Below, one piece after another: positions 1 to 64,000 of a stretch of 64,000 nt of DNA. Both the position numbers and the translations under genes were made by a program. The notes below the pieces were generated by a model, which did not search any database, was not told the origin of the DNA, and saw only the letters and a program-made list of their open reading frames with translations. Positions within the stretch are counted from its first letter, which is position 1; each line of letters begins with the position of its first letter. Source of the DNA: an uncultured Clostridia bacterium (GTDB taxonomy: Bacteria > UBA6262 > WVXT01); assembly GCA_964345635.1 (NCBI GenBank), contig CAYFRM010000075.1, forward strand, positions 11,531-75,530, written 5' to 3'.

Positions 1-709
1 GCTGATTTCGGCAATGGTTTATGCTTTCCGGAACTCTTCACACCTGAAACATCTAAGAGAAAAGTTTGTCCTGGAGGGAGAAGAAAATTTGCAGCGGGCT
101 CTGTCGGAGGGGAAAGGGGCAATAGGACTTTGCGCTCACTTTGGCAATTTTACGCTGATGGGAACAGGACTTACCTCCCGCGGGTATCCATATGCATTGA
201 TCGTGAGGCCGGCAGATGAATCAAGAGTGGAAACGTACTTCCAGAAGTGGAGAGACAGGTTAGGATACGATTCCATACCCGCTTATCCCCGGTCTACGGC
301 TGTGCGTAGGTCTCTGGGCGCTTTGCGTCAGAACAAGATACTTGCTCTATTTGCCGATCAGAACAAGGCAAAAGGCGGAGTATTTGTCGAATTTTTTGGC
401 CGTCCCGCAGGAACTGTTGTGGGACCTGCAGTCATGGCCTTAAGGACAGGTGCACCGGTAGTTCCCATATTCAACGTGCGGCAGGGGGTAGATAGACATA
501 AAGTGATCATCGGTCCCCCGGTCGAATTTGAGATAACAGGTAATCAGGATAAGGATATTCTCATCGTTACCGCTAAAATTACCAAGGTGATAGAAGAGTT
601 CGTGCGGCGGTATCCCACGCATTGGTGGTGGTTTCACAACCGGTGGAAAGCCAAGCCTAAGAAGGAAGAGGAAGCAGAGACGGCGGAATCTTCTACTCCC
701 TTTCTTTAA
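1..709 (+). CDS. Lipid A biosynthesis acyltransferase (LpxL/HtrB family), 5'-partial at window edge
   Basis: Open frame from window start; HFGNFT acyltransferase-type motif and LpxL-like C-terminal half; begins an LPS gene cluster. Confidence 0.7.
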   Translation, partial: LISAMVYAFRNSSHLKHLREKFVLEGEENLQRALSEGKGAIGLCAHFGNFTLMGTGLTSRGYPYALIVRPADESRVETYFQKWRDRLGYDSIPAYPRSTAVRRSLGALRQNKILALFADQNKAKGGVFVEFFGRPAGTVVGPAVMALRTGAPVVPIFNVRQGVDRHKVIIGPPVEFEITGNQDKDILIVTAKITKVIEEFVRRYPTHWWWFHNRWKAKPKKEEEAETAESSTPFL

Positions 710-724
710 AAAGATAAGGATTTA

Positions 725-759
725 AAAGATAGTTTGTTCATCTTCACAAACTATCTTTT
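725..759 (+). terminator. Hairpin/terminator-like element after lpxL-type gene
   Basis: 13-bp perfect inverted repeat AAAGATAGTTTGT/ACAAACTATCTTT with 8-nt loop, ends in TTTT. Confidence 0.35.
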
Positions 760-816
760 GAACGTAAGTAATGACAGAGAGAAGTTTTGCTTTAAAGATA
801 GGAAAGGGTTTGGGAA

Positions 817-1839
817 ATGGCCAAAATTTTAGTTAAGGGTGTAAATTGGATTGGAGATTCGCTATTTATGACCCCGGCCTTATCTGCCTTGAGAAAAGGA
901 TTTCCCGATTCTCATATAAGCCTTCTGATTAATCCCTGGGTGAAGGAAATATTTGATGGCAATCCGGATTTTGATGAGACGATTATTTATGATGAAAAAG
1001 GCAAGGAAAAAAGCCTGAAAGGAAAGATTAGATTTATTCGCTCATTAAGGGATAGAAATTTTGACACGGGCATAGTTATGCAGCCACGTTCCTACAAGGC
1101 TGCTTTTTTCGTCTATTTAAGTAGAATTCCCGAGCGAATTGGTTATGGTCATTCACTGAGAAATCTACTCCTGACCAGAATAGTGAAGCCTCCCAAAGTT
1201 TCCCTTCACGCCGTAGATATGTTCCTGAATATTGTCTTTTCTCTGGGAGTGGAACCTGCGAGAAAGGAACCCTACTTGCCGTCAAGCCCGCAAGCAAACG
1301 ATTGGGCCGACAGCTTTTTGGAGAAAAGGGGAGTTAACCTGGGAGAATTATTGATCGGTATCAATCCCGGAGCGTTCAAGCAATCCAAGCGGTGGCCGGA
1401 GTCAAGATACGCCGAGCTATCCGATAAAATGACCGAGGAGTTCAGGGCAAAAGTTATTGTTTTCCAGGGACCGGGAGAAGATAAGATTGTAGGAAAAGTA
1501 GTGAATTTGATGAGAGAAAAAGCGATAATAGCGAATACAGGTATCAAGGAATTGGCTGCGCTCTCCCGCAGGTGCAAGTTATTCGTGGCTAACGATACAG
1601 GTCCTATGCACGTGGCTGCTGCCAGCGGTACTCGGGTAATTGCTCTATTTGGCCCTGCCGACCCGCAACGGAGCCGTCCCTGGGGCAGGGATCATACGGT
1701 AATAAAGAAAGACCTGCCGTGCAGTCCTTGTTCGCGGATAGTCTGCAAAGAACTGAACTGTATGAAAGCGATTACCGTGGAAGAAGTCTTTCGGGCGGTT
1801 CGGGTCCAGCTGGAAAGAATCGAGGAACCGAAGAGCTAA
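817..1839 (+). CDS. ADP-heptose:LPS heptosyltransferase (glycosyltransferase family 9)
   Basis: 340 aa; N-terminal 'ILVKGVNWIGDSLF' and C-terminal 'ANDTGPMHVAAA..GPADP' typical of GT9 (RfaF/RfaC-like). Confidence 0.8.
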   Translation: MAKILVKGVNWIGDSLFMTPALSALRKGFPDSHISLLINPWVKEIFDGNPDFDETIIYDEKGKEKSLKGKIRFIRSLRDRNFDTGIVMQPRSYKAAFFVYLSRIPERIGYGHSLRNLLLTRIVKPPKVSLHAVDMFLNIVFSLGVEPARKEPYLPSSPQANDWADSFLEKRGVNLGELLIGINPGAFKQSKRWPESRYAELSDKMTEEFRAKVIVFQGPGEDKIVGKVVNLMREKAIIANTGIKELAALSRRCKLFVANDTGPMHVAAASGTRVIALFGPADPQRSRPWGRDHTVIKKDLPCSPCSRIVCKELNCMKAITVEEVFRAVRVQLERIEEPKS

Positions 1840-1870
1840 CACTGGCCATCAAAAGAGGTTAAGAAGGAAG

Positions 1871-2725
1871 TTGAACAGGGAGATTCCACCACAGTTTGAG
1901 AAGGTAGTAATAGGCAAGAGTACCATATTCGTAAAAAGTAAATATAAAGACCCGATATTAAGTCAAAAAGCTACTCTCTTGCGAAAAGTAAACGAACGAG
2001 GATTGTCTCCGGGAGTCAGTTTACTCAAAGGCAGAAACGTAATCCCCTGCATTCCCATCAAGGGCTCTGATGAAAGAATGATCATAAAACATTATGAGCA
2101 CGGAGGATTGTTACGCAAGATAACAAGAGACATCTTATGGGGAAGTTCCCGGCCGTTTCGGGAGCTGGTGGTCCTGGAAAAGGCGTCCCCAAGGGGCGTC
2201 CCTGTCCCCGAGGTACTTGCTGCCAGAGTGGATAAGATTTTTGGCCCATTCTATAGGGGAGAGATAGCATATAAAGAGATTCCTGATGGTAGTAATTTGT
2301 TGGAATATTTGAAGGGGCTTAACCGGAGAACGAGAGAGGAAAAGATATCTGCAAAGAGAAAAATAATTCCTTCCCTGGCAGAAGCCATTAAAAAAATGCA
2401 CGCCGCGGGAATATACCACGGGGACTTGAATATTAAGAACATATTGGTGAGGAACGAAGGGAAGAGAATTAAAGTGTACCTTCTGGACTTCGATTGTTCG
2501 AGGATTAGGGAGAATATTTCACTGAGAGCAAGAATCAAGAACCTGGCTCGTCTCAACAGGTCCTGCGAAAAATGGAGAGCCGAGATAACCGATAGGGACA
2601 AACTCAGATTCTTCCTTTCCTATTTTAAGGGAAATAAATTAATAAAAGCTAATACCCAAAAATATATTCGCCAGTGCTCACGTTTCCACTGGGGGCACAG
2701 GATATACTGGAAATTTTTCGGATAA
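1871..2725 (+). CDS. Lipopolysaccharide kinase family protein (Kdo kinase/WaaP/InaA-like)
   Basis: 284 aa; 'IYHGDLNIKNILV' catalytic-loop motif of LPS kinase family; located in LPS cluster. Confidence 0.6.
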   Translation: MNREIPPQFEKVVIGKSTIFVKSKYKDPILSQKATLLRKVNERGLSPGVSLLKGRNVIPCIPIKGSDERMIIKHYEHGGLLRKITRDILWGSSRPFRELVVLEKASPRGVPVPEVLAARVDKIFGPFYRGEIAYKEIPDGSNLLEYLKGLNRRTREEKISAKRKIIPSLAEAIKKMHAAGIYHGDLNIKNILVRNEGKRIKVYLLDFDCSRIRENISLRARIKNLARLNRSCEKWRAEITDRDKLRFFLSYFKGNKLIKANTQKYIRQCSRFHWGHRIYWKFFG

Positions 2726-2740
2726 TTTATCCAGAATCGC

Positions 2741-2895
2741 AGGGCAATCCCGATGAATCGGGATGGTCGCCCAAAAAGAGAGGGACGGCACGGAGTCCGT
2801 CCCCTACGTGGAAGCAAAGCTTGCGCTTTGCGGCTACAATTTGTGGCAGCAGAGCGATAGCTCTGCATTGTAGGGGCGACACTCTGTGGTCGCCC
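2741..2895 (+). repeat. Repeat family A, copy A1 (1.5-copy tandem composite palindromic element)
   Basis: Modules ATCCCGATGAATCGGGAT hairpin, GGGACGGCACGGAGTCCGTCCCCTAC, GCAAAGCTTGCGCTTTGCGGCTACAA, AGAGCGATAGCTCTGCATTGTAGGGGCGACACTCTGTGGTCGCCC; shared with copy A2. Confidence 0.8.
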
Positions 2896-2914
2896 GCCAG
2901 GATCGGAAATAACG

Positions 2915-3673
2915 ATGAACAGACTTTCAGTAATTATCATTACCTACAACGAAGAAGAAAATATTGGAGACTGTCTGGAAAACGTCAAGTGGTCTGACGA
3001 GATTGTAATTGTTGACGCTTTCAGTAGTGATAGGACTGTGGAGATAGCCCGAGAATTCACCCCCCGGGTATTCCGGAACAGATGGACCGACTTTTCTCAG
3101 CAAAAGAACTTAGCCTTGGGAAAAGCAAGCAACGACTGGGTATTAAGTATAGATGCTGACGAACGCGTTACGCCAGAATTGAAGGAAGAAATCATCAACA
3201 TCCTCAATTCCCCGTCTCCACCGTTCAATGGTTACTATATAGCGAGAAGAAGTCACTATCTGGGAAAATGGATCAAGCATTGTGGATGGTATCCCGACTA
3301 TAAGTTACGCCTGTTTCTGAGAGAAAAAGGGAAATTTAACGAAAGGATGGTGCATGAATCTGTACTGGTAGAAGGCAGGAAAGGCCGCCTTAAGTCCTGC
3401 CTGGACCATTATTCATATAAAAACTTATCCGACCATTTAAGCAAAATTGATAAGTTCACTTCCCTCTCTGCCGGGGAAATGTTTACAAAAGGTAAGAAAG
3501 GGACAACATTCGATTTGCTTTTTCGGCCGCCGGTCAAGTTTATCAATATGTACCTGATAAAGAAAGGTTTTCTGGACGGCATATATGGGTTTATTGTTTG
3601 CATTATCGGGAGCTTCTACGTGTTTATGAAATATCTGAAACTCTGGCTGCTGTCGAGGGAGAGAATCGATTGA
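2915..3673 (+). CDS. Glycosyltransferase family 2
   Basis: 252 aa; 'LSVIIITYNEEENI...VIVDAFSSDRT' GT2 N-terminal signature; DAD-like motif 'IDADE'. Confidence 0.75.
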   Translation: MNRLSVIIITYNEEENIGDCLENVKWSDEIVIVDAFSSDRTVEIAREFTPRVFRNRWTDFSQQKNLALGKASNDWVLSIDADERVTPELKEEIINILNSPSPPFNGYYIARRSHYLGKWIKHCGWYPDYKLRLFLREKGKFNERMVHESVLVEGRKGRLKSCLDHYSYKNLSDHLSKIDKFTSLSAGEMFTKGKKGTTFDLLFRPPVKFINMYLIKKGFLDGIYGFIVCIIGSFYVFMKYLKLWLLSRERID

Positions 3674-4647
3674 GAATAGCCGCTATACTTCCCCATGTTG
3701 AGGTTTTTGGTGGGGTGAGAAGGTATATTGAAATAGGCAACAATTTTGTAAAAAGAGGCCACTCTTTCAAGATATACCACACAAACGGAACTCCTCCCGT
3801 CTGGCTGGAGTTTTTCGGCGAGACAAGACCTTTAAGACAGGTAACTTTAGAAGAAAATGACATTGCCATATCCAGCGACTACTCGGTTCTCGATTATTTG
3901 GAAAGAGCCAATGCCCGGAAAAAAATCTTCTATTGCCTGCGCGAGCACAAGAATAATAGAAAAGTATGCAAAACTAAGGAATTTCTCGTTATGGGCAACT
4001 CTACCGGAATATGCGAGATGGTAAGAAGAAAGTATCGAAGGGAATGCATCGAAGGAATTGGCGGGATAAATGCCGAGCTGTTCCGTCCCGAAGAGGAAAA
4101 CAAGGACAGCCGCCAGATAAGAATCCTCTGTTACGGGAGAATATACAAGAAGAGGAAAGGAATCCAGAAGGCAATCAAGGCGACTGAGCTATTGTACGGG
4201 AGATATCCTTCGCTAAGGCTAATGCTATTTGATACTCCCGTAGGCAGTCCCAGACGAGACGCCCGCCAGATGGTTCACAGCAGAGTCCCCGTTACCTTCT
4301 ACACGTCTATCCCTCAGGAGAGAATGGCCCAGCTTTATTCGCAAGCAGATATTTTCGTTAGCGCGGAGAAGAGAGCGGGATGGAGCAATCCTTGTGCGGA
4401 AGCAATGGCTTGTAAAGTTCCCGTTGTCTGCTCGCCTTCCGGGACCAGGGATTTTGCTGTGGACGGGGAGACGGCTCTGGTTTTTCATTTAAGATGTCCC
4501 TTTCTGATTGCCCAGAGGATAAAGAGATTAATCGAAGACAGAGACCTGAGAGAACGGATAAGAGAGAAAGGTTATAGAAAAATTCAAGAATATACATGGT
4601 CGAATCTTGTGGACAGGTTAGAAAAAGAATTCACGAATCTTCTGTGA
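3670..4647 (+). CDS. Glycosyltransferase (GT1/GT4 fold)
   Basis: TTG start overlapping the upstream TGA stop (TTGA); C-terminal 'EAMACKVPVVCSPSGTRDF' GT-B motif; track ORF 3598 start lies inside upstream gene. Confidence 0.6.
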   Translation: MRIAAILPHVEVFGGVRRYIEIGNNFVKRGHSFKIYHTNGTPPVWLEFFGETRPLRQVTLEENDIAISSDYSVLDYLERANARKKIFYCLREHKNNRKVCKTKEFLVMGNSTGICEMVRRKYRRECIEGIGGINAELFRPEEENKDSRQIRILCYGRIYKKRKGIQKAIKATELLYGRYPSLRLMLFDTPVGSPRRDARQMVHSRVPVTFYTSIPQERMAQLYSQADIFVSAEKRAGWSNPCAEAMACKVPVVCSPSGTRDFAVDGETALVFHLRCPFLIAQRIKRLIEDRDLRERIREKGYRKIQEYTWSNLVDRLEKEFTNLL

Positions 4648-4651
4648 TGGG

Positions 4652-4745
4652 AAAAAAGGGGACAGGTACTTTTTTTCCTTTCACCGTGCGGCGCCCAAAA
4701 CTGACGATCCTCTTTTTTAGAAAAAGTAGCCTGTCCCCTTTTTTG
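4652..4745 (+). repeat. Repeat family C, inverted pair C1 (A6-GGGGACAGGTAC-T7 .. 45 nt .. A5-GTAGCCTGTCCCC-T6); potential bidirectional terminator
   Basis: Two reverse-complementary 24-nt motifs; if paired gives 13-bp GC-rich stem followed by U-run. Confidence 0.75.
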
Positions 4746-4755
4746 AGGAAGGACG

Positions 4756-5847
4756 ATGAGAGTCTGCTTTTTTGGAGGTTACAATCCCGGGTATATACGG
4801 AATGTAATTATCAAGGAAGGTCTGATAAAGAACGGCGTGGAAGTGGTAGAATGCCGCACAAAATCGAAATTTAAATTCTGGCTCAGATATCCCATACTTT
4901 TTTTTCGGCAGCTTAGATTTTTTCCTGTAAAATACGATTTTATTTTTGTTCCTGCTTTTCGACACAAAGATGTTCCCCTGGCCAAGCTCATGGGAATCCT
5001 GACCAATAAGCCTGTAGTTTTTGACCCTTTTGTCTCCCGCTACGAAACCAAAGTAGTCGACCAGAAGAAGGTGACGCCATATTCTCTGCAGGCAAAGCAT
5101 AATTTCAGAATAGATAAATGGTCTTTTAGACTTGCAGATATAATTCTCACCGATACTCTGGCTCATGCGGACTATTACGCCAGAGAGTTCGGCATAAAGA
5201 AGGGTAAATTTGAAAGGGTTCCGGTGGGGGTACCCGACCGAATTTTTTCTCCCTCCCGAATGGAGAAGGAAGAGAAGAATAGAAGAAAAAGTTATTTCCT
5301 CGTTCAGTTTTACGGTTCCTTCCTTCCCCTGCAGGGAATAGAGCATATTGTGCAGGCCGCCAGAATAGTGGAGAAGAGAGATACGTCCGTTCGCTTCGAA
5401 TTGATAGGCTCGGGCCAGACTTTTCCCATGATTAGAAGGTTGGTCGAGGAACTGGGATTAAGAAATATGATTCTGCGGGACTGGATTCCTTTCAAGGAGT
5501 TACTGGAAGCAGTCTCCTATGCAGACGTCTGTCTGGGAATATTCGGTGATACGGAGAAAGCGTTCCGCATAGTTCCGAACAAAGTTTTTCAATGTTTATC
5601 TCTGGAAAAACCCGTGATTACCGGAAGAACCCCGGCAATCACAGAGTATTTTGTGGATAAAGAAGATATCTTCCTTTGCGAAGCGGCAAATGCTGAATCC
5701 CTGGCTGAGGCAATTATGCTATTGAAAAATAATGAACGATTACGGGAGAAAATAGCCAGAAACGGATATAGATCAATACAGGAAAACTTCACTTCGGAAA
5801 CAATCGGCAGGCAAATAAGGAAAATCTTAAGTAAAGCTTTGGCGTAA
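4756..5847 (+). CDS. Glycosyltransferase (GT-B fold, GT1/GT4-like)
   Basis: 363 aa; RBS aggaagg upstream of ATG; GT-B C-terminal domain pattern (E-x7-E region, 'KPVITGRTPAITEY'). Confidence 0.55.
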   Translation: MRVCFFGGYNPGYIRNVIIKEGLIKNGVEVVECRTKSKFKFWLRYPILFFRQLRFFPVKYDFIFVPAFRHKDVPLAKLMGILTNKPVVFDPFVSRYETKVVDQKKVTPYSLQAKHNFRIDKWSFRLADIILTDTLAHADYYAREFGIKKGKFERVPVGVPDRIFSPSRMEKEEKNRRKSYFLVQFYGSFLPLQGIEHIVQAARIVEKRDTSVRFELIGSGQTFPMIRRLVEELGLRNMILRDWIPFKELLEAVSYADVCLGIFGDTEKAFRIVPNKVFQCLSLEKPVITGRTPAITEYFVDKEDIFLCEAANAESLAEAIMLLKNNERLREKIARNGYRSIQENFTSETIGRQIRKILSKALA

Positions 5848-5852
5848 AAAGA

Positions 5853-6932
5853 TTGAATACTGTATTACATATCGATTCAGCAAAAACCTGGAGGGGTGGC
5901 CAGCAGCAAGTTCTCTATCTTGCCCAGAAGCTAGGAGACTACCATAACATAATTGCCTGCCCTCCTCAAAGCCCTCTGGCAGAAAGAGCGAAAGATGCAG
6001 GATTAAAAGTCTTCCCCGTCAACATGCGCGGGGAATGGGATCTTGGGGCAGTATGCAAATTAAGAAAGATAATAAGAAAAAACTCTATTAAAATAGTCCA
6101 TCTCCATTCTCCCCACGCCCACGCGTTGGGCCTGCTGGCGGCAAAAAGTGGGGGAAATTGCAAAGTCGTTCTGTCGCGCAGAGTCGATTTTCCCATTAAG
6201 AAGAATCTGCCCAGTCGCCTGAAGTATTCAAAGGTTGACGGGGTAATAGCAATTTCTGAGAGAGTTAAAAGAGTTTTACTTGCCGACGGATTATCGGAAG
6301 AGAAAATCGATGTTGTCTACAGCGGGATAGATATGGACAGATTTCAAGATACAAAGGGAGACTATCTTATTTCTGAATTGGCACTAAATAGAAATAGTTT
6401 ACGCATAGGGAATATTGCTGCTCTTGCCTGGCATAAAGACCACAAAACTCTTATTGCAGCGGCAAGAGTTGTGATAGATGAATTTCCTCAGGCGGTATTT
6501 TTAATAGCAGGAGAAGGCCCTCTTCGCGAAGAGTTAGAGATTTTAGTCAAAAAATTGGATTTACAAGAAAAGGTGAAATTATTGGGATTTCGCCAGGATA
6601 TTCCGGAAATACTCTCTATTTTCGATATTTTCGTGCTATCTTCCAGCTGGGAAGGGTTAGGCACTTCGCTTCTGGATGCTTTTGCTTCGCGAGTACCCGT
6701 AATAGCCACCAACGTGGGAGGAATCCCCGAGATTGTCAGAGACGGGGTAAATGGAATCCTGGTTCCTCCCGGAGATCCGAAAGCCTTATCCAGAGCCATC
6801 ATTTCTCTTCTGAAGAACAAAGACCTTGCGGGTCGAATAGCAAAAGAAGGTTTTCACCTGGCAAAAGAGAAGTTCAGTGTAGAAAGAATGGCCCGGGACA
6901 CAAAAAAGATTTACGACCGCCTGGTAATTTAG
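5853..6932 (+). CDS. Glycosyltransferase family 4 (WaaG/RfaG-like)
   Basis: 359 aa; 'GLGTSLLDAFASRVPVIATNVGGIPEIVRDGVNGILVPPGD' canonical GT4 motif. Confidence 0.8.
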   Translation: MNTVLHIDSAKTWRGGQQQVLYLAQKLGDYHNIIACPPQSPLAERAKDAGLKVFPVNMRGEWDLGAVCKLRKIIRKNSIKIVHLHSPHAHALGLLAAKSGGNCKVVLSRRVDFPIKKNLPSRLKYSKVDGVIAISERVKRVLLADGLSEEKIDVVYSGIDMDRFQDTKGDYLISELALNRNSLRIGNIAALAWHKDHKTLIAAARVVIDEFPQAVFLIAGEGPLREELEILVKKLDLQEKVKLLGFRQDIPEILSIFDIFVLSSSWEGLGTSLLDAFASRVPVIATNVGGIPEIVRDGVNGILVPPGDPKALSRAIISLLKNKDLAGRIAKEGFHLAKEKFSVERMARDTKKIYDRLVI

Positions 6933-7008
6933 GTTTTACCCCGTTAGAAATGGATGTTACAAATTCTCCTGAGGGAATTTCTAACGGGGTTTATGCCCGT
7001 AATGTTTT
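6931..7008 (+). repeat. Repeat family B, copy B1 (hairpin element, loop orientation '+')
   Basis: CCCCGTTAGAAAT-[25-nt loop GGATGTTACAAATTCTCCTGAGGGA]-ATTTCTAACGGGG perfect 13-bp stem, flanks ..TTTACC / GTTTATGCCCGTAAT. Confidence 0.85.
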
Positions 7009-7020
7009 CAGGATATCTCG

Positions 7021-7917
7021 ATGAACATCTTCCATTATTATCCCAAAGTTTTGCCGGTGAAAAAGTATGGGGGAACCCAGAGGATAGCTGTTAATTTAAT
7101 GAAAGAACAGGTAAAGATGGGACATAAGGTGTATCTACTGAGCCTGGTGGGCACGCATCTACCTTCTATAAACGTCAAGACGATAAAGAAGCCGATACAA
7201 AATTTTCAAGATTGTGTTCCCGATAACATAGACATTGTCCAATTATATGCTACACCGCGAGAGATTCCTCATAGACCCTATCTGGTAAGGATCGGAGGGA
7301 ATGGCAAGCCGGGGGAAAAGTTTCTTACCAATACAGTATTTGTGAGTGAGAACCACGGTATGCGTCACGGAAGCAGACATTATATCTACAGCGGAATCAA
7401 CCTGGATGATTTTATTTATAGAGAGAAAAAGGAAGACTACTTTCTCTTTCTGGCAAAGGTCTCATGGAAAGTTAAGAATGTGAAGTTAGCCATAAGATTA
7501 GCAAAGGTGATGGGATTCAGACTGATCGTCGCCGGAGGGTGGAGACTTTCTTTCAGAAGAAACATCAAATTCGTAGGAGAAGTGGATGATAAAGAAAAAG
7601 CAGAGCTTCTGGCAGGAGCAAAAGCCCTCATTTTTCCCACAAACTGGCAGGAGCCCATCGGTAACGTGACGCTGGAGGCGATGGCTTCAGGGACACCCGT
7701 AATTACCACTAACCAAGGAGCGATGCCCGAGATAATTACTTCCGGGGTCGGTTTTCGCTGCGATACTTTTGAACAGTTCAAGGAAGCCGTAAACAGAATC
7801 GACCAAATCAGTCCCCGAAAATGTAGAGAGAGAGTGGAAGAGAATTTTACGGCCGAAATTATGGCCCGCAACTACCTAAAAGCGTATGAAAGAATAATTC
7901 AGACGGGCAACCTGTAG
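7021..7917 (+). CDS. Glycosyltransferase (short GT4-like)
   Basis: 298 aa; C-terminal 'NWQEPIGNVTLEAMASGTPVITTNQGAMPEII' GT-B motif. Confidence 0.6.
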   Translation: MNIFHYYPKVLPVKKYGGTQRIAVNLMKEQVKMGHKVYLLSLVGTHLPSINVKTIKKPIQNFQDCVPDNIDIVQLYATPREIPHRPYLVRIGGNGKPGEKFLTNTVFVSENHGMRHGSRHYIYSGINLDDFIYREKKEDYFLFLAKVSWKVKNVKLAIRLAKVMGFRLIVAGGWRLSFRRNIKFVGEVDDKEKAELLAGAKALIFPTNWQEPIGNVTLEAMASGTPVITTNQGAMPEIITSGVGFRCDTFEQFKEAVNRIDQISPRKCRERVEENFTAEIMARNYLKAYERIIQTGNL

Positions 7918-7944
7918 TCTCTTTTCTTTGCTGCTGCGAAAAGA

Positions 7945-8093
7945 AATGTAGCTTGAGAGCGATAGCTCTGCATTGTAGGGGCGACACTCCGTGGTCGCCC
8001 AAAGGAAGGGACGGCACAGAGTCCGTCCCCTACAGACAGGCAAAGCTTACGCTTTGCTGCTACAAAATTGGTTGGCAGTGTAGGGCTTTACGT
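7945..8093 (+). repeat. Repeat family A, copy A2, fused to a family-B flank fragment (8069-8093)
   Basis: Same modules as A1 in permuted order; ends with GTGTAGGGCTTTACGTCCGTAATGG (family B host motif without hairpin). Confidence 0.8.
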
Positions 8094-8124
8094 CCGTAAT
8101 GGCTTTAAGCAGGGGAGAAGAAAG

Positions 8125-9003
8125 TTGAAGGTAAGTGGATTTACTTTTGTAAAAGACGCCATAAGATTTTCGTTTCCCTTGGCGGAATCGATAAAATCGA
8201 TACTGCCCATCTGTGATGAGTTCATAATAAACGTAGGTAAGTCCGATGACGGAACTCTCAACCTGGTCAGGTCGATTAAGAACGGAAAAATCAAGATAAT
8301 CGAAACGGAATGGGATAAAGACTTCAAATATAAGGGCCGAATTCTGGCGCAGCAAACAAACATTGCCCTGGAAAAATGTACGGGCGATTGGTGTTTCTAT
8401 CTGCAAGCTGACGAGGTGGTTCACGAGAAAGACCTGGAGAAGATATCCCGGCGTATGGAGAAGGAACTTCCCCATGAAAACGTGGAAGGGCTCATATTTA
8501 ACTGGATACATTTTTATGGAGACTACTCGACTTTCATAAGCTCATACCACTGGTATCAACGAGAGGTGAGGATAATCAGGAATTTTCGCGGCATATGCTC
8601 CTGGAGTAGTGCCCAGGGTTTCCGGCTGAAGGGAAGGAAATTGAAAGTAAAAGATACCGGCGCTCACGTTTACCATTATGGTTGGGTACGACCTCCCGAA
8701 GTAATGGCCGCAAAGAAACGGTATCACGACTCTCTGCACCACGGTAACGGGTGGGAGAAGGAATATAAGAAAGAAAAATTTGACTACCTCAACCATATTG
8801 ACCCGGCGATACTCAAGAAATATGAGGGAAGCCATCCCGGAGTAATGGAAAAAAGAATCGGCGAATGGCAGGGAGAATTCGATATTGCAAAAAGTACCCA
8901 CAGATTAACATTTAAAGATATAAGAAACAGGATTTCCGATTCCATTGCCCGCAAGACGGGCTGGAGAATAGGAGAGTACAAAAATTTCATTCTGATAAAA
9001 TAG
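8125..9003 (+). CDS. Glycosyltransferase family 2
   Basis: TTG start after AGGGGAG RBS (track ORF start 8068 lies in a repeat); 'FTFVKDAIRFSFPLAESIKS...GKSDDGT' GT2 signature. Confidence 0.6.
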   Translation: MKVSGFTFVKDAIRFSFPLAESIKSILPICDEFIINVGKSDDGTLNLVRSIKNGKIKIIETEWDKDFKYKGRILAQQTNIALEKCTGDWCFYLQADEVVHEKDLEKISRRMEKELPHENVEGLIFNWIHFYGDYSTFISSYHWYQREVRIIRNFRGICSWSSAQGFRLKGRKLKVKDTGAHVYHYGWVRPPEVMAAKKRYHDSLHHGNGWEKEYKKEKFDYLNHIDPAILKKYEGSHPGVMEKRIGEWQGEFDIAKSTHRLTFKDIRNRISDSIARKTGWRIGEYKNFILIK

Positions 9004-9028
9004 GATTCCTTCTCCTCTAGGGGAGAGG

Positions 9029-9499
9029 GTGGGAGTGAAGGGGAAAAGGAGGTTCAACTTGGCCGAGACACTGGGAAGTCTGGTTGACAAATTGACTATC
9101 AAGAATATCAGGGTTGACAACTTAAGGAAAAAAGGGAAAAAGAGCAGAGAAAAGATAAGTATAGTTCAGTCCCAGCGCAGAAGATTGATTGAAGAAATGG
9201 ATCATTTTTTGGTCCAGGCATTGAAGGGAAAAGTAAAGTTGAAAGACGAAAAGGTGAAGCTATACAGAAAGTCCGGAAGGGGAGAGAAGATTTCCGGAAC
9301 GCTGGGAGCATTGGTAGATTCCTTATGTCAGAAGAACATGGAACTCTGGCATCTGGAAGACGAAGCCCGCAGGTCCGACGTGGGCGACGCCTATATCGGA
9401 AGGGTCAAAAGAAAAATAGATGTCGCCAATCTAAATCGTAATGACCTGATCGACCGCATTGACGAATTGCTGGAGAGAAAAGTCAAGAAAGGAAAATGA
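9029..9499 (+). CDS. Hypothetical basic protein in LPS cluster (possibly DUF4254-like, unverified)
   Basis: 156 aa ORF wedged between GT2 and GT9 genes, ATGA overlap with downstream gene; no motif I can assign. Confidence 0.4.
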   Translation: MGVKGKRRFNLAETLGSLVDKLTIKNIRVDNLRKKGKKSREKISIVQSQRRRLIEEMDHFLVQALKGKVKLKDEKVKLYRKSGRGEKISGTLGALVDSLCQKNMELWHLEDEARRSDVGDAYIGRVKRKIDVANLNRNDLIDRIDELLERKVKKGK

Positions 9500-10566
9500 T
9501 ATCACAGGAATTCCGTAGAATATTGATCGTAAGGCTAAGCGGGATAGGCGACGTGGTACACACCCTTCCCCTCCTGGGAGCTTTGCGCAAGAGGTATCCC
9601 CACGCGTATATTGCCTGGCTGGTGCAGAAAAAAGCAGAGGGAATTTTACTGGGACATCCCTATCTGGATGAAGTCATTACTTTTGACAGGAAGAAGTGGA
9701 TCAGTAGATTATGGCCGCTCATAAAGAGGTTAAGAAACAGAAGATTCGACCTTGTAATAGACGCCCATGGCCAATTCCGCAGCGGACTTTTTGCCTGGAT
9801 AACAGGGGTAAAGACGAGACTGGGCTTTAACGCTAAGGACGGCAAGGAATGCAACTCGCTATTTATTAATTTTAAGGCCCCCCCGTTTCCCGAAGATTGG
9901 CACGCAGTGGACAGGTATCTCGGGCTGGCCAGTCTTTTGGGAGGAGATACAGAAAAGAGAGAATTTCTGATTCAAATCGGAGAACGGGAGAAGGAAAACG
10001 GGGAACGATTTTTGGAAAGAAAAGGGATAGCAAAAGGAGAATTTCTCATTGTTCTAAATCCCGGCTCAAGCTGGAAGAGCAAAATTTGGCCAGGCAAGAA
10101 CTATGCCCGCCTGGCAGATATTCTGATAAAGAAGTTGCAGGCAAAAGTATTGCTCCTCTGGGGTCCCGGGGAAGAGGATCTAATCGAATCCATAACTAAT
10201 GCGATGAAAGAAGAACCTCTAATTGCTCCCAGAACAGATTTAAAGGAATTGGCACATATGATTTCCCGCTCGACACTGTTCATAGGGAGCGACAGTGCGC
10301 CGCTACATATTGCCGCGGCTTTCTCTGTTCCCGCAATCGGACTTTACGGGCCCACCGATCCCCGCAGAAATGGACCTTACGGCCCGGGAAATATTGTTAT
10401 CAAGAAGGACTTAAGAATCTTGTCCTGCCGCAAAAAGGGTTGCCGGAAATGCAAGACCCAGGAGTGCATGGAGCTCATAAGCGTGGAAGAAGTTGTGGAG
10501 CAGGTGGAAAATAAGATGAAAGAATTAGAAGTCGTGGGAACAAGAAATGGATGTAGAAGAGTATAG
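9496..10566 (+). CDS. ADP-heptose:LPS heptosyltransferase (glycosyltransferase family 9)
   Basis: 356 aa; 'ILIVRLSGIGDVVHTLPLL' and 'GSDSAPLHIAAAFSVPAIGLYGPTDP' GT9 motifs. Confidence 0.8.
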   Translation: MISQEFRRILIVRLSGIGDVVHTLPLLGALRKRYPHAYIAWLVQKKAEGILLGHPYLDEVITFDRKKWISRLWPLIKRLRNRRFDLVIDAHGQFRSGLFAWITGVKTRLGFNAKDGKECNSLFINFKAPPFPEDWHAVDRYLGLASLLGGDTEKREFLIQIGEREKENGERFLERKGIAKGEFLIVLNPGSSWKSKIWPGKNYARLADILIKKLQAKVLLLWGPGEEDLIESITNAMKEEPLIAPRTDLKELAHMISRSTLFIGSDSAPLHIAAAFSVPAIGLYGPTDPRRNGPYGPGNIVIKKDLRILSCRKKGCRKCKTQECMELISVEEVVEQVENKMKELEVVGTRNGCRRV

Positions 10567-11161
10567 AAGAACCAGATATAAAGGTGTGGACCAGAAGATA
10601 GTTAACCGGAAGGAAAGGAAGATACTGGAGAAAATTTTCCGGACTACCGGAGGTAATGCTATTTCCATACTGGACGTCCCCTGTGGCTACGGGCGCTTTA
10701 CCGAGTTGCTCCAGGAAAGAAGTCACAAACTGGCCAGCGCAGACGTCTCTTTTCCCATGGTCCTGACTGCGAAAAAATATTCTCCTTCCCCTGATTCCTC
10801 TCACCACTTCCTGGTAGGAGATATAAATCACCTACCCTTAAAAGAAAATTCCTTCGATTGCACCGTGACTGTCAGGTTGTTCCAGCATATCCTTAGTTCC
10901 GACACCCGCCTGCAGATTTTGCGGGAGCTCCATAGAGTGTCAAAAAAAATCGTGATAGTCTCATTTTACCGCTATAATCTATTACACAGTATCGAAAGAT
11001 GGGTGAGATGCCGTATCAAGAATGTTAGCAAAAAGATAAATATGCTGCCCTTTGGTGATTTTGAGAAAGAATTAAGTTCCATTGGATTCAAAGTGTTAAA
11101 TATTTTTCCTGTGATAAAATACTTCCACGCTCACAATATTGTATTGCTACAAAAGCTTTGA
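10547..11161 (+). CDS. Class I SAM-dependent methyltransferase
   Basis: 204 aa; 'ILDVPCGYGRF' motif I (GxGxG-like) and motif post-I 'ADVS'. Confidence 0.65.
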   Translation: MDVEEYRRTRYKGVDQKIVNRKERKILEKIFRTTGGNAISILDVPCGYGRFTELLQERSHKLASADVSFPMVLTAKKYSPSPDSSHHFLVGDINHLPLKENSFDCTVTVRLFQHILSSDTRLQILRELHRVSKKIVIVSFYRYNLLHSIERWVRCRIKNVSKKINMLPFGDFEKELSSIGFKVLNIFPVIKYFHAHNIVLLQKL

Positions 11162-11286
11162 TTGCAGTTTATATTAGCAATTATTTCAATTATATGCTAA
11201 AATAAGGTCTGGTCTTGCGGAGAGTATCTCTTTTCAACGTTTCTCTGTGTCCCCAGGGGAGGGCCGCGGGCTCTTTTTGCGGAAAG

Positions 11287-12030
11287 ATGAAAATTATCGG
11301 TATTATTCCAGCTCGTTACGATTCTAAACGATTTCCCGGCAAAGTATTAGCCGAGGTCGCGGGGAAATCTTTGATTCAGAGAGTCTACGAACAGGCAAGT
11401 AAAGCTAAAGTCCTGGATGGCGTCCTGGTAGCAACGGATAATGAAGAAATTTCCAAAGCAGTCAAAAATTTTAGAGGCAAAGCAATAATGACCTCTTCTA
11501 CTTGCAGAAGTGGTACGGACAGAGTGGCGGAAGTGGCAAAGAAACTGGATGGAGATATCTTCGTAAATATTCAAGGGGATGAACCCCTGATTTCCCCGAA
11601 AGTCGTATCGGAAGTGGCGCGGGTATTGATTGAGGATAAAACCATCAACGTAGCCACGGTTGCCCGCAGGATAATGGCACAAGGGGAACTCAATAATCCC
11701 AATGTAGTTAAAGTGGTAATAGACAAGGACGGATTTGCTCTCTACTTTTCCCGCGCGCAAATCCCTTACGTCAGGGATTCGTTGGAGTTGGAGAGTCTCG
11801 GTTCGGTCTGTTGCAAACACATCGGCCTGTACGCTTACCGGAGAGATTTTCTTCTCGATTTTGTCCGGATGGAGCAGACGCCTCTGGAGAAAGTTGAGGA
11901 TCTGGAACAATTGAGGGTCCTGGAGAATGGCTACAGGATAAAAGTGGTAATTACAGAGCACGACTCTGTTGGCGTGGACACACGGGAAGACCTGGAAAAG
12001 GTTAGAAGAATATTGAGAGAGTGTGGATAA
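11287..12030 (+). CDS. kdsB: 3-deoxy-manno-octulosonate cytidylyltransferase (CMP-Kdo synthetase)
   Basis: Start at internal ATG 'MKIIGIIPARYDSKRFPGKVL' (KdsB N-terminal signature); track ORF extends upstream through non-coding leader. Confidence 0.85.
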   Translation: MKIIGIIPARYDSKRFPGKVLAEVAGKSLIQRVYEQASKAKVLDGVLVATDNEEISKAVKNFRGKAIMTSSTCRSGTDRVAEVAKKLDGDIFVNIQGDEPLISPKVVSEVARVLIEDKTINVATVARRIMAQGELNNPNVVKVVIDKDGFALYFSRAQIPYVRDSLELESLGSVCCKHIGLYAYRRDFLLDFVRMEQTPLEKVEDLEQLRVLENGYRIKVVITEHDSVGVDTREDLEKVRRILRECG

Positions 12031-12039
12031 GGGGGTATT

Positions 12040-12210
12040 ATGGCCATTAACAAAGAGCTATTGGATATCTTAGCCTGCCCCAAATGCAAGGGCGATGTCC
12101 ATTTAAACGAGAAAGAAGACGGGATAATATGTGATAACTGTAAACTGATTTATCCTATTAAAGACGACATTCCCATAATGTTGATCGATGAAGCCATCCC
12201 GTTAAAGTAA
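12040..12210 (+). CDS. Trm112/YcaR-like small zinc-ribbon protein (UPF0434)
   Basis: 56 aa ORF missed by >=60 aa track: MAINKELLDILACPKCKGDVHL..IICDNCKLIYPIKDDIPIML; CPxC..C..C pattern; ycaR-kdsB adjacency is conserved in E. coli. Confidence 0.65.
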   Translation: MAINKELLDILACPKCKGDVHLNEKEDGIICDNCKLIYPIKDDIPIMLIDEAIPLK

Positions 12211-12273
12211 TTTGAAATCTGTAATCTGTAATTTGTGGGTGTTTTTTCCCTTAGTTACTTGTGAGAGAATTAG

Positions 12274-13107
12274 ATGGTAAAAATAGTGAAAATTGGCGAT
12301 ATTGAAATCGGAGGAAACAGACCTCTGGTTCTGATTGCCGGGCCTTGCGTTATCGAATCGGAAGACCAGATCAGAAAGACAGTAAAAGAATTAAAAGATA
12401 TTGCAGAGAAAATTAAGATTCCCTTTATTTTCAAGTCTTCCTATGATAAAGCCAATCGGACCTCCATCAAGTCCTATCGGGGCCCGGGGTTAAAGAAAGG
12501 GCTGGAAATTTTGGAGAAAGTCAAGAGAGAATTCGATATTCCATTGTTAATCGATGTTCACCAAATCGAAGAAGTGAAAGCGGTTAGTGAAGTGGCCGAT
12601 ATTTTGCAGGTGCCGGCATTCTTATGTCGGCAGACTGACCTTGTCACGTCCATAGCCCGGGCGGGAAAACCGGTAAATGTGAAGAAAGGGCAATTCCTTG
12701 CCCCCTGGGATATGAAGAATGTAATAGAAAAGATAGAATCGACCGGAAACAATAATATACTTTTGACCGAAAGAGGAAGCTGCTTTGGTTATAATAATTT
12801 GGTCGTAGACATGAAGTCTTTGCCCGTAATGAGATCCTTTGGTTACCCCGTGGTTTTTGACGCCACCCACAGCGTGCAAAAACCCGGCGGGAAAGGAACC
12901 GCCACCGGCGGGGAAAGAGAATATGTCTCTTCCCTGGCGCAGGCGGCAGTAGCAACGGGCATTGACGGACTTTTTTTGGAGGTTCACCCGCAACCGGAGA
13001 AAGCTCTGAGCGACGGCCCCAATATGGTTAAATTAAATGAAGTAAAAGAGTTATTGGAAAGACTGATAAGAATAGATAATATAGTCAAAAAGACTGGAAA
13101 AATATGA
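12274..13107 (+). CDS. kdsA: 3-deoxy-8-phosphooctulonate synthase (Kdo8P synthase)
   Basis: 277 aa; 'LIAGPCVIES', 'KSSYDKANRTS', 'VVFDATHSVQ' KdsA/DAHP-synthase-like motifs. Confidence 0.9.
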   Translation: MVKIVKIGDIEIGGNRPLVLIAGPCVIESEDQIRKTVKELKDIAEKIKIPFIFKSSYDKANRTSIKSYRGPGLKKGLEILEKVKREFDIPLLIDVHQIEEVKAVSEVADILQVPAFLCRQTDLVTSIARAGKPVNVKKGQFLAPWDMKNVIEKIESTGNNNILLTERGSCFGYNNLVVDMKSLPVMRSFGYPVVFDATHSVQKPGGKGTATGGEREYVSSLAQAAVATGIDGLFLEVHPQPEKALSDGPNMVKLNEVKELLERLIRIDNIVKKTGKI

Positions 13108-13117
13108 GACTCTGGAG

Positions 13118-13309
13118 GTGTGCATGCGTTGTCCAAAATGTGGGTATGATAACAAAGAAGATGCCAAAGTCTGCGTAAAATGTAAGGCGGATCTTAAGTC
13201 AAATCTCATAGAAGAGCCAACCTGGAAATGGCATCTGAAAGTTTTGGCGATCATCTATGCTATCCTGGGTATTGCCTATATTTTATTGCGCATATTTCTA
13301 AAAGATTAA
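13118..13309 (+). CDS. Small zinc-ribbon membrane protein (hypothetical)
   Basis: 63 aa; N-terminal CPKCG..C..C zinc ribbon then one hydrophobic helix. Confidence 0.4.
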   Translation: MCMRCPKCGYDNKEDAKVCVKCKADLKSNLIEEPTWKWHLKVLAIIYAILGIAYILLRIFLKD

Positions 13310-13381
13310 CTTTCCATCCTCTGGGGCTATGATGATAAATTCCCTTCTTCCCGGGAGGGATAATGCGAGGAGGAGTATCTC

Positions 13382-14344
13382 GTGGGAAGTATTGAAGAGG
13401 CAAAGAAGGTCTTGAAAATCGAAGCCAGGACTATAGAGAATCTTATTCCCGCTATCGGCCGCAATTTTGAAAAGGCCGTGGAAATGGTAGCTTCCTGTAA
13501 GGGAAGAGTTGTAGTTATGGGCATGGGAAAATCGGGATTGATCGGGAAAAAGATCGCCGCCACCCTGGCTTCCACGGGCACTCCCGCATTTTTCCTTCAT
13601 CCCGCAGAGGGGATTCTTGGCGACGTGGGAATGATGACCGAAGGAGACCTGGTGTTAGCTCTCTCACATAGCGGGGAAACCGCAGAGATTGAGAAACTCT
13701 TGCCGCTGATAAAGAAAATGAATCTAAAATTAATAGCCATCACCGGGAGAGCGGAATCGAAACTGGCAAAAAAGAGCGATTTGGTCATTAAAGTGAAAGT
13801 GGCAGAGGAAGCCTGCCCTTACAATCTTGTTCCTACAGCAAGCACCACGGCGATGTTAGCCATGGGCGACGCTTTGGCGATTTCCCTGCTGAAAAGAAAG
13901 AAGTTCAAAAAGGAGGACTTTGCCCGTCTTCATCCCGGGGGAATCCTGGGCAAAAGGTTACTGCTCAAGGTTGAAGACATAATGAGAAAAGGTAAAGACA
14001 ATCCCGTAATCAATCAGAGAAAGACGGTTAGAGAAGCGCTGCTGGTAATGACTAAAACCCGCCTCGGCGCAACCAGTGTCGTTGACGGTTCCGGTAGATT
14101 GGTGGGGTTCTTTACCGATGGGGATTTGCGACGCAGATTACAGAAAGACGAGAAGATTCTGGATAAGAAAATTCATGCCATAATGACCAGAAATCCCAAG
14201 ACCATTACCCGTGAGCGGCTGGCTATAGAGGCAGCAAAAATGATGCGGGATAAGAAGTTCGATAATATGCCTGTGGTAGATGGCAAAGGCTATCCCGTGG
14301 GGATCGTGGATGAAAGGGACCTTCTTTCCCAGGGCATCCTTTAA
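13382..14344 (+). CDS. kdsD: Arabinose-5-phosphate isomerase (SIS + tandem CBS domains)
   Basis: 320 aa; '[42 protein letters not shown]' SIS motif, C-terminal CBS pair. Confidence 0.85.
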   Translation: [320 protein letters not shown]

Positions 14345-14428
14345 GTAGTGTAGGGCTTTACCCCGTTAGAAATTCCCTCAGCAGAATTTGTAACAGCCAT
14401 TTCTAACGAGGTTTATGCCCGTAATATT
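14345..14428 (+). repeat. Repeat family B, copy B2 (same flanks as B1, loop reverse-complemented)
   Basis: GTAGTGTAGGGCTTTA-CCCCGTTAGAAAT-[TCCCTCAGCAGAATTTGTAACAGCC]-ATTTCTAACGAGG-TTTATGCCCGTAAT. Confidence 0.85.
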
Positions 14429-14977
14429 TTGAGGTGCGGCAAAATGGAGAAGAAAATCAAGTCAAAAGCCCGGAATATAAAAATGTTAGGAATGGACGTA
14501 GATGGCGTACTAACACCGGGCGATATTGTGATCATGGAGTCGGGAGAGGAGATAAAGAGCTGGAACGTCAAAGACCGCATGGGATTCAATCTTGCCCGGC
14601 GATCGGGAAATTTGAAGTTTGCCTGGATTTCCGGAAGAGGGTGCAAGCAGGTTGAAAAAACGGCAGAAGACCTAAAGATAGAAGCCGTCCGTCTTAAGAG
14701 AATGGATAAGAATGAAGCCCTGCAGGAGATTTTGCAAGAATTTGCACTTAAAAGGGAAAACTTCGCTTATATTGGCGATGACCTTGTGGATATCCCCGTG
14801 CTAAAGAGGGCGGGACTCTCTTTCTGTCCCAAAGATGCGCCGCCAGAAGTAAAGGAAGTAGTGGATTACGTGACCAAAACGGAAGGTGGCCGGGGCGTCT
14901 TGCGGGAAGTGGTGGAACTGATACTGAAATTGCAGGGGAAATGGGAAGAAACTACCAGAGAGTACTGTAACAAATGA
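14429..14977 (+). CDS. kdsC: 3-deoxy-D-manno-octulosonate 8-phosphate phosphatase (HAD family)
   Basis: 182 aa; 'MLGMDVDGVLT' HAD motif I, 'IGDDLVDIPV' motif; alternative start ATG at 14444 possible. Confidence 0.8.
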   Translation: MRCGKMEKKIKSKARNIKMLGMDVDGVLTPGDIVIMESGEEIKSWNVKDRMGFNLARRSGNLKFAWISGRGCKQVEKTAEDLKIEAVRLKRMDKNEALQEILQEFALKRENFAYIGDDLVDIPVLKRAGLSFCPKDAPPEVKEVVDYVTKTEGGRGVLREVVELILKLQGKWEETTREYCNK

Positions 14978-15531
14978 AAAATAAAATTTTGCAGAACAGG
15001 AGTTTTCTATGGCTATTTGCTTTTCTCATTATTCTTGGTTTATCGAGTTGTGGAAAAGAAGAACCGCAAAAAACAAAGATAACCGGAGAAAAATCTTTCC
15101 CTGACCAGGCTATACAAGACTTTACCCTCACTCATACGAATCAGGGAGAAAAGGAGTGGGAGCTGGAGGCAGAGAGAGCAGAAGTTTATGATAAAGAAGG
15201 GAAGACAATTGTACACAAACTTAAACTCAAATTTTATGAGCAGGGAAAGGTTGCTTCCGTTCTGACTGCCAGGCGAGGAGAAATCAGTTCTCCCTCAGGG
15301 GACATCGAGGTGAAGGGAGACGTAGTAGTCACTTCTCAAAAAGAGAAAATGACGTTAAACACAAATAGCCTGAAATGGGATGCCCGGCGAAACAGAATAT
15401 TTACCGATGATTTCGTTCGCCAGGAAAAAGTTGACACAATAGTCACCGGGCAAGGATTGGAATCAGATCCGGAATTGGAAAGGCTGGTAATAAAAAAGGA
15501 CGTAAAAGTAATTCATAAATCGGAAAAATAA
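14974..15531 (+). CDS. lptC: LptC-like LPS export protein (N-terminal anchor/lipobox-like, beta-jellyroll region)
   Basis: 185 aa; position kdsC-lptC-lptA-lptB identical to E. coli yrbI-yrbK-lptA-lptB synteny; hydrophobic N-terminus with LSSCG. Confidence 0.55.
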   Translation: MKNKILQNRSFLWLFAFLIILGLSSCGKEEPQKTKITGEKSFPDQAIQDFTLTHTNQGEKEWELEAERAEVYDKEGKTIVHKLKLKFYEQGKVASVLTARRGEISSPSGDIEVKGDVVVTSQKEKMTLNTNSLKWDARRNRIFTDDFVRQEKVDTIVTGQGLESDPELERLVIKKDVKVIHKSEK

Positions 15532-15532
15532 C

Positions 15533-16192
15533 ATGAAGAAAAGTATTGCACTTTTTTTGCCGTTCGTTTTTGTAAGCGTAGTTCTAGCGGAGAACCCGAA
15601 ACAAACAGTGAACATCGCCGGAGAGAGGATGGAAGTATTGAAAAAAGGGGAAATCACCCGTTTTCTGGGGAATGTAAGATTGGTCAGGCACACAGATACA
15701 ATAACTTCCGATATAATGGAACGTTATGAGAAAAAAAACTACGTGGTAGGAAAAGGAAACGTGCATCTTACGGCCTATCCGAAAAAATCCTTAAGGATGG
15801 AAGCTTTTTCTGACCGATTAACTTATAACGTAGACGGCAAGAAAAGTGTTCTTACCGGCAATCCAAGGCTTATCCGAATCGATGAAGATAATCCCGAAGA
15901 CAGAATAAAAATGGAAGGACAGGTAATAAAGCTGTCGGGTAATGAGAAAAAAATAAATGTGCAGGGCGATACCAGGGTAGAACACGGAAGAATAACTGCT
16001 ACAGGCAAACTTCTCGACTACGATTATGAAATAAAGAAAATTGTTCTTACCGGAGATTCTCCCCGTATTTACCAGGATGACGAACAGGTAAAGGCTGACT
16101 ACGCGGCAGAAACCATTACCATATTCATCGATGAAGAGAGAGTCATTATGGAGGGGAATGTAAAAGCATCTATTTATCCCAAGAAACGGTAG
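15533..16192 (+). CDS. lptA: LPS transport periplasmic protein LptA (OstA-like N-terminal domain)
   Basis: 219 aa; signal peptide, repeated OstA-like beta-strand pattern, synteny before lptB. Confidence 0.7.
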   Translation: MKKSIALFLPFVFVSVVLAENPKQTVNIAGERMEVLKKGEITRFLGNVRLVRHTDTITSDIMERYEKKNYVVGKGNVHLTAYPKKSLRMEAFSDRLTYNVDGKKSVLTGNPRLIRIDEDNPEDRIKMEGQVIKLSGNEKKINVQGDTRVEHGRITATGKLLDYDYEIKKIVLTGDSPRIYQDDEQVKADYAAETITIFIDEERVIMEGNVKASIYPKKR

Positions 16193-16196
16193 TGTG

Positions 16197-16281
16197 ACCC
16201 TTTACGGGCATAAATCTCGTTAGAAATGGATGTTACAAATTCTCCTGAGGGAATTTCTAACGGGGTAAAGCCCTGTACCAC
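16197..16281 (+). repeat. Repeat family B, copy B3 (whole element inverted relative to B2)
   Basis: CCCTTTACGGGCATAAA-TCTCGTTAGAAAT-[GGATGTTACAAATTCTCCTGAGGGA]-ATTTCTAACGGGG-TAAAGCCCTGTACC. Confidence 0.85.
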
Positions 16282-16307
16282 GAAATGTTTATATTGCATG
16301 GTGAAAA

Positions 16308-17027
16308 ATGAGCCTATTGGCAAGAGGTCTGGTCAAAACCTATTCCCGTCGCAAAATTGTCGATGATGTAGGAATAGAGATAAATGCCGGTGAGATTGTG
16401 GGTCTGCTTGGTCCAAACGGGGCTGGTAAGACTACCACCTTTTATATGATTGTGGGTCTGCTTCGTCCGGACCAGGGCAGGATATTTCTGGAAGGAAAGG
16501 ACATAACGGAGCTGCCGATGTATAAACGAGCCAGACTAGGTATCGGCTATTTGTCCCAGGAACCTTCCATATTCAGGCGACTTTCGGTCAGGGAAAACAT
16601 ATGGGCCATTTTGGAAACAACCGCGTTAACGCAGTCCCAGAAGAAACAAAAATTGCAGAGTCTACTAGGAGAATTGGGAGTGGAGCATTTAGCGGAAAAT
16701 AAGGCCTGCTTACTATCCGGCGGGGAAAAAAGAAGAGTGGAAATTTCGCGTGCCCTGGTGACCACTCCTCACTACATTCTCCTGGACGAACCGTTTGTAG
16801 GCATTGATCCCATAACCACCGCGGAAATTCAACAGATTGTTGCCCGGCTCAAGAATAACGGATTGGGAGTGCTGGTTACAGACCACAACGTCAGAGAGAC
16901 ACTGGAAATCATCGATAGGGCCTATATTATGTACGAGGGAAAAATCTTGCTTTCGGGAACTGCGAAGGAGTTACTGGAATCGGAAGAAGCCCGAAAAGTT
17001 TACCTGGGCAAAGAATTCAGGATGTAA
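16308..17027 (+). CDS. lptB: LPS export ABC transporter ATP-binding protein
   Basis: 239 aa; Walker A 'GPNGAGKTT', signature 'LSGGEKRRVEI', Walker B 'ILLDEP'. Confidence 0.9.
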   Translation: MSLLARGLVKTYSRRKIVDDVGIEINAGEIVGLLGPNGAGKTTTFYMIVGLLRPDQGRIFLEGKDITELPMYKRARLGIGYLSQEPSIFRRLSVRENIWAILETTALTQSQKKQKLQSLLGELGVEHLAENKACLLSGGEKRRVEISRALVTTPHYILLDEPFVGIDPITTAEIQQIVARLKNNGLGVLVTDHNVRETLEIIDRAYIMYEGKILLSGTAKELLESEEARKVYLGKEFRM

Positions 17028-17037
17028 AAGCGAGAAA

Positions 17038-17066
17038 TTGACAAAATCATAAAAATATAGTTTAAT
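17038..17066 (+). promoter_or_regulatory. Candidate sigma70-type promoter (TTGACA-17-TTTAAT) upstream of ptsN
   Basis: Consensus -35 hexamer with 17-nt spacer in the 93-nt lptB-ptsN gap. Confidence 0.4.
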
Positions 17067-17120
17067 TGTAAAGCAAAAAAGCGAAAAAAAAGACCATTTT
17101 TCATAGGAGGAGAGAGAAAG

Positions 17121-17573
17121 ATGAAGATTATGGGGTTTCTTTGCAAGGAAGCGATTGAAGTCGATTTGCAGGCAATCAAGAAGAAAGAAGCGTTAAAAGA
17201 ACTAATTGATAAACTGATAGCCGCCAAGAGGATAAAGGAAAATGCAAGAGACAAAATACTGCAGGCTTTATTGGACAGAGAAAAATTAGGCTCCACGGGA
17301 ATTGGACAGGGGGTGGCGATTCCCCACGCAAAAACAGATAGAGTAGCGGATATCGTCTGCGCATTTGGTACGTCCAGCAAGGGAATAGAATTTAATGCAC
17401 TGGACGGAGAAAAGGTATACATAATTTTTCTCCTCATCGCTCCCCAGGAGTCAGCGGGAATGCATCTGAAGGTTCTGGCAAAGATATCCCGGCTTCTTAA
17501 AGATAAGTTCTTTCGCCAGGCACTACGAGAGGCAAAGGCGCCTGGTGAAGTAATTAAGATCATAAAGGAATAA
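17121..17573 (+). CDS. ptsN: PTS EIIA(Ntr)-type regulatory protein
   Basis: 150 aa; 'GIGQGVAIPHAKT' phosphorylation-site histidine motif; follows lptB as in lptB-(rpoN-hpf)-ptsN-rapZ loci. Confidence 0.75.
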   Translation: MKIMGFLCKEAIEVDLQAIKKKEALKELIDKLIAAKRIKENARDKILQALLDREKLGSTGIGQGVAIPHAKTDRVADIVCAFGTSSKGIEFNALDGEKVYIIFLLIAPQESAGMHLKVLAKISRLLKDKFFRQALREAKAPGEVIKIIKE

Positions 17574-17615
17574 GATACTTACTAGTTACGGGACGGCAAA
17601 AAGATTAATGGGTAA

Positions 17616-18566
17616 TTGACAATGGCAAGACTTCTGGTCAAAGAACTATTTGCAGAGAAAGGTGCGGATTTGGACTTGCATCTTGTGGCGGGGAAAGAAG
17701 GTTTAGACCGGAAAATAACCAGCTGGGAAATTCATAGTCTGGGACTTGCGCTATCCGGGAAGATGGGTGTTTTACCTCCCGGTCAACTTCAGATTTTAGA
17801 CCGGGAAGAACTCGATTATTTAAGAAAGTTAAATGTGCGGGAGAAGAGTATCGCGCTACGGGGAATCTTTTCCGGGGACGTTCCTTGTTTTATCGTTACC
17901 AGCAATTTTGTTCCTCCTCAAGGATTTGTAAAAATGGCCCGGAAAGCGAAAATACCGATCTTTAAGAGTCGCATATCTTTTTCTACATTTGTGAATCGCC
18001 TTTTGCCTTTTCTGGAAGATAAACTTACAGTCACTGAATCTGTTCCGGGAGTGATGGTCGAAGTTTATGGCCTGGGGATTCTGATATTGGGAGTAACCGG
18101 CATCGGCAAAAGCGAGTGCGCCCTGGAACTTGTCAATAGAGGACATCGATTAATTGCCGGGGAAGTGGTGGGAATTAAACAGCGCCGGAGGAATATTCTC
18201 ATCGGCTTTGCCCGGGAACCGATTCGTTACTATTTGGAAGTTCAGGGACTGGGAATAATAGACGTGGAAAGATTATTTGGAGCAAGCGCGGTAAGGAATT
18301 CAGCAAAGATTGACCTGGTAATTAGACTTGAGGAATGGGACAAAGCCAGGGACTACGAACTGCTCGGTTTCGATGAGAAGCATACGGCGATTCTGCAAGT
18401 CAGTGTTCCGGAACTGGTAATTCCTATTCGGCCGGGGAGAAACATAGCCAGCATCGTTGAAGTGGCAGCGATGAATCAGCGGCTAAGAAGAGAGGGATAT
18501 TCCGCAATTAGTAAACTGGATAGGGAAATAATAAAAATCACGCGGCAAAAAAGAAAAAACAAGTAG
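17616..18566 (+). CDS. hprK: HPr kinase/phosphorylase
   Basis: 316 aa; P-loop 'GVTGIGKSECALELV' and HprK C-terminal motifs. Confidence 0.85.
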   Translation: MTMARLLVKELFAEKGADLDLHLVAGKEGLDRKITSWEIHSLGLALSGKMGVLPPGQLQILDREELDYLRKLNVREKSIALRGIFSGDVPCFIVTSNFVPPQGFVKMARKAKIPIFKSRISFSTFVNRLLPFLEDKLTVTESVPGVMVEVYGLGILILGVTGIGKSECALELVNRGHRLIAGEVVGIKQRRRNILIGFAREPIRYYLEVQGLGIIDVERLFGASAVRNSAKIDLVIRLEEWDKARDYELLGFDEKHTAILQVSVPELVIPIRPGRNIASIVEVAAMNQRLRREGYSAISKLDREIIKITRQKRKNK

Positions 18567-18634
18567 CTCGGGATTTTCTTCGCTCGCTGCACCACAAAGC
18601 TTTGCGTTGGGGAAAGGAAGGGAAATAGAAATAT

Positions 18635-19507
18635 ATGGCCAAGGGTAACTTTGTCATAGTAACCGGGCTTTCGGGAGCAGGGAGAAGTACGGCCCTGAAG
18701 AATCTCGAGGATTTGGGATATTTCTGCGTGGATAATCTACCCACTACGCTGATACCTAAATTTGCCGAAATTTGTTTACAGTTAAAATATAAGATAAAGA
18801 AAGTCGCTTTGGGCATTGACATCAGGGAAGGGGATTTTTTGGACGACCTCTTTGGTTCCTTGGAGGAGCTGGGGAAAATGGGGTTCGTTTATCAGATTCT
18901 TTTCCTGGAAGCCAGTAATTCCGTCCTGGTTAGAAGATATAGTGAAACCCGCAGGAAACATCCTCTGGATACGGAAGGCAGAAGCATGCTGGAAGTTATC
19001 GTCAAGGAGAGGAAGCGACTTATGGGCATAAAAGAACGGGCTGATAAGATTATTGATACTACGGCCCTCACGCCTCAGGAATTCAAACAAGTAATCTTCT
19101 CCAGTTTCAAAGAGGCAGCGAAACCGGATACGATGAGTGTTAGCTTAGTCTCTTTTGGCTATAAGTACGGTATCCCGGTGGACGCCGATCTGGTAATCGA
19201 CACTCGCTTTCTGCCCAATCCCCATTATGTGGAAAGACTGAGACCGTCAACGGGGAACGACCCGGAAGTTACTCGTTTCGTCTTGAAGTCGACCGTTACC
19301 CAGAAGTTTTTGAGAAAATATTTTGGATTATTGAAATTTTTGATACCTTACTATATCAGGGAAGGAAAGTCTTATTTGACCATAGCTGTGGGGTGCACGG
19401 GAGGCCGCCATCGTTCAGTAATTATTGTTAACGAATTAAAGAAATTTCTAAAGAAGAAATATCCCGTTAAGACTCAGTACCGCGATATAGAGAAAGGAAC
19501 AGCTTAA
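18635..19507 (+). CDS. rapZ: RNase adapter protein RapZ (YhbJ)
   Basis: 290 aa; Walker A 'VTGLSGAGRSTAL', C-terminal 'GCTGGRHRSV' RapZ signature. Confidence 0.85.
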   Translation: MAKGNFVIVTGLSGAGRSTALKNLEDLGYFCVDNLPTTLIPKFAEICLQLKYKIKKVALGIDIREGDFLDDLFGSLEELGKMGFVYQILFLEASNSVLVRRYSETRRKHPLDTEGRSMLEVIVKERKRLMGIKERADKIIDTTALTPQEFKQVIFSSFKEAAKPDTMSVSLVSFGYKYGIPVDADLVIDTRFLPNPHYVERLRPSTGNDPEVTRFVLKSTVTQKFLRKYFGLLKFLIPYYIREGKSYLTIAVGCTGGRHRSVIIVNELKKFLKKKYPVKTQYRDIEKGTA

Positions 19508-19521
19508 GAACGGATTGACAG

Positions 19522-19947
19522 ATGATTGGATTCATAATCATGACACACGGCGATTTTGGCCGGCAATTGGTTAAAGCAGCGGAAATTATTTTGGGGGAGC
19601 AAAAGGAAGTATGGGCAATATCGTTGCATGAAAATGACGGGTTGGGTACATTAACCGAAAAAATAGAGAAGATACTGAAGGAGGAAAACAGACGGTCGGA
19701 GGGTAAAATCATTTTCGTAGATATGTTCGGAGGTACGCCAGCAAACGCCAGCCTAAAGTTTGTTAAAGAGGAAAAGATGGAAATCATTAGTGGCGTTAAC
19801 CTGCCGATGTTAATTGCGGGCATAAACTATCGGCAGTCTCTGCCCATTAAAGAATTGGCCGAGCGCATCCGCCAGAAGGGTAAAGAGAGCATTCTCGACG
19901 TAAAACAAAAGTTTGTTAATAAAATTTCAAAGGAGAAAAATAAGTAA
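19522..19947 (+). CDS. PTS mannose/sorbose-family EIIA component
   Basis: 141 aa; 'IIMTHGDFG' with phospho-His of EIIA-Man. Confidence 0.75.
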   Translation: MIGFIIMTHGDFGRQLVKAAEIILGEQKEVWAISLHENDGLGTLTEKIEKILKEENRRSEGKIIFVDMFGGTPANASLKFVKEEKMEIISGVNLPMLIAGINYRQSLPIKELAERIRQKGKESILDVKQKFVNKISKEKNK

Positions 19948-20435
19948 TGGGCGTGGTGCTGGTACGAATTGATGACCGATTGATTCACGGTCAAGTAGTT
20001 GAGAACTGGATGAAATTCCTCAAAATCGATCACGTGGTTGTAGTTAACGATTTTGTTGCCAGTGACCGAATGCAAAGAACTCTGTTTTCAATGGCAGTTC
20101 CAGACCACATTAGGATATCTATTTTGGCTATAGCCGAGGCAAGAAAAGCAATACGGAATGGCCGATTCCAAGAACAGAGGGCGATGCTTCTCCTCGTCTC
20201 ACCCGAGGATGTCCTGAATTTGATCAAGGGAGGAGTTAGAATAAGAGAGGTAAATGTGGGAGGAATGCACTATTCGCCTGAAAAGAAACAGATCCTCAAA
20301 GCCGTATCAGTCGGCAAAAAAGACGTTCGCGCCTTTCAGGAACTGGACAAACTGGGAGTCCGTTTAGAGGCAAGAATGGTTCCCGATGATGAGAAAATTG
20401 ACATAATGAAAATCATCAACAGAGAGAGATGGTAA
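19947..20435 (+). CDS. PTS mannose/sorbose-family EIIB component
   Basis: 162 aa; 'RIDDRLIHGQVV' EIIB-Man active-site His motif. Confidence 0.8.
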   Translation: MGVVLVRIDDRLIHGQVVENWMKFLKIDHVVVVNDFVASDRMQRTLFSMAVPDHIRISILAIAEARKAIRNGRFQEQRAMLLLVSPEDVLNLIKGGVRIREVNVGGMHYSPEKKQILKAVSVGKKDVRAFQELDKLGVRLEARMVPDDEKIDIMKIINRERW

Positions 20436-20472
20436 TTGTGCAAGGCATAGTTTTCGGAAAGGTCTCAGGAAT

Positions 20473-22650
20473 ATGAAGAAAATAAACTTCGTGTTGGGTA
20501 TTCATAACCATCAGCCGGTCGGTAATTTTGCAAACATTTTCGAGGAGGCTTACCAGAAGGCGTACCTTCCCTTTGTGGAAATTTTGACAAAACATCCCGG
20601 CGTAAAAGTCACATTCCATTTTAGCGGGGTCCTTCTGGAGTGGATTGTTAAACATCATCCAGAATTTATTTCCATAATAAAAAACCTCTTACAAACGGAG
20701 CAGATTGAACTTATGACCGGTGGCTACTACGAGCCAATTCTGGCTATGTTATACGATCGTGATGGAATCGGTCAAATATTGAAATTGAACAAATACATCA
20801 AAGATTTATTTGATTACAAACCAAGAGGGATGTGGCTGGCGGAACGTGTCTGGGAGCCGCACCTGGCAAAGTCAATTTCCCAGGCAGGTGTAGAATATAC
20901 TGTCATTGACGACTTGCCTTTCCAGTCCGCCGGGCTTTTTGAGGAAGAACTTTTCGGGTACTACCTCACCGAGGAACAAGGTTATCCGCTGAAAGTTTTT
21001 CCCATTAGTGAAAGGCTGCGATTTCTCATACCTTTCCAACCCGTGGAAGAAGTTATTAAGTATTTTAAATCCCAGGCTACGGAGAAGGAAGAGAGACTGG
21101 CAGTAATGGCTGATGACGGGGAGAAATTTGGCATCTGGCCCGGAACCCATGAGCTGTCGTACGAACAGAATTGGCTGGAACAGTTCTTCAGCGAGCTGGA
21201 GAAAAATAGAAAATGGATTAAAATGTTTACGTTTTCCGAATATATTTCACAGTTTGAACCTAAAGGAAGAATATATCTTCCTACGGGTTCCTATTCCCAG
21301 ATGATGGAATGGGTCTTGCCCACCAAGGCGAGAAAGGAATTCAATGATATCCAGAGAGAAGTGGAAAAATTGCCTCAGAGCGAACGCTATGCAAGGTTTT
21401 TGAAAGGAGGCTTCTGGAGAAACTTCTTTGTGAAGTATGCTGAAAGCAACTTGATGCAGAAGAAGATGCTTCTGGTCAGTAACAAGATTTTTAAGGCAAT
21501 GCAAAACTTGCAAACGTCGCCGGCCGGATCCGGTAAGGAAAATACGAAACTTCCCGATTGGTTGGAAGAAGCGAGGAATGAACTGTGGAAAGGGCAGTGC
21601 AACTGCGCTTACTGGCACGGCGTTTTCGGAGGACTATACTTTCCCCACCTCAGAAGAGCGGCTTATGAACATCTTATTAATGCGGAAAAAGCTGTTGACG
21701 GCAAAGGCCAATCAGGTTCCCAATCTGTGGAAGCGCAAGAGTTAGATTTTGATTTGGATGGAAATCCGGAGCTTTTGGTCAGTACTCCCTTACTCAATGC
21801 TTATTTCAGGCCGTCTGCGGGAGCGTCTCTTTTCGAATTGGATTATAAACCCCGGAACCTGAATCTTTTGACTACTCTGACTCGCAGGAAAGAAGCCTAC
21901 CACGAAGAAATTATTCGTGCCAGTCTTTTTGATTCCCGGGCTAGCGAGGAGAAAAAAGGCGTAAAATCAATTCACAATATGGAAAAAGTAAAGGACAGGA
22001 ACTTGGCAAAATATCTTCACTATGATTGGTACGAGAGGGTATCTTTGGTGGACCATTTCCTGCATCCCGATACGGAGATTTTTGATTTCTCCACTTGCCA
22101 GTACGGGGAACAGGGAGATTTCGTCGACCAACCTTATATGTACAGGATTGAAGCAGGCGGGATAAACTTTGTCAGGGAAGGATTCGTGTGGGTAGGAGAT
22201 TTCCAGCAACCCGTGAAAGTGGAGAAAAAAATAACAGTGTCGGCAGACGCGGGGGAGATTCTCGCTATTTATAAAATTGTCAATAAAGGCGAGAACTCCG
22301 CAGAATTATGGTTTGGCTCTGAATTTAATTTCTCTTTTTCCTCGCCAGAGGATAAAGAATGTTATTACTCGGTCCCCGATAGAAAAGAGAGGAAATATTT
22401 CTCTTCATTTGGAGAAATTTCTGACTTGAAGGAAATCAGTATGCACGATGGGCATTACGGAGTAAACGTGATTTTGCAATTCAACCCCGATTGTCGCTTG
22501 TGGCATTTTCCCATAGAGACAATTTCGGAGGGGGATGCGGCCTACGAGCGTATGTATCAGCAATCGGTTGTATTTCCTCACTGGAAATTGAATTTAAGAT
22601 CAAAAGAAGAACGGACTATAACGTGTAAACTAAAAATCGCAAGTATATAA
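20473..22650 (+). CDS. Glycoside hydrolase family 57 protein (alpha-glucan-active; amylase/4-alpha-glucanotransferase-like)
   Basis: 725 aa; N-terminal 'GIHNHQPVGNF' and 'WLAERVWEP' GH57 signatures. Confidence 0.8.
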   Translation: MKKINFVLGIHNHQPVGNFANIFEEAYQKAYLPFVEILTKHPGVKVTFHFSGVLLEWIVKHHPEFISIIKNLLQTEQIELMTGGYYEPILAMLYDRDGIGQILKLNKYIKDLFDYKPRGMWLAERVWEPHLAKSISQAGVEYTVIDDLPFQSAGLFEEELFGYYLTEEQGYPLKVFPISERLRFLIPFQPVEEVIKYFKSQATEKEERLAVMADDGEKFGIWPGTHELSYEQNWLEQFFSELEKNRKWIKMFTFSEYISQFEPKGRIYLPTGSYSQMMEWVLPTKARKEFNDIQREVEKLPQSERYARFLKGGFWRNFFVKYAESNLMQKKMLLVSNKIFKAMQNLQTSPAGSGKENTKLPDWLEEARNELWKGQCNCAYWHGVFGGLYFPHLRRAAYEHLINAEKAVDGKGQSGSQSVEAQELDFDLDGNPELLVSTPLLNAYFRPSAGASLFELDYKPRNLNLLTTLTRRKEAYHEEIIRASLFDSRASEEKKGVKSIHNMEKVKDRNLAKYLHYDWYERVSLVDHFLHPDTEIFDFSTCQYGEQGDFVDQPYMYRIEAGGINFVREGFVWVGDFQQPVKVEKKITVSADAGEILAIYKIVNKGENSAELWFGSEFNFSFSSPEDKECYYSVPDRKERKYFSSFGEISDLKEISMHDGHYGVNVILQFNPDCRLWHFPIETISEGDAAYERMYQQSVVFPHWKLNLRSKEERTITCKLKIASI

Positions 22651-22699
22651 TTGAGTTTGAGGTGTTTATCCCGATCGATATCGCCTCTGGATCGTCGTA

Positions 22700-23338
22700 A
22701 TGATTGCTGAAATCCTTTTGGTTAGTTTCCTGGGAGGACTGTTAAGTTTGGATGTGAGTGCCTGGGGACAGATAATGGTCTCCCGACCTGTTATTTCAGG
22801 GGCGATCATAGGTTTATTGTTAGGGGATCTCAAGACAGGATTAATAATCGGTGTTCTTTTAGAACTGGTGTGGATCAATGTGATATCGGTGGGCGCAGCC
22901 ATTCCGCCTAATGCGACAATAGTAGCTGTCGCTTGCGCGGCTCTGGTAATCTTAACTGAGAGAACGCTCCCTGTGGGTAATAACTTTCAGGGTTCTTACA
23001 GAATGGTCGTCCTGACCCTGACGATGCCCCTGGGAGAAATTTTTAGAAGAATAGACGTTAAGCAGAGAAAACTGAATGCAAGTTTCGGGCACTATTTGGA
23101 TAGAGAAATCATTAAGGGTAATTTTAGGGCCGTGGAAAAAGTCAACTATTTAAGCTTATTTCTGTTTTTTCTTAAAGGATTAGTTTTCTCTCTGGTCGCA
23201 ATTAGCTTGGGTTTATATATTCTACCTAAACTATTTTCTTGTTTACCGTTTGCCATATTAATAGGTTTGAACTTTGCGTACAGGCTGTTACCGGCTCTGG
23301 GTTTGGCAATAGCTTTCAACACATTCAGGGGTTTGTAG
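22700..23338 (+). CDS. PTS mannose/sorbose-family EIIC component
   Basis: 212 aa polytopic membrane protein with EIIC-Man N-terminal pattern. Confidence 0.7.
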   Translation: MIAEILLVSFLGGLLSLDVSAWGQIMVSRPVISGAIIGLLLGDLKTGLIIGVLLELVWINVISVGAAIPPNATIVAVACAALVILTERTLPVGNNFQGSYRMVVLTLTMPLGEIFRRIDVKQRKLNASFGHYLDREIIKGNFRAVEKVNYLSLFLFFLKGLVFSLVAISLGLYILPKLFSCLPFAILIGLNFAYRLLPALGLAIAFNTFRGL

Positions 23339-23359
23339 ACACTGATTTTGGGATTGTGA

Positions 23360-24139
23360 ATGGGGATGCATAAGCGCATGAGGAATAGAATAATCAACAA
23401 GCTCGACTTATGGCGTCTGTTCTGGCGGTCCTTCTGTCTGCAAGCCGTATGGAATTTCGAGCGGATGCAAAATCTGGGATTTCTTTACATATTGGCACCG
23501 GTTTTGAATAAACTATATCCTGAAAGAGAGAAAAGGATTCAGTCTTACCGGCGACATTTGGAGTTCTTCAATACCCACCCATATTTTGCAAATGTTCTGG
23601 CCGGGATAGTCGCGCGTATGGAGGAAGAGATGGCGGAAGGAGGAGAAGTCAATCCGGAAGAGATTAGCGCAGTAAAAATGAGCATGGGCGGAGCATTGGG
23701 AGGCATTGGCGATTCGCTGTTTTGGGGGGCGTGGCGACCCTTTACTGCACTGATAGCCTGCGTTCTGGTGATTGTATATTTGAGAAGGTGGGAAGGAGCC
23801 TGGCTGGCGCCGGTATTTTTTCTTTTTCTCTATAATTTTTTGCACTTTCATACGCGCATTAAGGGAGTGATGGAAGGTTACGAGAGAAAGACCAAAGTAG
23901 TAAGACTTCTGAAGAAGATGTATTATCTTCGCACAATATGGAGTAGCCATATTATTGGTTTGGCTCTCGTTTTACTTACTGTTTTGGTATTAACGTTTCG
24001 GGACTGGCAAGCGATAGAAAGACTGTACTTTTTGGCATTCTTTCTCTCTATTGTGTTACTGAATCGCTGGCGAATTTCTTCCGCAAAGCTTCTGTATTTG
24101 CTCGTCGGAATTTCCTGTGCGGGAGCTTATATATTTTGA
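23360..24139 (+). CDS. PTS mannose/sorbose-family EIID component
   Basis: 259 aa; 'FWRSFCLQAVWNFERMQNLGFLY' EIID signature. Confidence 0.75.
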   Translation: MGMHKRMRNRIINKLDLWRLFWRSFCLQAVWNFERMQNLGFLYILAPVLNKLYPEREKRIQSYRRHLEFFNTHPYFANVLAGIVARMEEEMAEGGEVNPEEISAVKMSMGGALGGIGDSLFWGAWRPFTALIACVLVIVYLRRWEGAWLAPVFFLFLYNFLHFHTRIKGVMEGYERKTKVVRLLKKMYYLRTIWSSHIIGLALVLLTVLVLTFRDWQAIERLYFLAFFLSIVLLNRWRISSAKLLYLLVGISCAGAYIF

Positions 24140-24154
24140 TATCGGGAAACATAA

Positions 24155-24421
24155 ATGATACAAAAAAATTTTAAGGTCAAGAATAAGTTAGGAATGCACG
24201 CAAGACCTGCGGCACTTCTCGCCCAGACTGTTGCTAAATTCCAATCAAAAGTATCCATAATTAAAAATGGCCAGGAAGTCGAGGGAGATAGTATTTTGGG
24301 AATCATGATGTTAGCGGCAGAGTTCGGCTCCGAGATAACGGTAATTGTTAATGGAAGCGACGAAAAGGAAGCAATAGAAAAAATCGAAGATTTATTTAAG
24401 AAGAAATTTGATGAGGAGTAG
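24155..24421 (+). CDS. ptsH: Phosphocarrier protein HPr
   Basis: 88 aa; 'GMHARPAALL' His15 motif and Ser46 region 'GDSILGIM'. Confidence 0.85.
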   Translation: MIQKNFKVKNKLGMHARPAALLAQTVAKFQSKVSIIKNGQEVEGDSILGIMMLAAEFGSEITVIVNGSDEKEAIEKIEDLFKKKFDEE

Positions 24422-24426
24422 AAATT

Positions 24427-26145
24427 ATGTTAAAGGGAATTGCTGCTTCGCCGGGTATTGTCATCGGGCGAGCTTTCCTTCTGGAAGAAGAGGAATTCTA
24501 TATTTCCAAGAGATCAATTGACCCTGCGGACATAAAACAGGAGATTATTCGCTTTCGCAAAGCAGTTGCCGAGACAAGAGAGGAAATGGACGGAATAAGG
24601 CAGAAGGTTTTGAAACAACTGGGCAAGAGACACGTACGCCTCTTTGATGCCTATCTTCTGATTTTGCAGGATCCTATGCTCCGCAATGACGTGACGAAGA
24701 TGGTTACGGAACAAGGAGTAAATGCCGAATATGCTCTGCAGATGGTAATTGATAAGATAACAAAGACGTTTAATATAATAGACGACGGGTACCTGCGAGA
24801 CCGCGGCCGCGACATTCTGGATGTGGGGAAAAGAGTGCTGAAGCGCCTACTGGGCAGAGAAAGGGAAGAACTGGCCACTCTGGCCTCACCTGTAATTGTA
24901 ATCGCTCATAATCTTACTCCTGCAGACACGATCGCTATGCGCAAAGAGAACGTGATAGGGTTTGCCACGGATATTGGAGGAAGGACTTCGCACACTGCGA
25001 TTATGGCGCAGTCTTTGGAAATTCCTGCTGTGGTCGGTTTGAAAAATGTAACCAAGAAAGTAAAGCCAGGTGACACAATAATCGTAGACGGAATAGAAGG
25101 GATTGTGGTTATCGACCCGGATTCGGTGACGGTGGAAAATTATGAACGGCAAAAGCTAAAATATTCCAATGTGGAAGAAGCGTTGAAAAAGCTGACAGAT
25201 CTTCCCGCAGTTACGTCCGATGAGCACGCGATTGAATTGCAGGCAAACATCGAAGTTCCGGAAGAGATTCCCTCGGTTCACGCTCATGGAGCAACAGGAA
25301 TCGGGTTATTCCGCACCGAGTATATCTATTTAAATCGAGTCGACCTGCCTCCGGAAGAAGAGCAATATCAACAATATGTCTCTGTCGCGCAAAAAATGAT
25401 GCCCTATCCGGTAATAATCAGAACGATGGATCTGGGAGCAGATAGATTTGTGGGCGAATTTGGCATTTCTCCCGAGCGAAATCCGTTTATGGGTTTGCGG
25501 GCAATTCGGCTCTGCTTCCGATATCCCCATGTGTTTAAGACTCAATTGAGAGCCATTCTTCGCGCCTCAGCGGAAGGGAATTTGAAGATAATGTATCCTA
25601 TGATATGTTGCGTGGAAGAATTGAGACACGCCAATGAGCTGCTGAAAGAAGTGAAGAATGAGCTAAGAGAAGAAAAAATATCTTTCGACGAAAATATAGA
25701 AGTAGGGGTAATGATTGAGACTCCTTCTTCTGCCTTGATTGCGGATATTTTGGCCCAGGAAGCAGATTTCCTGAGCATTGGAACAAACGATTTAATACAA
25801 TATACCCTGGCCGTAGACCGCGTTAACGAAAATGTCACTCACCTTTATAGACCGTTGCATTTATCCATTTTGCGCCTGGTCAAAAGAATAATAGATGCCG
25901 GACATCAAGCCGGCAAGCGCGTGGGAATGTGCGGGGAAATGGCTGCCGACCCTTCTTTCACCAAGATTCTCCTGGGCATGGGTCTTGATGAATTCAGTAT
26001 GTCTCCGTTATCCATCCCCAAAATTAAGAAAATCGTGCGCGCCACGAACCTGACCGCAGCCCGGGAACTAGCCAATCAGGTTTTAGCTGCTTCAAAACAG
26101 GAAGAAATAGACAAAATCATAGGGAAATTCCAAACCCTACCATAA
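24427..26145 (+). CDS. ptsI: Phosphoenolpyruvate-protein phosphotransferase (PTS enzyme I)
   Basis: 572 aa; 'GGRTSHTAIMA' phospho-His motif, PEP-utilizing domain 'GLFRTEY'. Confidence 0.9.
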   Translation: MLKGIAASPGIVIGRAFLLEEEEFYISKRSIDPADIKQEIIRFRKAVAETREEMDGIRQKVLKQLGKRHVRLFDAYLLILQDPMLRNDVTKMVTEQGVNAEYALQMVIDKITKTFNIIDDGYLRDRGRDILDVGKRVLKRLLGREREELATLASPVIVIAHNLTPADTIAMRKENVIGFATDIGGRTSHTAIMAQSLEIPAVVGLKNVTKKVKPGDTIIVDGIEGIVVIDPDSVTVENYERQKLKYSNVEEALKKLTDLPAVTSDEHAIELQANIEVPEEIPSVHAHGATGIGLFRTEYIYLNRVDLPPEEEQYQQYVSVAQKMMPYPVIIRTMDLGADRFVGEFGISPERNPFMGLRAIRLCFRYPHVFKTQLRAILRASAEGNLKIMYPMICCVEELRHANELLKEVKNELREEKISFDENIEVGVMIETPSSALIADILAQEADFLSIGTNDLIQYTLAVDRVNENVTHLYRPLHLSILRLVKRIIDAGHQAGKRVGMCGEMAADPSFTKILLGMGLDEFSMSPLSIPKIKKIVRATNLTAARELANQVLAASKQEEIDKIIGKFQTLP

Positions 26146-26212
26146 TTTCTCCAATGTAGGGGTTTGATTTATCGAACCCGACTGCAGCGAGCAGTAAGGA
26201 ATTAATGCCGAG

Positions 26213-27229
26213 ATGAGCGAAATGTTTAGATATCTGGAAGATTTTCCAGTTCAATGCGAACAGGCAGTCCAAATTGCCAGGAAATTTCCCGTTGATGTAA
26301 AAAGATACGATTCCATCCAACAGGTAGTGGTCTGTGGAATGGGAGGCTCGGCGGCAGGTGGCGACCTGTTGAAGTCCTATCTAGAGGGAGAAGCAGCTAT
26401 TCCCATTGAAGTTAACAGGGATTATCTCCTTCCGCAGTATGCGGGAAAGAGAACCTTGGTATTCGCCATCAGCTATTCCGGTAATACGGAAGAGACCCTA
26501 TCCGCCTATCAGGATGCTCTTTCTCGCTCGGCAAAGATTATAGCTATTACCAGCGGGGGAAAGTTAAAAGAACTGTGTGAGAAGGACGGCATTGATGTAA
26601 TCGAAATCGTAAAAGGCATGCCGCCACGGGCAACTTTTGGGTATCTATTTTTTCCCATGGTTACCCTGCTGGAAAGATTGGGATTGATTGACTCTAAAGA
26701 AAAAGAGATTAAAGAGACAATTCAGAATTTGAGAATGCTGTGTAAGCAATATAACCCTGAGAGTAAAACCAATTTAGCAAAGGATATATCAGAGACAATA
26801 AAAGGGCATCTTCTTCTCATATATGCTCCCCGGCATCTGGCTGCCTGTGCTGTTCGCTGGAAGAACCAATTAAATGAGAATAGCAAGGTTATGGCTTTCT
26901 TCAGCCTCTTGCCGGAAATGAACCATAATGAGATTGAAGTCTGGGCCAGTAGTAGCGAATTTACTAAGAAATTCTACTTGATTTTTTTGAGAGATAATGC
27001 GGAAAACGAAAGAATTAAAAGTAGAATATTGATTACAGAAGGTATTCTTAAAGACAAAGTAGCAGGCATCCAGCACGTGAGTTCCAGCGGGGAATCTCTC
27101 CTATCTCGTTTGCATTCTTTGATATATCTTGGTGATTGGGTGAGCACCTATTTAGCTTTAACCAACTCCATAGACCCCATTCCCACCCCCATGATTAACT
27201 TACTGAAAAAACAGCTCTCCCAGGCGTAA
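26213..27229 (+). CDS. Bifunctional phosphoglucose/phosphomannose isomerase (archaeal-type SIS-domain PGI/PMI)
   Basis: 338 aa; 'VVVCGMGGSAAGGDLL' and 'AISYSGNTEET' SIS motifs. Confidence 0.7.
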   Translation: MSEMFRYLEDFPVQCEQAVQIARKFPVDVKRYDSIQQVVVCGMGGSAAGGDLLKSYLEGEAAIPIEVNRDYLLPQYAGKRTLVFAISYSGNTEETLSAYQDALSRSAKIIAITSGGKLKELCEKDGIDVIEIVKGMPPRATFGYLFFPMVTLLERLGLIDSKEKEIKETIQNLRMLCKQYNPESKTNLAKDISETIKGHLLLIYAPRHLAACAVRWKNQLNENSKVMAFFSLLPEMNHNEIEVWASSSEFTKKFYLIFLRDNAENERIKSRILITEGILKDKVAGIQHVSSSGESLLSRLHSLIYLGDWVSTYLALTNSIDPIPTPMINLLKKQLSQA

Positions 27230-27248
27230 TATTCAGCCACATTTTTCC

Positions 27249-27277
27249 CTTGACAATTATCAATTTTTATGATATCT
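27249..27277 (+). promoter_or_regulatory. Candidate promoter (TTGACA-17-TATCTT) upstream of HIT/rpsU/mpg
   Basis: Consensus -35 with 17-nt spacer in 114-nt gap; followed by a perfect 18-nt palindrome at 27305-27322. Confidence 0.35.
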
Positions 27278-27343
27278 TAAAAGTTTGATATTTAGACTAT
27301 GTTCTGCCTTAATTTTAAGGCAAAACAAAGGTCCGGGAGAGAA

Positions 27344-27688
27344 ATGGAAGGGTGTCTTTTTTGTGACATCGTAAGCAAGAAAATCCCGGCAAGTGTCGTT
27401 TATGAGAATGACCGGGTAATAGCCTTCAGGGACATTAATCCCCAGGCCCCGGTGCACCTTTTGATCGTGCCTAAAAAGCACATTCCCACAATCCTAGACT
27501 TAAAGTCAGAAGATAAGGATCTAATAGGAGAAATCTACCTGGTTGCCCAAGAATTGGCTTCCCGGGAGAGTATCGCGCAATGTGGCTTCCGTATTATAGC
27601 AAACTGCAACGCCGATGCCGGCCAGGCAGTGTTCCACGTACATTTCCACTTGCTGGGGGGTCGAAAATTGGGCTGGCCTCCGGGCTGA
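27344..27688 (+). CDS. HIT-family hydrolase (Hint-like)
   Basis: Start at 'MEGCLFCDIV'; histidine triad 'HVHFHLL'. Confidence 0.75.
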   Translation: MEGCLFCDIVSKKIPASVVYENDRVIAFRDINPQAPVHLLIVPKKHIPTILDLKSEDKDLIGEIYLVAQELASRESIAQCGFRIIANCNADAGQAVFHVHFHLLGGRKLGWPPG

Positions 27689-27726
27689 AACCTAACGAGA
27701 CCGATTCACGTAAGGGGTGAAAACAT

Positions 27727-27942
27727 GTGACCGAAGTAAAAGTCAGAGAAGATGAATCTATAGACGCGGCTTTACGGCGATTTAAGCGCGAATGCGAAAG
27801 AGCGGGGCTTATGACGGAAATAAAAAGAAGGGAATATTATGAAAGTCCCAGCGTTCGCAGAAAGAGAAAAGCCGCCGAGGCAAAAAGGAAACAGAGGAGA
27901 AGGCAGCTAAAGCTTTTGAATCGTTTAAAAAGAAAAAGATAA
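27727..27942 (+). CDS. rpsU: 30S ribosomal protein S21
   Basis: GTG start; 71 aa '[30 protein letters not shown]' bS21 signature. Confidence 0.85.
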
Positions 27943-28587
27943 TTGCTGAGTAGACTATCACGAAAATTCTATTCCCGCAACACGGGAATCGTAGCCAAAG
28001 AATTATTGGGTAAGACCCTTGTCCACAAAACGGATGAGGGCATAATTTCGGGTAAAATTGTCGAAACAGAAGCCTATCTTGGCCAGAAGGACCCGGGAAG
28101 CCATGCTTACAGGGGAGTGACCAAGCGCAACCGGATAATGTTTGGTCCGGCAGGAAAAGCGTATGTCTATCTGGTATACGGGAACCACTATTGCTTTAAC
28201 GTGGTCACGGAAAAGGATGGTGAAGCCGGCGCGGTTCTAATCAGGGCCTTAGAACCCCGGGAAGGCATAAGACTAATGAAAAAACACAGAAGAATAGACG
28301 GCCCCCTGACTTGCCTCACCAATGGCCCGGGCAAGTTGACCAAGGCTTTAGGCATTACGGGGTCGATGAACGGGATTGACTTAACGGGAAACAGACTGTT
28401 TGTCTCTCAAATTGCTTCCCCAAAGAATAAAAGCGCCTCAAAAGACTCTAACGTCATCGCTACGGGTCGTGTGGGCATAAGAAGAGGAAAGAATTTTCCC
28501 TATCGGTATTATATTGAAGGAAGTAAGTTCGTATCCCGCACCATCGTCATTCGCAAAAAACCACTCACCCGGGATAGTCGTGAATAG
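27943..28587 (+). CDS. DNA-3-methyladenine glycosylase (Mpg/AAG family)
   Basis: 214 aa; 'GKIVETEAYLG..DPGSHAY..GPAGKAYVYLVYGNHYCFNVV' AAG-family motifs. Confidence 0.8.
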   Translation: MLSRLSRKFYSRNTGIVAKELLGKTLVHKTDEGIISGKIVETEAYLGQKDPGSHAYRGVTKRNRIMFGPAGKAYVYLVYGNHYCFNVVTEKDGEAGAVLIRALEPREGIRLMKKHRRIDGPLTCLTNGPGKLTKALGITGSMNGIDLTGNRLFVSQIASPKNKSASKDSNVIATGRVGIRRGKNFPYRYYIEGSKFVSRTIVIRKKPLTRDSRE

Positions 28588-28619
28588 CCTGAGGGGGAGA
28601 TTAGAAAGGAAACGATAAT

Positions 28620-29573
28620 TTGAACCTTACAGAATTTTACAAATTTGTTGTAGAAGAAGGAATTTCTCAGGACCCTCGCGGGGTGGAGAGAGTTAAACTC
28701 GATATGAAGAGGAGAAAAGAAGAGTTTGAAAAAATGGAAGGAGCGAAAAAGAGAGGGTTTGACCAGGAAACCCTTACCAATCCTTACAGCGATACCAGAA
28801 TATTAAACGATACCAAAAAAGAAGTAAAAAACATTCTCGTAGGAATCGATATCGAAACCCCGGAACTACTACTGGCCGATCGCCTGAAGTCGCAAGGGAA
28901 AAAGATCGATTTAGTCCTCGCTCACCATCCCGAGGGCCGCGCCTATGCCAATTTCTATGAAGTTATGGGCATGCAAGCAGACATTCTTAACAAGTATGGT
29001 GTTCCTATAAACATAGCGGAGGACCTTCTGGCAAAGAGAATGAAGGATGTCAGCCGCAAGGTAATGCCGGTAAACCACTTCCGGGCAGTGGATGCGGCAG
29101 AGTTACTCGATATTTCCTTTATTTGTGTGCATACTCCCGCAGATAATTTTGTAACTTCGTATTTACAGGAGTTAATGGATAAGAAAGAACCGGAAAGAGT
29201 AGAAGATACTATTGGGCTGTTGCAGGACGTACCGGAATATGAACAGGCCACCGCGAGAGGCAGTGGACCTAAGGTCACGGTTGGTTCTGAAAAGAGGCGG
29301 GCAGGAAAGATATTCGTGGATATGACCGGTGGCACCGAAGGGTCGGAAGAAGCTTTGGAAAAACTGAGTGATTCGGGAGTGGGAACCATAGTGGGAATGC
29401 ATATGAGCGAGAAACATTATCATAACGCAGAAAAATTCCACATAAATGTAGTAATTGCCGGTCATATGGCCTCCGATACTCTGGGGCTTAATCTACTGTT
29501 AGACCGGGCTATAAAGAAGTTCGGCCCTCTGAACGTCATTTCCTGCTCAGGTTTTTACCGCGTCGATAGATAG
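28620..29573 (+). CDS. Nif3-family dinuclear metal-centre protein (YbgI/YqfO-like)
   Basis: 317 aa; 'DLVLAHHPEG' and C-terminal 'IAGHMASDTLGLN' resemble Nif3 metal-binding motifs. Confidence 0.55.
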   Translation: MNLTEFYKFVVEEGISQDPRGVERVKLDMKRRKEEFEKMEGAKKRGFDQETLTNPYSDTRILNDTKKEVKNILVGIDIETPELLLADRLKSQGKKIDLVLAHHPEGRAYANFYEVMGMQADILNKYGVPINIAEDLLAKRMKDVSRKVMPVNHFRAVDAAELLDISFICVHTPADNFVTSYLQELMDKKEPERVEDTIGLLQDVPEYEQATARGSGPKVTVGSEKRRAGKIFVDMTGGTEGSEEALEKLSDSGVGTIVGMHMSEKHYHNAEKFHINVVIAGHMASDTLGLNLLLDRAIKKFGPLNVISCSGFYRVDR

Positions 29574-29647
29574 ACTTTCCAGGATAAAAAAGAAAAGCTT
29601 CCTTTCCCCGCGGGGGAGAGGCTTGGAATGAGGGGGTAGCGGTTACT

Positions 29648-31474
29648 TTGGCTATTCCGGGTTATTTAATAGACCAGATACGGCAAAGCAATAATATCGT
29701 AGAGATCATTTCTGGATATCTACCGCTAAGGAAGACAGGAAGCAATTTTAAAGCGCTCTGTCCGTTTCATCAGGAAAAGACGCCTTCTTTCATCGTTTCG
29801 CCGCAAAAAGAGATATTCCATTGCTTCGGTTGCGGAGAAGGAGGGAACGTCTTCAATTTCCTGATGAAGCACGAGAAGATAAGTTTTATGGAGGCTGTGG
29901 AAAGATTGGCTGAGCGGGCAGGGATTACTCTTCCCCAAGATAGAGCCAGCTCGGAGCAAGCTTCCAGGATTTCTCAGGAGAGAAAGAGTCTTTTTGAAAT
30001 CAATTATAATGCCGCCGACTTTTTTCATCGCTGTTTAAAGAGTTCCCCATCCGCTCAAAAGGCGCGGGAATATCTCAAAAAGAGAGGATTGAAAGAAGAG
30101 ACTATTAATAAATTCAGGATGGGCTATGCCCCTGGGAGAGGAGGTCTCCTGGCGGCGGCTGTAAAAAAAGGCTATTCCCGGGAGCTCTTGAAGAAGGCCG
30201 GGTTAGTCACTTTTTCCGAAAAAGTAAACGATTATCGCGACCTGTTTTTCGAGCGGATTATTTTTCCCATTTCCGACGTTCAGTCCAGGATAATTGCCTT
30301 TGGCGGCAGGACTTTGGGAGAACGACAACCCAAATACCTGAATTCTCCCGAAACCACGGTCTTTTATAAAGGAAAGACTCTTTACGCGCTCAATCTCGCC
30401 AGGGAGTCTATTCAGAAAAAGAATCAGATTGTGGTTCTTGAGGGATATACAGATGTTCTCTCTTGCCACCAGTTTGGAGTAGAGAACAGCGTGGCCACTC
30501 TGGGAACCGCTTTGACCGGAGACCATGTTTCCATAATATCACGCTACGCCGAAGAGGTAGTAATAGTCTACGATGCCGATACCGCGGGGGTTAAGGCCGC
30601 GTTAAGAGGGCTGGACCTATTGATAGGGAGTGGACTGAAAGTGAAAGTAGTAGCCCTCCCGCAAGGCACCGACCCTGACGATTTCCTCCGCTCTCAAGGG
30701 GCAGCAAGATTTCAAAGAGAAATTTCCCGGGCACTCTCTCTAGTCGATTATCGCATTAAGTTGGTTTCCCAGGATACCGATATGAATAGTTCCGAAGGAA
30801 GGGTTGCCGTGGTGGAAGAGGTGTTGCCCACCATTGCCAGAATAAAGAATCTGGTGGAGCAGAAAGAAGAAGTTAAGAAGTTATCCCGCTTAATTTCCGT
30901 GGATGAAGAGACGTTACTGTTGGAACTGGGGAGGATAAACAAGAAGACGTACCGCTGGGAAGAGCCTTCTTATAAAAAGGAACTGGCCAGAGATTTTTCC
31001 GGCACCACTTCCGAACAAGGCATCCTCAAGGCGGAAAAAGGGTTGGTACAGGTAATGCTTAATTATCCTGAAGAAATTGAGACGATCAAAGCGGAAATCG
31101 CAGCCGAAGACTTTTTTATCGACGAGCTTTGCAAAATTGTGAAGGTTATATACGAATTATATGACAAGAGAAAATCTGTAAACCCGGCGATAATTATGGA
31201 TAGAATTTACAGCCGGGACCTGCAATTTTCAGCCAGGATCAATCAGGTTATCGCCTCCCTGGCTATGGAAGAGAAAAAAGCAGAATACTCGCCGGAGACG
31301 GTTAACGCATTGATCTGTAGGGTAAAGATGCACAAGCCGGAAGAGGAATACAGAAGAATAGGAGAAGAGGTTGCAACTTTGATAGATAAAGGATTACCGG
31401 TAGGACGAAAAAAAATAGAAAAGCTTCAAAAACTAACAAAGCAACTCAAGGGAAGCAAAAATGAAAGAATATAA
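29648..31474 (+). CDS. dnaG: DNA primase
   Basis: 608 aa; zinc-binding '[16 protein letters not shown]', TOPRIM 'VVLEGYTDV'. Confidence 0.9.
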
Positions 31475-33185
31475 AGAAAAAATTTCCGAGTTGATCGAAC
31501 AGGGAAAAGAGACGGGAAAACTAACCTATCAGGAGATAAACGAGCAACTTCCCGAAAGTATAGTCGATTCTGACGAAATAGACGATATTCTCAGTAAACT
31601 TGACGAGCTGGGAATCGATGTCGTAGATAAAATTGCCCTGATTGAAAGGCCGGAGAAAGCAGAGGAGGAAAAGGGAGGTTTAGTCCCCATAACTCCCGCT
31701 ACCGAAATAGAGACGAGCGATTCCATAAAGATGTACCTGAACGAGATGGGCAAGGTTTCTCTGCTCAGTCGCGCTCAGGAGATGCATTTAGCCAAGAGCA
31801 TAAAGGACAATGAAAAAAAGCTGAAACAAGTAGCGTTAGAATCACCTATAGCTTTAAGGGAGATAAAGCTAATGGGTAAGATGTTAGAGAAACGCGAAAT
31901 TACTCCCAAGGAGTTGATGCCGCGGGGTCGAAAGACCGGCGCGGCTTTGGCCAGAATGAGGCAGAAGATGAAAAGGGTCGTTCGGGAAATCACCAAAGGC
32001 GAGAGAAAAATCCTGGCCTACGAGAAGAGATTGAAAGCGAAGAGAATTACTCCTAAGTCAAGAGAGAAAGTGGAGAAATTATTGTCCCAGGAAAAGAAGA
32101 AAATTCTGCAGCAAATTCTGGATTTGAACTTGAAAGCAGATAAGATTAAGAAAATAATTATAAAAATCAAACACACGGGTCTAAGATTGAGACAGATAGA
32201 AAAAGAAAGCGCTTACTATCAACGAAAGCTTAAACTTTCCTTTCCTGAGGCTAGGAAACTATGGCGCAGAGCCAGGGCGAGGAAAATGTCCCGGGTGGAA
32301 TTCAAGAAGAAAACGGGAGTAACCATAAAAGAGATCAAGGGAATACACAAGAATTTGAGGAACGTGTCTCAGCGTCTCCTGCAGCTGCAGCGAGCGGTGG
32401 GAATGGACTTCTTGGCGATAAAGGAGCTGCACAAGCAGGTTATGCAACTGGAGTCAGAAATTCTCGACGGTAAACTGAAACTGGTTAAGGCAAACTTGAG
32501 GCTGGTGGTCAGTATTGCCAAGAAACATATCAATCCCAACCTTTCTTTGTTAGATTTGATTCAGGAGGGCAGTATCGGGCTGATGAAAGCGGTTGACAAA
32601 TTCGAATATAAGAGGGGGTTTAAGTTTTCCACGTATGCAACCTGGTGGATCAGGCAGTCTATAAATCGGGCAATAGCCGACCAGGCCCGCACTATTAGAA
32701 TTCCTGTACATATGAAAGAGATTATTAGCAAATTGACCAAAATTGCCCGGCGCTATCGTCAGAAATACGGGCGCGATCCTCTAATTGAAGAATATGCCAA
32801 GGAAATGAAGATGGCGCCGGAAAGAATACGCGCCGTGCTGAAGATAATGCAAGAGCCGATATCCCTGGCTACTCCCATCGGCGAGGAAGAAGAAAGCCAC
32901 CTGGAAGATTTCATCGAAGACCGCGATAACCTGTCCCCGGTGAATATTGCCCTGGATGTTCTACGCCAGAAGGAGATAGAGAAAGTATTGTCTACTTTGA
33001 CCGAACGGGAGGCAAAGATTATCAAATTGAGATTTGGTATCGGAGTGGGATATCCCCGCACTTTAGAAGAGGTAGGCCATATATTTAATGTAACCAGAGA
33101 AAGAGTGAGACAGATCGAGGCAAAAGCGATAAGAAAACTGCGACATCCTTCACGTAGCAAGTATTTGAGAGAATACGTTGAATAA
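31461..33185 (+). CDS. rpoD: RNA polymerase sigma factor RpoD (sigma-70)
   Basis: 574 aa; region 2.4 '[11 protein letters not shown]', region 4.2 '[16 protein letters not shown]'; dnaG-rpoD synteny. Confidence 0.9.
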
Positions 33186-33208
33186 AAAAAGGGGACAGGC
33201 TACTTTTT
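33184..33208 (+). repeat. Repeat family C, solo copy C2 (A7-GGGGACAGGCTAC-T5) immediately after rpoD stop
   Basis: Exact reverse complement of C1b/C5b core. Confidence 0.7.
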
Positions 33209-33254
33209 GACCCAGCAGAGCGAAGCTGTGGCGTGCCATGTGCCAATATATATA

Positions 33255-33303
33255 AAATCCCTGAGTTTTGGAAGGTTATCTTTTTTGACTCAGGGATTTT
33301 TTT
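33255..33303 (+). terminator. Rho-independent terminator after rpoD
   Basis: AAATCCCTGAGT..ACTCAGGGATTT inverted repeat followed by T7 run. Confidence 0.6.
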
Positions 33304-33351
33304 GTTGATTATTCTTTGCAAAAAAGTTAGATTAAAGAAGCAGGAGGCAGA

Positions 33352-35457
33352 ATGGCAAGAAAAATTCGCAAGAGAGATGGCAGGATAGTAAGTTTTGACC
33401 GAAATAAGATCACCAGGGCTATTGAAAAATCCATCCTCTCGGTAAAGGCAAAAGACGGGACGCTGGCAGAAGCTCTATCCCGCCAGGTTATGAAGATAAT
33501 CAAGCGAAAATTCGTGGGGAAAATTCCCGGGGTTGAGGATATACAGGATATTGTGGAGAATGTTCTGATTAAGAACGGACTCACGGGAGTGGCCAAAGCA
33601 TACATCCTCTACCGCCAGAAGCGAAAGGAACTTCGTGAAGCCAAGGGAATTTTCGGCTTACAGGATGATTTGAAATTGCCGGTAAACGCCGTAAGAATTC
33701 TGGAGAAGAGATACTTACTGAGAGACGAATCCGGTAACCTAATCGAAACTCCCAAAAAAATGTTCCGCAGGGTAGCGAAAGAAGTAGCCAGCGCCGACAA
33801 TCTCTATGGAAAAAAATTTAACAGAGAAGAGACGGAAAGAAAATTCTATAGGGTAATGGCAAATCTGGAATTCATTCCCAATAGCCCTACCCTGATTAAT
33901 GCGGGGACCAGAATGGGTCAATTGTCCGCTTGTTTTGTTTTACCTGTGGAAGATTCGATGAAATCGATTTTTGCAGCAGTAAAAGATATGGCTCTAATTC
34001 ATCAATCGGGTGGAGGGACGGGATTCTCGTTTTCCAGACTAAGGCCAAAAGGAGATTTAGTGAAGTCGACCAAAGGAATTGCTTCCGGTCCTGTTTCGTT
34101 CATGCGCGTATTTGACATGGCAACGGATATAATCAAACAGGGAGGCAGGAGAAGAGGAGCAAATATGGGAATCTTGAGAATAGACCACCCCGATATCCTG
34201 GAGTTCGTTACCGCCAAAACCAGGGAAGGAGCCTTTGCCAATTTCAATCTCTCGGTTGCCATTACGGATAAGTTTATGAAATTGCTGGAGGCAAACAAGG
34301 AGTACGAGCTGGTAAATCCCAGAACGAGAAAACCTATCAGCAAATTAAGAGCCAGAGACGTATTTAATTTGATAGTGGCAATGGCGTGGAAGACAGGAGA
34401 CCCCGGTCTTGTGTTTATTGACCAGATAAATAGAAAAAATCCTACCGTCCATACGGGAATAATAGAAAGCACTAACCCTTGTGGTGAACAGCCCTTATTG
34501 CCGTATGAGTCCTGCGTTTTGGGTTCAATAAATCTATCGAGGATGATAGACAGGGACAAGATAGACTGGGAAAAATTAAGAGGTGTAGTGAGAACAGCCG
34601 TCCATTTTCTGGATAACGTTATCGATGTCAACAGGTACCCACTCCCCCGGATAGAGAGAATGACAAAAAGTAACAGGAAGATTGGCCTGGGCGTTATGGG
34701 ATTTGCCGAAATGTTGATCAAACTGGGCATTTCTTATAATTCCCGGGAAGGAGTTAGTATTGCCGAAAATATTATGAAATTTATAACCAGAGAAGCGAGA
34801 GAAAAATCGAAGAAGCTGGCAAAGCTGAGGGGAGTCTTTCCCAACTTCAAGGGAAGCATCTGGGATAAGAGAAAAATAAGGATGCGAAATGCCTGTTTAA
34901 CCACAATAGCACCTACGGGCACGATAAGCACGATTGCCGGTTGTTCCAGTGGCATAGAGCCTTTGTTTGCCATATCTTACGTCCGCAGGATACTGGAAGG
35001 CACGCAATTTCTGGAGACCAACGGTCTGTTCGAAGAGATAGCGAAGGAGAAAGGATTTTACGATAAAAAACTGCTAATGGAGATAGCAAAGAAGGGCTCC
35101 ATACGACACATGAAGAAGATTCCTCCGTCCGTAAGGAAAATATTTGTGACCGCTTTTGACATCTCTCCCGAATGGCATGTGAAGATGCAGGCGCCTTTTC
35201 AGAAACATACGCATAATGCGGTATCAAAGACGGTAAATCTTCCGTACGAAGCTACAGTGGAAGAAGTAGAAAAAGTCTACAAACTCGCGTTTAAACTCGG
35301 ATGCAAAGGAGTTACCGTCTATCGGTATGGAAGCAAACCTCAACAGGTACTTTATCTCGGGCCCGCCCCTAAACGGGTGGGAGAAGAAGAGGCTGGTTAC
35401 GTTAGCGTTGATTCGGAGTATGCCGGAGGTTGCCCGGCTCCCTACTGTCTCTTCTGA
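33352..35457 (+). CDS. nrdJ: Class II (adenosylcobalamin-dependent) ribonucleotide reductase with N-terminal ATP-cone
   Basis: 701 aa; ATP-cone 'KRDGRIVSFDRNKITRAI'; 'NPCGEQPL' active-site Cys motif; no separate beta subunit nearby. Confidence 0.85.
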   Translation: MARKIRKRDGRIVSFDRNKITRAIEKSILSVKAKDGTLAEALSRQVMKIIKRKFVGKIPGVEDIQDIVENVLIKNGLTGVAKAYILYRQKRKELREAKGIFGLQDDLKLPVNAVRILEKRYLLRDESGNLIETPKKMFRRVAKEVASADNLYGKKFNREETERKFYRVMANLEFIPNSPTLINAGTRMGQLSACFVLPVEDSMKSIFAAVKDMALIHQSGGGTGFSFSRLRPKGDLVKSTKGIASGPVSFMRVFDMATDIIKQGGRRRGANMGILRIDHPDILEFVTAKTREGAFANFNLSVAITDKFMKLLEANKEYELVNPRTRKPISKLRARDVFNLIVAMAWKTGDPGLVFIDQINRKNPTVHTGIIESTNPCGEQPLLPYESCVLGSINLSRMIDRDKIDWEKLRGVVRTAVHFLDNVIDVNRYPLPRIERMTKSNRKIGLGVMGFAEMLIKLGISYNSREGVSIAENIMKFITREAREKSKKLAKLRGVFPNFKGSIWDKRKIRMRNACLTTIAPTGTISTIAGCSSGIEPLFAISYVRRILEGTQFLETNGLFEEIAKEKGFYDKKLLMEIAKKGSIRHMKKIPPSVRKIFVTAFDISPEWHVKMQAPFQKHTHNAVSKTVNLPYEATVEEVEKVYKLAFKLGCKGVTVYRYGSKPQQVLYLGPAPKRVGEEEAGYVSVDSEYAGGCPAPYCLF

Positions 35458-35460
35458 ACA

Positions 35461-35485
35461 AAAAAGGGGACAGGTACTTTTTTGC
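35461..35485 (+). repeat. Repeat family C, solo copy C3 after nrdJ stop
   Basis: AAAAAAGGGGACAGGTACTTTTTTG. Confidence 0.7.
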
Positions 35486-35530
35486 ATTTTTGACGATCCC
35501 GGAGAGTCCAAGTAAAATTCCAGGCACAAT

Positions 35531-35770
35531 TTGGAATATCTATTGAAAGTAAATGTAAGATTATTTGCCAGCGTTCGTAAGTTTTCCCGGAAAGACAATC
35601 TGGAGGTAAACATCAAGGAAGATTCCCGCGTGAGCGATTTACTTTCCCAGATAGGAATCCCCGAGGATGAGCCTCTTCTGGTCGTTGTCAACGAGTGCAC
35701 AGGGGGGAAGGAGACCCTGCTTCAGGATGGGGACACTCTTTGCCTCTTCCCGATAATTGCGGGAGGATAA
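35531..35770 (+). CDS. MoaD/ThiS-family sulfur-carrier-like small protein
   Basis: 79 aa ending in Gly-Gly ('LFPIIAGG'), beta-grasp length. Confidence 0.55.
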   Translation: MEYLLKVNVRLFASVRKFSRKDNLEVNIKEDSRVSDLLSQIGIPEDEPLLVVVNECTGGKETLLQDGDTLCLFPIIAGG

Positions 35771-35771
35771 G

Positions 35772-37508
35772 ATGTTTGGATGGAACGGGAAGATAGCAAA
35801 TGTTTACTTGACCGAAAAGAGAACAGAAATCGTTTCCCTGGGCGAAAAATTCCTCAGCAACTACCTGGGAGGGCGTGGTCTAGGAGTAAAATTCGTCTAC
35901 GATTTGGTGAAGCCTGATATCGACCCGCTCTCTTCGGAAAATATCCTCGTGTTTGCTGCCGGACCCCTCACTGGCACCACTTGCCCTACTTCCGGACGAT
36001 ATGCCGCTGTTTCCAAATCTCCCCTAACCGGCTCCATATTCGATTCTAACAGTGGCGGGAGCTTTGGCCCGGAGTTAAAGTTCGCCGGAATTGACGGGTT
36101 AGTAATATATGGAAGGGCAGAACAACCTGTATACATAGAGATTCATAATGACAAAATCTCCATAAAAGATGCAAAACATCTCTGGGGCAGAAATACGCGG
36201 GAAGTCACCCGGGAATTATCGAAATTGGGAAGAGTTGCCTGTATAGGGAAAGCGGGAGAGAAAGGAGTAAGGTTTGCCAACATAATGAACGACTATGCCC
36301 ATACTTGCGGTCGTGGCGGATTGGGAGCTGTGATGGGCAGCAAGAATCTAAAAGCAATCGTGGTGAAAGGAGACGGGAAAGTATCCATCTCCGACAGGGA
36401 AAGATATAAGAAGTATTTTCAAGATATAACCAGGCTTCTCGTAGCCAGCCCGGTGTCTTCGAAAGGTCTTAGCGAGTACGGAACGGCAGTTCTTGTTAAC
36501 CTGACAAATTATATGAGGATTCTTCCTACGGGTAATTTCAGGTTTTCCCGGTTCGATTTTGCTGAGGAGATTTCCGGCGAGAAGATAAATTCGGTTTTTT
36601 CCGTGAAAAAGACGCCTTGTTATGCTTGTCCCATAGCCTGCAAGCGTGAAGTCAAAGACACGGAAATGGAAGTACCGGAATACGAAACCATAAGTATGTT
36701 CGGTTCTTCCTGCAGGATTTCCGACATTCGAACTATAATGAAGGCAAATAGACTATGCAATGAGTACGGTATGGATACCATTACTGCAGGCAGCACTATC
36801 GCCTGCCATTCGGAACTGAACGGAGAAGAGCTAACAGACAAGAAATTATTGGAGTTAGTTGAATCAATCGGTGAAAAGAAGGGTATCGGTGAAGAATTGT
36901 CCCAGGGTTCAATGAGATTTGCCAGAGCCAATAAGCAACCCGATAAAAGCATGCAAGTAAAAGGGCTGGAGTTACCCGGTTATGACCCCAGAGGAGTTCT
37001 GGGATTGGCTTTGGGATATGCCACTTCCAATAGAGGGGGATGCCACCTGAGAGCGTATATGATTGGTCCCGAAATTTTTGGCAAGCCGAAACTGGTAAAC
37101 AGGCTTACTTTCTCCGGAAAGTCCGGTCTTGTACAGGTCATCCAGAATCTGTTCACCGCAGTCGATTCTCTGGTAGTCTGTAAATTTGCCCTGTTCAGCG
37201 CGGGAGAAGAAGAGTGGGCAAATATTCTAAGTGCGGTAACGGGAATAGAATTTGTCTCGGAAAGTCTGCTGGAGATAGGAGAAAGAATCTGGAATATAGA
37301 AAGATTGTTCAATCTGAAAGAGAAATTCGGTAATAAGGACGACACTCTTCCGGAAAGATTTTTTCAAGAAGACGGAGGAGTGGAGGGCAGAAATATTAAG
37401 AAAGGAGAGTTTCTGGCATCTCTTCTGGAATACTATCGATTCCGGGGATGGAATAGAAAAGGCATACCCACTAAAGAGAAGCTGACACAACTTAATATTC
37501 AAGTGTAG
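35772..37508 (+). CDS. Aldehyde:ferredoxin oxidoreductase (tungstopterin AOR family)
   Basis: Start at 'MFGWNGKIANVYL' 1 nt after MoaD-like stop; AOR N-terminal and 'CYACPIAC' 4Fe-4S ligand region. Confidence 0.85.
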   Translation: MFGWNGKIANVYLTEKRTEIVSLGEKFLSNYLGGRGLGVKFVYDLVKPDIDPLSSENILVFAAGPLTGTTCPTSGRYAAVSKSPLTGSIFDSNSGGSFGPELKFAGIDGLVIYGRAEQPVYIEIHNDKISIKDAKHLWGRNTREVTRELSKLGRVACIGKAGEKGVRFANIMNDYAHTCGRGGLGAVMGSKNLKAIVVKGDGKVSISDRERYKKYFQDITRLLVASPVSSKGLSEYGTAVLVNLTNYMRILPTGNFRFSRFDFAEEISGEKINSVFSVKKTPCYACPIACKREVKDTEMEVPEYETISMFGSSCRISDIRTIMKANRLCNEYGMDTITAGSTIACHSELNGEELTDKKLLELVESIGEKKGIGEELSQGSMRFARANKQPDKSMQVKGLELPGYDPRGVLGLALGYATSNRGGCHLRAYMIGPEIFGKPKLVNRLTFSGKSGLVQVIQNLFTAVDSLVVCKFALFSAGEEEWANILSAVTGIEFVSESLLEIGERIWNIERLFNLKEKFGNKDDTLPERFFQEDGGVEGRNIKKGEFLASLLEYYRFRGWNRKGIPTKEKLTQLNIQV

Positions 37509-37596
37509 GGGCTCGATTGATTGCACCCTTATTACGGGATTCCTTCCCCAAGGGGGGTAAGTATCGGGTGACAATAATTCTTCTAAAGGAGTCACA

Positions 37597-38157
37597 ATGT
37601 GGAGAGAAATTAGCAAATTCGGCAAGAAGATGGTCCAATGCGGATTAACCCATTCCCATTTCGGCAATATCAGCCTGAGAGTAGGAAACAGACTAATAAT
37701 AACCAGAAGTGGTAGCATGCTCGACGAGATTGATGAAAGTATGGTCGTGGAGTTAGACCTGGATAAGCCCAGTAGTTTCGACACCATAGCTTCTTCCGAA
37801 GCAATAGTACACAGGCATATTTATAAAGAGACTTCTGCTTTGGCCATAATCCACGCCCATTCTCCATTTGCCATAGTGCAATCGATGATTTCCTCCACGA
37901 ACCTACTAATCCCTACGGACTGCGAAAGCAAGTATTTCCTGCACGAGATTCCAATCATAACGGGAGGGGTAGGGTCAAAAGAACTTGCCCGGAACGCGGC
38001 GAATGCACTCAAAGATCACAAAGGCGCGATAATAAAAGAACACGGACCCATCACCATGGGAAAGATCGTGGAGGACGCGTTCGTAACGATATGTTCTATA
38101 GAGCATGCTTGCCAGGTAAAGTATTTTACCGACCTTTTGCTCAAGCGGAAGGGATAG
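37597..38157 (+). CDS. Class II aldolase/adducin-domain protein
   Basis: 186 aa; 'HSHFGNISLR' and 'IIHAHSP' metal-binding His motifs. Confidence 0.7.
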   Translation: MWREISKFGKKMVQCGLTHSHFGNISLRVGNRLIITRSGSMLDEIDESMVVELDLDKPSSFDTIASSEAIVHRHIYKETSALAIIHAHSPFAIVQSMISSTNLLIPTDCESKYFLHEIPIITGGVGSKELARNAANALKDHKGAIIKEHGPITMGKIVEDAFVTICSIEHACQVKYFTDLLLKRKG

Positions 38158-38238
38158 AAGTAAAAGTAGGCATCACATATTTGATGAGATCGCCCCCGAA
38201 GTCCTCCCGAAAAAGAGGGTTGATAGAAGGAGAAGAGA

Positions 38239-38493
38239 ATGATTTCCGGGCTGGTCTTTGTGCGTCTATTATCGGGACACGAAGAAGCTGTTATGGAAGC
38301 ATTAAGGCAAGTTAGCGGCGTGCAGAATGTTGTTGCTGTTTTTGGCCGGTGGGACCTGGTAGTTACCGTGCAGGTAGAAAACATAGATGAACTTGCCTTC
38401 CTTGTGATTAATAAGATAAGGGCAATTCCAGGCACCACCGCAACAGAGACACTAATTGCCGTAAGGGTCGAAAAACCAAAGATTTTGATTTAA
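38239..38493 (+). CDS. Lrp/AsnC ligand-binding (RAM) domain protein, standalone
   Basis: 84 aa; 'GRWDLVVTVQVENIDELAFLV' RAM-domain pattern, no HTH. Confidence 0.55.
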   Translation: MISGLVFVRLLSGHEEAVMEALRQVSGVQNVVAVFGRWDLVVTVQVENIDELAFLVINKIRAIPGTTATETLIAVRVEKPKILI

Positions 38494-38568
38494 CTACCGT
38501 AAGATTATCTTTTCCCGATTCCGTGTTTATTCAGGACGGGCGCGTCGGTGAAAGAAAAGAAAATGTTC

Positions 38569-38597
38569 TTGACGTTTCACTTCTTTACTAATATAAT
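38569..38597 (+). promoter_or_regulatory. Near-consensus sigma70 promoter (TTGACG-17-TATAAT) driving tRNA(CAT)
   Basis: Perfect -10, 17-nt spacer, about 30 nt upstream of tRNA 5' end. Confidence 0.5.
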
Positions 38598-38626
38598 AAG
38601 ACTACTCAAAAAAAAAGAACGCAAGT

Positions 38627-38700
38627 GGGCCCATAGCTCAGCTGGTTAGAGCACCTGACTCATAATCAGGGAGTCCTAGGTTCGAATCCTAGTGGGCCCA
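38627..38700 (+). tRNA. tRNA with CAT anticodon (elongator Met or Ile2/lysidine type; 1:72 base-paired so not initiator)
   Basis: Cloverleaf: acceptor GGGCCCA/TGGGCCC, D-arm GCTCAGCTGGTTAGAGC, anticodon loop CTCATAA, T-arm GGTTCGAATCC; CCA not encoded. Confidence 0.8.
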
Positions 38701-38736
38701 TTGTTTGTTTTGAGCCCCATAAAAAAGGAGATTATT

Positions 38737-39888
38737 GTGGAAACATTCGAATATTATTTTCCCACCCGCATAGTTTGTGGCCCGGGCTGCGTCGGCAAGG
38801 TGGCAGAAGAAATCAAAAAGGCGAGAGTGGTGAAACCTCTTTTGATTACCGACCCGGGAATAATTCGCGCCGGTCTTGTCGCGGAAACAAGGAAGAGATT
38901 CAAGAAGGAACACATAGATTTTGCCGTTTTCCAGGACGTAAGAGCTAACCCATCAATTTCAGTAGTGGAAAAATGTCACAATCTATTCCGGAAAGAGTCG
39001 TGTGACTCTCTGCTTGCTCTGGGAGGGGGCAGTTCCATCGATACTGCCAAGGCTGTGGGAATATTGGAGAATAACGGTGGCAGGATTATGGATTATGAAG
39101 GGGTAGGCAAAGTGGAAAAGCGTATTCCCTGGATGGTGGCCGTACCCACGACCTATGGGTCAGGCAGTGAAGTGACCTCCTTTGCTGTAATCACTGACGA
39201 AGCGCGGAAATTTAAGGCCGCTATCGGAAGCCCGATGATCATACCCCACCTCGCTCTGGTAGACCCCGAACTTATGGTGGCACTTCCTTATGACGTTGCT
39301 GCCAGCGTCGGTCTGGACGCGCTCTGTCATGCCGTGGAGTCGTATTGTTCAAAAATGGCAACTCCTTTCTCGGAAATGCTCGCCCTCAAGGCGATTCGAT
39401 TAATTTCAGAGAACATAAGAAGAGCGGTAGAGAGTGACAAGGACATTGAAGCCACCTTCAATATGGCGATAGCGAGCACTATGGCCGGTATGGCGTTCAG
39501 CCTTTCCCGTCTGGGGCTGGTCCACGCTATGAGTCACCCTCTCGGCGGGATGTACGGTATTGCGCACGGCGTGGCCAATACGCTTCTTCTTCCTTATATA
39601 ATGGAATATAATGCGCAGGCTGTGCCTGATAAGTACGCGGACATCGCTCGGGTTATGGGCATTGACACCGGGAGTATGAGTGATATAGAAGCAGCGACCA
39701 GGGCAGTAGAGCGAGTGGCTGCTTTGCGAGATTCTTTGGGAGTACCTGCCAGACTTGGTCCCCTGGGCGTAGGGAAAAAAGATATTCCGCAGATGGCAAG
39801 AGATGCCATGAAAAGCGGAAACGTAAAAGTTAACCCGCGAGAAACAACCCTGGAAGATGCCATTGCCCTATACAATAGAGCACTTTAG
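38737..39888 (+). CDS. Iron-containing alcohol dehydrogenase
   Basis: GTG start after AAGGAG RBS (track ORF start overlaps tRNA); 'GGGSSIDTAK' NAD-binding and His-rich Fe site 'HAMSHPLG'. Confidence 0.85.
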   Translation: METFEYYFPTRIVCGPGCVGKVAEEIKKARVVKPLLITDPGIIRAGLVAETRKRFKKEHIDFAVFQDVRANPSISVVEKCHNLFRKESCDSLLALGGGSSIDTAKAVGILENNGGRIMDYEGVGKVEKRIPWMVAVPTTYGSGSEVTSFAVITDEARKFKAAIGSPMIIPHLALVDPELMVALPYDVAASVGLDALCHAVESYCSKMATPFSEMLALKAIRLISENIRRAVESDKDIEATFNMAIASTMAGMAFSLSRLGLVHAMSHPLGGMYGIAHGVANTLLLPYIMEYNAQAVPDKYADIARVMGIDTGSMSDIEAATRAVERVAALRDSLGVPARLGPLGVGKKDIPQMARDAMKSGNVKVNPRETTLEDAIALYNRAL

Positions 39889-40015
39889 TTTTCAAAATCC
39901 ATCATCAGCCAAAAGCCGGCTATGGGAGCAAATCAGAGCGCGGCGTAGGATTTAAAGTATTATCTTAATATTTTTGTAATTAGTTAAGTTTCTCAGATAG
40001 TTCTGGAGGTAAAAA

Positions 40016-41470
40016 ATGAACCCAGTAAATAAGAATTATATCAAGGGCAAATGGCAAGAATCAAGGGGTGGCGCCAGGTTACAAAGCATTAATCCCGCAG
40101 ATACCACTGACGTGATAGGTACATATCAGCGTTCAACAGTGGAGGATGTGAATTTAGCTTTTGGTGCCGCAGAGAGCGCCCGGAAGTCCTGGTCGGCGAT
40201 ACCAGCCACTCAAAGGGGGGACCTGCTGTTCAAGGCAGCGAATATTCTGGAAGAACGACAGGAGAAAGTGGCGGCAATGGTAACCCGGGAAATGGGTAAG
40301 ACATTACCGGAAGCAAAAGGCGAGGTGTTGAGAGGCCTCCAGCTGCTCCGCTTTTATGGAGGAGAGGGATGGAGAATGACCGGGACTACTTTTCCCTCAG
40401 GCAAACAGGGCAGACTTCTCTTCACCATGCGTGAACCTCTGGGAGTAGTCTGTATACTCACTCCCTGGAATTTTCCTTTCGTGATACCTTTGTGGAAAAT
40501 CGCGCCGGCGCTGGTTTATGGTAACGCTGTGGTTTTTAAGCCGGCTAATCTCACTCCGCACTGCGGTCTGGAACTGACCCGCATTATCGACGAAGCCGGT
40601 TTTCCCCATGGTGTCTTCAATTTTATTACGGGAACGAGCAGCGAATTGGGCGATGCCCTGGTCACCCACCCGGCAGTGAACGGAATTTCGTTTACCGGCT
40701 CCTGCGCCACAGGGGCGAAGATTGCCCTCAAGGCAGCCGGGCGACGTCTTAAATTACAGCTGGAGATGGGCGGGCAGAACCCTTTAATTGTTATGGAGGA
40801 CGCTGATCTCGACCAGGCTACGGATATTGCAATCAACGGCTCTTTCTGGTCAACCGGGCAGAAATGTACGGCGACAGGTAGAATAATAGTTCAGGAAAAG
40901 GTGCACAAGGAGTTTAGCGAACTTTTGGTCAGGAAGACCAAGAATCTCAGGGTAGGAAACGGCATGGATGCGGAAACGCAAGTTGGGCCGATGGTCAGCG
41001 AGGAACAACTGGAGATGGTGCTGGATTATGTAGAGGTGGGAAAAAAAGAGGGAGCCAGGCTTCTATGCGGCGGAGGGCGGCTTAAGGGAAAAAAATACGA
41101 CAAAGGGTACTTTATTGAACCAACCATATTCGGGGAAGTCAAACCCAAGATGAGAATCGCGCAGGAAGAGGTATTCGGTCCTTTTGTTTGTATACTAAAA
41201 GCCAGAGACCTCCCGGAAGCGCTGGACATTGCCAATGATTCCCGCTACGGATTAAGCGGGTCCATCTGTACCGGAGAGACCAGGAACGTGCTCAAGTTCG
41301 TACGCGAGATTGGCGTGGGCTTAGTGCATGTGAACAATTCGACTGCCGGCGCAGAGCCTCATGTCCCCTTCGGAGGAATGAAAGATTCCACTTCTTACTT
41401 TCGGGAAATGGGCAGAACTGCCATCGAATTCTTCACTCAATACAAGACCGTTTATATGGACGCTACGTAA
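40016..41470 (+). CDS. NAD(P)-dependent aldehyde dehydrogenase
   Basis: 484 aa; 'LEMGGQNP' catalytic Glu and 'GQKCTATGR' catalytic Cys motifs. Confidence 0.9.
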   Translation: MNPVNKNYIKGKWQESRGGARLQSINPADTTDVIGTYQRSTVEDVNLAFGAAESARKSWSAIPATQRGDLLFKAANILEERQEKVAAMVTREMGKTLPEAKGEVLRGLQLLRFYGGEGWRMTGTTFPSGKQGRLLFTMREPLGVVCILTPWNFPFVIPLWKIAPALVYGNAVVFKPANLTPHCGLELTRIIDEAGFPHGVFNFITGTSSELGDALVTHPAVNGISFTGSCATGAKIALKAAGRRLKLQLEMGGQNPLIVMEDADLDQATDIAINGSFWSTGQKCTATGRIIVQEKVHKEFSELLVRKTKNLRVGNGMDAETQVGPMVSEEQLEMVLDYVEVGKKEGARLLCGGGRLKGKKYDKGYFIEPTIFGEVKPKMRIAQEEVFGPFVCILKARDLPEALDIANDSRYGLSGSICTGETRNVLKFVREIGVGLVHVNNSTAGAEPHVPFGGMKDSTSYFREMGRTAIEFFTQYKTVYMDAT

Positions 41471-41542
41471 GAAAGAGGCGAGTACATTTTAGGCCTTGCA
41501 TTATGAGCATAGACTGTTTAGAAGATTCTTCTATTTAATAAT

Positions 41543-41767
41543 ATGATTTTAAACGTTAAAGTAATTCCCCGTGCCAGAAAGAACCAGATCAAGAAAGAAG
41601 AAAATTGCTGGAAAGTTCACCTCACGGCACCGGCGGAAAAAGGAAAGGCAAATAGACTTCTGATTAAGTTATTGTCTCAGGAATTCAAAGTGAAAAAGAA
41701 CCAGGTGAGAATAGTCCAGGGGGAGAAATCGAGGTATAAAATTGTACAGATAGAATTTTTGGCTTGA
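41543..41767 (+). CDS. DUF167 (YggU-like) small protein
   Basis: 74 aa; 'LNVKVIPRARKNQI..GKANRLLIKLLS' pattern. Confidence 0.6.
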   Translation: MILNVKVIPRARKNQIKKEENCWKVHLTAPAEKGKANRLLIKLLSQEFKVKKNQVRIVQGEKSRYKIVQIEFLA

Positions 41768-41792
41768 TTTTTTTCTATGGAAATAGTATAAT
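41764..41792 (+). promoter_or_regulatory. Candidate promoter TTGATT-17-TATAAT for response-regulator gene
   Basis: Perfect -10 hexamer 7 nt upstream region of ATG 41799, 17-nt spacer. Confidence 0.45.
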
Positions 41793-41798
41793 CTTAAC

Positions 41799-42239
41799 AT
41801 GGAGAAAAGGGTACTGCGGATATTGGTAATAGACGATGAAGAAGGCGTCCTGAGACTGCTTCAGTTCAGACTGGGAAAGTTTGGACACGAAGTGATTACC
41901 GCTAATAATGGACCGGAAGGAATCAGAAAAGCCAGGATGTTTGAGCCGGACCTTATCCTTCTGGACCTGGTTATGCCCGGGATGAGTGGTTTCAGGGTTT
42001 GTGAGCTATTGAAATCCTATAAGAAAACAAAAGATATTCCCGTTTTCATATTTACGGCTCTGGACCGAATGGAAGACGTTGAGCGCGCTTTTGAGAAGGG
42101 CGCGGATGATTATATCGTGAAGCCGTTTGAAGTTGTAACCATCAATAATACCATTGAGAATAAATTCAATATGTTTGTGGAAAAAATCGAATATAAGTCA
42201 GACTTCCGGGAAAAGCACAAAGAAATTTCCGAAGAATAA
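41799..42239 (+). CDS. Standalone response-regulator receiver domain protein (CheY-like)
   Basis: 146 aa; 'ILVIDDEE', phospho-acceptor 'LILLDLVMPGMSG', 'KPF'. Confidence 0.8.
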   Translation: MEKRVLRILVIDDEEGVLRLLQFRLGKFGHEVITANNGPEGIRKARMFEPDLILLDLVMPGMSGFRVCELLKSYKKTKDIPVFIFTALDRMEDVERAFEKGADDYIVKPFEVVTINNTIENKFNMFVEKIEYKSDFREKHKEISEE

Positions 42240-42276
42240 CTTTTAAGAATATTCTTGATTTTCATTATTGGAATTA

Positions 42277-42303
42277 ATCTTCCCAGACGGGAAGATTTTT
42301 TTA
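42277..42303 (+). terminator. Rho-independent terminator
   Basis: ATCTTCCC-agac-GGGAAGAT perfect 8-bp stem followed by T7. Confidence 0.75.
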
Positions 42304-42304
42304 T

Positions 42305-42334
42305 TTGATTCTTGGTTGAAAAATCTACTATAAT
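42305..42334 (+). promoter_or_regulatory. Candidate promoter TTGATT-18-TATAAT
   Basis: Immediately downstream of terminator, upstream of membrane-protein gene. Confidence 0.4.
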
Positions 42335-42362
42335 TACACCATCCTTGCGGGAGTCAGTTACT

Positions 42363-43568
42363 ATGCACGACCTGATAATTTTAATTGCTGCTCTGGGAAT
42401 TATTCTGATTCTTTTCAAATGGAGACTGAATCTCACTCTGACTATGATAGTAGCGGCACTCTTTCTGGGTATCGCGTACAGGTTTAATTCGACAGAGATT
42501 TCGAAAACTTTTTATTCTGCTTGCGTCTCCAGGGAGACCCTGGAGATTGCCGCCACACTCTTTTTCGTGATCATATTCAACCTTTGTATGACCGCGGCCT
42601 ATACTTTCAAGAAAATAATTAGCAATATGAAAAATATACTGTCGGACATAAGGTGGATTATCGCCGTTGTTCCCGCGGTAATCGGTTTTCTTCCCATGTT
42701 TGGTGGTGCTCTCGTTTCCGCTCCCGTGGTAAAAAAAGTCACCCAGGAAATGGGCATATCAAACGAGCGAAAAACCTTTCTCAATTTTTGGTTTAGACAT
42801 ATCTGGGAGTATACCCTGCCGCTCTACCCGGGAATCCTGGTGGCTGCGGGTATTCTGGGCGTGCCCGTCTACAGGATAATCGCCAGCAATAGCATCCTGA
42901 CTGTGAGTGCAATTGTTATAGGGATAATTTGGGGTACCGGGAGATTGAAACGGAGAACCGAACATTCTCCGGAAGTTTTTTCCGGAAAAGGTCAGGCAAT
43001 TCTCAATTTTCTCTTCAACCTATCGCCAATTATCCTGGTGATGGTTCTGGTTCTCGTTTTCAGGTTAAAAGTTTTATACGCTCTCATTGCGGCAATAATG
43101 TTCACGATCATCGCCAATAAGATTCCCCTTAGAAAAATTTTGCGCACTGTGAAAGAAGAGAAGTACGGGATGATTCTTATGGTCTTTGCCATTATGATTT
43201 TCAAGGGAATGTTGACAGCCACAGGGATAATAGAGCGCCTGCCTCTTTTCTTTAAGAGTGCGGGCATTCCCCGGTACCTGGTTATTTCTTTTCTTCCTTT
43301 CATTGCGGGTTTTTTAACGGGAATGACCATGGCCGCAGTGGGCATCACTTTCCCGGTTATTCTGCCCCTTTTTGATGGTAAGTTATCACTTATGACTTTT
43401 TCCTTTATGTGTGGATTTGCCGGGGTCTTGTTGACACCCGTCCACTTTTGCCTGGCGTTAACCAGAGAATATTTCCGGGCTGACTGGCTGAAACTTTATC
43501 GCAAAGAATTGATTCTTCCGGTATTCCTGATGATAGTAATCGGACTTATTTATACTGTGATAGTGTAG
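42363..43568 (+). CDS. Polytopic integral membrane protein (DUF401-like, putative transporter)
   Basis: About 400 aa, 10 or more hydrophobic segments; start chosen at 'MHDLIIL' after terminator/promoter. Confidence 0.45.
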   Translation: MHDLIILIAALGIILILFKWRLNLTLTMIVAALFLGIAYRFNSTEISKTFYSACVSRETLEIAATLFFVIIFNLCMTAAYTFKKIISNMKNILSDIRWIIAVVPAVIGFLPMFGGALVSAPVVKKVTQEMGISNERKTFLNFWFRHIWEYTLPLYPGILVAAGILGVPVYRIIASNSILTVSAIVIGIIWGTGRLKRRTEHSPEVFSGKGQAILNFLFNLSPIILVMVLVLVFRLKVLYALIAAIMFTIIANKIPLRKILRTVKEEKYGMILMVFAIMIFKGMLTATGIIERLPLFFKSAGIPRYLVISFLPFIAGFLTGMTMAAVGITFPVILPLFDGKLSLMTFSFMCGFAGVLLTPVHFCLALTREYFRADWLKLYRKELILPVFLMIVIGLIYTVIV

Positions 43569-43630
43569 GTGTAGGGGCGGCACTCCGTGGCCGCCCAGGG
43601 AAGGGACGGCACAGAGTCCGCCCCCTGCAG
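43564..43630 (+). repeat. Repeat family A, compact copy A3
   Basis: GTAGGGGCGGCACTCCGTGGCCGCCC..GGGACGGCACAGAGTCCGCCCCCTGCAG; two internal 7-bp-stem hairpins inside an outer GTAG/CTAC-type closing stem. Confidence 0.8.
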
Positions 43631-43649
43631 AAATGAAAAGGAGACAATA

Positions 43650-44747
43650 ATGATGAGGAAAAAGCAGGTCATATTGAAAAAACAACCGCTGCAGGATTTT
43701 GTGGCGGAAGTTTTCAAAAAATTGGGCGTTAGCAGCTCGGATGCCAGAATAGCTGCTGATATTATTGTTGCTGCTGACTTAAAAGGATTTGGTTCACACG
43801 GCGTTTCTCGCCTGAAGAGGTACGTGGAAGGGATAAAGACAGGCAGCATTGAACCAGTCGCCAGGATAAAGGTAGTCAAAGAAACAGCGGTTAGTGCTTT
43901 AATCGACGGCGGAAACGGCCTGGGCCAGGTGGTGGCATACAGAGCTATGCAGAAGTGCATGGAGATTGCGGAAAAGACGGGAGTGGGCTTTGTCGGTGCG
44001 AGAAATAGCAACCACTTTGGAATCGCCGGTTATTACTCCGCGATGGCTTTAGCAAAAAATATGGTTGGTATTTCTGTCACCAACGCTCGTTCTTCGGTCG
44101 CTCCCACCTTCGGAGTGGAACCGGTTCTGGGGACAAATCCCGTAAGTGTGGCTGTGCCCACGGGGGGACCGTTTCCCTTCGTCCTGGATATGGCCACGAG
44201 TATAATCCAGAGGGGAAAACTGGAAGTGCTGGAGAGGGAAAACAAAAAGATGCTTTCCGGTTGGGCGATAGATGAAAAAGGCAAGACCCTCACCAGTCCC
44301 CGAAAGGTCACGCGAGGTATATTTGCCGGAAAAGCAGCGCTTCTTCCCCTGGGAGGAATAGGAGAAGATTTTAGCGGACACAAGGGATACGGGCTGGGTC
44401 TACTCGTAGATATTCTGTGTGCCGGCCTCACGGGTGCCAATTATGGTCTCAACCTTTCGCGCTCCCGAAAAGGAGGGTATAATCTCGGGCATTTCTTGGG
44501 AGCAATTAAGATAGAGCTTTTCCGCCCCGTTGATGAATTCAAGAATACGATAGATTCCATGTTTAAAGAAATAAGAAATTCCAGGAAATTTCCCGGGGAA
44601 AAGAGAATCTATGTCGCCGGGGAGAAGGAATTTGAGATGGAAAATCGGAGAAAAAAAGAAGGGATTCCCGTACATCCCGAGGTATTTAAATATATGAAAT
44701 CTTTGCAAGGAACGCTTAAAATAAAAGGACTGGAAATAGAAAAGTAA
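43650..44747 (+). CDS. Ldh_2-family malate/L-lactate/sulfolactate dehydrogenase
   Basis: Start 'MMRKKQVIL' (track ORF start lies in repeat A3); 'GSHGVSRL', 'NSNHFGIAGYY', 'GHKGYGLGLLVD' family motifs. Confidence 0.75.
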   Translation: MMRKKQVILKKQPLQDFVAEVFKKLGVSSSDARIAADIIVAADLKGFGSHGVSRLKRYVEGIKTGSIEPVARIKVVKETAVSALIDGGNGLGQVVAYRAMQKCMEIAEKTGVGFVGARNSNHFGIAGYYSAMALAKNMVGISVTNARSSVAPTFGVEPVLGTNPVSVAVPTGGPFPFVLDMATSIIQRGKLEVLERENKKMLSGWAIDEKGKTLTSPRKVTRGIFAGKAALLPLGGIGEDFSGHKGYGLGLLVDILCAGLTGANYGLNLSRSRKGGYNLGHFLGAIKIELFRPVDEFKNTIDSMFKEIRNSRKFPGEKRIYVAGEKEFEMENRRKKEGIPVHPEVFKYMKSLQGTLKIKGLEIEK

Positions 44748-44792
44748 ATTTTTTGGTTGATTATTTAGGAAAAAGAGTATAATATAATATAA

Positions 44793-46190
44793 ATGTTCAA
44801 CAACACCAAAATAAAACAAAAATTTAAGTCCGCGCTTTTTATGACTATTTTTTTGTCCCTTCCGTTATTCTTCCAATCCGTAAGTAGTTCTCCTTCGCCC
44901 ATGCAGGAAAAAATAGAATCTTTAAAACAGGTAATTAAAGAAGCGGAAAATTTCTATAATCAGGCAGTGATAGCTTACGAAGAGGGAAATGTAAATCTCG
45001 CGGAGAATCTGTATGAGCGTGCTTTGAAAAGATTGGCCAAGTCGAATCTGGATGCCGTTATGAACTATCAATTGAAGGAGGAATACGATAATCTCTTCGG
45101 CAAATTGGACGTTCTTCTGGAAGAGATGGACAGAAATTCCAGGTCGATTCTCGACGTTTCTAAAGAAGAGCTGAAAAGAACAGAAAATCTGGAAGCAGAG
45201 GAGATAAAAGGGAATTATATCATTCCCATAGATATTGAAAATAGTATAGTAAAAAGATACATAAAACTTTATACTAAGGGAGAAAGAAAAAAAGCTATTG
45301 CCCAGGCACTGGAAAGGTCGGGAAGATACCGGGAGATGATCCTGGGAGTTCTGAAAGAATACGACCTTCCTCGAGAGCTAATCTATTTGCCCGTAGTGGA
45401 AAGTCTCTATAAGGTTAATGCTTATTCCCGGGCCCGCGCACTCGGGCTATGGCAGTTAATGGAGACTCCTGCCAGAAATTTGGGATTAGTCATCAATTAC
45501 TGGATAGACGAGAGGAGAAATCCGGAAAAGTCTACCCGTGCTGCCCTTAAATTTCTTAAGGATCTCTACACCTGGTTCAATGACTGGCATTTAGCTCTGG
45601 CCGCCTATAATCGGGGACAAAAAGGAATTGGAAGTGATTTGAAATTTTCCAAGTCTGTCAACTTTAACCAGTTAGTAGAAAGAGAAGCTTTGCCCAAGGA
45701 AACGGAGAACTTTGTTCCCAAATTTATGGCGTGCGTAATTATCGGTGAGAATTATCAGGACTACGGATTCTCTCTGAATTTTGAACAGCCTCTAAAGTAC
45801 GACGAAGTAGTTCTGGATAAGGTGATTGACCTGGAAGTTATTGCCAGGTGCGTGGGCACAAAAGAGACCGAGATAAAAAAATTGAATCCGGATTTACGAG
45901 CCTGGTGCACTCCCAGAAATTATCCTGATTTTAAGTTAAGACTTCCCCCGGGAACGAAGGATAAGTTCCTCATCAATATCGCCAAGGTAAAAGATTTAAC
46001 TCCGGGGAGGGGATTTATTCGTTATAGAGTGAAGAAGGGAGATTTTTTGGGAAGAATTGCCCGCAAATACTTCACTACGGTATATGCAATAAAAAGAGAC
46101 AATAAGATAAGAAATATCAATATAATCAGGGCAGGACGGGTGTTGATCATAAGGCCCGGAAGAAAGTACTTCCTTAACAAGAAGGGGTAA
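44793..46190 (+). CDS. Lytic transglycosylase (SLT domain) with C-terminal LysM domain
   Basis: 465 aa; signal peptide; 'ESLYKVNAYSRARALGLWQLM' SLT catalytic Glu region; C-terminal 'YRVKKGDFLGRIARKY' LysM. Confidence 0.75.
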   Translation: MFNNTKIKQKFKSALFMTIFLSLPLFFQSVSSSPSPMQEKIESLKQVIKEAENFYNQAVIAYEEGNVNLAENLYERALKRLAKSNLDAVMNYQLKEEYDNLFGKLDVLLEEMDRNSRSILDVSKEELKRTENLEAEEIKGNYIIPIDIENSIVKRYIKLYTKGERKKAIAQALERSGRYREMILGVLKEYDLPRELIYLPVVESLYKVNAYSRARALGLWQLMETPARNLGLVINYWIDERRNPEKSTRAALKFLKDLYTWFNDWHLALAAYNRGQKGIGSDLKFSKSVNFNQLVEREALPKETENFVPKFMACVIIGENYQDYGFSLNFEQPLKYDEVVLDKVIDLEVIARCVGTKETEIKKLNPDLRAWCTPRNYPDFKLRLPPGTKDKFLINIAKVKDLTPGRGFIRYRVKKGDFLGRIARKYFTTVYAIKRDNKIRNINIIRAGRVLIIRPGRKYFLNKKG

Positions 46191-46228
46191 ACTCCTCTTA
46201 AGAAATCGGATTGTTCAATAATTGAATT

Positions 46229-46990
46229 ATGACTCAGCATGCTCAAAACGAAGGGATGAAGCCGGTATATATCGAGGCCTTCGACCTCGATGACGCCTGG
46301 TTTCAGTGTCTGTCGGCAATACTGGAAAGGGGACAGGTTTACACCATTACCAGAGGTAGCTATCAGGGACAGAAGCGGCTCGAATTTGACTTTGTTACTC
46401 TCAGGGTCAGGAAACCTTCGCATCAGATAATTCCCCTCATTCCCGAAGGTTCGGGCATTCCTGCCCCCACTACCATGGAGTACGTCCAGGGATACCTGGA
46501 ATACCTTTTGACCGGAGCTAAGACAGAGACCGAAGACTATACCTACGGTGAGAGGCTGGTTGACCCCAAGGTGAGAATAGAGGAAAATCTTGAGGGAAAA
46601 AGGATGATGAGAGAAATCCCTCTTAATGTCAACCAGATAGAGGAAGTCGTAAAAATGTACAGGACAGAGGGATACGGGACAAATCAGGCGATAATGGAAA
46701 TCGGAATGCCTTCCGACGTTAGTTTGAAAGACCCTCCCTGTTTGAGATTGATAGATACCAGAATCAGGTATGGCAAGCTCCATTTCATACCTTATTTCCG
46801 GTCGTGGGATTTATGGGGAGGGTTTCCTTCAAACCTTGGCGGACTGCAACTGGTAAAGCAATACATGGCAGAAGAAATTGGAGTTGAGGACGGGGAAATA
46901 ATAGCAATAAGTAAAGGGCTCCACCTTTATGATTATACCTGGGAATGGGCAAAGCAGAGAACCACAAAATATGATAAGAAAATAGAATAA
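46229..46990 (+). CDS. Thymidylate synthase, archaeal-like short ThyA form
   Basis: 253 aa; 'PPCLRLIDTR' (catalytic Cys) and 'RSWDLWGGFPSNLGG' resembling ThyA 'RSCDVFLGLPFNIAS'. Confidence 0.55.
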   Translation: MTQHAQNEGMKPVYIEAFDLDDAWFQCLSAILERGQVYTITRGSYQGQKRLEFDFVTLRVRKPSHQIIPLIPEGSGIPAPTTMEYVQGYLEYLLTGAKTETEDYTYGERLVDPKVRIEENLEGKRMMREIPLNVNQIEEVVKMYRTEGYGTNQAIMEIGMPSDVSLKDPPCLRLIDTRIRYGKLHFIPYFRSWDLWGGFPSNLGGLQLVKQYMAEEIGVEDGEIIAISKGLHLYDYTWEWAKQRTTKYDKKIE

Positions 46991-47015
46991 TTTGTTCACA
47001 CATTTCTCTGCTTAA

Positions 47016-49133
47016 ATGGAATTCCAACTCAAAATAGTGCTGGAAAAACTTTTTTATCCCAAATCAATAGCAGTTATCGGCGCCTCCCGCGAAGAAGGAA
47101 AAGTTGGCCACAGCATTTTGAAAAATCTCCTCCGCTACGGTTACCCGGGAAAGATTTATCCCATCAATCCCAAAACAGACGAAATTTTGAGAACAAGAGC
47201 ATATTCCACAATCTTTGCCGTGGAAGGGCAGATAGACCTCGCTGTAGTGGCTATTCCTGCCAAATCAGTTCCTTCCATACTTGAAGATTGCGCAAAGAAA
47301 GAAATAGGTGCGGTGATTATTATTTCGGCTGGCTTCAAAGAATCCGGCAAACAGGGTTCCCAGCTGGAAAGAGACCTGGTGGAAATTATCAAAAATTCAA
47401 GTATGAGGGTACTCGGACCGAATTGTCTGGGAATCATCGATACTGCCTCAAGCCTTAACGCCTCTTTTGCCGCGGGTATGCCTTCCCGAGGAAACATTGC
47501 CTTCTTTTCTCAATCCGGTGCTCTATGTACCGCCGTGTTGGATTGGGCACTTGAGGAAGATGTGGGATTCTCAAAATTCATTAGTCTGGGAAATAAGGCA
47601 GACATAGATGAAGTGGACCTGTTGCTTGCCCTGGCTGAGGATTCGGAAACCAGGGTTATCCTCGGCTATCTGGAAGGAATAGAGGATGGCGTCAGATTTA
47701 TGGAAGTAGCCAGAGAGGTCTCACGAAAAAAACCTGTCATTATCACCAAATCTGCACGCACGCAAGCCGGCGCAAAAGCCGCCTCTTCGCATACGGGAAC
47801 GCTGGCAGGCCTGGACACGGCCTACGAAGCGGCTTTCAGACAGAGCGGAATAATCAGAGCCGAGACCGTGCAAACTCTTTTCGATTACGCTATTGCCTTT
47901 GCCCAGCAACCCATTCCCCGGGGACCAAATCTTGCTATTCTGACCAATGCCGGCGGTCCGGCAATTATCGCCGCGGATGCAGTGGAGAACTCCCTTCTCC
48001 AGATGGCTTCTTTCAGGGAGGATACGGTTAGTAAACTGCGAAAGGAGCTCCCCTCTAATGCTTCCGTATATAATCCGGTTGACGTGATTGGCGACGCGGG
48101 AGCGGATCGTTATGAGAAGGCAATGAAAATTATCGTTGCTGACCCGGGAGTCGATAGCCTTACGGTAATTTTGGCGCCCCAGGCAATGACTGATATAAAA
48201 GAAACGGCGGAAGTCATAAACAATATCTCTTCCACAGTCTCCGACAAACCTATCGTCGCTTCATTTATGGGACAGCTAGAAGTTAAGGAGGGTAGAAAGA
48301 TTTTGCGCGCGGGGAAGATACCCAATTATCCTTACCCGGAGCGCACTATTTCTGCTCTGGAGGCTATGGTTAAGTACGAGAAGTTGAAAAAGAGACGTCC
48401 TGGCAAGATTCACCTTTTGGAAGTGAATAAGAAAAAGGCAGAAGAAATTCTGGCAAAAGCGAAAGCGAAAAGCAAAGCTAATCTGTCTGCTGAGGAAACC
48501 AGAGAAGTGCTTTCAGCTTATGGTTTTTCTCTTCCCCGGAGAATCGTTGCCGAAACTTCGCGGGAAGCAATTTCTGCGGCAAACTCTCTGGGTTATCCCG
48601 TGGTAATGAAGATTGTTTCTCCCGATATTTTGCACAAATCCGACGTGGGGGGAGTTAAAATGGGAGTGACCAACAGGTCTCAGGTTGCCAGTAGCTTTGA
48701 AGATCTCGTTTCCCATGCAAAAAGATTTATGCCGGAAGCATTAATCCTGGGAGTAAGCGTGGAGGAGATGGTGGAACAGGGGAAAGAGGTAATACTGGGC
48801 TCCTCCCGAGATCCTTCTTTCGGGCCCCTTCTTATGTTCGGGCTGGGCGGAATCTATATAGAAATTCTCAAAGATATATCTTTCAGGATTGCACCGTTAA
48901 CTTTAGATGAGGCAGAGTCAATGATAAAGGAAGTCCGCTCCTACCCCATCCTTAAGGGAGTGCGCGGAGAAAAACCTTCCGACTTACTCGCAGTCAGAGA
49001 TGGTCTGTTAAGATTGTCTCAACTGGTTACGGAGTTCCCGGAAATTTTGGAGATTGATATAAATCCATTAATGGTCTTACCGGTGGGTAAAGGAGCTGTA
49101 GCCATAGATTCACGATTGGCAATAAAAATATGA
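47016..49133 (+). CDS. Acetyl-CoA synthetase (ADP-forming), fused alpha/beta NDP-forming acyl-CoA synthetase
   Basis: 705 aa; CoA-binding 'IAVIGASREEGKVGH', phospho-His loop 'SSHTGTLAG', C-terminal ATP-grasp. Confidence 0.85.
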   Translation: MEFQLKIVLEKLFYPKSIAVIGASREEGKVGHSILKNLLRYGYPGKIYPINPKTDEILRTRAYSTIFAVEGQIDLAVVAIPAKSVPSILEDCAKKEIGAVIIISAGFKESGKQGSQLERDLVEIIKNSSMRVLGPNCLGIIDTASSLNASFAAGMPSRGNIAFFSQSGALCTAVLDWALEEDVGFSKFISLGNKADIDEVDLLLALAEDSETRVILGYLEGIEDGVRFMEVAREVSRKKPVIITKSARTQAGAKAASSHTGTLAGLDTAYEAAFRQSGIIRAETVQTLFDYAIAFAQQPIPRGPNLAILTNAGGPAIIAADAVENSLLQMASFREDTVSKLRKELPSNASVYNPVDVIGDAGADRYEKAMKIIVADPGVDSLTVILAPQAMTDIKETAEVINNISSTVSDKPIVASFMGQLEVKEGRKILRAGKIPNYPYPERTISALEAMVKYEKLKKRRPGKIHLLEVNKKKAEEILAKAKAKSKANLSAEETREVLSAYGFSLPRRIVAETSREAISAANSLGYPVVMKIVSPDILHKSDVGGVKMGVTNRSQVASSFEDLVSHAKRFMPEALILGVSVEEMVEQGKEVILGSSRDPSFGPLLMFGLGGIYIEILKDISFRIAPLTLDEAESMIKEVRSYPILKGVRGEKPSDLLAVRDGLLRLSQLVTEFPEILEIDINPLMVLPVGKGAVAIDSRLAIKI

Positions 49134-49141
49134 TCTAAATT

Positions 49142-49245
49142 TGTAGTGTAGGGGCGGCGCTCCGTGGCCGCCCAGAGTAAGGGACGGCACAGAGTCCGTC
49201 CCCTACACATAGACAAAATTGACACACTTTGCTGTTACATTCTTG
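49142..49245 (+). repeat. Repeat family A, compact copy A4 plus degenerate CTTTGCTG(T/C)TACA module
   Basis: TGTAGTGTAGGGGCGGCGCTCCGTGGCCGCCC..GGGACGGCACAGAGTCCGTCCCCTACA; downstream CACTTTGCTGTTACAT resembles A1/A2 tail. Confidence 0.8.
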
Positions 49246-49264
49246 AACGGAGGAGGATAAAAAA

Positions 49265-50335
49265 ATGGTCTCTCTATATGTGGGTTCTACCTGCGAATAT
49301 TCGGGAAAGACGCTGGTTTGTATAGGTTTGGGAAAAAGGTTTCAAAACGATGGTATATCTATTGCCTATTTTAAACCTCTGGGAAAACTTCCTGTGAGAG
49401 TAGGAAAGCTACTGGTTGACGAGGACGGAGTTTCCATGCAGGAAATTTTGGGACTGCAGGACCCGCTCGATTTAGTCTGTCCCGTCGTTCTGACCCAGGA
49501 CCTCACTATCCAGGCCTATACGAAAAAAATAAAAAGTTTAGAAAACAAAGTAATTGAAGCTTATGATAAGATTTCCCGGGGCAGGGATCTGGTTTTGATA
49601 GGAGGAGGAAGTAATTTTGACGAAGGTTCTTTTTTGGGTATCCCCGCGAGAAGACTAATCAGAGAAATGAAGGCCAGAGCCATATTAATTGATAAATGCG
49701 AAACGGATATTTTAGTAGATCCTATTCTCGCTGCCAGGGAGTTTCTGGGAGAGAGTCTCATAGGTGTAGTTCTGAATCGCATCGCTCTGGACAAGATCGA
49801 ATATTTCAAAAGGAGAATAGTGCCTTTTTTGAAAAGAGAGGGAATAGAAGTTTTAGGAATGATTCCTCAGGACACTTTGTTAAATGCTATCAGCATTGGC
49901 GAACTCTCTGACAGCCTGGGAGGAGAAATTCTTTGTTGTGATGATAAGGTAGACGAGCTGGTGGAACATTTCATGATCGGGGCGATGAATGTGGAAGGGG
50001 CTTTAAGATATTTCCGAAAAGTTCAAAACAAAGCGGTCATTACCGGAGGCGACCGCGCCGACGTCCAGCTCGCCGCCCTGGAAACCTCAACCAGATGCAT
50101 TATTTTGACCGGCAACCTTTTCCCCAGCCATATTATAATTTCCCGGGCAGAAGAACGGCAAGTGCCGATAGTACTGGTTAAAGAAGACACACTGACGACG
50201 GTAGAAAAAATAGAAAGTCTACTCAGACGCTTGAGAGTCAGTGGCAAGAAGAAAGTGGCCCGAGCCGTAGAACTGGTAAATCGAGAGGTAAACTTTCGGT
50301 CCTTGTATGATAAGTTAGGTATCAGGGTAAGATAA
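49265..50335 (+). CDS. Standalone phosphotransacetylase N-terminal-like regulatory protein (AAA_26 + DRTGG domains), no PTA catalytic domain
   Basis: 356 aa; N-terminus 'VGSTCEYSGKTLVCIGLG..FKPLG' like Pta N-term; 'VITGGDRAD' DRTGG motif. Confidence 0.6.
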   Translation: MVSLYVGSTCEYSGKTLVCIGLGKRFQNDGISIAYFKPLGKLPVRVGKLLVDEDGVSMQEILGLQDPLDLVCPVVLTQDLTIQAYTKKIKSLENKVIEAYDKISRGRDLVLIGGGSNFDEGSFLGIPARRLIREMKARAILIDKCETDILVDPILAAREFLGESLIGVVLNRIALDKIEYFKRRIVPFLKREGIEVLGMIPQDTLLNAISIGELSDSLGGEILCCDDKVDELVEHFMIGAMNVEGALRYFRKVQNKAVITGGDRADVQLAALETSTRCIILTGNLFPSHIIISRAEERQVPIVLVKEDTLTTVEKIESLLRRLRVSGKKKVARAVELVNREVNFRSLYDKLGIRVR

Positions 50336-50395
50336 AACGCCAATGCAGAGCGACAGTTCCGCGTTATGATGTAGCTGCAGAGCGAAGCTCTGCTT

Positions 50396-50465
50396 CGATG
50401 TAGGTAGTGTAGGGCTTTATGCCCGTCCCCATTAATCGGGACGCCCATAAAGGGCTACACTACTC
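50396..50465 (+). repeat. Family B host-motif copy without hairpin insert (B4), flanked by GCAGAGCGAAGCTCTGC hairpin
   Basis: GTAGGTAGTGTAGGGCTTTATGCCCGTCCCC..GGGACGCCCATAAAGGGCTACACTAC imperfect long inverted repeat; upstream 50369-50385 GCAGAGC-gaa-GCTCTGC. Confidence 0.7.
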
Positions 50466-50491
50466 GCAAGTTTTGGAAGAGAGCCTGTGTA

Positions 50492-51181
50492 ATGATTCCG
50501 CTTAAAGACACCGTACCGTCGGAAAGGTATCCCATTGCCACCGTATTTTTAATCGTGGCGAACATTTCCGTATTCTTTTATGAGATTAGCCTGGGCGGAA
50601 AATTGCCGGAACTGGTCAAATTTGCCGGTGTGGTACCGGCGCGCTTTTTTGATTCTCAATTGTATACGTATCAAGGACTCCTCCGGCGTTACTTTCCCAT
50701 ATTTACTTCTCTTTTCCTGCACGGAGGATGGTTTCACGTTCTGGGCAATATGTTGTATCTCTGGATTTTTGCCGACAATATCGAAGACAGGCTGGGACAC
50801 TTTAAGTTTCTGGTTTTCTATTTTCTCTGCGGATTGGGAGCAGGCCTGGCTCATATCTTTGCCAATCCTACTTCCTCCGTGCCTTCGATTGGTGCCAGCG
50901 GCGCTATTGCCGGGATTTTGGGTGCATACTTTATTCTCTATCCTAAATCCCGGGTAATTACTCTGGTGCCAATCTTTTTCTTTTTTCAGATCATTGAGCT
51001 TCCAGCGTTTATATTTTTGGGAATCTGGTTCTTTATGCAGTTTTTCAACGGGGTGTTAACCCTGGGTCCCGGGACTGCCCAGGCAGGGGGAATTGCCTGG
51101 TGGGCACATATCGGGGGATTTTTAAGCGGAATATTTTTTATTCTTCTTTTGAAAGGAAAAAAATATCAGAGAAGAGGGTGA
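50492..51181 (+). CDS. Rhomboid-family intramembrane serine protease
   Basis: 229 aa; 'GASGAIAGILG' GxSG and downstream 'AHIGGF' His helix. Confidence 0.8.
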   Translation: MIPLKDTVPSERYPIATVFLIVANISVFFYEISLGGKLPELVKFAGVVPARFFDSQLYTYQGLLRRYFPIFTSLFLHGGWFHVLGNMLYLWIFADNIEDRLGHFKFLVFYFLCGLGAGLAHIFANPTSSVPSIGASGAIAGILGAYFILYPKSRVITLVPIFFFFQIIELPAFIFLGIWFFMQFFNGVLTLGPGTAQAGGIAWWAHIGGFLSGIFFILLLKGKKYQRRG

Positions 51182-51195
51182 ATAGAACTTTTCGT

Positions 51196-52461
51196 ATGTA
51201 TAAAAAATATGTACTGGATAACGGTTTGAAGGTCATAATAGCCCCCATGAAAGGAACACGAGCGGTCACTGTTTTGATTTTGGTGGGAACAGGATCTCGC
51301 TACGAATCCGAACAATTGAACGGCATCACTCATTTTTTGGAGCATATGTTGTTCAGGGGAACGAACAAGCGACCAAGCGCCAAAGTCATTTCCGAAAGTA
51401 TTGATAGAGTAGGAGGAGAGCTGAACGCTTATACCAGCGAAGAGAGCACCGGCTTTTTTGTTCACTTAGCAAGTACTCATTTGGAGCTCGCCCTGGATGT
51501 TCTTTCGGATATGCTGCTTAATTCAAAATTTGAAAAAGAGGAGATCGAAAAGGAGAAAGGGGTAATCCTGGAAGAGATTAATATGCATCAGGATAAACCC
51601 GATGTGCAGGTTGCAAATATCTACAAATCCTTGCTTTACGGCAACCAACCTCTGGGATGGGAAGTAATCGGGAAAAAAGAGGTAATCAAAAATATGGACC
51701 GGGGAAAATTATTGGCTTATCGAGAAGAAAATTTTTCCCCCAATAATACAGTAATCTCCATTGCCGGCGATGTCCAGCCCGGAAAGACTTGTGCATTGAT
51801 TAAAGAGTATTTGGGTAGATGGGAAAATAGAAAAAGGCCTTCCTGTCTGTTCCTGCAGGAAAAACAGACAGTTCCTGCTATTGCCCTGCAACATAGAAAG
51901 ACCGACCAGTCCTATATATGCCTGGGGGTAAGGACTTTTGCTTACGAACATCCCGATTATTATGTTCTGAGAATTTTGAATACCATTCTGGGAGGGATGG
52001 TAAGTTCCCGCCTTTTTGTGCGACTTCGGGAAGAAGAAGGGATAGCTTATTCAGTCGATTCTTTGAGAGAATCTTATCGGGATGGAGGGAACTTGCGTGT
52101 TAATGCAGGAGTGGAAATAAAAAAGACAAAAGCTGCCATCGGGGCCGTTTTAGAAGAATTTAGGAGACTGTGTCAAGAAATTCTTGGCGAGGAAGAATTA
52201 AGAAAAGGTAAGGAATACCTGAAAGGCAGATTAGCCCTGGAACTGGAGCTTTCTTCCGGAGTAGCCGGGTTTCTGGGTCATCAGGAACTCCTTCTGGAAA
52301 AAATCAAATTGCCGGAAGAACAGATAAGAGAAATCGAAAAAGTTTCTGCACGAGACATAAATAGAGTGGCCAAAACAATTTTTGTCGACAAACACCTCAA
52401 TCTGGCAGTGGTTGGTCCCTTTACGGATAAAAATATATTTGTAAAATTATTAAAATTTTAA
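51196..52461 (+). CDS. M16-family zinc peptidase (pitrilysin-like)
   Basis: Start 'MYKKYVLDNGLKVI'; inverted zinc motif 'HFLEHMLFRG' (HxxEH). Confidence 0.8.
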   Translation: MYKKYVLDNGLKVIIAPMKGTRAVTVLILVGTGSRYESEQLNGITHFLEHMLFRGTNKRPSAKVISESIDRVGGELNAYTSEESTGFFVHLASTHLELALDVLSDMLLNSKFEKEEIEKEKGVILEEINMHQDKPDVQVANIYKSLLYGNQPLGWEVIGKKEVIKNMDRGKLLAYREENFSPNNTVISIAGDVQPGKTCALIKEYLGRWENRKRPSCLFLQEKQTVPAIALQHRKTDQSYICLGVRTFAYEHPDYYVLRILNTILGGMVSSRLFVRLREEEGIAYSVDSLRESYRDGGNLRVNAGVEIKKTKAAIGAVLEEFRRLCQEILGEEELRKGKEYLKGRLALELELSSGVAGFLGHQELLLEKIKLPEEQIREIEKVSARDINRVAKTIFVDKHLNLAVVGPFTDKNIFVKLLKF

Positions 52462-52500
52462 TTTTTCGCTTGATGAATAGGATAATTTTGTATATAATTT

Positions 52501-53082
52501 GTGATGAAAGGAGAAACGATGGCTACAATAAAGAAACCCCTTCCCGTAAAATTAATAATGGGGATGATATCTACGGACGTAGAGCTTTTCGACCAGGTGA
52601 CGCAAGTTTTAGTGGGGAAATTTGGTCCGGTGGATTTTAAAAGTGACGTATTCAAGTTTGACAAGACGGATTATTACGAGGAAGAAATCGGCAGGAATTT
52701 AAAAAGACAGTTTTTAAGTTTTTCCGAGTTGGTGGAAGCAAAGGGGATGGTAGAAATCAAATTATTTACTAACAACCTGGAGGAAAAGTTCTCTCTTTCC
52801 AAGGAGGAACCAAGCCGTCTTGTTAATCTCGACCCGGGGTATGTCGATTGTACAAAGTTGGTTTTGGCCAGCACCAAGGATTCACCGAACAGAATCTATT
52901 TGAGAGATATGATTTATGCAGAGATAGTTTTGTATTTCAGCCAGGGAACTTTTAAGTCCCGGCCCTGGACTTTTCCCGACTACAAATCCCGGGAGTATAT
53001 CGAAACGTTTAACCAGATTAGGAGACTTTATATTAGCCAGAGGCGTGATATCATTGGCAGGAAAGCAGACAAAACGTTGTAA
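52501..53082 (+). CDS. Hypothetical cytoplasmic protein (possibly DUF4416-like, unverified)
   Basis: 193 aa ORF; alternative start MATIKK at 52519; no motif I can place. Confidence 0.4.
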   Translation: MMKGETMATIKKPLPVKLIMGMISTDVELFDQVTQVLVGKFGPVDFKSDVFKFDKTDYYEEEIGRNLKRQFLSFSELVEAKGMVEIKLFTNNLEEKFSLSKEEPSRLVNLDPGYVDCTKLVLASTKDSPNRIYLRDMIYAEIVLYFSQGTFKSRPWTFPDYKSREYIETFNQIRRLYISQRRDIIGRKADKTL

Positions 53083-53145
53083 ATTTCTTGACAAAATTTC
53101 ATTATCTCAATATAATTATTTAGAGAATGCAATAACTATTTCAAA

Positions 53146-53217
53146 GGGCAATTAGCTCAGCGGGAGAGCGCTGCTTTCACAAGGCAGAGGTCGCTGGTTC
53201 AACCCCAGCATTGCCCA
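53146..53217 (+). tRNA. tRNA-Val (CAC)
   Basis: Acceptor GGGCAAT/ATTGCCC, D-arm GCTCAGCGGGAGAGC, anticodon stem-loop CTGCT-TTCACAA-GGCAG, T-arm GCTGGTTCAACCCCAGC. Confidence 0.8.
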
Positions 53218-53228
53218 GGTCAAAGATT

Positions 53229-53250
53229 GGAATCTTATTCCTAATTTTTT
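53229..53250 (+). terminator. Weak terminator-like hairpin after tRNA-Val
   Basis: GGAAT-ctt-ATTCC then TAATTTTTT. Confidence 0.3.
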
Positions 53251-53274
53251 ATTAAAAGGGGGGAGGTGAATTCG

Positions 53275-53355
53275 ATGGCGGCTAAGAAGAGAAAGAAAGC
53301 CAAGAAGAAGAAAAAGGCTAAGAAGAAGAAAAAGAGGAAAAAAAGAGTGTGTTAA
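53275..53355 (+). CDS. Lysine-rich micro-ORF (26 aa, MAAKKRKKAKKKKKAKKKKKRKKRVC)
   Basis: Strong SD GGGGGGAGGTG 7 nt upstream of ATG; A-rich so could be chance; see findings. Confidence 0.3.
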   Translation: MAAKKRKKAKKKKKAKKKKKRKKRVC

Positions 53356-53459
53356 GAAGGAACAACATTCTTAAAGGATTTTAAAAAGAAAGGAGCGGCT
53401 CCCTCCAGAGTCGCTCTTTTCTTTATGGTTAGTGTTAAGGATCAACCAGGAGGAACAAA

Positions 53460-54137
53460 TTGAAAAATAATTTCTGGAAAATTATGATGTTAAGCTTTGC
53501 TATCGGGATTGGGTGGTTTGCGATCTCTTGCGGTTTTGCAGAAGAAATATCAGAGCCCGGGCAAGAAGAGTGGAAATTACCTCAGCCCAGGAAACGGAGC
53601 AGAGTCAGTCTTGAGCGGGCGTTAGACCTGCGCCGGTCAAGCAAGGGAGGCTTTTCGGAAAGGGAGTTGGATGAAAAACAGCTTGGTCAAATCCTGTGGG
53701 CAGCAAGAGGAGTAAACCGTGCCGACGGAAAGCTTACTTCTCCTTCGGCGATGGCTCGGTATTCGGTCTCGGTCTATGTTGCCACAAGTAAAGGGACTTT
53801 CCTTTACGTTTCGGAAAACCATGCTCTCTTACCCATTGATGATAAAGATATAAGAAAAGGCATAGGGACGCAGGATTATGTGAAAACTGCTCCTGTTATT
53901 TTGGTATTTGCTGCCGATTTTTCGAAATTGCCCGAAACTATTTCTATGAACAGGAAGATTCTTTTTGTCAGCGCAGAGGCGGGAGCTATCGGGGAGAATG
54001 TTTACTTGCAATGTGCGGCGCTAAAATTGGGAACTTCGTTCATAGGTTCTATAGACAAAGGTTTCATAAAGGGAGCTTTAGATTTCGGAAAGGACGTGGA
54101 GCCTTTATTTGGTATGCCCGTAGGTTACGTCAAGTGA
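53460..54137 (+). CDS. Nitroreductase-family protein, SagB/ThcOx-type, with N-terminal signal/lipoprotein-like peptide
   Basis: 225 aa; hydrophobic N-terminus 'IMMLSFAIGIGWFAISCG'; 'RRSSKGGFSERELDEKQLGQILWAARGVN' nitroreductase core. Confidence 0.65.
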   Translation: MKNNFWKIMMLSFAIGIGWFAISCGFAEEISEPGQEEWKLPQPRKRSRVSLERALDLRRSSKGGFSERELDEKQLGQILWAARGVNRADGKLTSPSAMARYSVSVYVATSKGTFLYVSENHALLPIDDKDIRKGIGTQDYVKTAPVILVFAADFSKLPETISMNRKILFVSAEAGAIGENVYLQCAALKLGTSFIGSIDKGFIKGALDFGKDVEPLFGMPVGYVK

Positions 54138-54226
54138 GACGGAAGAACTTTCCGAGGAACTTTCGAGTTGACTTTCCCCAAAAAATTTAGTATAAGTAGG
54201 CTAGATTTACTTTTGGGGTAATAGGC

Positions 54227-54946
54227 GTGAATGAACAATTGAATAAATTAATTGCGTTACAGGAAGTGGATTTAGTCCTTGACCGCATTCAAAACGAAAT
54301 GGACGAGATTCCCAAAGAAATTGACAGATTGAACAGGGATTTAGAAGGAAGCGTAGCGTCGCTTGACGAAATGAAAAAGAAGATGACGGAGCTGCAACTG
54401 GACAGGAAAGACAAAGAACTGGAACTCAAGAACAAAGAGGAAGAACTTAAGAAACATCAGACCGAACTGTTTTCAATAAAGACAAACGAAGCCTATACCG
54501 CCTTACTTAAGGAAATCGAGGAAGGCAAGAAAGAAAAAGACGGTATTGAAGATAAAGTCCTTGCGGCACTGGAGCAAGAGGATGCTCTACTTGCTGAAGG
54601 GAAGATAAAAAAGGAAGAACTGGCCAGGAAGAAAGAAGCAGTTGCTAAACAGCAAAAGGAACTGGAGGACAAATTGCAGCGTTTGGGACAGAATCTGCAG
54701 GAAATCCAATCGGAACAGAAACAGAAAATAGCTGACATTAAACCGGAGATATTTGAGCGGTACAAGAGAATAAGAGAAAAAAAAGACGGCGTGGCAATTG
54801 TTCCGGTAGCTCATGGATTTTGCGGAGGTTGTAACATTGCCTTGCCGCCGCAGCTCATAAATGATGTTTTGAAAGGGGAAGATCTGGTAGCTTGTAGAAA
54901 TTGTTTGAGAATACTATATCTGAAAGAAAAAAATGAAGAGAGCTGA
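54227..54946 (+). CDS. COG1579/DUF164-type coiled-coil protein with C-terminal C4 zinc ribbon
   Basis: 239 aa; long heptad-rich region then 'CGGCNIALPPQ...CRNC'. Confidence 0.65.
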   Translation: MNEQLNKLIALQEVDLVLDRIQNEMDEIPKEIDRLNRDLEGSVASLDEMKKKMTELQLDRKDKELELKNKEEELKKHQTELFSIKTNEAYTALLKEIEEGKKEKDGIEDKVLAALEQEDALLAEGKIKKEELARKKEAVAKQQKELEDKLQRLGQNLQEIQSEQKQKIADIKPEIFERYKRIREKKDGVAIVPVAHGFCGGCNIALPPQLINDVLKGEDLVACRNCLRILYLKEKNEES

Positions 54947-55505
54947 GTTAGAAAAGGAAACGTGCAGGATATTGAACATTCTTGCTGAGGAAAAATCTTT
55001 TCGTGCCGTGAAGGAGAGACTTCCTGGGCTTACTGACAGAGAAATATGGCAAGTTATCTCCATTGCAGCTTCTAGGTTAAAGCGATTACCGGTAGAGCGG
55101 AGATACGGAAGTCTCTGGGTATACATTGACGGAGCTGCAGAGCCCAATCCGGGACCCTCCGGTATCGGGATAGTTATTTATGATGAGAAAAGAAAAAAAA
55201 TTAAGGAAGTAAGAAAATATATTGGCCTGGCAACGAACAACGTGGCTGAGTACAAGGCCCTGGTTCAGGGATTGCAGGAGAGTAAAAAGCTTTCGGCGCA
55301 AAATGTTAGTATATTGAGCGATTCTCAATTGTTGATCAACCAGATGAACGGAAGGTTTCGCATAAACAATAAACACCTGCTGAGACTATTTCAACAGGCA
55401 AAGAATCTTGAAAGTAAGTTTGATAAGGTCATTTATCGCGCGATAAGCAGAAATAATAACAAGCTAGCTGACCAACTTGCAAATTTGGCAATAAAAAAAG
55501 CGTAG
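54933..55505 (+). CDS. rnhA: Ribonuclease HI (RNase H type 1) with about 60-aa N-terminal extension
   Basis: 'VYIDGAAEPNPGPSGIGIVI', 'NNVAEYKALVQGL', 'SDSQLLINQM' RNase HI catalytic D/E/D motifs. Confidence 0.75.
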   Translation: MKRAELEKETCRILNILAEEKSFRAVKERLPGLTDREIWQVISIAASRLKRLPVERRYGSLWVYIDGAAEPNPGPSGIGIVIYDEKRKKIKEVRKYIGLATNNVAEYKALVQGLQESKKLSAQNVSILSDSQLLINQMNGRFRINNKHLLRLFQQAKNLESKFDKVIYRAISRNNNKLADQLANLAIKKA

Positions 55506-55564
55506 CTTTCATTTATGGGGTCGTTTGAATTGTAGTCGCTCCCATTCAAGGGAGCGCATATATA

Positions 55565-55860
55565 GGCTTGAAGTGAACCGGATGGTTGCTCCGATGTTTA
55601 TCGGAGAGGAAAGTCCGAACTCCACAGGGCGGAGTGTTCCGTGTAAACGGAAGGGGAGTAATCCTACGGAAAGTGGCACAGAAACCAGGTACAGGTAATG
55701 CTGTAGTGAAAAGGCTAAACCCCACTCGGAGCAAGACCGAATAGCAGAGAAGAGACGGCCCGTCTCGTTACTACTCTACGGGTTGGTCGCTCAGATAAAT
55801 AACCATCGTTCCGATTTATAGTCGGAATACAGGATTCGGCTTACAGGTTCATTTCAAGCC
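55565..55860 (+). ncRNA. rnpB: RNase P RNA (bacterial type A), compact (about 296 nt)
   Basis: P1 pairing GGCTTGAAGTGAACC/GGTTCATTTCAAGCC; P4 'GAGGAAAGTCCGAACTCCACAGGGC'; 'GTGAAAAGGCTAAACCCCAC', 'AATAG', 3' 'ACAGGATTCGGCTTACAG' match universally conserved regions; followed by T-run. Confidence 0.8.
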
Positions 55861-55954
55861 TTTTTTATTATTTACCAATATTGACTTTTTTTTCAAAAAG
55901 ATATAAGATAAAAAACGACAAATCAAAAAAGTTTTGTTTGATAAGGAAGTGAAT

Positions 55955-56446
55955 ATGGAAGCGATTAAAGTATTGAAGTCAAGAAGGAGTAAGAGAAAAT
56001 TTTTATCCAGACCTGTTGCCCAAAAAGTAGTGGAGGATATCATCGATTGTGGTCGGCTGGCTCCCAGCGCAAACAACATACAGCCGGTAGAGTTCATTGT
56101 GGTCACCAGCAAGGAAATCAGAAAGCAAATAGCAGAAACGACCGATTATGGCAGGTTTATTGCCGAGGCGCCTGTGTGCATCGCTGTTTTCTCTCGCCAG
56201 ACGAAATACTACCTGGAAGATGGCTCGGCAGCCTCGGAGAATATACTTCTGGCTGCTCACGCGCATGGATTGGGAGCCTGCTGGGTGGCGGGGGACAAAA
56301 AATCCTATGCCGAGAAAGTTCGCGAATTACTGGGAGTACCTCGAGATTTTAAACTGATTACTCTCATTCCCCTGGGCTATAGCGAGCAGAATCCGAAGCC
56401 TGCGAAGAAAAAACTGAAAGATGTTCTCCACTGGGAGAAATATTGA
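55955..56446 (+). CDS. Nitroreductase-family protein (FMN-dependent)
   Basis: Start 'MEAIKVLKSRRSKRKF'; 'PSANNIQPVEFIVV' and C-terminal motifs. Confidence 0.8.
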   Translation: MEAIKVLKSRRSKRKFLSRPVAQKVVEDIIDCGRLAPSANNIQPVEFIVVTSKEIRKQIAETTDYGRFIAEAPVCIAVFSRQTKYYLEDGSAASENILLAAHAHGLGACWVAGDKKSYAEKVRELLGVPRDFKLITLIPLGYSEQNPKPAKKKLKDVLHWEKY

Positions 56447-56462
56447 GTTTCGAGATTAAGAA

Positions 56463-57470
56463 ATGCTCATTGTAGGAATTGATGAGAACGGATTAGGTTT
56501 TCGGAATCAAAGAATGCTGGGGCCTCTGGTAGTCACCGCCTCTGCTTTCAGAATAGATAGAGGTTATGACTGCAAAAGAGATTTTTTCTGGAACGAGCTT
56601 AAACAAGTAGTTTCCAGAGAAAAAACCGATAAGCAAAGCCTTATTGTCTGTGATAGTAAAGAGCTTTTCCAGAGCAACCACCGGAAGACTTATGAATTAG
56701 CAGAGTCCACGGTACTTGCTTTCTATTCTCTTTTGAATAGAAGGATGCCCCGGGATTTCGACGAAGATTTTTTCCCGGAAATAATTCTTCCCGGCCATTC
56801 TGTTTTCAGGGAGTGCCCTGTAGATTGGGAAGGTTCCCTCTGTGGAATGGGAACTCCTTATAGTCTTCCCGCCTGGAAAGCAGAAATTCATTCTGTAGAA
56901 GATGTCTCGGAAAAACTCAGGAAGGAATTAAGGAAAAAGAGAATTGAATTTATTTTTTGGAAAAGCAGAATATTTTGTCCTTCCACTCTCAATAAGGCGG
57001 GAGGAAAAAATCTGGACAAGTACTGGCTGGAGGTCGAAGCGATAGCTGATTTTATTACTATATTTCTGGAAAATTACAGAGAAGAAGAAGTTTCCTTTTT
57101 CTCAGGGAAGATAGATAGCTGGGGAGAGAAGAAAATTCTAAGTTGCCTGGCGAGCAGGTTTGCAGTTCAGCCTTGCCCCGGGGAGGCGGGAATCGATATT
57201 TTTGCCGTTTCCCATAAAGGAAAGAAAGTTAAACTCCATTTTATCAGGTCTGGCGATAAGTTCATCTTTCCCATTTCTCTTTCCTCAATTTTTGGCAAGT
57301 ACATCAGAGAAATATTTGTCAAACGGATAAATGAATTCTTTCAGAAGTTCGATAGTTCCTTGGATTGGTGTGGAGGATACAGGCAAGGTGGGAAATTCGA
57401 TGGCTTCCTGAAAAGAGCCATTGAAATAGCTACTATGGAAAAGATTCCCCGAGAATGCTTATTAAGGTAG
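56463..57470 (+). CDS. RNase HII-like protein with large internal insertion and C-terminal extension
   Basis: 'VGIDENGLG..GPLVV' (RNase HII DE motif), 'CDSKELF' (DSK motif), distal 'KIDSWGEKKILSCLAS' (like GDS..SAAS motif); about 150 aa inserted between catalytic segments. Confidence 0.5.
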   Translation: MLIVGIDENGLGFRNQRMLGPLVVTASAFRIDRGYDCKRDFFWNELKQVVSREKTDKQSLIVCDSKELFQSNHRKTYELAESTVLAFYSLLNRRMPRDFDEDFFPEIILPGHSVFRECPVDWEGSLCGMGTPYSLPAWKAEIHSVEDVSEKLRKELRKKRIEFIFWKSRIFCPSTLNKAGGKNLDKYWLEVEAIADFITIFLENYREEEVSFFSGKIDSWGEKKILSCLASRFAVQPCPGEAGIDIFAVSHKGKKVKLHFIRSGDKFIFPISLSSIFGKYIREIFVKRINEFFQKFDSSLDWCGGYRQGGKFDGFLKRAIEIATMEKIPRECLLR

Positions 57471-57481
57471 AAAGGCGAATT

Positions 57482-57955
57482 ATGAGAGCTTTTCTGGACA
57501 TTGAGACATCATTTGAAGGAGAGATAACCGTTCTGGGAATATATCGTGGGGACGGCACGATAATTCAGTTAGTGGGAAAAGAGATTACCAGGTCGAACTT
57601 GCTTAAGAGCCTCACGGGAACAACTACCATTTACACTTACAACGGGAGCAGGTTCGATCTCCCCATCATAAAAGAGAAACTGAACGTAGATCTGGATGAC
57701 TTTTTTATAACCTATGACCTGATGTACGACTGCTGGGAAAGGAATCTTTACGGCGGACTGAAGAAAGTGGAACAGATGCTGGGAATCAAAAGGCGCCTGA
57801 AAGAAGTAAACGGCTGGGTGGCTATGGAACTATGGTACCAATACGAAGAAGAAAATAACAAGAAAGCACTACAGGTGTTACTGGAATATAATAAAGAAGA
57901 CATTGTTAATCTTCCTGTGTTAATGGAAAAACTCGGGAAAAGGGGTGGTGACTAA
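57482..57955 (+). CDS. RNase H-fold 3'-5' exonuclease-like protein (YprB / RNase_H_2-like)
   Basis: 'FLDIETS' ExoI-like motif, 'YNGSRFDLPII' ExoII-like, 'YNKEDIVNL' ExoIII-like; alternative upstream ATG 57455. Confidence 0.5.
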   Translation: MRAFLDIETSFEGEITVLGIYRGDGTIIQLVGKEITRSNLLKSLTGTTTIYTYNGSRFDLPIIKEKLNVDLDDFFITYDLMYDCWERNLYGGLKKVEQMLGIKRRLKEVNGWVAMELWYQYEEENNKKALQVLLEYNKEDIVNLPVLMEKLGKRGGD

Positions 57956-57956
57956 T

Positions 57957-58016
57957 ATGCCAGGGAAAGTGCCGGCCAAGAGGGAAAAAAAGAAGCCAAA
58001 AAAGAAGAAAAAGTAA
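57957..58016 (+). CDS. Lysine-rich micro-ORF (19 aa, MPGKVPAKREKKKPKKKKK)
   Basis: SD GGTGGTGA upstream; wedged with 1-nt and 0-nt spacing between exonuclease stop and radical SAM start. Confidence 0.3.
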   Translation: MPGKVPAKREKKKPKKKKK

Positions 58017-59180
58017 ATGAACATCTCCATCGGTGGGAAAGCCTATGAGGTTATTACACAACCACAGAAGCATGTACTTTTGCCCACCAGGAAAGAACTT
58101 CACGGATGGTGGCCCGGAAAGAGAGAATGCACTTCTGAGAGAATGCTCATCAATCCCTACAATGGCTGCGGGATAGGATGCTTTTTCTGTTACTCATTGG
58201 CATTTCCCGGCCACTTTCAGACCTTCCGAAAAGAAAATGTAATTATTGTTGCCAGAGACTTCGACAAAGTCGTTTCCGACCAACTCGATTCCATAGGCGT
58301 TGCTTCCTGCGGTTATCTCTCCCCGGTAACGGACCCATTTCAGCCAATAAATAACCTTTACCATCTTTCGGAAAAAATAATCAGAGTATTTGTAGAAAGA
58401 AATATTCCCATAGAATTTATTACCAAGGCTGAGATTCCTGAAGAAGCGCTCCAGTTAATAAAAAAGCAAAAACATTCATTTGGTCAGGTATCTTTTCTAA
58501 CCATAAATGAGAATTTAAGAAAAGTTTTGGTAACCCGAGGGGCTTCCAATAGCGTGCTATTTGGGAACTTGGAAAGAATGGGAAAGAAAGCAATTCATGC
58601 CGTATGTCGGATAGACCCCATATTCCCTTATCTTACGGATAAAAAAGAAAATTTTCGACAACTGATTAAGAGGGCAAGAGATTCGGGAGCTAAACACGTG
58701 ATTGCCAGTGTGCTTGACATTCCTCTTAAGATTCACAAGGAAATTCTCCGGGTGCTAAATTCTTATTTCGGGCCGGGAATAGAGTTTGACTACAGAAAAT
58801 TATACGGGGAAAATATTGATGGATATCTAAACGCAAAGGTCGATTATCGCAAGAAAATATTCGACATTTTACGAAACATCTGCGAGAATCTTGATATGAC
58901 CTTTGCTTTATGCATGGAATACGAGCTAATTGACGGCGAACCCAGGGGGCTAAATCGAGAGTTCACCAATGCAACGAATTGTGAAGGCATTGACATACCT
59001 GTTTACAGGAGAGAAAAAGGGAAGTTTGTTCCCGCGGCAGATTGTCAGGGAGACTGCCTCAATTGCGCCGAAGGAAAATGTGGAGTAAAGGATTTGGCCA
59101 TGAAAAGAAAAGGGTCAAAAAAGGATTGGCGGCTCAAAGATTATCGGCGCTGGTCAAAAGAACTCAAAAGAGCGGGGTGA
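58017..59180 (+). CDS. Radical SAM protein, SPL/'DNA repair photolyase' (COG1533) type
   Basis: 387 aa; 'CGIGCFFC' CxxxCxxC cluster motif near N-terminus; no SPASM tail. Confidence 0.7.
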   Translation: MNISIGGKAYEVITQPQKHVLLPTRKELHGWWPGKRECTSERMLINPYNGCGIGCFFCYSLAFPGHFQTFRKENVIIVARDFDKVVSDQLDSIGVASCGYLSPVTDPFQPINNLYHLSEKIIRVFVERNIPIEFITKAEIPEEALQLIKKQKHSFGQVSFLTINENLRKVLVTRGASNSVLFGNLERMGKKAIHAVCRIDPIFPYLTDKKENFRQLIKRARDSGAKHVIASVLDIPLKIHKEILRVLNSYFGPGIEFDYRKLYGENIDGYLNAKVDYRKKIFDILRNICENLDMTFALCMEYELIDGEPRGLNREFTNATNCEGIDIPVYRREKGKFVPAADCQGDCLNCAEGKCGVKDLAMKRKGSKKDWRLKDYRRWSKELKRAG

Positions 59181-59200
59181 GTGCGTAAAAGGAGGCGTTA

Positions 59201-59506
59201 TTGGAAATAAGAGAATTTCAGAATTTAATGCACAAGATTTACTATTCCCGGGATGCGAAAAGAGGGCTGGGCAGGACTTTCGTGTGGTTTATTGAAGAAG
59301 TGGGAGAGTTAGCCAAGCTGATTCGTGAAGGCAAAAGAGACAATTTTAAGGAAGAAGTCGGCGACGTATTTGCCTGGTTCCTGAGTTTAGCAAACCTCCT
59401 AAACGTAGATGTGGAAAAAGAAATCGAAAAGTATAAACGGGGCTGTCCCAAGTGCAAAAAAACTCCCTGCCAGTGTACTTATGACTACCCCAGCTTCCAA
59501 TTCTAG
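59201..59506 (+). CDS. MazG-like nucleotide pyrophosphohydrolase domain protein with C-terminal Cys4 zinc ribbon
   Basis: 101 aa; 'EEVGELAKLIRE' and 'EEVGDVFAWFLSLANLL' MazG EExxE/D motifs; 'GCPKCKKTPCQC'. Confidence 0.65.
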   Translation: MEIREFQNLMHKIYYSRDAKRGLGRTFVWFIEEVGELAKLIREGKRDNFKEEVGDVFAWFLSLANLLNVDVEKEIEKYKRGCPKCKKTPCQCTYDYPSFQF

Positions 59507-59690
59507 TACTGCGAAGCAGGCAGTAGCAGGCCAGTAGTCGCAGGCTCAAGCCTGCGTAGCTTCCCGGAAAAGCAGGATCCCTCCCTTCAACGCCCACAAA
59601 ATATTGCCGAAAATACTCAAGTAGACAGTTTTAATTGACAAATTTTGGTTCTTTTGCTATTCTATGTTATAGCGACGATAGGAGGAACGA

Positions 59691-60377
59691 ATGGAAGAAA
59701 AAGAAAGGGCTATCCGGCCGGTAGAAAAGGCTTATATTCTTTTGATAGCCATTTTTGTCGGCGGGCTGGTCATTGCCGGTGTACTGGCGAGCAAGATCGT
59801 AAATGTGGCGGGCCTCATAGTTCCGGGAGGAGTTCTCGCCTACTCCATAACTTTCCCTATTACTGATGTAATTTGTGAAGTTTGGGGCAAAAAGCGAGGA
59901 AAATACGTGGTTTTTAGCGGGTTCATTAGTCTCCTGGTAGCCCTGGGACTGATTAGACTTACTCTTATCGTTCCCCAAGCTCCTTTCTGGACCGGGGAAG
60001 AAGCTTTTGCCACTATTTTGGGTAGCACTTCGCGCATTATCGTTGCCAGTTTCATCGCCTATCTGGTAAGCCAGTATCACGACGTCTGGGCATTCCATTT
60101 CTGGCGCAAGGTTACAAAAGGGAAATATCTCTGGCTAAGAAACAATGCTTCCACCTTTGTCTCTCAGTTCATCGATACGGCTGTTTTCATTACCATTGCT
60201 TTTTACGGCGTAATGCCGGTTTTTACGTTAATCAAAGGTCAATATGTCGTCAAACTCCTGATTGCACTACTGGATACGCCCCTTGTCTACTTTGGCGTAT
60301 GGCTGGTAAGAAGGGGAGAAAGAAATGAAGATAGGTATAGTGGGAGTTCCTCCCCAGGAAATTTTGGACAAATATAA
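59691..60377 (+). CDS. Queuosine-precursor transporter (YhhQ/DUF165 family)
   Basis: 228 aa; 'ASFIAYLVSQYHDVWAFHFWRK' and 'NNASTFVSQFIDTAVFITIAFYG' match YhhQ conserved blocks. Confidence 0.75.
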   Translation: MEEKERAIRPVEKAYILLIAIFVGGLVIAGVLASKIVNVAGLIVPGGVLAYSITFPITDVICEVWGKKRGKYVVFSGFISLLVALGLIRLTLIVPQAPFWTGEEAFATILGSTSRIIVASFIAYLVSQYHDVWAFHFWRKVTKGKYLWLRNNASTFVSQFIDTAVFITIAFYGVMPVFTLIKGQYVVKLLIALLDTPLVYFGVWLVRRGERNEDRYSGSSSPGNFGQI

Positions 60378-61059
60378 GGGAAATGATTTCATAGATTTAG
60401 ACACTCTTTTCGATTTTACCGATAACAGTAAAGCCGAAATCTATCTACCGAAGATATACTGCTCCACGATTAAAAGTATCGTAGCCAATGCTTTAACCAT
60501 AAAATTGGACCTTATCATTTTTGATAACGGCTATAGCAAGTGTGACAATGGCAGATTTGTTAGTGAAATTCTCAAGCGTGAGCTTGATGTGCCTATAATT
60601 ACCACTCAAAATAACGCTACTCGCAGGCACCCTCAACCGATATGCGAAAGTGGTCTGGCACTGAGAAAGAAATTTGACTTGATAGTGGACAGTGTCGTCA
60701 AGGACGTTGATAAGTCAAAATTGAAACGCGCCGAGCCGGATTATGGCTTCTGGGGAGTTCCTCCCAATGATTTCAGCATACTTGATCTGTTTCCTGAGAA
60801 AACCCACGTTTTCGGGTGGGCAAGGTGTATGGAGGCAAAAGTTCCCGCGGACCTGGAATTGGAAATGTTGGTAAGGGAGGACCTGCCCACGGTATTCTAC
60901 GCCCAGGCTTTCTGCAGCAAGAACTCCTTAGCCAGGTATCTGGCAAAGAAACATAACGGACTCTATGTTGAGGTTGATGACGTTCTTGATAATTCCGTAA
61001 AACGCAAAATCGAAGCTTACCTCTTACTAAACAGGAAAAAGGGACAGGTACTTTTTTGA
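60325..61059 (+). CDS. Hypothetical protein (possibly partner/DUF2229-like component of the downstream ATPase)
   Basis: 244 aa; GGGGAG RBS; overlaps yhhQ end by 53 nt; C-terminus encodes repeat-C motif. Confidence 0.4.
   Translation: MKIGIVGVPPQEILDKYKGNDFIDLDTLFDFTDNSKAEIYLPKIYCSTIKSIVANALTIKLDLIIFDNGYSKCDNGRFVSEILKRELDVPIITTQNNATRRHPQPICESGLALRKKFDLIVDSVVKDVDKSKLKRAEPDYGFWGVPPNDFSILDLFPEKTHVFGWARCMEAKVPADLELEMLVREDLPTVFYAQAFCSKNSLARYLAKKHNGLYVEVDDVLDNSVKRKIEAYLLLNRKKGQVLF
61036..61057 (+). repeat. Repeat family C, solo copy C4 forming the last 7 codons and stop of CDS 60325-61059
   Basis: AAAAAGGGACAGGTACTTTTTTGA encodes ..KKGQVLF*. Confidence 0.65.
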
Positions 61060-61073
61060 CGGAGTGAGGCGAT

Positions 61074-61709
61074 ATGCTTTTAGGCGACGTAGGAACCAGT
61101 TATAGCAAGATATTGGATGTAGAGAAAGGAGAATATAAAGTCATTAACACCCTGGACTTGCTCAAAAACGACATCAGGTTCGATATAGCCTGCGGGCATA
61201 ACGCGAAATTGAAAGCGGACAGGGTAGTTAACGAGCTGGTCGCTCTGGAAAAAGGCAGCAGGAAATTGATCGGAGACGGGAATTTTCTGGTGGTGGATGT
61301 GGGAAGTAGAGACATCAAATATGTAAAAATGAAAGATAATAAATATGAAGAGATGGATTGGAACGCTCTCTGTGGGGCGACTTTGGGATTTTCCATCGAA
61401 CTTCTGGAGAACCATTTTAACGTAAAGACATCAGAGCTAAAGAAAACATCCGAATCTCTGGGGGTCACTTGCGGAGTTCTGGGTATGGCCAAGATTTTTG
61501 ATAAGATTTCACAGGGGTGCGAGATAAGTAATGTTCTGGCAAGCTTTGTCAAAGGGATAGCGGATAACGTCTATAGATTCATAAACAAACCCGAATTTTT
61601 CTATTTGAGTGGTGGGTTGTGTAACAATATTCTATTTATGAATAGTTTTCCCTGTAAGATTGAGCCCTTAGGAAGGTTTGTTCTTTTGGAAGGACTGAGA
61701 AAGCTTTAA
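61074..61709 (+). CDS. ASKHA-superfamily ATPase (BadF/BadG/BcrA/BcrD 'CoA-enzyme activase'-like or CoaX-like)
   Basis: 211 aa; N-terminal 'LLGDVGTSYSKI' phosphate-1 motif, 'LVVDVGSRDIKY' second D-x-G motif. Confidence 0.45.
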   Translation: MLLGDVGTSYSKILDVEKGEYKVINTLDLLKNDIRFDIACGHNAKLKADRVVNELVALEKGSRKLIGDGNFLVVDVGSRDIKYVKMKDNKYEEMDWNALCGATLGFSIELLENHFNVKTSELKKTSESLGVTCGVLGMAKIFDKISQGCEISNVLASFVKGIADNVYRFINKPEFFYLSGGLCNNILFMNSFPCKIEPLGRFVLLEGLRKL

Positions 61710-61728
61710 GACAGCGGAGTCAGATGTT

Positions 61729-62634
61729 ATGCGTTTTGGATTTCACATCTGGATCAGTGAAGGATTCTCCAGAGTTCCTGAACTGGCCCGAAGGAGGAGA
61801 GCCAGGACAATCCAGTTTTTTTCTCGCAACCCCAGAGCATGGGTTTTTTCTCCTGTCGGTGAAGAGGAAGTAAGAAAATTCCGTACCGGAGTAAAAACGC
61901 TGGGAATTAGGCCCTTGTTCGTCCATATGCCCTATCTTCCAAACTTATCGTCTTCCCGGCAGGACTTTTATATCAAATCAATCGATGCACTGAGGAGAGA
62001 ACTGGAAAGAGCAGAAATACTGGGCGCGCCTTTTCTAATTACCCATATGGGAAGCCGTGGGGAAGCAAGTGAAGCAGAGTCTATAGAGAAATTGATTGCA
62101 GCAATAAACTATTCCCTGGAGAAAATCCGGAATAGAGTATCTATAGTTGTGGAGAATACTGCAGGACAGGGGAGTCAGATCGGATATAAATTTTCACAGA
62201 TTAAGACCGTCATTGATGGAGTGGCAGATAAAGAAAGAATCGGGGTCTGCCTGGACACAGCGCATGCGTTTCAGGCGGGATACGACCTTTCCCGGAGAGA
62301 CGGACTGGAAAGAACGCTGGAAGAATTCGAACGATTAATTGGATTTGACAAGTTGAAACTTCTTCATCTCAACGATTCCAAGACTCCTGTTGGCTCCCGG
62401 GTAGACAGGCATTGGCACATTGGTGAAGGATTCATAGGTAGAGAAGGGTTCAGAAATATCGTAAACCACCCGACATTATCCCGTTTTCCGGGAATTATGG
62501 AGACACCCCATAAGAAAGAAGAGGACGACGTTAGAAATATGTCTGAAATAGAAAGTCTTGTAATCCCTCGCCTCAGGCCTTCGGAAAAGCGCGAGGAAGA
62601 AAAAATGAGTGACTGTTTGTCACAAGGAGAATGA
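61729..62634 (+). CDS. nfo: Endonuclease IV (AP endonuclease family 2)
   Basis: 301 aa; 'FLITHMGS', 'VENTAGQGSQIG', 'GVCLDTAHAF', 'LHLNDSK' Nfo metal-binding motifs. Confidence 0.85.
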   Translation: MRFGFHIWISEGFSRVPELARRRRARTIQFFSRNPRAWVFSPVGEEEVRKFRTGVKTLGIRPLFVHMPYLPNLSSSRQDFYIKSIDALRRELERAEILGAPFLITHMGSRGEASEAESIEKLIAAINYSLEKIRNRVSIVVENTAGQGSQIGYKFSQIKTVIDGVADKERIGVCLDTAHAFQAGYDLSRRDGLERTLEEFERLIGFDKLKLLHLNDSKTPVGSRVDRHWHIGEGFIGREGFRNIVNHPTLSRFPGIMETPHKKEEDDVRNMSEIESLVIPRLRPSEKREEEKMSDCLSQGE

Positions 62635-62635
62635 G

Positions 62636-63409
62636 ATGGCCAAAAAAGGAAAGATTGCAATTGTTCCAATTAAGGGAATGGTGGTTTCTGAGGAGACCCC
62701 TTCTTCGCCTTTTCCTATCTTCGCTATGGCCAGGGTAGTCTCGTCGGCCGAAATAATTCCTTTAATTGAAAGCGTAAAAAAGAATCGCCGCATTAGAGGG
62801 TTGATTCTGGAAATAAATTCTCCCGGGGGAAGACCTTTCCCCTGCAAAGAAATTGCAGAATGTATCAAGGACCTGGGAAAGCCCACGGTAGCCTGGATAA
62901 AAGAATATGCCACTTCCGGTGGCTACTGGATCGCCTCGTCCTGCGATAGTATCGTAGCCGACCGTTTGAGTACCCTGGGAAGCATCGGCGTGGCGTCTAT
63001 CCGCCCTGACTTCTCGGAACTGATGAAGAAATTCGGGATAGACGTGGAGACAATGGCTTCGGGTATCTATAAAACGTTCGGCATCCCTTATAAGAAGTCT
63101 ACTCCCGAGGAGAAGGAATTGCTGAAAGAAGAGATGGACACCATTTACAAGAATTTCATAGAAGAGGTCACCAAGAACAGGAAGCTAAACGAGGAAGTGG
63201 TAAAAGAAATATCGACGGGAAAGATTTATTTGGGGGAAGAGGCAAAAAAGTTCGGCTTAATAGACTTTCTGGGAGGAAAGAATAGAGCCATAGAAATAAT
63301 TAAGGAAAAGACAGGAATTCGAGTATACAAAATTGTGGATTACGCCAAAAAGATGAGAAGACCATTGGGATTCTTGAGAAGAATGTTCGGCAGTTTTTCA
63401 AAAAAGTGA
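62636..63409 (+). CDS. sppA: Signal peptide peptidase SppA (36K type, ClpP/crotonase fold)
   Basis: Start MAKKGKIAIVPIKG right after nfo stop; 'ATSGGYWIAS' catalytic Ser region, 'DFLGG' motif. Confidence 0.8.
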   Translation: MAKKGKIAIVPIKGMVVSEETPSSPFPIFAMARVVSSAEIIPLIESVKKNRRIRGLILEINSPGGRPFPCKEIAECIKDLGKPTVAWIKEYATSGGYWIASSCDSIVADRLSTLGSIGVASIRPDFSELMKKFGIDVETMASGIYKTFGIPYKKSTPEEKELLKEEMDTIYKNFIEEVTKNRKLNEEVVKEISTGKIYLGEEAKKFGLIDFLGGKNRAIEIIKEKTGIRVYKIVDYAKKMRRPLGFLRRMFGSFSKK

Positions 63410-63462
63410 CAGGTACAATTTTTAGAAATAGAAATGTAAAAAAGTAGCCTGTCCCCTTTTTT
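63400..63462 (+). repeat. Repeat family C, inverted pair C5 (AAAAAGTGACAGGTAC..12 nt..GTAGCCTGTCCCC-T6) overlapping sppA stop; potential terminator
   Basis: Same architecture as C1 with shorter spacer. Confidence 0.7.
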
Positions 63463-63465
63463 ACA

Positions 63466-64000
63466 ATGAAAGGTTTAATTCTGGCTGGTGGTATTGGTAA
63501 GAGACTTCGCCCGTTGACCAACTCGCTTCCCAAAGCCTTAATCCCCGTCGCAGGAAGGCCGATGATAGAGTACAGCATTAGGGGTTTGGGAAGGGCAGGA
63601 ATTGGCCGGGTGGGTATCGTTGTTTCACCTGGCGATCAGGAAACCATTTCGGAAAGATTGGGCGACGGCGGCCAATGGAACACGCAGCTTACATATATAG
63701 AACAGGAGAAACCTTTAGGCACGGGAGATGCAGTAGCAAAGGCCAAAGGATTTGTCGGCGAAGATAACTTCTTGTTGGCTTATTGTGACCAGGTCTCTTT
63801 TTATGACTTCACAAAACTGATCGAGTCTCATCTGAAATTTCGTCCCCTGGCGACTCTCCTTATTAATAGAGAAGATAGTCCTGAGATAACAGGCCAGGTT
63901 GTCTGGGAAGGAGATTTGATTAAAAAGATAGTGGAGAAGCCAGAGGAAAAGATTTCCGATTATGGAGCAAGCGGGCTATCGATTATTGAGCCCGATATCT
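63466..64000 (+). CDS. Sugar-phosphate nucleotidyltransferase (G1P thymidylyl/M1P guanylyl-transferase-like), 3'-partial
   Basis: 'MKGLILAGGIGKRLRPLTNSLPKALIPVAGRPMIEY' canonical N-terminal signature; runs to window end. Confidence 0.8.
   Translation, partial: MKGLILAGGIGKRLRPLTNSLPKALIPVAGRPMIEYSIRGLGRAGIGRVGIVVSPGDQETISERLGDGGQWNTQLTYIEQEKPLGTGDAVAKAKGFVGEDNFLLAYCDQVSFYDFTKLIESHLKFRPLATLLINREDSPEITGQVVWEGDLIKKIVEKPEEKISDYGASGLSIIEPDI

Follow-up and report, generated by a model that had tools for sequence, protein, structure and literature searches.

Intergenic clusters of two interleaved families of GTAG-tagged REPs, probably moved by RAYT transposases, in an uncultured sediment lineage

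In Escherichia coli, REP units carry a GTAG tag 5′ of a palindrome, form inverted Y/Z heterodimers and tandem repetitions (BIMEs), and lie outside genes but inside operons; repeats of this kind also flank the gene of a Y1/HUH transposase, TnpA-REP (RAYT, YafM; 4ER8). In Pseudomonas, the repeated unit (REPIN) consists of two inverted REPs, occurs in dispersed copies with presence/absence polymorphism between relatives, and flanks a RAYT gene (Bertels and Rainey, 2011; PMC3116915). A wider superfamily of GTAG REPs has been defined by an unpaired GTAG tag and stems of 6-9 bp with complementary variation (Di Nocera et al., 2013; PMC3733652). In this superfamily head-out (HH) dimers and heterodimers are favoured, the TAG of GTAG is found as a stop codon, several families occur per genome, and dimers are formed across families. 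Examples in that study include HH dimers with spacers of 1-2 bp in Opitutus terrae and hybrid dimers in S. maltophilia; REPtrons were also described there, and the phyla listed with GTAG repeats were Proteobacteria, Cyanobacteria, Chloroflexi, and the PVC group. It has been reported that group 3 TnpA-REP enzymes of Stenotrophomonas and Marinomonas read the loop and the GTAG of perfect palindromes (Corneloup et al., 2021; PMC8266576). In IS200/IS605 elements, a Y1 HUH transposase likewise recognises hairpins in single-stranded form; these hairpins lie subterminally, and a 5′ tetranucleotide serves as the guide.

We analysed a 64-kb stretch of DNA (the window) in which intergenic repeats recur. 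The traits given above for E. coli, for the REPINs and for the GTAG superfamily as a whole are found again in these repeats or, for the dispersal of copies and the flanking of a RAYT gene, in related contigs. As far as the published accounts treat them (PMC3733652, PMC3116915, PMC2817692, PMC8266576), the essentials match: GTAG-tagged REPs, head-out heterodimers, and BIME-like clusters with a RAYT or REPtron. An initial annotation of the window had likewise called the repeats REP/BIME-like, and the GTAG tag, the perfect short palindrome, the inverted pairs, the extragenic position, and a REP-flanked RAYT in a sister genome all support that assignment.

The differences from these systems are in degree: a long conserved loop, very short spacers, a regular nesting of families, a near-absolute orientation, and hosts not listed before. 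Units in E. coli are imperfect palindromes of 29-37 nt with a required bulge, whereas those described here have perfect 7-bp stems and a conserved loop of 8 nt, RCTCYGTG, compared with the 2-3-nt loops typical of the REPs in PMC3733652. Unlike the E. coli elements, the composites nest two different REP families in one another; unlike in REPINs, the partners of a doublet always differ in stem type. With the group 3 REPs (PMC8266576) our units share an invariant head and loop and a covarying stem, but loop length and sequence are unrelated. Unlike those of IS200/IS605, the hairpins described here are not the ends of a gene-carrying insertion sequence. The window's lineage and the Pyrinomonadaceae are both absent from the phyla given in PMC3733652. 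Four sequence fragments were absent from the supplementary text of that paper, although the present units might coincide with one of its 24 families, and a literature search for the unit sequences returned chance matches only.

Repeats are present at 2741-2895 (A1), 7945-8093 (A2), 43564-43630 (A3), and 49142-49245 (A4), the four places named in the initial annotation. The two hairpin modules proposed there, GGGACGGCACRGAGTCCGTCCCCTAC and GTAGGGGCGRCRCTCYGTGGYCGCCC, each have four matches at up to three mismatches, compared with 0.00 expected from shuffles. A repeat search recovered a 76-nt family of four copies and a 54-nt block common to A1 and A2 at 91% identity. The modules are indeed hairpins; they are not distinct, however, but represent one 26-nt unit in opposite orientations. 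This unit, REP1 (GTAGGGG-nnnn-RCTCYGTG-nnnn-CCC), is made up of an unpaired GTAG, a perfect 7-bp stem starting with GGG, and the 8-nt loop. Its generic pattern, GTAGGGGNNNNRCTCYGTGNNNNCCC, has eight matches in the window, four on the + and four on the - strand (0.01 expected). Two types are told apart by the stem core, which is CGAC or CGGC in Y and ACGG in Z. A second family, REP2, has the head GTAGC, a stem of 6-7 bp (GCAAAGC or GCAGAGC), and a loop of 2-4 nt. At each of the four sites a REP1-Y unit on the + strand faces a REP1-Z unit on the - strand across 6-9 nt, with the GTAG heads pointing outward. The basic element is this head-out heterodimer, REP1-Y followed by an inverted REP1-Z, and it is often nested in a head-out pair of REP2 units. 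The full composite reads REP2 > REP1-Y > spacer < REP1-Z < REP2.

One full composite is found at A2, in the order REP2(+) Y(+) Z(-) REP2(-). It comprises a REP2 unit, GTAGCTTGAGAGCGATAGCTCTGC, at 7948..7971 (+), which lies in the 54-nt block, a Y unit with a CGAC stem at 7975..8000 (+), a Z unit at 8008..8033 (-), and a second REP2 unit, GTAGCAGCAAAGCGTAAGCTTTGC, at 8040..8063 (-); a family-B half unit, GCAGTGTAGGGCTTTACGTCCGT (8075..8097, +), abuts it. Site A1 holds 1.5 composites in tandem, in the order variant Y(+) Z(-) REP2(-) REP2(+) Y(+). Its first element had been described as a truncated module and proved to be a full-length, slightly decayed REP1 variant at 2739..2772 (+), GCAGGGCA-ATCCCGATGAATCGGGAT-GGTCGCCC, with a decayed head (GCAG) and a small nested hairpin, ATCCCGAT-GA-ATCGGGAT, in place of the loop; intact homologues, GTAGGGGCGATCCCGATATATCGGGATGGTCGCCC, occur in two related loci (L058 and L122). 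It is followed by a Z unit that matches the pattern, GTAGGGGACGGACTCCGTGCCGTCCC (2782..2807, -), a REP2 unit, GTAGCCGCAAAGCGCAAGCTTTGC (2814..2837, -), which is module C of the initial annotation, a REP2 unit with the head GTGG, GTGGCAGCAGAGCGATAGCTCTGC (2843..2866, +), which is the 5′ half of its module A, and a Y unit with a CGAC stem (2870..2895, +). The last of these is without a Z partner and thus represents the left-hand half of another composite, in tandem with the first. What had been read as a circular permutation between A1 and A2 is in fact a tandem and nested arrangement of two REP families.

The two remaining sites had been described as compact, with the two hairpin modules only. 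This is correct for A3, where a Y unit with a CGGC stem (43571..43596, +) is paired with a decayed Z unit (43603..43628, -) that has the head GCAG and one stem change; the TAG stop codon of the upstream gene (43566-43568) is part of a degenerate GTAG head just before the Y unit. At A4, a Y unit with a CGGC stem (49148..49173, +) and a Z unit (49181..49206, -) are accompanied by a decayed module C, the REP2 unit ACAAAATTGACACACTTTGCTGTTAC (49213..49238, -), recognised by comparison with composites of related loci. A fifth site, missing from the original list, is a solo REP2 unit of the GTAGC type, GTAGCTGCAGAGCGAAGCTCTGC (50371..50393, +), which adjoins a long family-B palindrome at 50404-50463. 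The window holds 16 units at five sites, all of them intergenic. Families A and B do share a motif, as had been suggested, namely the GTAG(GG) head, which in studied REPs is a tag or guide for the transposase and not a motif of the host. The REP2-REP1 linkers of composites vary even inside the window (CATT / GTGGAA against CATT / AGACAG), and since they are unlike between copies they do not demonstrate a recently transposed composite unit. In predictions for single-stranded DNA, the composite folds into four hairpins, with the GTAG/CTAC heads as closing stems (-30.8 kcal/mol, z = -5.4), and single REP1 units reach -7.8 to -8.2 kcal/mol (z-scores -3.0 to -4.2).

The window represents the same strain as two contigs of the metagenome GCA_012974985.1. 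The nearest named relatives of its RpoD are Elusimicrobiota (55-57% identity), and a sister bin is labelled 'uncultured Clostridia bacterium' by NCBI. When the generic REP1 pattern was run against a single genome for each species, the matches listed were mostly from Pyrinomonadaceae (Acidobacteriota). Among them, the commonest Pyrinomonadaceae unit is identical to the window 26-mer at 43571-43596, and the stems of this family vary compensatorily (CGGC/GCCG, TGGC/GCCA, CGGA/TCCG). Window-type Y-Z doublets and composites were found, again among the matches listed, in low-GC bins labelled 'uncultured Clostridia bacterium' (L050, L058, L087, L102, and L108). Copies of REP1 with perfect stems were also seen in Chloroflexota, namely Dehalococcoidia and Anaerolineales, and in MAGs of Clostridia and Bacilli from the gut, some with 26-28% GC. 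A metagenome scan with the exact Z unit added at least 118 further stretches.

For a census we used 125 related low-GC loci (0.9 Mb) from several related populations, with genes called by a longest-ORF rule. The invariance of Z in this set is an artefact, because the metagenome scan demanded the exact Z unit. The set contains at least 320 REP1 units, 281 of 320 with 7/7 Watson-Crick stems, and at least 83 doublets with distinct flanks. At least 166 clusters were counted; among the matches listed, 86 of the 166 are simple head-out pairs, with spacers of 4-8 nt and a mode of 7 (7 nt in 59, 4 nt in 20, and 6 nt in 12), compared with the BIME linkers of E. coli, which carry IHF sites. Units also occur singly and in head-to-tail arrays, and arrays of up to five units were seen among the matches listed. 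Complete flanks were available for 78 of the listed doublets: REP2 bordered 23 of them on both sides and 25 on one, and was absent from the flanks of the other 30. No called ORF touches 63 of the 86 listed doublets; the others overlap ORF calls that are spurious or begun at the first possible start codon. Perfect hairpins with a GTAG head, counted over all stem types among the matches listed in the same loci, numbered 696, compared with 25 after shuffling, which shows that this lineage is rich in several REP sub-families.

Polymorphism of sites between relatives, a comparison suggested in the initial annotation, revealed empty, filled, and differently filled orthologous sites. Between loci with flanks of 80-95% identity, differences of tens to hundreds of bases were seen in the gaps that contain REPs. 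At one intergenic position L135 is empty, L164 carries a REP2-Z-Y composite, and L199 has REPs of another family; further empty sites were found in L135, L210, and L179. In the argG-argH gap of L192, a sister of L196, a composite REP stands in place of a RAYT gene. This presence/absence polymorphism suggests that the elements have been transposed within lineages. At the empty L135 site a CTAC is found at the junction, a single example.

Mobility of another kind would be expected if the composites were MITEs, left behind by an insertion sequence of the DDE type and recognisable by terminal inverted repeats and target-site duplications. The composite, with a length of about 120 nt and the inverted ends GTAGC...GCTAC, is suggestive of this, yet the filled/empty comparison gave no visible target-site duplication. 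The units, moreover, are autonomous GTAG hairpins of 23-26 nt that are also found singly or head to tail, and the sole transposase found adjacent to units of this kind belongs to the Y1/HUH RAYTs. We consider a MITE origin very improbable. A CRISPR array was rejected as well, since regular spacers are absent.

The credible genes of the window are essentially all on the + strand, and so are all genes that flank the elements; an LPS-kinase family protein is among the products encoded. Each element falls in the gap between two genes, after a stop codon and 19-60 nt upstream of the following start codon, and is oriented with transcription, as had been claimed. The two ORFs said to be spurious at A1, 2674-2997 (+) and 2620-2940 (-), do exist, and their overlap with repeats and with real genes makes that label plausible. 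The short distance to start codons might point to regulatory sites particular to each gene (operators, attenuators, or riboswitch-like leaders), with a shared sequence by chance. The flanking gene pairs, however, are unrelated in function: LPS-kinase family/GT2, GT1/GT2, DUF401/Ldh_2, and acyl-CoA (acetyl-CoA) synthetase-like/DRTGG. A search of the window against Rfam 15 at gathering thresholds gave no match, nor did a search of 7900-8150 at E<=1. The initial annotation had taken a lack of further copies, together with conserved orthologous sites, as the mark of gene-specific sites; the many units and distinct-flank doublets counted elsewhere, and the polymorphic or empty orthologous sites, are the reverse of this. 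Regulatory sites of this sort are extremely unlikely as an explanation.

Covariation, which had also been proposed as a check, was examined in an alignment of 61 doublets among the matches listed, and a model of two separate 7-bp hairpins was compared with one long Y:Z hairpin. In the two-hairpin model 98.7% of cells are paired and three pairs show double changes (41 cells), a result matched by 0 of 500 shuffles; slid controls of this model collapse. The compensatory changes fall within each 7-bp hairpin. The long hairpin is the minimum-energy fold of the RNA (-36 to -37 kcal/mol); it showed no compensatory change in the alignment, and at two of its pairs, 28 of 60 and 18 of 60 sequences are mismatched. 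Since covariation was found for the two hairpins and none for the long one, the unit hairpin is what is conserved. In this respect the doublets differ from REPINs, which have been described as able to form one long hairpin. Positions G1, T2, and A3 of the doublet head are invariant in the 61 aligned doublets and G4 is at least 90% conserved, with a mirror CTAC at the other end. Head and loop of REP1 are thus fixed, and the stem core is free to covary.

No RAYT gene was found in the 64-kb window. A first lead came from tblastn with an approximate E. coli YafM query, and the matches were confirmed by Pfam, NCBIfam, and PDB searches. Between argG and argH of the related locus L196 (2397-2930), a 177-aa protein is encoded that reaches 85 bits with NCBIfam REP_Tyr_transpos, above the cut-off of 80, and 31 bits with Pfam Y1_Tnp; its score against transpos_IS200, 21.8 bits, is far under the cut-off of 55. 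Aligned to E. coli TnpA-REP (4ER8), it has the HUH motif and the catalytic tyrosine of YxxxNPVKH in register. REP2 units with the head GGAGTAGC border its gene at either end, and a full composite is located 3 kb away on the same contig. Homologues of this clade in L240, L243, L244, L246, and L248 are likewise flanked by GGAGTAGC-headed REP2 units; the settings are argG/argH or mraY/murD. Locus L248 is contig CAYOFG010000028.1 of the bin GCA_964403285.1, where the RAYT gene has REP2 doublets on both sides. The same bin contributed L058 and L087, with window-type composites, and its RpoD is 93% identical to that of the window. As represented by this sister bin, the window's lineage has a RAYT framed by the same repeats that form the outer modules of family A.

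The RAYT genes of Pyrinomonadaceae (95-99 bits) have REP1 heterodimers on both sides, including the exact 26-mer of window 43571-43596; the spacers of these heterodimers are roughly 45-65 nt. This family, with at least 120 same-family orthologues among the matches listed, carries the JGI label 'REP element-mobilizing transposase RayT'. When three RAYTs were compared by tblastn with all 240 loci, the only match in the low-GC lineage was L196, and no REP1-flanked RAYT was found, a further difference from REPINs. The flanks of the L196 RAYT homologues were all REP2 or unrelated repeats, and none of these homologues was close to the Pyrinomonadaceae type. The link of REP1 in the window's lineage to a RAYT is therefore indirect, by way of Pyrinomonadaceae.

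The four sites are very probably clusters of GTAG-tagged REPs in a BIME/REPIN arrangement, with two families interleaved, and probably moved by RAYT. By analogy with studied REPs, we infer that an HUH/Y1 transposase (RAYT) would bind the folded single-stranded hairpin by its GTAG tag and loop, cut beside the hairpin, and re-insert the unit at another place. Insertions adjoining existing GTAG/CTAC tags could then give rise to nested and tandem clusters such as A1 and A2.

The orientation of the elements is nearly absolute. Among the matches listed, the Y-to-Z direction agrees with that of co-directional flanking genes in 58 cases and is opposed in one. Doublets start at a median of 33 nt past the upstream stop codon among the matches listed; in 4 of 68 listed cases, this codon is supplied by the TAG of the GTAG head. 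Spacers are purine-rich on the sense strand (AAAGGAA and similar); read on the antisense strand, the first hairpin (Z) is followed by a T-rich, TTCCTTT-like tail. The only terminator-like flag was on the - strand, at the Z unit of A1 (2804-2781). An intrinsic terminator on the sense strand was considered and rejected, as no flag was raised inside the elements on the + strand. The heterodimers of Pyrinomonadaceae are too few for any trend in orientation.

Co-orientation with transcription, proximity to the upstream stop codon, and the hairpin with a T-rich tail on the antisense strand would all be consistent with elements kept mainly for a job at the RNA level (protection of mRNA 3′ ends, processing sites, or antisense terminators), with mobility being secondary. 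It has been reported that REPs are plausibly transcribed and act as RNA elements (PMC3733652). RNA structures of very high stability are predicted (-36 to -57 kcal/mol, with z-scores of -3.7 to -5.7), and stem mismatches that are G.U in the sense RNA outnumber those that are G.U only in the antisense RNA by 24 to 10, although this bias is small and confounded with strand-biased mutation. As an added function, such a role is compatible with RAYT-moved REPs. As the main reason for the presence of the elements it is doubtful: close relatives with the same flanking genes have sites that are empty or filled with unrelated REPs, so no copy is needed for its operon, and no Rfam family matches. Strand-specific insertion could also give the orientation bias, as ORFs in the related loci lie 715 to 55 on the two strands among the matches listed.

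The same gene-strand bias, together with a positive GC skew throughout the window and the placement of essentially every gene on the + strand, is what would be expected if orientation were locked by replication, through insertion into the lagging-strand template that happens to coincide with gene direction. The lagging-strand template is the target of IS200/IS605 relatives as far as it is treated in PMC6006769. However, 58:1 is a steeper ratio than gene-strand bias alone would produce, provided that there are head-on genes among those that flank the doublets. In loci where the coding strand switches (L138, L194, L188, and L157) the doublet follows the local genes; such loci are rare, and in each of them doublets were confined to one of the two blocks. 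Apart from the 1.5-kb L160, no locus carried doublets in both of two opposed gene blocks. A replicative origin of the bias is possible, but we regard it as unlikely. In the explanation based on RAYT-moved REPs, the elements would sit inside operons and be co-transcribed, and only the orientation that leaves the mRNA free of a hairpin-plus-U tract would be tolerated. Elements turned the other way would have polar effects within an operon and might be removed by selection; we propose that this intolerance accounts for the constant order of Y before Z along the transcript.

A more far-reaching and rather improbable idea joins several of these threads. REP1 might represent one REP class of ancient origin, unchanged in head and loop from phylum to phylum, which in the window's lineage could have become an orientation-locked intercistronic element, letting sense transcription pass, stopping antisense transcription or stabilising the upstream mRNA, and riding in REP2 doublets that are movable by the one RAYT detected in this lineage.

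Current views of REPs are not overturned by these results. The clusters account for spurious ORFs and for many contig breaks in assemblies of the window's lineage; many of the RAYT contigs among the matches listed are only about 900 nt long. The clusters mark gaps internal to operons and are not to be annotated as promoters or terminators. The findings raise the questions of how one 26-nt hairpin keeps its head and loop across phyla, whether a RAYT flanked by one REP family can carry a second family as a passenger, and whether the strict orientation comes from transcription or from replication. With them, REP/RAYT systems are extended to an uncultured sediment lineage and to the Pyrinomonadaceae.

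A complete family-B element of the window (50404-50463) reads GTAGTGTAGGGCTTTATGCCCGTCCC-CATTAAT-CGGGACGCCCATAAAGGGCTACACTAC; this long, imperfect palindrome is a head-out GTAG doublet. Its small inner hairpin is of the same kind as that replacing the loop in the A1 variant unit (2739-2772), a variant of the 26-nt GTAG-headed REP1 hairpin. Elsewhere in the window the family-B hairpin is split by a nested palindromic element of 45 nt, CGTTAGAAAT-(25 nt)-ATTTCTAACG, which lies between the two halves, GGGCTTTACCC ... GGGGTTTATGCCCGTA (6942-7001, 14364-14423, and 16218-16277). Because the inner 25 nt are inverted in the 14364 copy, the 45-nt element is present in both orientations. Nesting was also observed in doublets of Y and Z, the two REP1 stem types, some of which have a conserved insert, roughly 60 nt long (GACGGCACCATAAATGGTGCCCGACCAGTGGYTGGTCGGTCGCCCTTCAGGGTGA...), that separates Y from Z (L193 1076-1194, L188 5521-5639, and L162 3115-3233). 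This insert is composed of additional small hairpins and thus adds a third level of nesting.

Two more GTAG-headed perfect hairpins with other stem types were identified in the window: GTAGTCGCTCCCATTCAAGGGAGCG at 55532-55556, a short distance upstream of the gene for RNase P RNA (55570-55859), and GTAGTCGCAGGCTCAAGCCTGCG at 59534-59556. Four unrelated genes, including rpoD and nrdJ, carry a 24-nt motif, AAAAAAGGGGACAGG(C)TACTTTTTT, immediately 3' of their stop codons (4652-4681, 33185-33214, 35460-35489, and 61034-61063). The motif consists of a conserved GGGGACAGGTAC core flanked by an A-run and a T-run; it is no GC hairpin and does not resemble the REP families.

Perfect-stem, GC-rich REP1-type hairpins (GTAGGGGCGGAACTCCGTGTCCGCCC) were found in low-GC bins of gut Clostridia and Bacilli (metagenome-assembled genomes of 26-28% GC; L112 3590-3705 and L082 2204-2229), where the intergenic DNA around them is AT-rich. 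Their head and loop are those of the units in the window and in Pyrinomonadaceae. In a gut Clostridiales bin of 61% GC, REP1-like units form a dense array (L051 1-960), which generates long repetitive spurious ORFs with the repeated peptide GEGLAPPAGFRNFFGQRWG.

In a related low-GC group, a gene for the REP-associated tyrosine transposase (RAYT) lies between mraY and murD, within the cell-division/cell-wall cluster. Five contigs that derive from different samples (L240, L241, L242, L243, and L246; position 4001-4594) all have the gene at this location, apparently a domesticated site maintained by vertical inheritance. The gap between argG and argH holds a RAYT gene and doublets of the second, GTAGC-headed family, REP2, in one strain (L196 2258-3073). 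In a sister strain with flanks 90-98% identical to those of L196, the gap holds a REP2-Y-Z-REP2 composite instead (L192 9440-9650); therefore, gain or loss at a REP site affects the RAYT gene itself.

Follow-up and report, generated by a model that had tools for sequence, protein, structure and literature searches.

The short repeat that recurs at gene ends in a 64,000-nt stretch of DNA from an uncultured Clostridia bacterium (the window, i.e., the whole stretch that was analyzed) is very probably the terminal repeat, a REP-like 'TIR', of a TIRtron, in which a Y1 HUH transposase gene lies between inverted copies of A(3-7)-GGGGACAGG(C)TAC-T(3-7). Elements of this kind are already known, and the repeat formed by an A-run, GGGGACAGG(C)TAC and a T-run is an added member. 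In the window its inverted pairs (doublets) are REPIN-like and its solitary copies (solos) are single repeats. RAYT-like genes flanked by inverted repeats have been named 'TIRtrons' and their enzymes 'TIRYTs'; the TIRs share the consensus GGGGWSAS, and TIR families are moderately abundant as singles, dimers and clusters (Di Nocera et al., 2013, PMC3733652). Most TIRYTs are TnpAY1 enzymes of subclass 2.1, which corresponds to RAYT Group 1 (Quentin et al., 2018, PMC6006769). This subclass has the signatures NH[YF]H (HuH), W[EQ] and Y[IV]xLNP and a median length of 238 aa (PMC6006769). Of the RAYT groups, Group 1 has the most members and the widest distribution, being found in 21 classes including Clostridia, with flanking 16-mers that are modestly over-represented and with probably more horizontal transfer (Bertels et al., 2017, PMC5581495).

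Seven matches to GACAGG(N0-1)TAC were found in the window, starting at 4661, 33194, 35469, 61043 and 63408 on the + strand and at 4726 and 63444 on the - strand, whereas dinucleotide-preserving shuffles gave a mean of 0.30 and a maximum of 3. Relative to an expectation of 0.03-0.04, the 19-mer and the 18-mer with AAA/TTT flanks each gave three matches. All seven copies are held by five gene 3' ends, i.e., those of a glycosyltransferase gene, rpoD, nrdJ, an unnamed CDS and sppA, where they are arranged as three singles and two inverted dimers at a density of about one copy per 9 kb. Every copy has an A-run (5-7) on its 5' side and a T-run (5-7) on its 3' side, the T-run of the sppA left arm reading AATTTTT. 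An earlier note on this DNA, made from the sequence alone, had described the motif at five gene ends and twice as inverted pairs, and that description holds, as do the gene names rpoD, nrdJ and SppA, which NCBIfam confirmed. The copies and the spacer of doublet 1 are:

4652 to 4676, + strand: left arm of doublet 1, with the 12-nt core variant (A6 4652-4657, GGGGACAGGTAC 4658-4669, T7 4670-4676).
4677 to 4720, no strand assigned: non-conserved spacer of doublet 1, containing TGACGATCC, which is present also just past the nrdJ copy.
4721 to 4744, - strand: right arm of doublet 1, with the 13-nt core, A6-GGGGACAGGCTAC-T5 as read on the - strand (in + strand letters A5 4721-4725, GTAGCCTGTCCCC 4726-4738, T6 4739-4744).
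33184 to 33208, + strand: rpoD solo (A7 33184-33190, GGGGACAGGCTAC 33191-33203, T5 33204-33208).
35460 to 35483, + strand: nrdJ solo (A6 35460-35465, GGGGACAGGTAC 35466-35477, T6 35478-35483).
61036 to 61057, + strand: 61036 solo, slightly degenerate (A5 61036-61040, GGGACAGGTAC 61041-61051, T6 61052-57).
63400 to 63423, + strand: left arm of doublet 2, degenerate (A6 63400-63405, GTGACAGGTAC 63406-63416, then AATTTTT).
63438 to 63462, - strand: right arm of doublet 2, A6-GGGGACAGGCTAC-T6 as read on the - strand (in + strand letters A6 63438-63443, GTAGCCTGTCCCC 63444-63456, T6 63457-62).

The left arm of doublet 1 begins 4 nt past the TGA stop (4645-4647) of a GT4 glycosyltransferase ORF (3598..4647), and directly 3' of this doublet are a ribosome-binding site, GAGGAAGG, and then an ATG at 4756. 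The TAA stop (33183-85) of rpoD (31461..33185) is overlapped by the A7 of the rpoD solo, and the nrdJ solo begins 2 nt past the stop of nrdJ (B12-dependent ribonucleotide reductase, 33352..35457). The 61036 solo provides the final 7 codons (..KKGQVLF*) of the ORF at 60325..61059, whose stop (61057-59) takes the last T of the repeat, and the ORF downstream starts at 61074. Similarly, the TGA stop (63407-09) of the SppA gene (62609..63409) falls within the core of the left arm of doublet 2. The + strand ORF that follows doublet 2 (MKGLILAGGIGK...) begins at 63466. In doublet 1 the 24-nt arms are separated by 45 nt, as the earlier note had it, and in doublet 2 the distance from the inner T-run to the A-run is 14 nt, a minor correction to the 12 nt given there. 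All genes in the window are on the + strand, with positive GC skew throughout, and the three solos are all sense-oriented and 0-5 nt from a stop codon. Three further GGGGACAGG 9-mers (at 2201 and 32930 on the - strand and 46329 on the + strand) have neither TAC nor A/T runs and were set aside as chance matches. Across the whole window, Rfam at gathering thresholds returned only RNase P RNA and two tRNAs, with no family at the motif sites.

The association with a transposase is seen in other genomes. The earlier note had proposed a search for a transposase whose terminal repeats match the motif, and such a search succeeds, since in six loci (L034, L065, L068, L075, L086, and L113) two inverted copies lie 685-795 nt apart and have between them a single ORF of 216-226 aa whose product is of the Y1 HUH type. 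These loci span five phylum-level groups, and the enclosed ORFs begin MPRI(P/A)RG. Pfam Y1_Tnp was matched by all three of the proteins scanned (L034, L068, and L086; E 3.5e-13 to 4.7e-20), and the two scanned with the NCBIfam model REP_Tyr_transpos ('REP-associated tyrosine transposase'; cut-off 80) scored 88.4 bits (L034) and 77.7 bits (L068). The L034 protein also matches E. coli TnpA-REP (PDB 4er8). Taking the L034 protein as reference, the six enclosed proteins show 50-58% identity, and invariant in their alignment are N59-H60-F61-H62 (HUH), W99-Q100 and R119-Y120...N124 (catalytic RY...NP). Across proteins that are only 50-58% identical, the 13-nt core of the repeat is invariant. The C-terminal part of the proteins has a conserved segment, ..VNRQxPFG..W..GL..T...RGRP, without a family match; a C-terminal HTH-like domain (Bac_DnaA_C, HTH_23, HTH_28) was looked for in three proteins with Pfam, which gave Y1_Tnp only at E ≤ 1e-3. 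Partial genes of this transposase family adjoin the motif in L016, L024, L042, and L101, and in L097 and L102 transposase homologues are located elsewhere in the locus.

For the reverse test, 80 metagenome loci were retrieved by similarity to the transposase protein. About 30 of the 80 have GGGGACAGGCTAC, or a variant of it with one or two bases changed (GGGGACATTCTAC, GGGGTCAGGCTAC, GGGGACTGGCTAC, and GGGGTCAGGTAC), upstream of the gene and its reverse complement downstream, and homologues of about 50% identity or more are almost all among them. Between the upstream copy and the transposase ATG there are 20-66 nt, and the reverse-complement copy usually begins within about 60 nt past the stop. 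The more distant homologues among the 80 loci do not carry the GGGGACAGGCTAC-type repeat; they carry other repeats built of an A-run, GGGG... and a T-run (AAAAGGGGTCGGGAGTCTTT, AAAAGCGGGACAGGTTCGCTTA, and AAAAAGGGGCCGTACCCCTTTT). Repeat type tracks protein cluster in these loci, and such co-variation of repeat and protein sequences is the pattern that would be expected of an enzyme and its substrate. Within the repeat, GGGGACAG fits the published GGGG-W-S-A-S consensus, and the sister variants GGGGTCAG and GGGGACAT (which depart from it at the last S) flank sister protein clusters.

We further analyzed the spread of the repeat by scanning a species-representative genome collection for AAAGGGGACAGG(N0-1)TACTTT. 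Exact 18-19-mers are present in at least 119 genome stretches, and the matches listed fall into about 20 phylum-level groups, among them Aminicenantes, Nitrospirota, Clostridia, Myxococcota, Campylobacterota, Elusimicrobia, Acidobacteriota, Bipolaricaulota, Tectomicrobia, Omnitrophota, and Planctomycetota; cultured carriers among these matches are Desulfoscipio geothermicus DSM 3669, Citrifermentans bremense R1, and Sulfurospirillum arcachonense DSM 9755. The core and the A/T runs are all that the loci have in common, flanks and spacers being unrelated from one locus to another. Together, the listed loci and the window hold at least 205 instances, including 105 solos, 5 tandem pairs and 46 close inverted pairs. 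The GGGG arms are outermost (X..rcX) in 45 of the 46 close inverted pairs, and the sole exception is the gap between two adjacent doublets; a polarity this constant is not explicable by a plain hairpin requirement. Many of the doublets in other genomes have spacers of only 12-26 nt. Searches of plasmids and phages for a close TIRYT, as a possible vehicle of the spread across phyla, gave only homologues of 36% identity or less.

To follow the window copies over shorter distances, two relatives were available, i.e., L037 ('MAG: bacterium CS1-C068'), with 88% identity over 31677-39384, and L099 (labelled uncultured Clostridia), with 77% identity over 62593-64000. In L037 the orthologous site holds the rpoD solo without any change, and L099 has a doublet orthologous to the degenerate sppA doublet. 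The nrdJ copy lies within a 76-nt segment (35466..35541, + strand; the core, the T-run and a further 58 nt) with no counterpart in L037, where the empty site reads ...TAAAAAAGAAA|ATTGAAAA..., a difference that may be an insertion or a deletion. The form of this empty site, TAAAAAAGAAA|ATTG, hints that the 5' A-run may belong to the target. The conservation of the rpoD and sppA copies, together with the position of the nrdJ copy in an indel, indicates that some sites are old and vertically inherited and that others have been gained or lost. REPIN populations are reported to behave likewise, with old copies at some sites and gain or loss at others. In a further pair of loci (L028 and L057, 93% identity), an indel of about 260 nt removes one doublet arm and the spacer, and a degenerate single arm stays. 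If the change was a loss, the pattern of this indel would match the proposal in the earlier note that solo copies are half-sites left by deletion.

The form in which the repeat might be recognized was considered from its folding. The core, GTAGCCTGTCCCC, has no internal dyad, and the unit pairs with itself only through the A-run (plus the first G) and the T-run (plus the last C), over 5-8 bp, giving an A:T stem that encloses the conserved loop of about 11 nt, GGGACAGG(C)TA. Folded as RNA, the solos reach -4 to -5.8 kcal/mol, no better than shuffles; folded as single-stranded DNA, they reach -3 to -5.4 kcal/mol, with z of -1.8 to -3.3. The enclosing stem persists throughout the family, formed by differing bases (AATAG/CTATT, AAATG/CATTT, AAGCG/CGCTT, TCAAAG/CTTTGA, and AAAGGGT/ACCCTTT) and in some clades extends into GGGG/CCCC; the best stem has a mean length of 4.5 bp, compared to 3.5 bp in shuffles. 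A/T runs are present beside the transposase gene in all clades of the family. There is moderate support for the view that this small stem-loop on single-stranded DNA may be the recognized form, by comparison with IS608 TnpA and E. coli TnpA-REP.

On this model the transposase would recognize the repeat on single-stranded DNA through the short A:T-rich stem and the loop, and would cut and rejoin DNA in the manner of E. coli TnpA-REP and the IS200/IS605 TnpA. Doublets, as REPIN-like units, and perhaps singles, may thereby be copied to new extragenic sites, and copies would survive only at harmless places, such as the gaps of a few bases that separate a stop codon from the gene downstream in a packed co-directional array. 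No transposase homologue was detected in the 64-kb window when six TIRYTs were used as tblastn queries (the best E being above 1), and a profile HMM of 62 sequences gave no match at E ≤ 10 against all six-frame ORFs of the window. Because the transposase gene is absent from the window, its seven copies would be non-autonomous members or relics. We know of no biochemistry of subclass 2.1 enzymes, and for that reason cleavage and mobilization are steps that we infer. The same reservation follows from the automatic and manual searches of subclass 2.1, which gave no REP-like sequences or canonical REPs (PMC6006769).

Compared to this identification, it is improbable that the motif is a dedicated bidirectional intrinsic terminator, in which paired copies would provide a GC stem and U6 and the solos would be decayed half-terminators. 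The earlier note had called the paired copies a textbook bidirectional terminator, and the doublets do fold into long hairpins with U6 after them on either strand. For the doublet at 4652-4745 (fold of 4646-4752) the + strand gives -33.9 kcal/mol (z -1.9) and the - strand -38.3 kcal/mol (z -3.7), and for the doublet at 63400-63462 (fold of 63394-63470), whose stem is imperfect, the two strands give -16 and -17.3 kcal/mol (z -3.5 and -3.2). As in an intrinsic terminator, a GC-rich stem lies between an A-run and a U-run, alike on both strands; all window copies are held at gene 3' ends, and the doublets elsewhere with 12-26-nt spacers are structurally ideal terminator hairpins. The stem sequence here is, however, fixed across phyla and transposase-linked, and the occurrence of an identical 13-nt stem in about 20 phyla among the matches listed tracks the transposase clade, unlike the outcome of selection for termination. 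Four points leave termination unsupported as the identity of the motif. The A- and T-runs are integral to the repeat, also where it flanks the transposase gene. A GC stem is lacking in the solos, which fold no better than shuffled sequence. A separate hairpin with U7 (33254-33303; -24 kcal/mol, z -5.2), conserved in L037, lies about 50 nt past the rpoD solo and is predicted to be the better candidate for the rpoD terminator. Finally, the RBS/ATG of the next gene is found 11 nt (4756) and 3 nt (63466) past the U-run of the two doublets, which leaves no room for a promoter; an efficient terminator at these sites would silence those genes. In addition, the separation of the arms makes the loop of doublet 1 far larger than the usual about 3-10 nt, the 61036 solo lies 14 nt ahead of the next ORF within an apparent operon, and the doublet at 4652-4745 is not among the terminators listed by a consensus scan of 1-20000. 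Since the doublets are long hairpins with a U-run, incidental termination or attenuation is plausible, and a secondary terminator, attenuator or 3'-end-protecting effect of the two doublets is possible as a by-product of the repeat. According to a passage in PMC3733652, terminator or 3'-end-protecting effects have been proposed for REP elements.

An RNA-level role, in which the repeat has been domesticated as a 3'-UTR element and a protein or RNA would bind the sense hairpin with its GGGACAGG(C)UA loop to stabilize or process the upstream mRNA, is very improbable. The sense orientation of the three window solos at 0-5 nt from the stop would suit this role, as would the perfect conservation of the rpoD solo in L037, and in the other listed loci 31 solos lie past a same-strand stop compared to 15 past an opposite-strand stop (the transposase's own stop included in the 15), i.e., they are about twice as common in sense by crude ORF calls. 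This bias carries no weight, because the ORF calls are noisy and the bias is confounded with replication strand. In the window, too, the directions of genes and of replication are confounded, as all genes are on the + strand and the GC skew is positive, and Y1 transposases act strand-specifically at replication forks (PMC6006769). Against an RNA-level role are also the many copies in other loci that are antisense or upstream of genes, the lack of an Rfam family at the window sites, and the nrdJ copy, which is dispensable in the close relative L037. The doublets do have the TIR-spacer-TIR architecture of a miniature transposable element, of which the earlier note took the solos to be possible TIR remnants, and the bracketing of a Y1 HUH (RAYT/TIRYT) gene bears out the transposon part of that suggestion. 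What does not hold is a classical TIR-spacer-TIR element of the DDE type with target-site duplications: the outer flanks, an A-run and a T-run, are inverted and are not a direct target duplication, and the spacers are unrelated between loci. Such a DDE-derived MITE, or a signal with no role in transposition such as a DNA-uptake sequence or a regulator binding site, is scarcely credible when a Y1 HUH transposase gene is the only gene repeatedly bracketed by the motif. Neisseria and Pasteurellaceae uptake sequences also form inverted pairs at gene ends; they are, however, lineage-specific and without transposase linkage, and the density here is about one copy per 9 kb. CsrA-type GGA loops, Shine-Dalgarno mimicry, universal-RNA pairing, integron attC sites and uptake sequences were all dropped, because none accounts for the bracketing of the Y1 transposase gene.

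The repeat was also compared to known systems. As in published TIRtrons, a Y1 HUH transposase of about 220 aa lies between inverted GGGGWSAS repeats, here in other genomes; the repeats are dispersed as singles, dimers and clusters, with a very wide, patchy taxonomic spread, and the proteins carry NHFH, WQ and Y[IV]xxNP. The differences are that this window has the repeats alone, with the gene seen in other genomes; that the published text gives a shared 8-nt consensus, GGGGWSAS, whereas a 13-nt core is invariant here; and that the C-terminal HTH of subclass 2.1 was not detected by Pfam in these proteins. The exact 12- and 13-mers, in DNA and RNA spelling and on both strands, were found in the searchable text of the literature only as unrelated human primers. 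Canonical REP/REPIN-RAYT systems (E. coli, Pseudomonas; RAYT Groups 2 and 3) are alike in having short extragenic repeats mostly downstream of genes, inverted doublets of constant relative orientation that form long hairpins, single copies that persist at orthologous sites, and repeats that flank a cognate single-copy Y1 transposase gene; moreover, the reverse complement of the 13-nt core begins GTAG. In contrast to these systems, the unit here is not a 20-40-nt GC-rich palindrome with a 5' GT[AG]G at the hairpin foot. Pairing of the A-run with the T-run puts the conserved bases, including GTAG, in the loop, and the 12-nt variant has GTAC in place of GT[AG]G. With no internal dyad, and with GTAG in the loop, the unit falls outside the canonical definition of a GTAG REP. 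The IS200/IS605 family (IS608, ISDra2) likewise has Y1 HUH enzymes that recognize small subterminal hairpins on single-stranded DNA, and is characterized by insertion without target duplication and by a strand bias tied to replication. Its members are multi-copy autonomous insertion sequences with unlike left and right ends, whereas here both ends are inverted copies of one repeat, and the repeats rather than the gene multiply.

There is a small chance that the repeat has been co-opted, such that the TIRYT-repeat pair, or a host factor that reads the sense-strand hairpin right after stop codons, does a conserved job, for example in 3'-end formation or protection or in fork-linked processing of single-stranded DNA. 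Such a job, rather than merely selfish copying, would then be the reason that the 13-nt loop is constant across about 20 phyla among the matches listed while the enzymes diverge to about 50% identity. The doublets would in that case be true bidirectional terminators, made portable by a transposase that has been domesticated.

For annotation, the identification as a TIRtron repeat means that these sites should be labelled as TIRYT/RAYT-associated repeats, and not as terminators or regulatory sites. It also means that, for the product of the ORF at 60325..61059 and for SppA, the last codons and the stop codon are supplied by the repeat. Two features may go beyond published accounts of TIRtrons: the strict 13-nt core that is kept across many phyla with enzymes down to about 50% identity, and the clade-by-clade co-variation of repeat and enzyme in a RAYT group that had been reported without a REP-like partner. 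Among RAYT groups, subclass 2.1 (Group 1) is both the largest and the one least understood, and a defined repeat (A-run, 13-nt core and T-run) that co-varies with the protein clade and is common to cultured strains would be a ready substrate for a first biochemical test, as well as a marker for tracing the horizontal spread of the TIRYT system.

The main motif, the repeat in which an A-run and a T-run flank a 13-nt core, occurs at the nrdJ 3' end as a single copy (the nrdJ solo, 35460-35483). The 9-mer TGACGATCC is found at 4700-4708, in the spacer of doublet 1 (the inverted motif pair at 4652-4744), and at 35491-35499, a few nucleotides after the nrdJ solo and within the 76-nt segment that is absent from the relative L037. 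Because this 9-mer is common to the doublet 1 spacer and the 3' side of the nrdJ solo, the sequence hints that the solo is a former doublet which has lost its right arm. In the intergenic region between rpoD and nrdJ, a strong hairpin, AAAATCCCTGAGT...ACTCAGGGATTTTTTT (33254-33303; folding -24 kcal/mol, z -5.2), also has the A-run/T-run design and is kept in L037; this hairpin is likely the real rpoD terminator. The main motif also reaches into coding sequence, supplying the stop codon and C-terminal residues of both the ORF at 60325-61059 (..KKGQVLF*) and SppA (62609-63409; ..FSKK*). The SppA TGA stop falls within a degenerate core, GTGACAGG, where intact copies of the motif read GGGGACAGG.

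Two other genomes, matched by the motif scan and 93% identical, hold different repeat types at one orthologous site (L028 930-990, L057 5775-5835): one bears a GGGGACAGGCTAC...GTAGCCTGTCCCC doublet, and in the other the self-complementary repeat GGGGACAGTCCCC occurs twice. Repeats of this self-complementary type are also found upstream of the gene for the Y1 HUH transposase TIRYT in L125. The difference between the two genomes points to interconversion of the repeat types, or to a hot spot common to both. The taxon labels of the two conflict ('uncultured Eubacteriales' for L028, 'Candidatus Aminicenantaceae' for L057) despite a DNA identity of 93% that extends across several kb, and labels also disagree for L017, L018 and L083 versus L071. 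Among the matches listed, 'Eubacteriales' MAG labels may be wrong for several motif-bearing stretches; given these conflicts, the phylum count of such stretches is approximate. Four Collinsella stretches (L011, L063, L069, L070) and one from Atopobium (L082) share one conserved orthologous site, 11 nt 3' of a gene, where a GC-containing stem of 8-11 bp, ggtgcAAAG...CTTTgcac, carries GGGGACAGGTTAC in its loop. This stem-loop is either a single-copy relative of the main motif or a separate structured element.

Throughout the window AT skew is positive, as is GC skew (+0.10 to +0.22), and almost every long ORF lies on the + strand. The window also holds the following RNA genes and further repeats:

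38627-38700, tRNA
53146-53217, tRNA
55570-55859, RNase P RNA, class A
2743-2818, 2842-2895, 7947-8044, 43564-43639 and 49142-49217, second, canonical REP family
6938-7001, 14345-14424 and 16202-16281, third family, palindromes ACCCCGTTAGAAAT...ATTTCTAACGGGGT, both orientations
8071, 14341 and 50400, short family GTAGTGTAGGGCTTTAC, related to the third-family palindromes

The third-family palindromes are 53-80 nt long and 92-94% identical. The second family has four or five copies in the window (identity 61-91%), and its unit, GTAG-GGGCGAC..GTCGCCC ... GGGACGG..CCGTCCC-CTAC, comprises a pair of GC-rich hairpins whose feet read GTAG and CTAC, which is a REPIN or 'double-foot' arrangement. Since this canonical GTAG/CTAC-footed family stands beside the main motif, the RAYT-type repeats of this genome belong to at least two distinct families.

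Follow-up and report, generated by a model that had tools for sequence, protein, structure and literature searches.

The three hairpins B1, B2 and B3 in the analysed stretch of 64 kb (the window) are most probably copies of a non-autonomous mobile element of the MITE type, 51 bp in length, with 13-bp terminal inverted repeats (5'-CCCCGTTAGAAAT) and a 4-bp target duplication at YNNR. The element is best read as an ultra-small MITE-like element, for which no match was found in Rfam, Pfam, NCBIfam or the literature. In the window it has repeatedly entered a second, older kind of repeat that resembles the REP sequences of other bacteria, and elsewhere copies with the same arms occur in several phyla, many of them inside genes.

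The hairpins and their REP-like hosts

Each of B1, B2 and B3 is a 51-nt palindrome with 13-nt arms (CCCCGTTAGAAAT/ATTTCTAACGGGG) around a 25-nt loop, and has no coding capacity. A scan of the window with CCCCGTTAGAAAT gave 8 matches at ≤2 mismatches against 2.3 expected, a number reached in 0 of 100 shuffles. All three lie in short junctions between co-directional genes (GT1-family/GT1-family for B1, KdsD/KdsC for B2, LptA/LptB for B3), none being intragenic. The surrounding host motif is a repeat in its own right, of a GTAG-type, REP-like kind (GGGC-TTTAT-GCCC), which the first-pass annotation had missed, and the element sits in its 5-nt loop. When tested for REP tags, the host motif shows the GTAG feature (GTAGTGTAG), while the hairpin element lacks it and ends in CCCC...GGGG on both sides. 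The features are as follows.

6924..7003, + strand: B1 host, a degenerate GTAG-type REP-like unit, split into a head (6924-6938) and a tail, TTTATGCCCGTAAT (6990-7003)
6935..6938: left copy of the B1 target duplication TTTA (right copy, 6990-6993)
6939..6989, unstranded: B1 element; arms 6939-6951 (+) and 6977-6989 (-), loop 6952-6976 in the GGATG...AGGGA orientation
8075..8100, + strand: unfilled REP-like host unit GCAGTGTAGGGCTTTACGTCCGTAAT, a paralogous empty site
14345..14425, + strand: B2 host REP-like unit, GTAGTGTAGGGC-TTTA(element)TTTA-TGCCCGTAAT; target duplication at 14357-14360 and 14412-14415
14361..14411, unstranded: B2 element; arms 14361-14373 (+) and 14399-14411 (-, 1 mismatch), loop 14374-14398 in the TCCCT...AGCC orientation
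16189..16209, + strand: unfilled REP-like unit GTAGTGTGACCCTTTACGGGC, head-to-head with the B3 host; its TAG is the lptA stop codon
16201..16281, - strand: B3 host REP-like unit; target duplication TAAA at 16211-16214 and 16266-16269
16215..16265, unstranded: B3 element; arms 16215-16227 (+, 2 mismatches) and 16253-16265 (-), loop 16228-16252
50404..50463, unstranded: head-to-head pair of unfilled host units, GTAGTGTAGGGCTTTATGCCC at 50404-50426 (+) and GTAGTGTAGCCCTTTATGGGC at 50441-50463 (-)

The head of the B1 host overlaps the stop codon TAG of the upstream gene (6930-6932). Read in reverse complement, the B2 loop matches that of B1 (GGATGTTACAAATTCTCCTGAGGGA) at 23 of 25 positions, and B3 is the reverse complement of B2 (93% over 80 nt). 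The B3 hairpin reads the same on the + strand as that of B1 for 49-53 nt, against 3-4 differences in B2. These results agree with the first-pass annotation, which had described the three hairpins, their location in cistron junctions, the reversed loops of B1 and B2, and B3 as the whole element inverted. It had also given B1 and B2 identical flanks, and this holds only in part: both hairpins have TTTA on the left and share the right flank TTTATGCCCGTAAT, but the longer left flanks differ (GTAATTTAGGTTTTA at B1, GTAGTGTAGGGCTTTA at B2).

Host copies without a hairpin, also reported earlier, are present at 8075-8100 and in both units of the pair (50404-50426 on the + strand, 50441-50463 on the - strand), and the unit at 16189-16209 is a further empty copy that was absent from that list. 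The pattern of the empty host motif matches 5 times in the window against 0.04 expected. Within the pair, which has a predicted fold of -33.8 kcal/mol (z -5.4), the exchange of GGGC/GCCC for GCCC/GGGC is compensatory and each unit has one TTTA; units of this pair are filled in the relatives L047, L085, L106 and L118. Hairpin loops as a general target were considered and rejected, as flanks outside the window lineage pair no better than shuffled partners.

Filled and empty sites and the wider family

At the corresponding sites, syntenic contigs of related species (72-93% nt identity) lack the hairpin and have TTTA/TAAA only once, while at filled sites TTTA (or TAAA) stands on both sides of the hairpin as a 4-bp target-site duplication. 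The B1 site is empty in L123, with a single TTTA within TAGGGCTTTATGCCCGTAAT. The B2 site is filled in the window and in L109 (GTAGTGTAGGGCTTTA(51 nt)TTTATGCCCG), empty in L124 and L125 (GTAGTGTAG(A/G)GCTTTATGCCCG), and has no repeat at all in L208-L210. The B3 site is also empty in L124 and L125 (GGGCATAAAGCCC), and at the kdsB/kdsA junction L109 alone has the hairpin, L123 and L124 being empty there. Because the relatives' sites are hairpin-free with a single TTTA/TAAA, the hairpin must have been inserted, with a 4-bp target duplication, into the REP-like loop; the presence/absence comparison thus upholds the earlier view of a discrete insertion into a TTTA target. Insertion and target duplication could be demonstrated, as could filled and empty orthologous alleles in three lineages. 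At the population level, look-ups with exact proteins returned only contigs 100% identical to the window.

The three window copies, all at operon junctions, are recent and dispensable insertions, and the REP-like repeats that received them are older. In the closest relatives (90-93% nt identity) the KdsD/KdsC junction is 14 nt long and has neither the REP-like repeat nor the hairpin, so an inter-cistronic RNA role of the copies is not required. What this adds for the window itself is modest.

The window hairpins belong to a family that is spread over several phyla and is often found in frame in genes, both of which had been missed. At least 118 loci share these arms when one genome per species is scanned; they come from Omnitrophota, Planctomycetota, Patescibacteria, Elusimicrobia and other groups. 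The outer three arm bases, which the search pattern does not demand, are C in 76%, 96% and 95% of 250 half-sites. An exact 4-nt direct repeat adjoins the arms in 89 of the 134 copies listed, compared with 1 of 134 in a shifted control, and none of the 134 listed has a 5-nt flanking repeat. The duplicated tetramers of the 89 exact cases are all YNNR, most often TTTA/TAAA, although CAAG, CGTG and TGAG also occur. Loops are variable (mostly 21-29 nt) and the subfamilies are lineage-specific. Element sizes range from 28 to 279 nt, mostly 47-55, the forms of 28-29 nt consisting of arms only, and throughout this range the ends and the duplication are unchanged. Subfamilies are dispersed within genomes: a single subfamily accounts for at least 11 scattered copies in one UBA1562 MAG (>20 copies in the UBA1562 loci), and there are at least 10 copies in the loci of the relative CAYOFG01, compared with 3 in the window. 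A search for carriage by phages or plasmids gave one match in IMG/VR, none in INPHARED and none in PLSDB, and a literature search by arm sequence and topic found no description of the element. In practical terms the element affects the annotation and alignment of MAGs, and also their assembly, because contigs break at its copies.

A frame-preserving length is found in 82 of the 134 copies listed (61%, p = 4e-11). In other genomes, in-frame and stop-free copies lie within UvrA, PolA, TopA, PBP, MurJ, MnmE, PGK, PheS/T, Asd, PPDK and prepilin leaders, and solved homologues, when aligned, have a gap exactly at the insert position. Such copies would be translated as (N)PVRN-x-ISNG(V) or (T)PLEI-x-FLTG; searches of Pfam and NCBIfam with the encoded peptides gave no match except a genuine prepilin motif adjoining the insert. 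Translational bypass or splicing of the intragenic copies was considered as well, and is unnecessary given their stop-free sequence and frame-preserving length. In MurJ the insert occupies one site in 11 of 120 orthologues, the empty allele having a single TTTA, and in PGK of Patescibacteria one TTTA is filled in two alleles and empty in a third. Within MurJ, and likewise within PGK, distantly related genes carry the insert at the same codon position, with sister lineages lacking it. Among five copies at the MurJ site (3 of the 5 found through protein homology only), 0 of 26 arm columns are variable, compared with differences of 31-36% in the flanks and 23% in the loops. These genes provide a natural experiment, marking surface positions of essential enzymes that tolerate insertions of 17-19 residues.

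Proposed mechanism and alternative readings

The family shares with MITEs its terminal inverted repeats, a target duplication of fixed length that is single at empty sites, small size, lack of a transposase gene and multiple dispersed copies. In the mechanism that we propose, a trans-acting enzyme would recognise the 13-bp ends, cut the target with a 4-bp stagger and join the element, and gap repair would then make the 4-bp duplication; a staggered cut, joining and duplication by gap repair are the pattern of DDE cut-and-paste transposases. Precise loss may occur through the same enzyme, or through slippage of replication from one 4-bp repeat to the other across the hairpin. In the window lineage, the surviving copies would be those that landed in the 5-nt REP loop within short intergenic junctions, where an addition of 55 bp, which is not frame-preserving, is likely to be harmless.

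Several observations count against the MITE reading. Two 13-bp ends only 3-29 bp apart are unusual for the synapse of a classical transposase. The shared codon position in MurJ and PGK goes beyond what a 4-bp target preference alone would give, and arms at the same site are invariant despite a flank difference of 31-36%, which would not be the case for a neutrally decaying parasite. There is also an orientation bias relative to the REP host, of 8:1 over independent sites. Lastly, neither the 64-kb window nor the 1.69 Mb of loci yielded an autonomous element or a transposase whose ends match. A Pfam scan of all 61 ORFs of the window gave no DDE, Y1, TnpB, integrase or recombinase. In the 1.69 Mb, a search for an autonomous partner, as arm-like pairs ≤4 kb apart with equal 4-nt flanks, gave chance pairings of short elements only; the IS4/IS5-type motif Y-2-R-3-E-6-K had 3 irrelevant matches; and when 623 ORFs of ≥200 aa from all loci were clustered, the sole large cluster consisted of pilin-like proteins.

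The earlier statement that the element inserts in either orientation is supported, since the loop is found both ways round with respect to the host motif, and the opposite loop of B1 would then reflect an independent insertion in the other orientation. There is some possibility, though a minor one, that B1 and B2 differ instead by an inversion of the loop, the alternative given in the first-pass annotation, through recombination or template switching across the 13-bp arms, the element still being an insertion. With perfect inverted-repeat arms the flanks are left unchanged by an inversion, the 8:1 bias fits a preferred or founder orientation with a rare flip, and two PGK copies at one site have opposite loop orientations. 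Flip-flop of hairpin loops is known from plastid non-coding DNA, where the loop is likewise inverted between otherwise identical flanks and arms; those are resident hairpins, whereas here the copies are inserted and mobile, and the parallel bears only on the inversion of B1. Against an inversion, the identity of B1 with B3, from which B2 departs, fits a recent B3-like copy inserted in reverse, and both orientations at one site were never seen within one population. Contig breaks at B1 and B3 in the Logan assembly, 30 nt before the end of the shared repeat, are as expected for k = 31 and give no sign of heterogeneity.

More tentatively, the family may be something other than the usual parasite of a classical insertion sequence, namely a self-contained palindromic element served by an unrecognised enzyme, possibly host-encoded or widely conserved, that recognises the invariant 13-bp hairpin or palindrome and moves it precisely in and out with a site selectivity well above 4 bp. 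If so, such an enzyme would explain together the unchanged arms in essential genes over deep divergence, the recurrent occupancy of the same codon in orthologues of distant lineages and the arms-only elements of 28-29 bp. Able to place a 30-55-bp hairpin at defined sites and to remove it precisely, it would interest students of mobile elements and might also find use as a tool. As a related option, the hairpin or its peptide could have been taken over for a host function.

It is unlikely that the hairpin acts, originally or by later adoption, as a functional nucleic-acid element, either a binding site or an RNA or DNA structure that a conserved protein recognises, with arms kept by host-level selection and the window copies acting as inter-cistronic mRNA structures. 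The invariant MurJ arms, the retention of the same 13 nt across phyla and the placing of every window copy in an operon junction would suit such a role, as would the predicted stability of the B1-B3 hairpins (-24 to -26 kcal/mol; for B1, -26.4 kcal/mol, z -3.5). The distribution is patchy, with the closest relatives lacking copies at all sites examined, and loop, length and position are unconstrained. No covariation is seen, the sequence itself being conserved and not just the pairing, and the target duplications show an origin by insertion. In Rfam, only RNase P and two tRNAs reached the gathering score, with chance-level matches (E >1) around B2, and a terminator scan called none of the three hairpins, which have a 25-nt loop and neither a T-run nor a terminator-like tail.

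Quite improbable is a composite of REP-like repeat and hairpin as the spreading unit, by means of a RAYT or of gene conversion after one founding insertion. Although 10 of 12 copies in the window and CAYOFG01 lie within the same REP loop, orientation is biased, and whole REP units come and go among relatives, at four sites the relatives' REP is hairpin-free at the same position, which is simple by insertion but requires a replacement if the composite moves. The opposite orientation of B1 also speaks against it, as do two copies of CAYOFG01 (L007 and L024) that lie outside REPs with their own TAAA duplication, the lack of a REP host for the element in other phyla, and the lack of a RAYT gene in the window.

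The first-pass annotation had likened the hairpin to PATE or other IS200/IS605-derived elements. On that reading it would move as ssDNA through a Y1 HUH transposase, with insertion 3' of TTAC. Elements of this kind make no target duplication, have asymmetric subterminal hairpins and insert 3' of a fixed tetra- or pentanucleotide. The hairpin structure, the left junction (TTTAC) and the presence in the same genome of a Y1-mobilised type of repeat, the GTAG-type REPs, recall them, but the analogy is contradicted by the exact 4-nt duplication on both sides, single at empty sites, by the symmetric ends with perfect inverted repeats and by the diverse target tetramers; a Y1 or TnpB gene, which had been envisaged, is absent from the window, and this origin is highly improbable. 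An attC-like site was rejected, as its GTTAGAA/TTCTAAC boxes are in the reverse of the attC order and a target duplication is present.

Comparison with known systems

Elements of the IS1380 family and eukaryotic piggyBac have ends that start with CC(C), a terminal repeat of ~13 bp (CCCTAGAAAGATA in piggyBac) and a 4-bp duplication, and piggyBac, with TTAA as target, is excised precisely. The element described here resembles them in its CC(C) ends, in a repeat of similar length (CCCTAGAAAGATA compared with CCCCGTTAGAAAT) and in the 4-bp duplication, a likeness that serves as a lead only; unlike the piggyBac target, TTAA is never found among the 89 exact duplications.

Movement of REP and BIME sequences (GTAG- or CGTC-tagged) is ascribed to Y1 enzymes acting without duplication, and intragenic REPs are known (PMC3733652). 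The host motif resembles them in its GTAG head, short stem-loop, head-to-head pairs, compensatory stem variants and extragenic location (PMC3733652), while the hairpin element differs in having neither a GTAG nor a CGTC tag, symmetric ends and a 4-bp duplication. Bacterial MITEs such as Correia/CREE, RUP, ERIC, Nezha and QMITE are usually ~100-400 bp, restricted to a genus or family, and often matched to an IS with the same ends (PMC10969869, PMC3184786). Terminal inverted repeats, target duplication, many dispersed copies, lack of a transposase gene, occasional in-frame intragenic copies and RNA hairpins are common to both, but the present element is several times shorter, its ends are unchanged over phyla and no partner was identified.

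The Rickettsia palindromic elements (RPE) occur in Rickettsia only and measure ~100-150 bp (Ogata et al. 2000, 2002, via PMC10969869). Like the family described here, as far as the account in PMC10969869 goes, they are short palindromes without coding capacity of their own, located between genes and also within unrelated housekeeping genes, whose reading frame they preserve and whose product they lengthen by a peptide segment. That account does not define RPE by a perfect 13-bp terminal repeat and a 4-bp duplication, and as RPE are described there, the present family is set apart by its size (mostly 47-55 bp, down to 28-29), its invariant ends across phyla and its clean filled and empty alleles. 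Selfish palindromes residing in coding sequence have counted as peculiar to Rickettsia (PMC10969869); the intragenic palindromes reported here extend to uncultivated Omnitrophota, Planctomycetota and Patescibacteria, including organisms with very small genomes.

Hairpin copies and host repeat in the window

The 13-mer CCCCGTTAGAAAT forms three inverted pairs in the window, one per hairpin, and has eight matches there at up to two mismatches (2.3 expected; eight was attained by no shuffle).

Arms of the 51-nt hairpins
6939-6951 and 6977-6989: B1, inverted pair of CCCCGTTAGAAAT
14361-14373 and 14399-14411: B2, inverted pair with one mismatch
16215-16227 (two mismatches) and 16253-16265: B3, inverted pair

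Each pair encloses a loop of 25 nt. As the first-pass annotation had read from the sequence, the loop is inverted between B1 and B2 (reverse complement at 23 of 25 positions) with TTTA and TTTATGCCCGTAAT flanking both, B3 is the whole B2 unit inverted (80 nt, 93% to the reverse complement), and all three copies occupy cistron junctions, here 89–115 nt long and between co-directional genes. Possibly B1 arose by inversion of the loop across the arms, which would agree with the 8:1 orientation bias, but on the + strand the hairpins of B1 and B3 are identical, favouring fresh insertion. As RNA, the units are predicted to form the expected stem of 13-14 bp, with a short outer GGGC/GCCC stem stacked against it, at energies between -24 and -26 kcal/mol (z between -2.9 and -3.8). 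Pfam confirms the junction genes as GT1-family/GT1-family, KdsD (SIS+CBS)/KdsC and LptA/LptB. This purely intergenic location fits the length of the window subfamily, 51 nt, which is not frame-preserving. Short-read contigs L122 and L120 (Logan ERR2564001; window 6961 and 16237) begin exactly 30 nt short of the end of the stretch common to B1 and B3: the element breaks k = 31 assemblies. Contig L109, from a relative, likewise terminates at the B3 site.

The host motif, GTAGTGTAG-GGC-TTTAT-GCC-CGTAAT, combines a GTAG head with a small stem-loop and is found as head-to-head pairs, with a compensatory variant (GCCC...GGGC) at 50404-50463. These features are traits of GTAG-tagged REP elements (PMC3733652), and the host motif is itself a repeat with such traits. 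Of seven host units that can be recognised in the window, three are filled. In the window lineage the REP loop houses 10 of 12 copies, which could reflect target preference or survival in a harmless site; outside this lineage the targets are not hairpin loops. The TAG of the REP-head GTAG is the stop codon of the gene upstream, a GT1-family gene (6930-6932) and lptA (16190-16192), and also at the B1 site of the relative L123, the REP repeats there overlapping the gene ends.

Other features of the window
2743-2895, 7947-8044, 43564-43639, 49142-49217: second, classical GTAG REP family, intergenic clusters
4652-4675/4721-4744, 33185-33214, 35460-35489, 61034-61063, 63436-63462: third repeat
12040-12210: small conserved ORF between kdsB and kdsA, Trm112p-like zinc-ribbon
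about 13124-13310: small conserved ORF between kdsA and kdsD, DZR zinc-ribbon
38627-38700, 53146-53217: tRNAs
55570-55859: RNase P RNA

The second REP family reads GTAGGGGCGAC...GTCGCCC, with the form TGTAGGGGCGAC-loop-GTCGCCC, which pairs with GGGACGGCACAGAGTCCGTCCCCTAC; the empty host unit at 8075 has one of the clusters immediately upstream of it. The third repeat, AAAAAAGGGGACAGG(C)TACTTTTTT, occurs in both orientations, and in places two copies form an inverted pair with 45 nt between them. Since relatives L109 and L124 have it at the kdsB/kdsA junction where the window does not, it is probably a further small repeat of mobile or terminator-like type. Both zinc-ribbon ORFs are called in relatives L208-L210. 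Gene orientation is extremely biased across the 64 kb, 60 of 61 ORFs of at least 120 aa being on the + strand; the lone minus-strand ORF has no Pfam match, and the window holds no mobile-element genes. The locus encodes the full Kdo/Lpt pathway. The nearest named KdsA (P0124, 94% identity) carries an Elusimicrobiota label, while CAYOFG01, the closest species-representative genome (L007, L046, L109 and others), bears the name 'uncultured Clostridia bacterium', an assignment to Clostridia that is doubtful.

Filled and empty orthologous sites

A KdsA scan of metagenome contigs yielded the syntenic loci L123-L127 (72-85% nt identity), and a genome scan yielded L109 (~85% nt identity to the window).

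State of orthologous sites
B1 site: filled in the window; empty in L123 as TAGGGCTTTATGCCCGTAAT
B2 site: filled in the window and L109 as GTAGTGTAGGGCTTTA-hairpin-TTTATGCCCG; empty in L124 and L125 as GTAGTGTAG(A/G)GCTTTATGCCCG
B3 site: filled in the window; empty in L124 and L125 as GGGCATA(A/G)AGCC
kdsB/kdsA junction: filled in L109; empty in L123 and L124; no repeat in the window itself

The tetramer is two-sided at every filled site and single at every empty site; by this comparison of orthologues, the hairpin is an insertion that duplicated 4 bp of its target. The core of the earlier proposal, a mobile hairpin with empty sites, is correct: orthologous junctions carry the host motif and no hairpin, which is absent from the B1, B2 and B3 sites of some relatives. 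Spread of the REP-plus-hairpin composite as one unit is argued against by four orthologous sites with the REP alone and by copies outside REPs. In the closest relatives, L208-L210 (90-93% nt), the KdsD/KdsC junction is 14 nt with neither REP unit nor hairpin; both layers are therefore dispensable and recent, and the window copies are recent, dispensable insertions.

The family across phyla and inside genes

The pattern CGTTAGAAAT-N21-29-ATTTCTAACG, scanned in one genome per species, matches at least 118 stretches, against a uniform-composition expectation of about 5 for 596 Gb. Among the matches listed are Omnitrophota (more than 20 contigs from the MAG UBA1562 alone), Planctomycetota (Pirellulales, Phycisphaerae, Sedimentisphaerales), Patescibacteria (Parcu-, Saccharibacteria and others), Elusimicrobia, Edwardsbacteria and others. 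The three outer arm bases, free in the pattern, are C in 76%, 96% and 95% of half-sites. In a set of 134 copies obtained with relaxed arms, an exact 4-nt direct repeat abuts the arms in 89 (1 in the shifted control) and a 5-nt repeat in none. The duplicated tetramers are all YNNR (TAAA 28, TTTA 22, TGAA 10, others), never TTAA. The smallest variants with these ends and this duplication measure 28-29 nt, arms around a loop of 3 nt, and the largest 279 nt. Loop subfamilies are lineage-specific (14 copies of the window's, 15 of a Planctomycete one, 11 of one dispersed in UBA1562, several in Patescibacteria), which argues for amplification within genomes and against bin contamination. Patescibacteria copies (L025 4278-4324; L211, PGK) hold a GC-rich inner hairpin in the loop, GTCCCGC-TCG-GCGGGAC versus GGACGC-...-GCGTCC; the stems are not the same from copy to copy, and this looks like covariation. 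The element is essentially absent from viral, phage and plasmid collections, and no paper, Rfam, Pfam or NCBIfam entry matching the family was found.

Of the 134 copies, 82 have a length that is divisible by three once 4 is added (p = 4e-11). Stretches that run for at least 150 codons free of stops contain 53 of 134 copies versus 74% of random windows; the family is therefore depleted from genes yet far from excluded. Among the host genes are UvrA, DNA polymerase I, topoisomerase I, a PBP, MurJ, MnmE, PGK, PheS, PheT, Asd, PPDK and an RND pump. The arms have the predicted peptides (N)PVRN...ISNG(V) or (T)PLEI...FLTG, with TAG/TAA in the third frame. For Asd, solved homologues have an 18-residue gap exactly where the insert sits, and the PGK alignment is interrupted at the insert. 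In Planctomycetes the element lies within prepilin leaders (...KGFT|PLEI...FLTG|FTLIELLVV), duplicating TTYA of the GFT codons and so regenerating the cleavage motif; no copy is present in paralogues from the same arrays. One leader (L093 2171-2251; L010 about 3074-3154) holds two elements with nothing between them, first one of 53 nt and then one of 29 nt made of arms only, reading ...FTPLEI...FLTGPVRKRFSNGAGFTLIELL.

In MurJ of Omnitrophota, RRF|TPLEI-x9-FLTG|FKHP is present in 11 of 120 orthologues, remnants in 3 and RR|FKHP in the rest. The carriers are scattered on a neighbour-joining tree, their sisters lacking the insert. In five carriers the DNA sequence is TTTA|arms...arms|TTTA; the empty allele, from a protein 90% identical, has a single TTTA. 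Across these five, the per-site difference is 31-36% in the flanks (35 variable columns out of 60 on either side) and 23% in the loops (11 of 27, synonymous changes among them), while 0 of 26 arm columns vary. This invariance does not stem from ascertainment, because 3 of the 5 carriers were located through protein homology. Partial inserts in orthologues P0019, P0088 and P0098 (e.g. RRFSP-RFLTGF) indicate decay by internal in-frame deletion, besides precise loss. PGK of Patescibacteria is filled in 2 of 120 orthologues, which share 63% identity and carry the element at one and the same TTTA. The two loops, 21 and 24 nt long, are not in the same orientation, and the closest relative of one of the pair is empty. 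Repeated occupation of one codon would reflect either recurrent insertion or insertions of long standing that were precisely lost many times. Neither this occupation nor in-place arm conservation at the nucleotide level is predicted for a parasite that decays neutrally and whose target preference extends to 4 bp only. A host function would explain the invariant arms, but leaves the patchy presence unaccounted for, and there is no Rfam match or terminator signature.

Mechanism and known counterparts

The element has the anatomy of a non-autonomous transposon: its terminal repeats are perfect, its duplication is fixed at 4 bp, its empty sites are clean, its subfamilies are dispersed and its size variants share the ends. 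A trans-acting enzyme would recognise the 13-bp ends, cut the target with a 4-bp stagger and join the element; precise loss might be the work of an enzyme or come from slippage that spans the hairpin from one 4-bp repeat to the other. No candidate enzyme was found in the window or in 1.69 Mb of loci. The IS1380 family is marked by ends starting CC and a 4-5-bp duplication, and its relative piggyBac carries the 13-bp repeat CCCTAGAAAGATA; the resemblance in ends and duplication offers a lead. Assignment to PATE or IS200/IS605 elements, as first suggested, names the wrong family and is contradicted by the target duplication.

The interest lies in the family revealed by the window copies, rather than in the window itself. 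REPs inside genes are known already (PMC3733652). Bacterial MITEs are among the closest known counterparts, and Rickettsia palindromic elements, still presented as an exceptional case in a 2024 review (PMC10969869), are the closest for the in-frame habit. The family is set apart by its size (mostly 47-55 bp, minimum 28-29), by ends unchanged across phyla, by a defined 4-bp YNNR duplication and by reoccupying the same codon.
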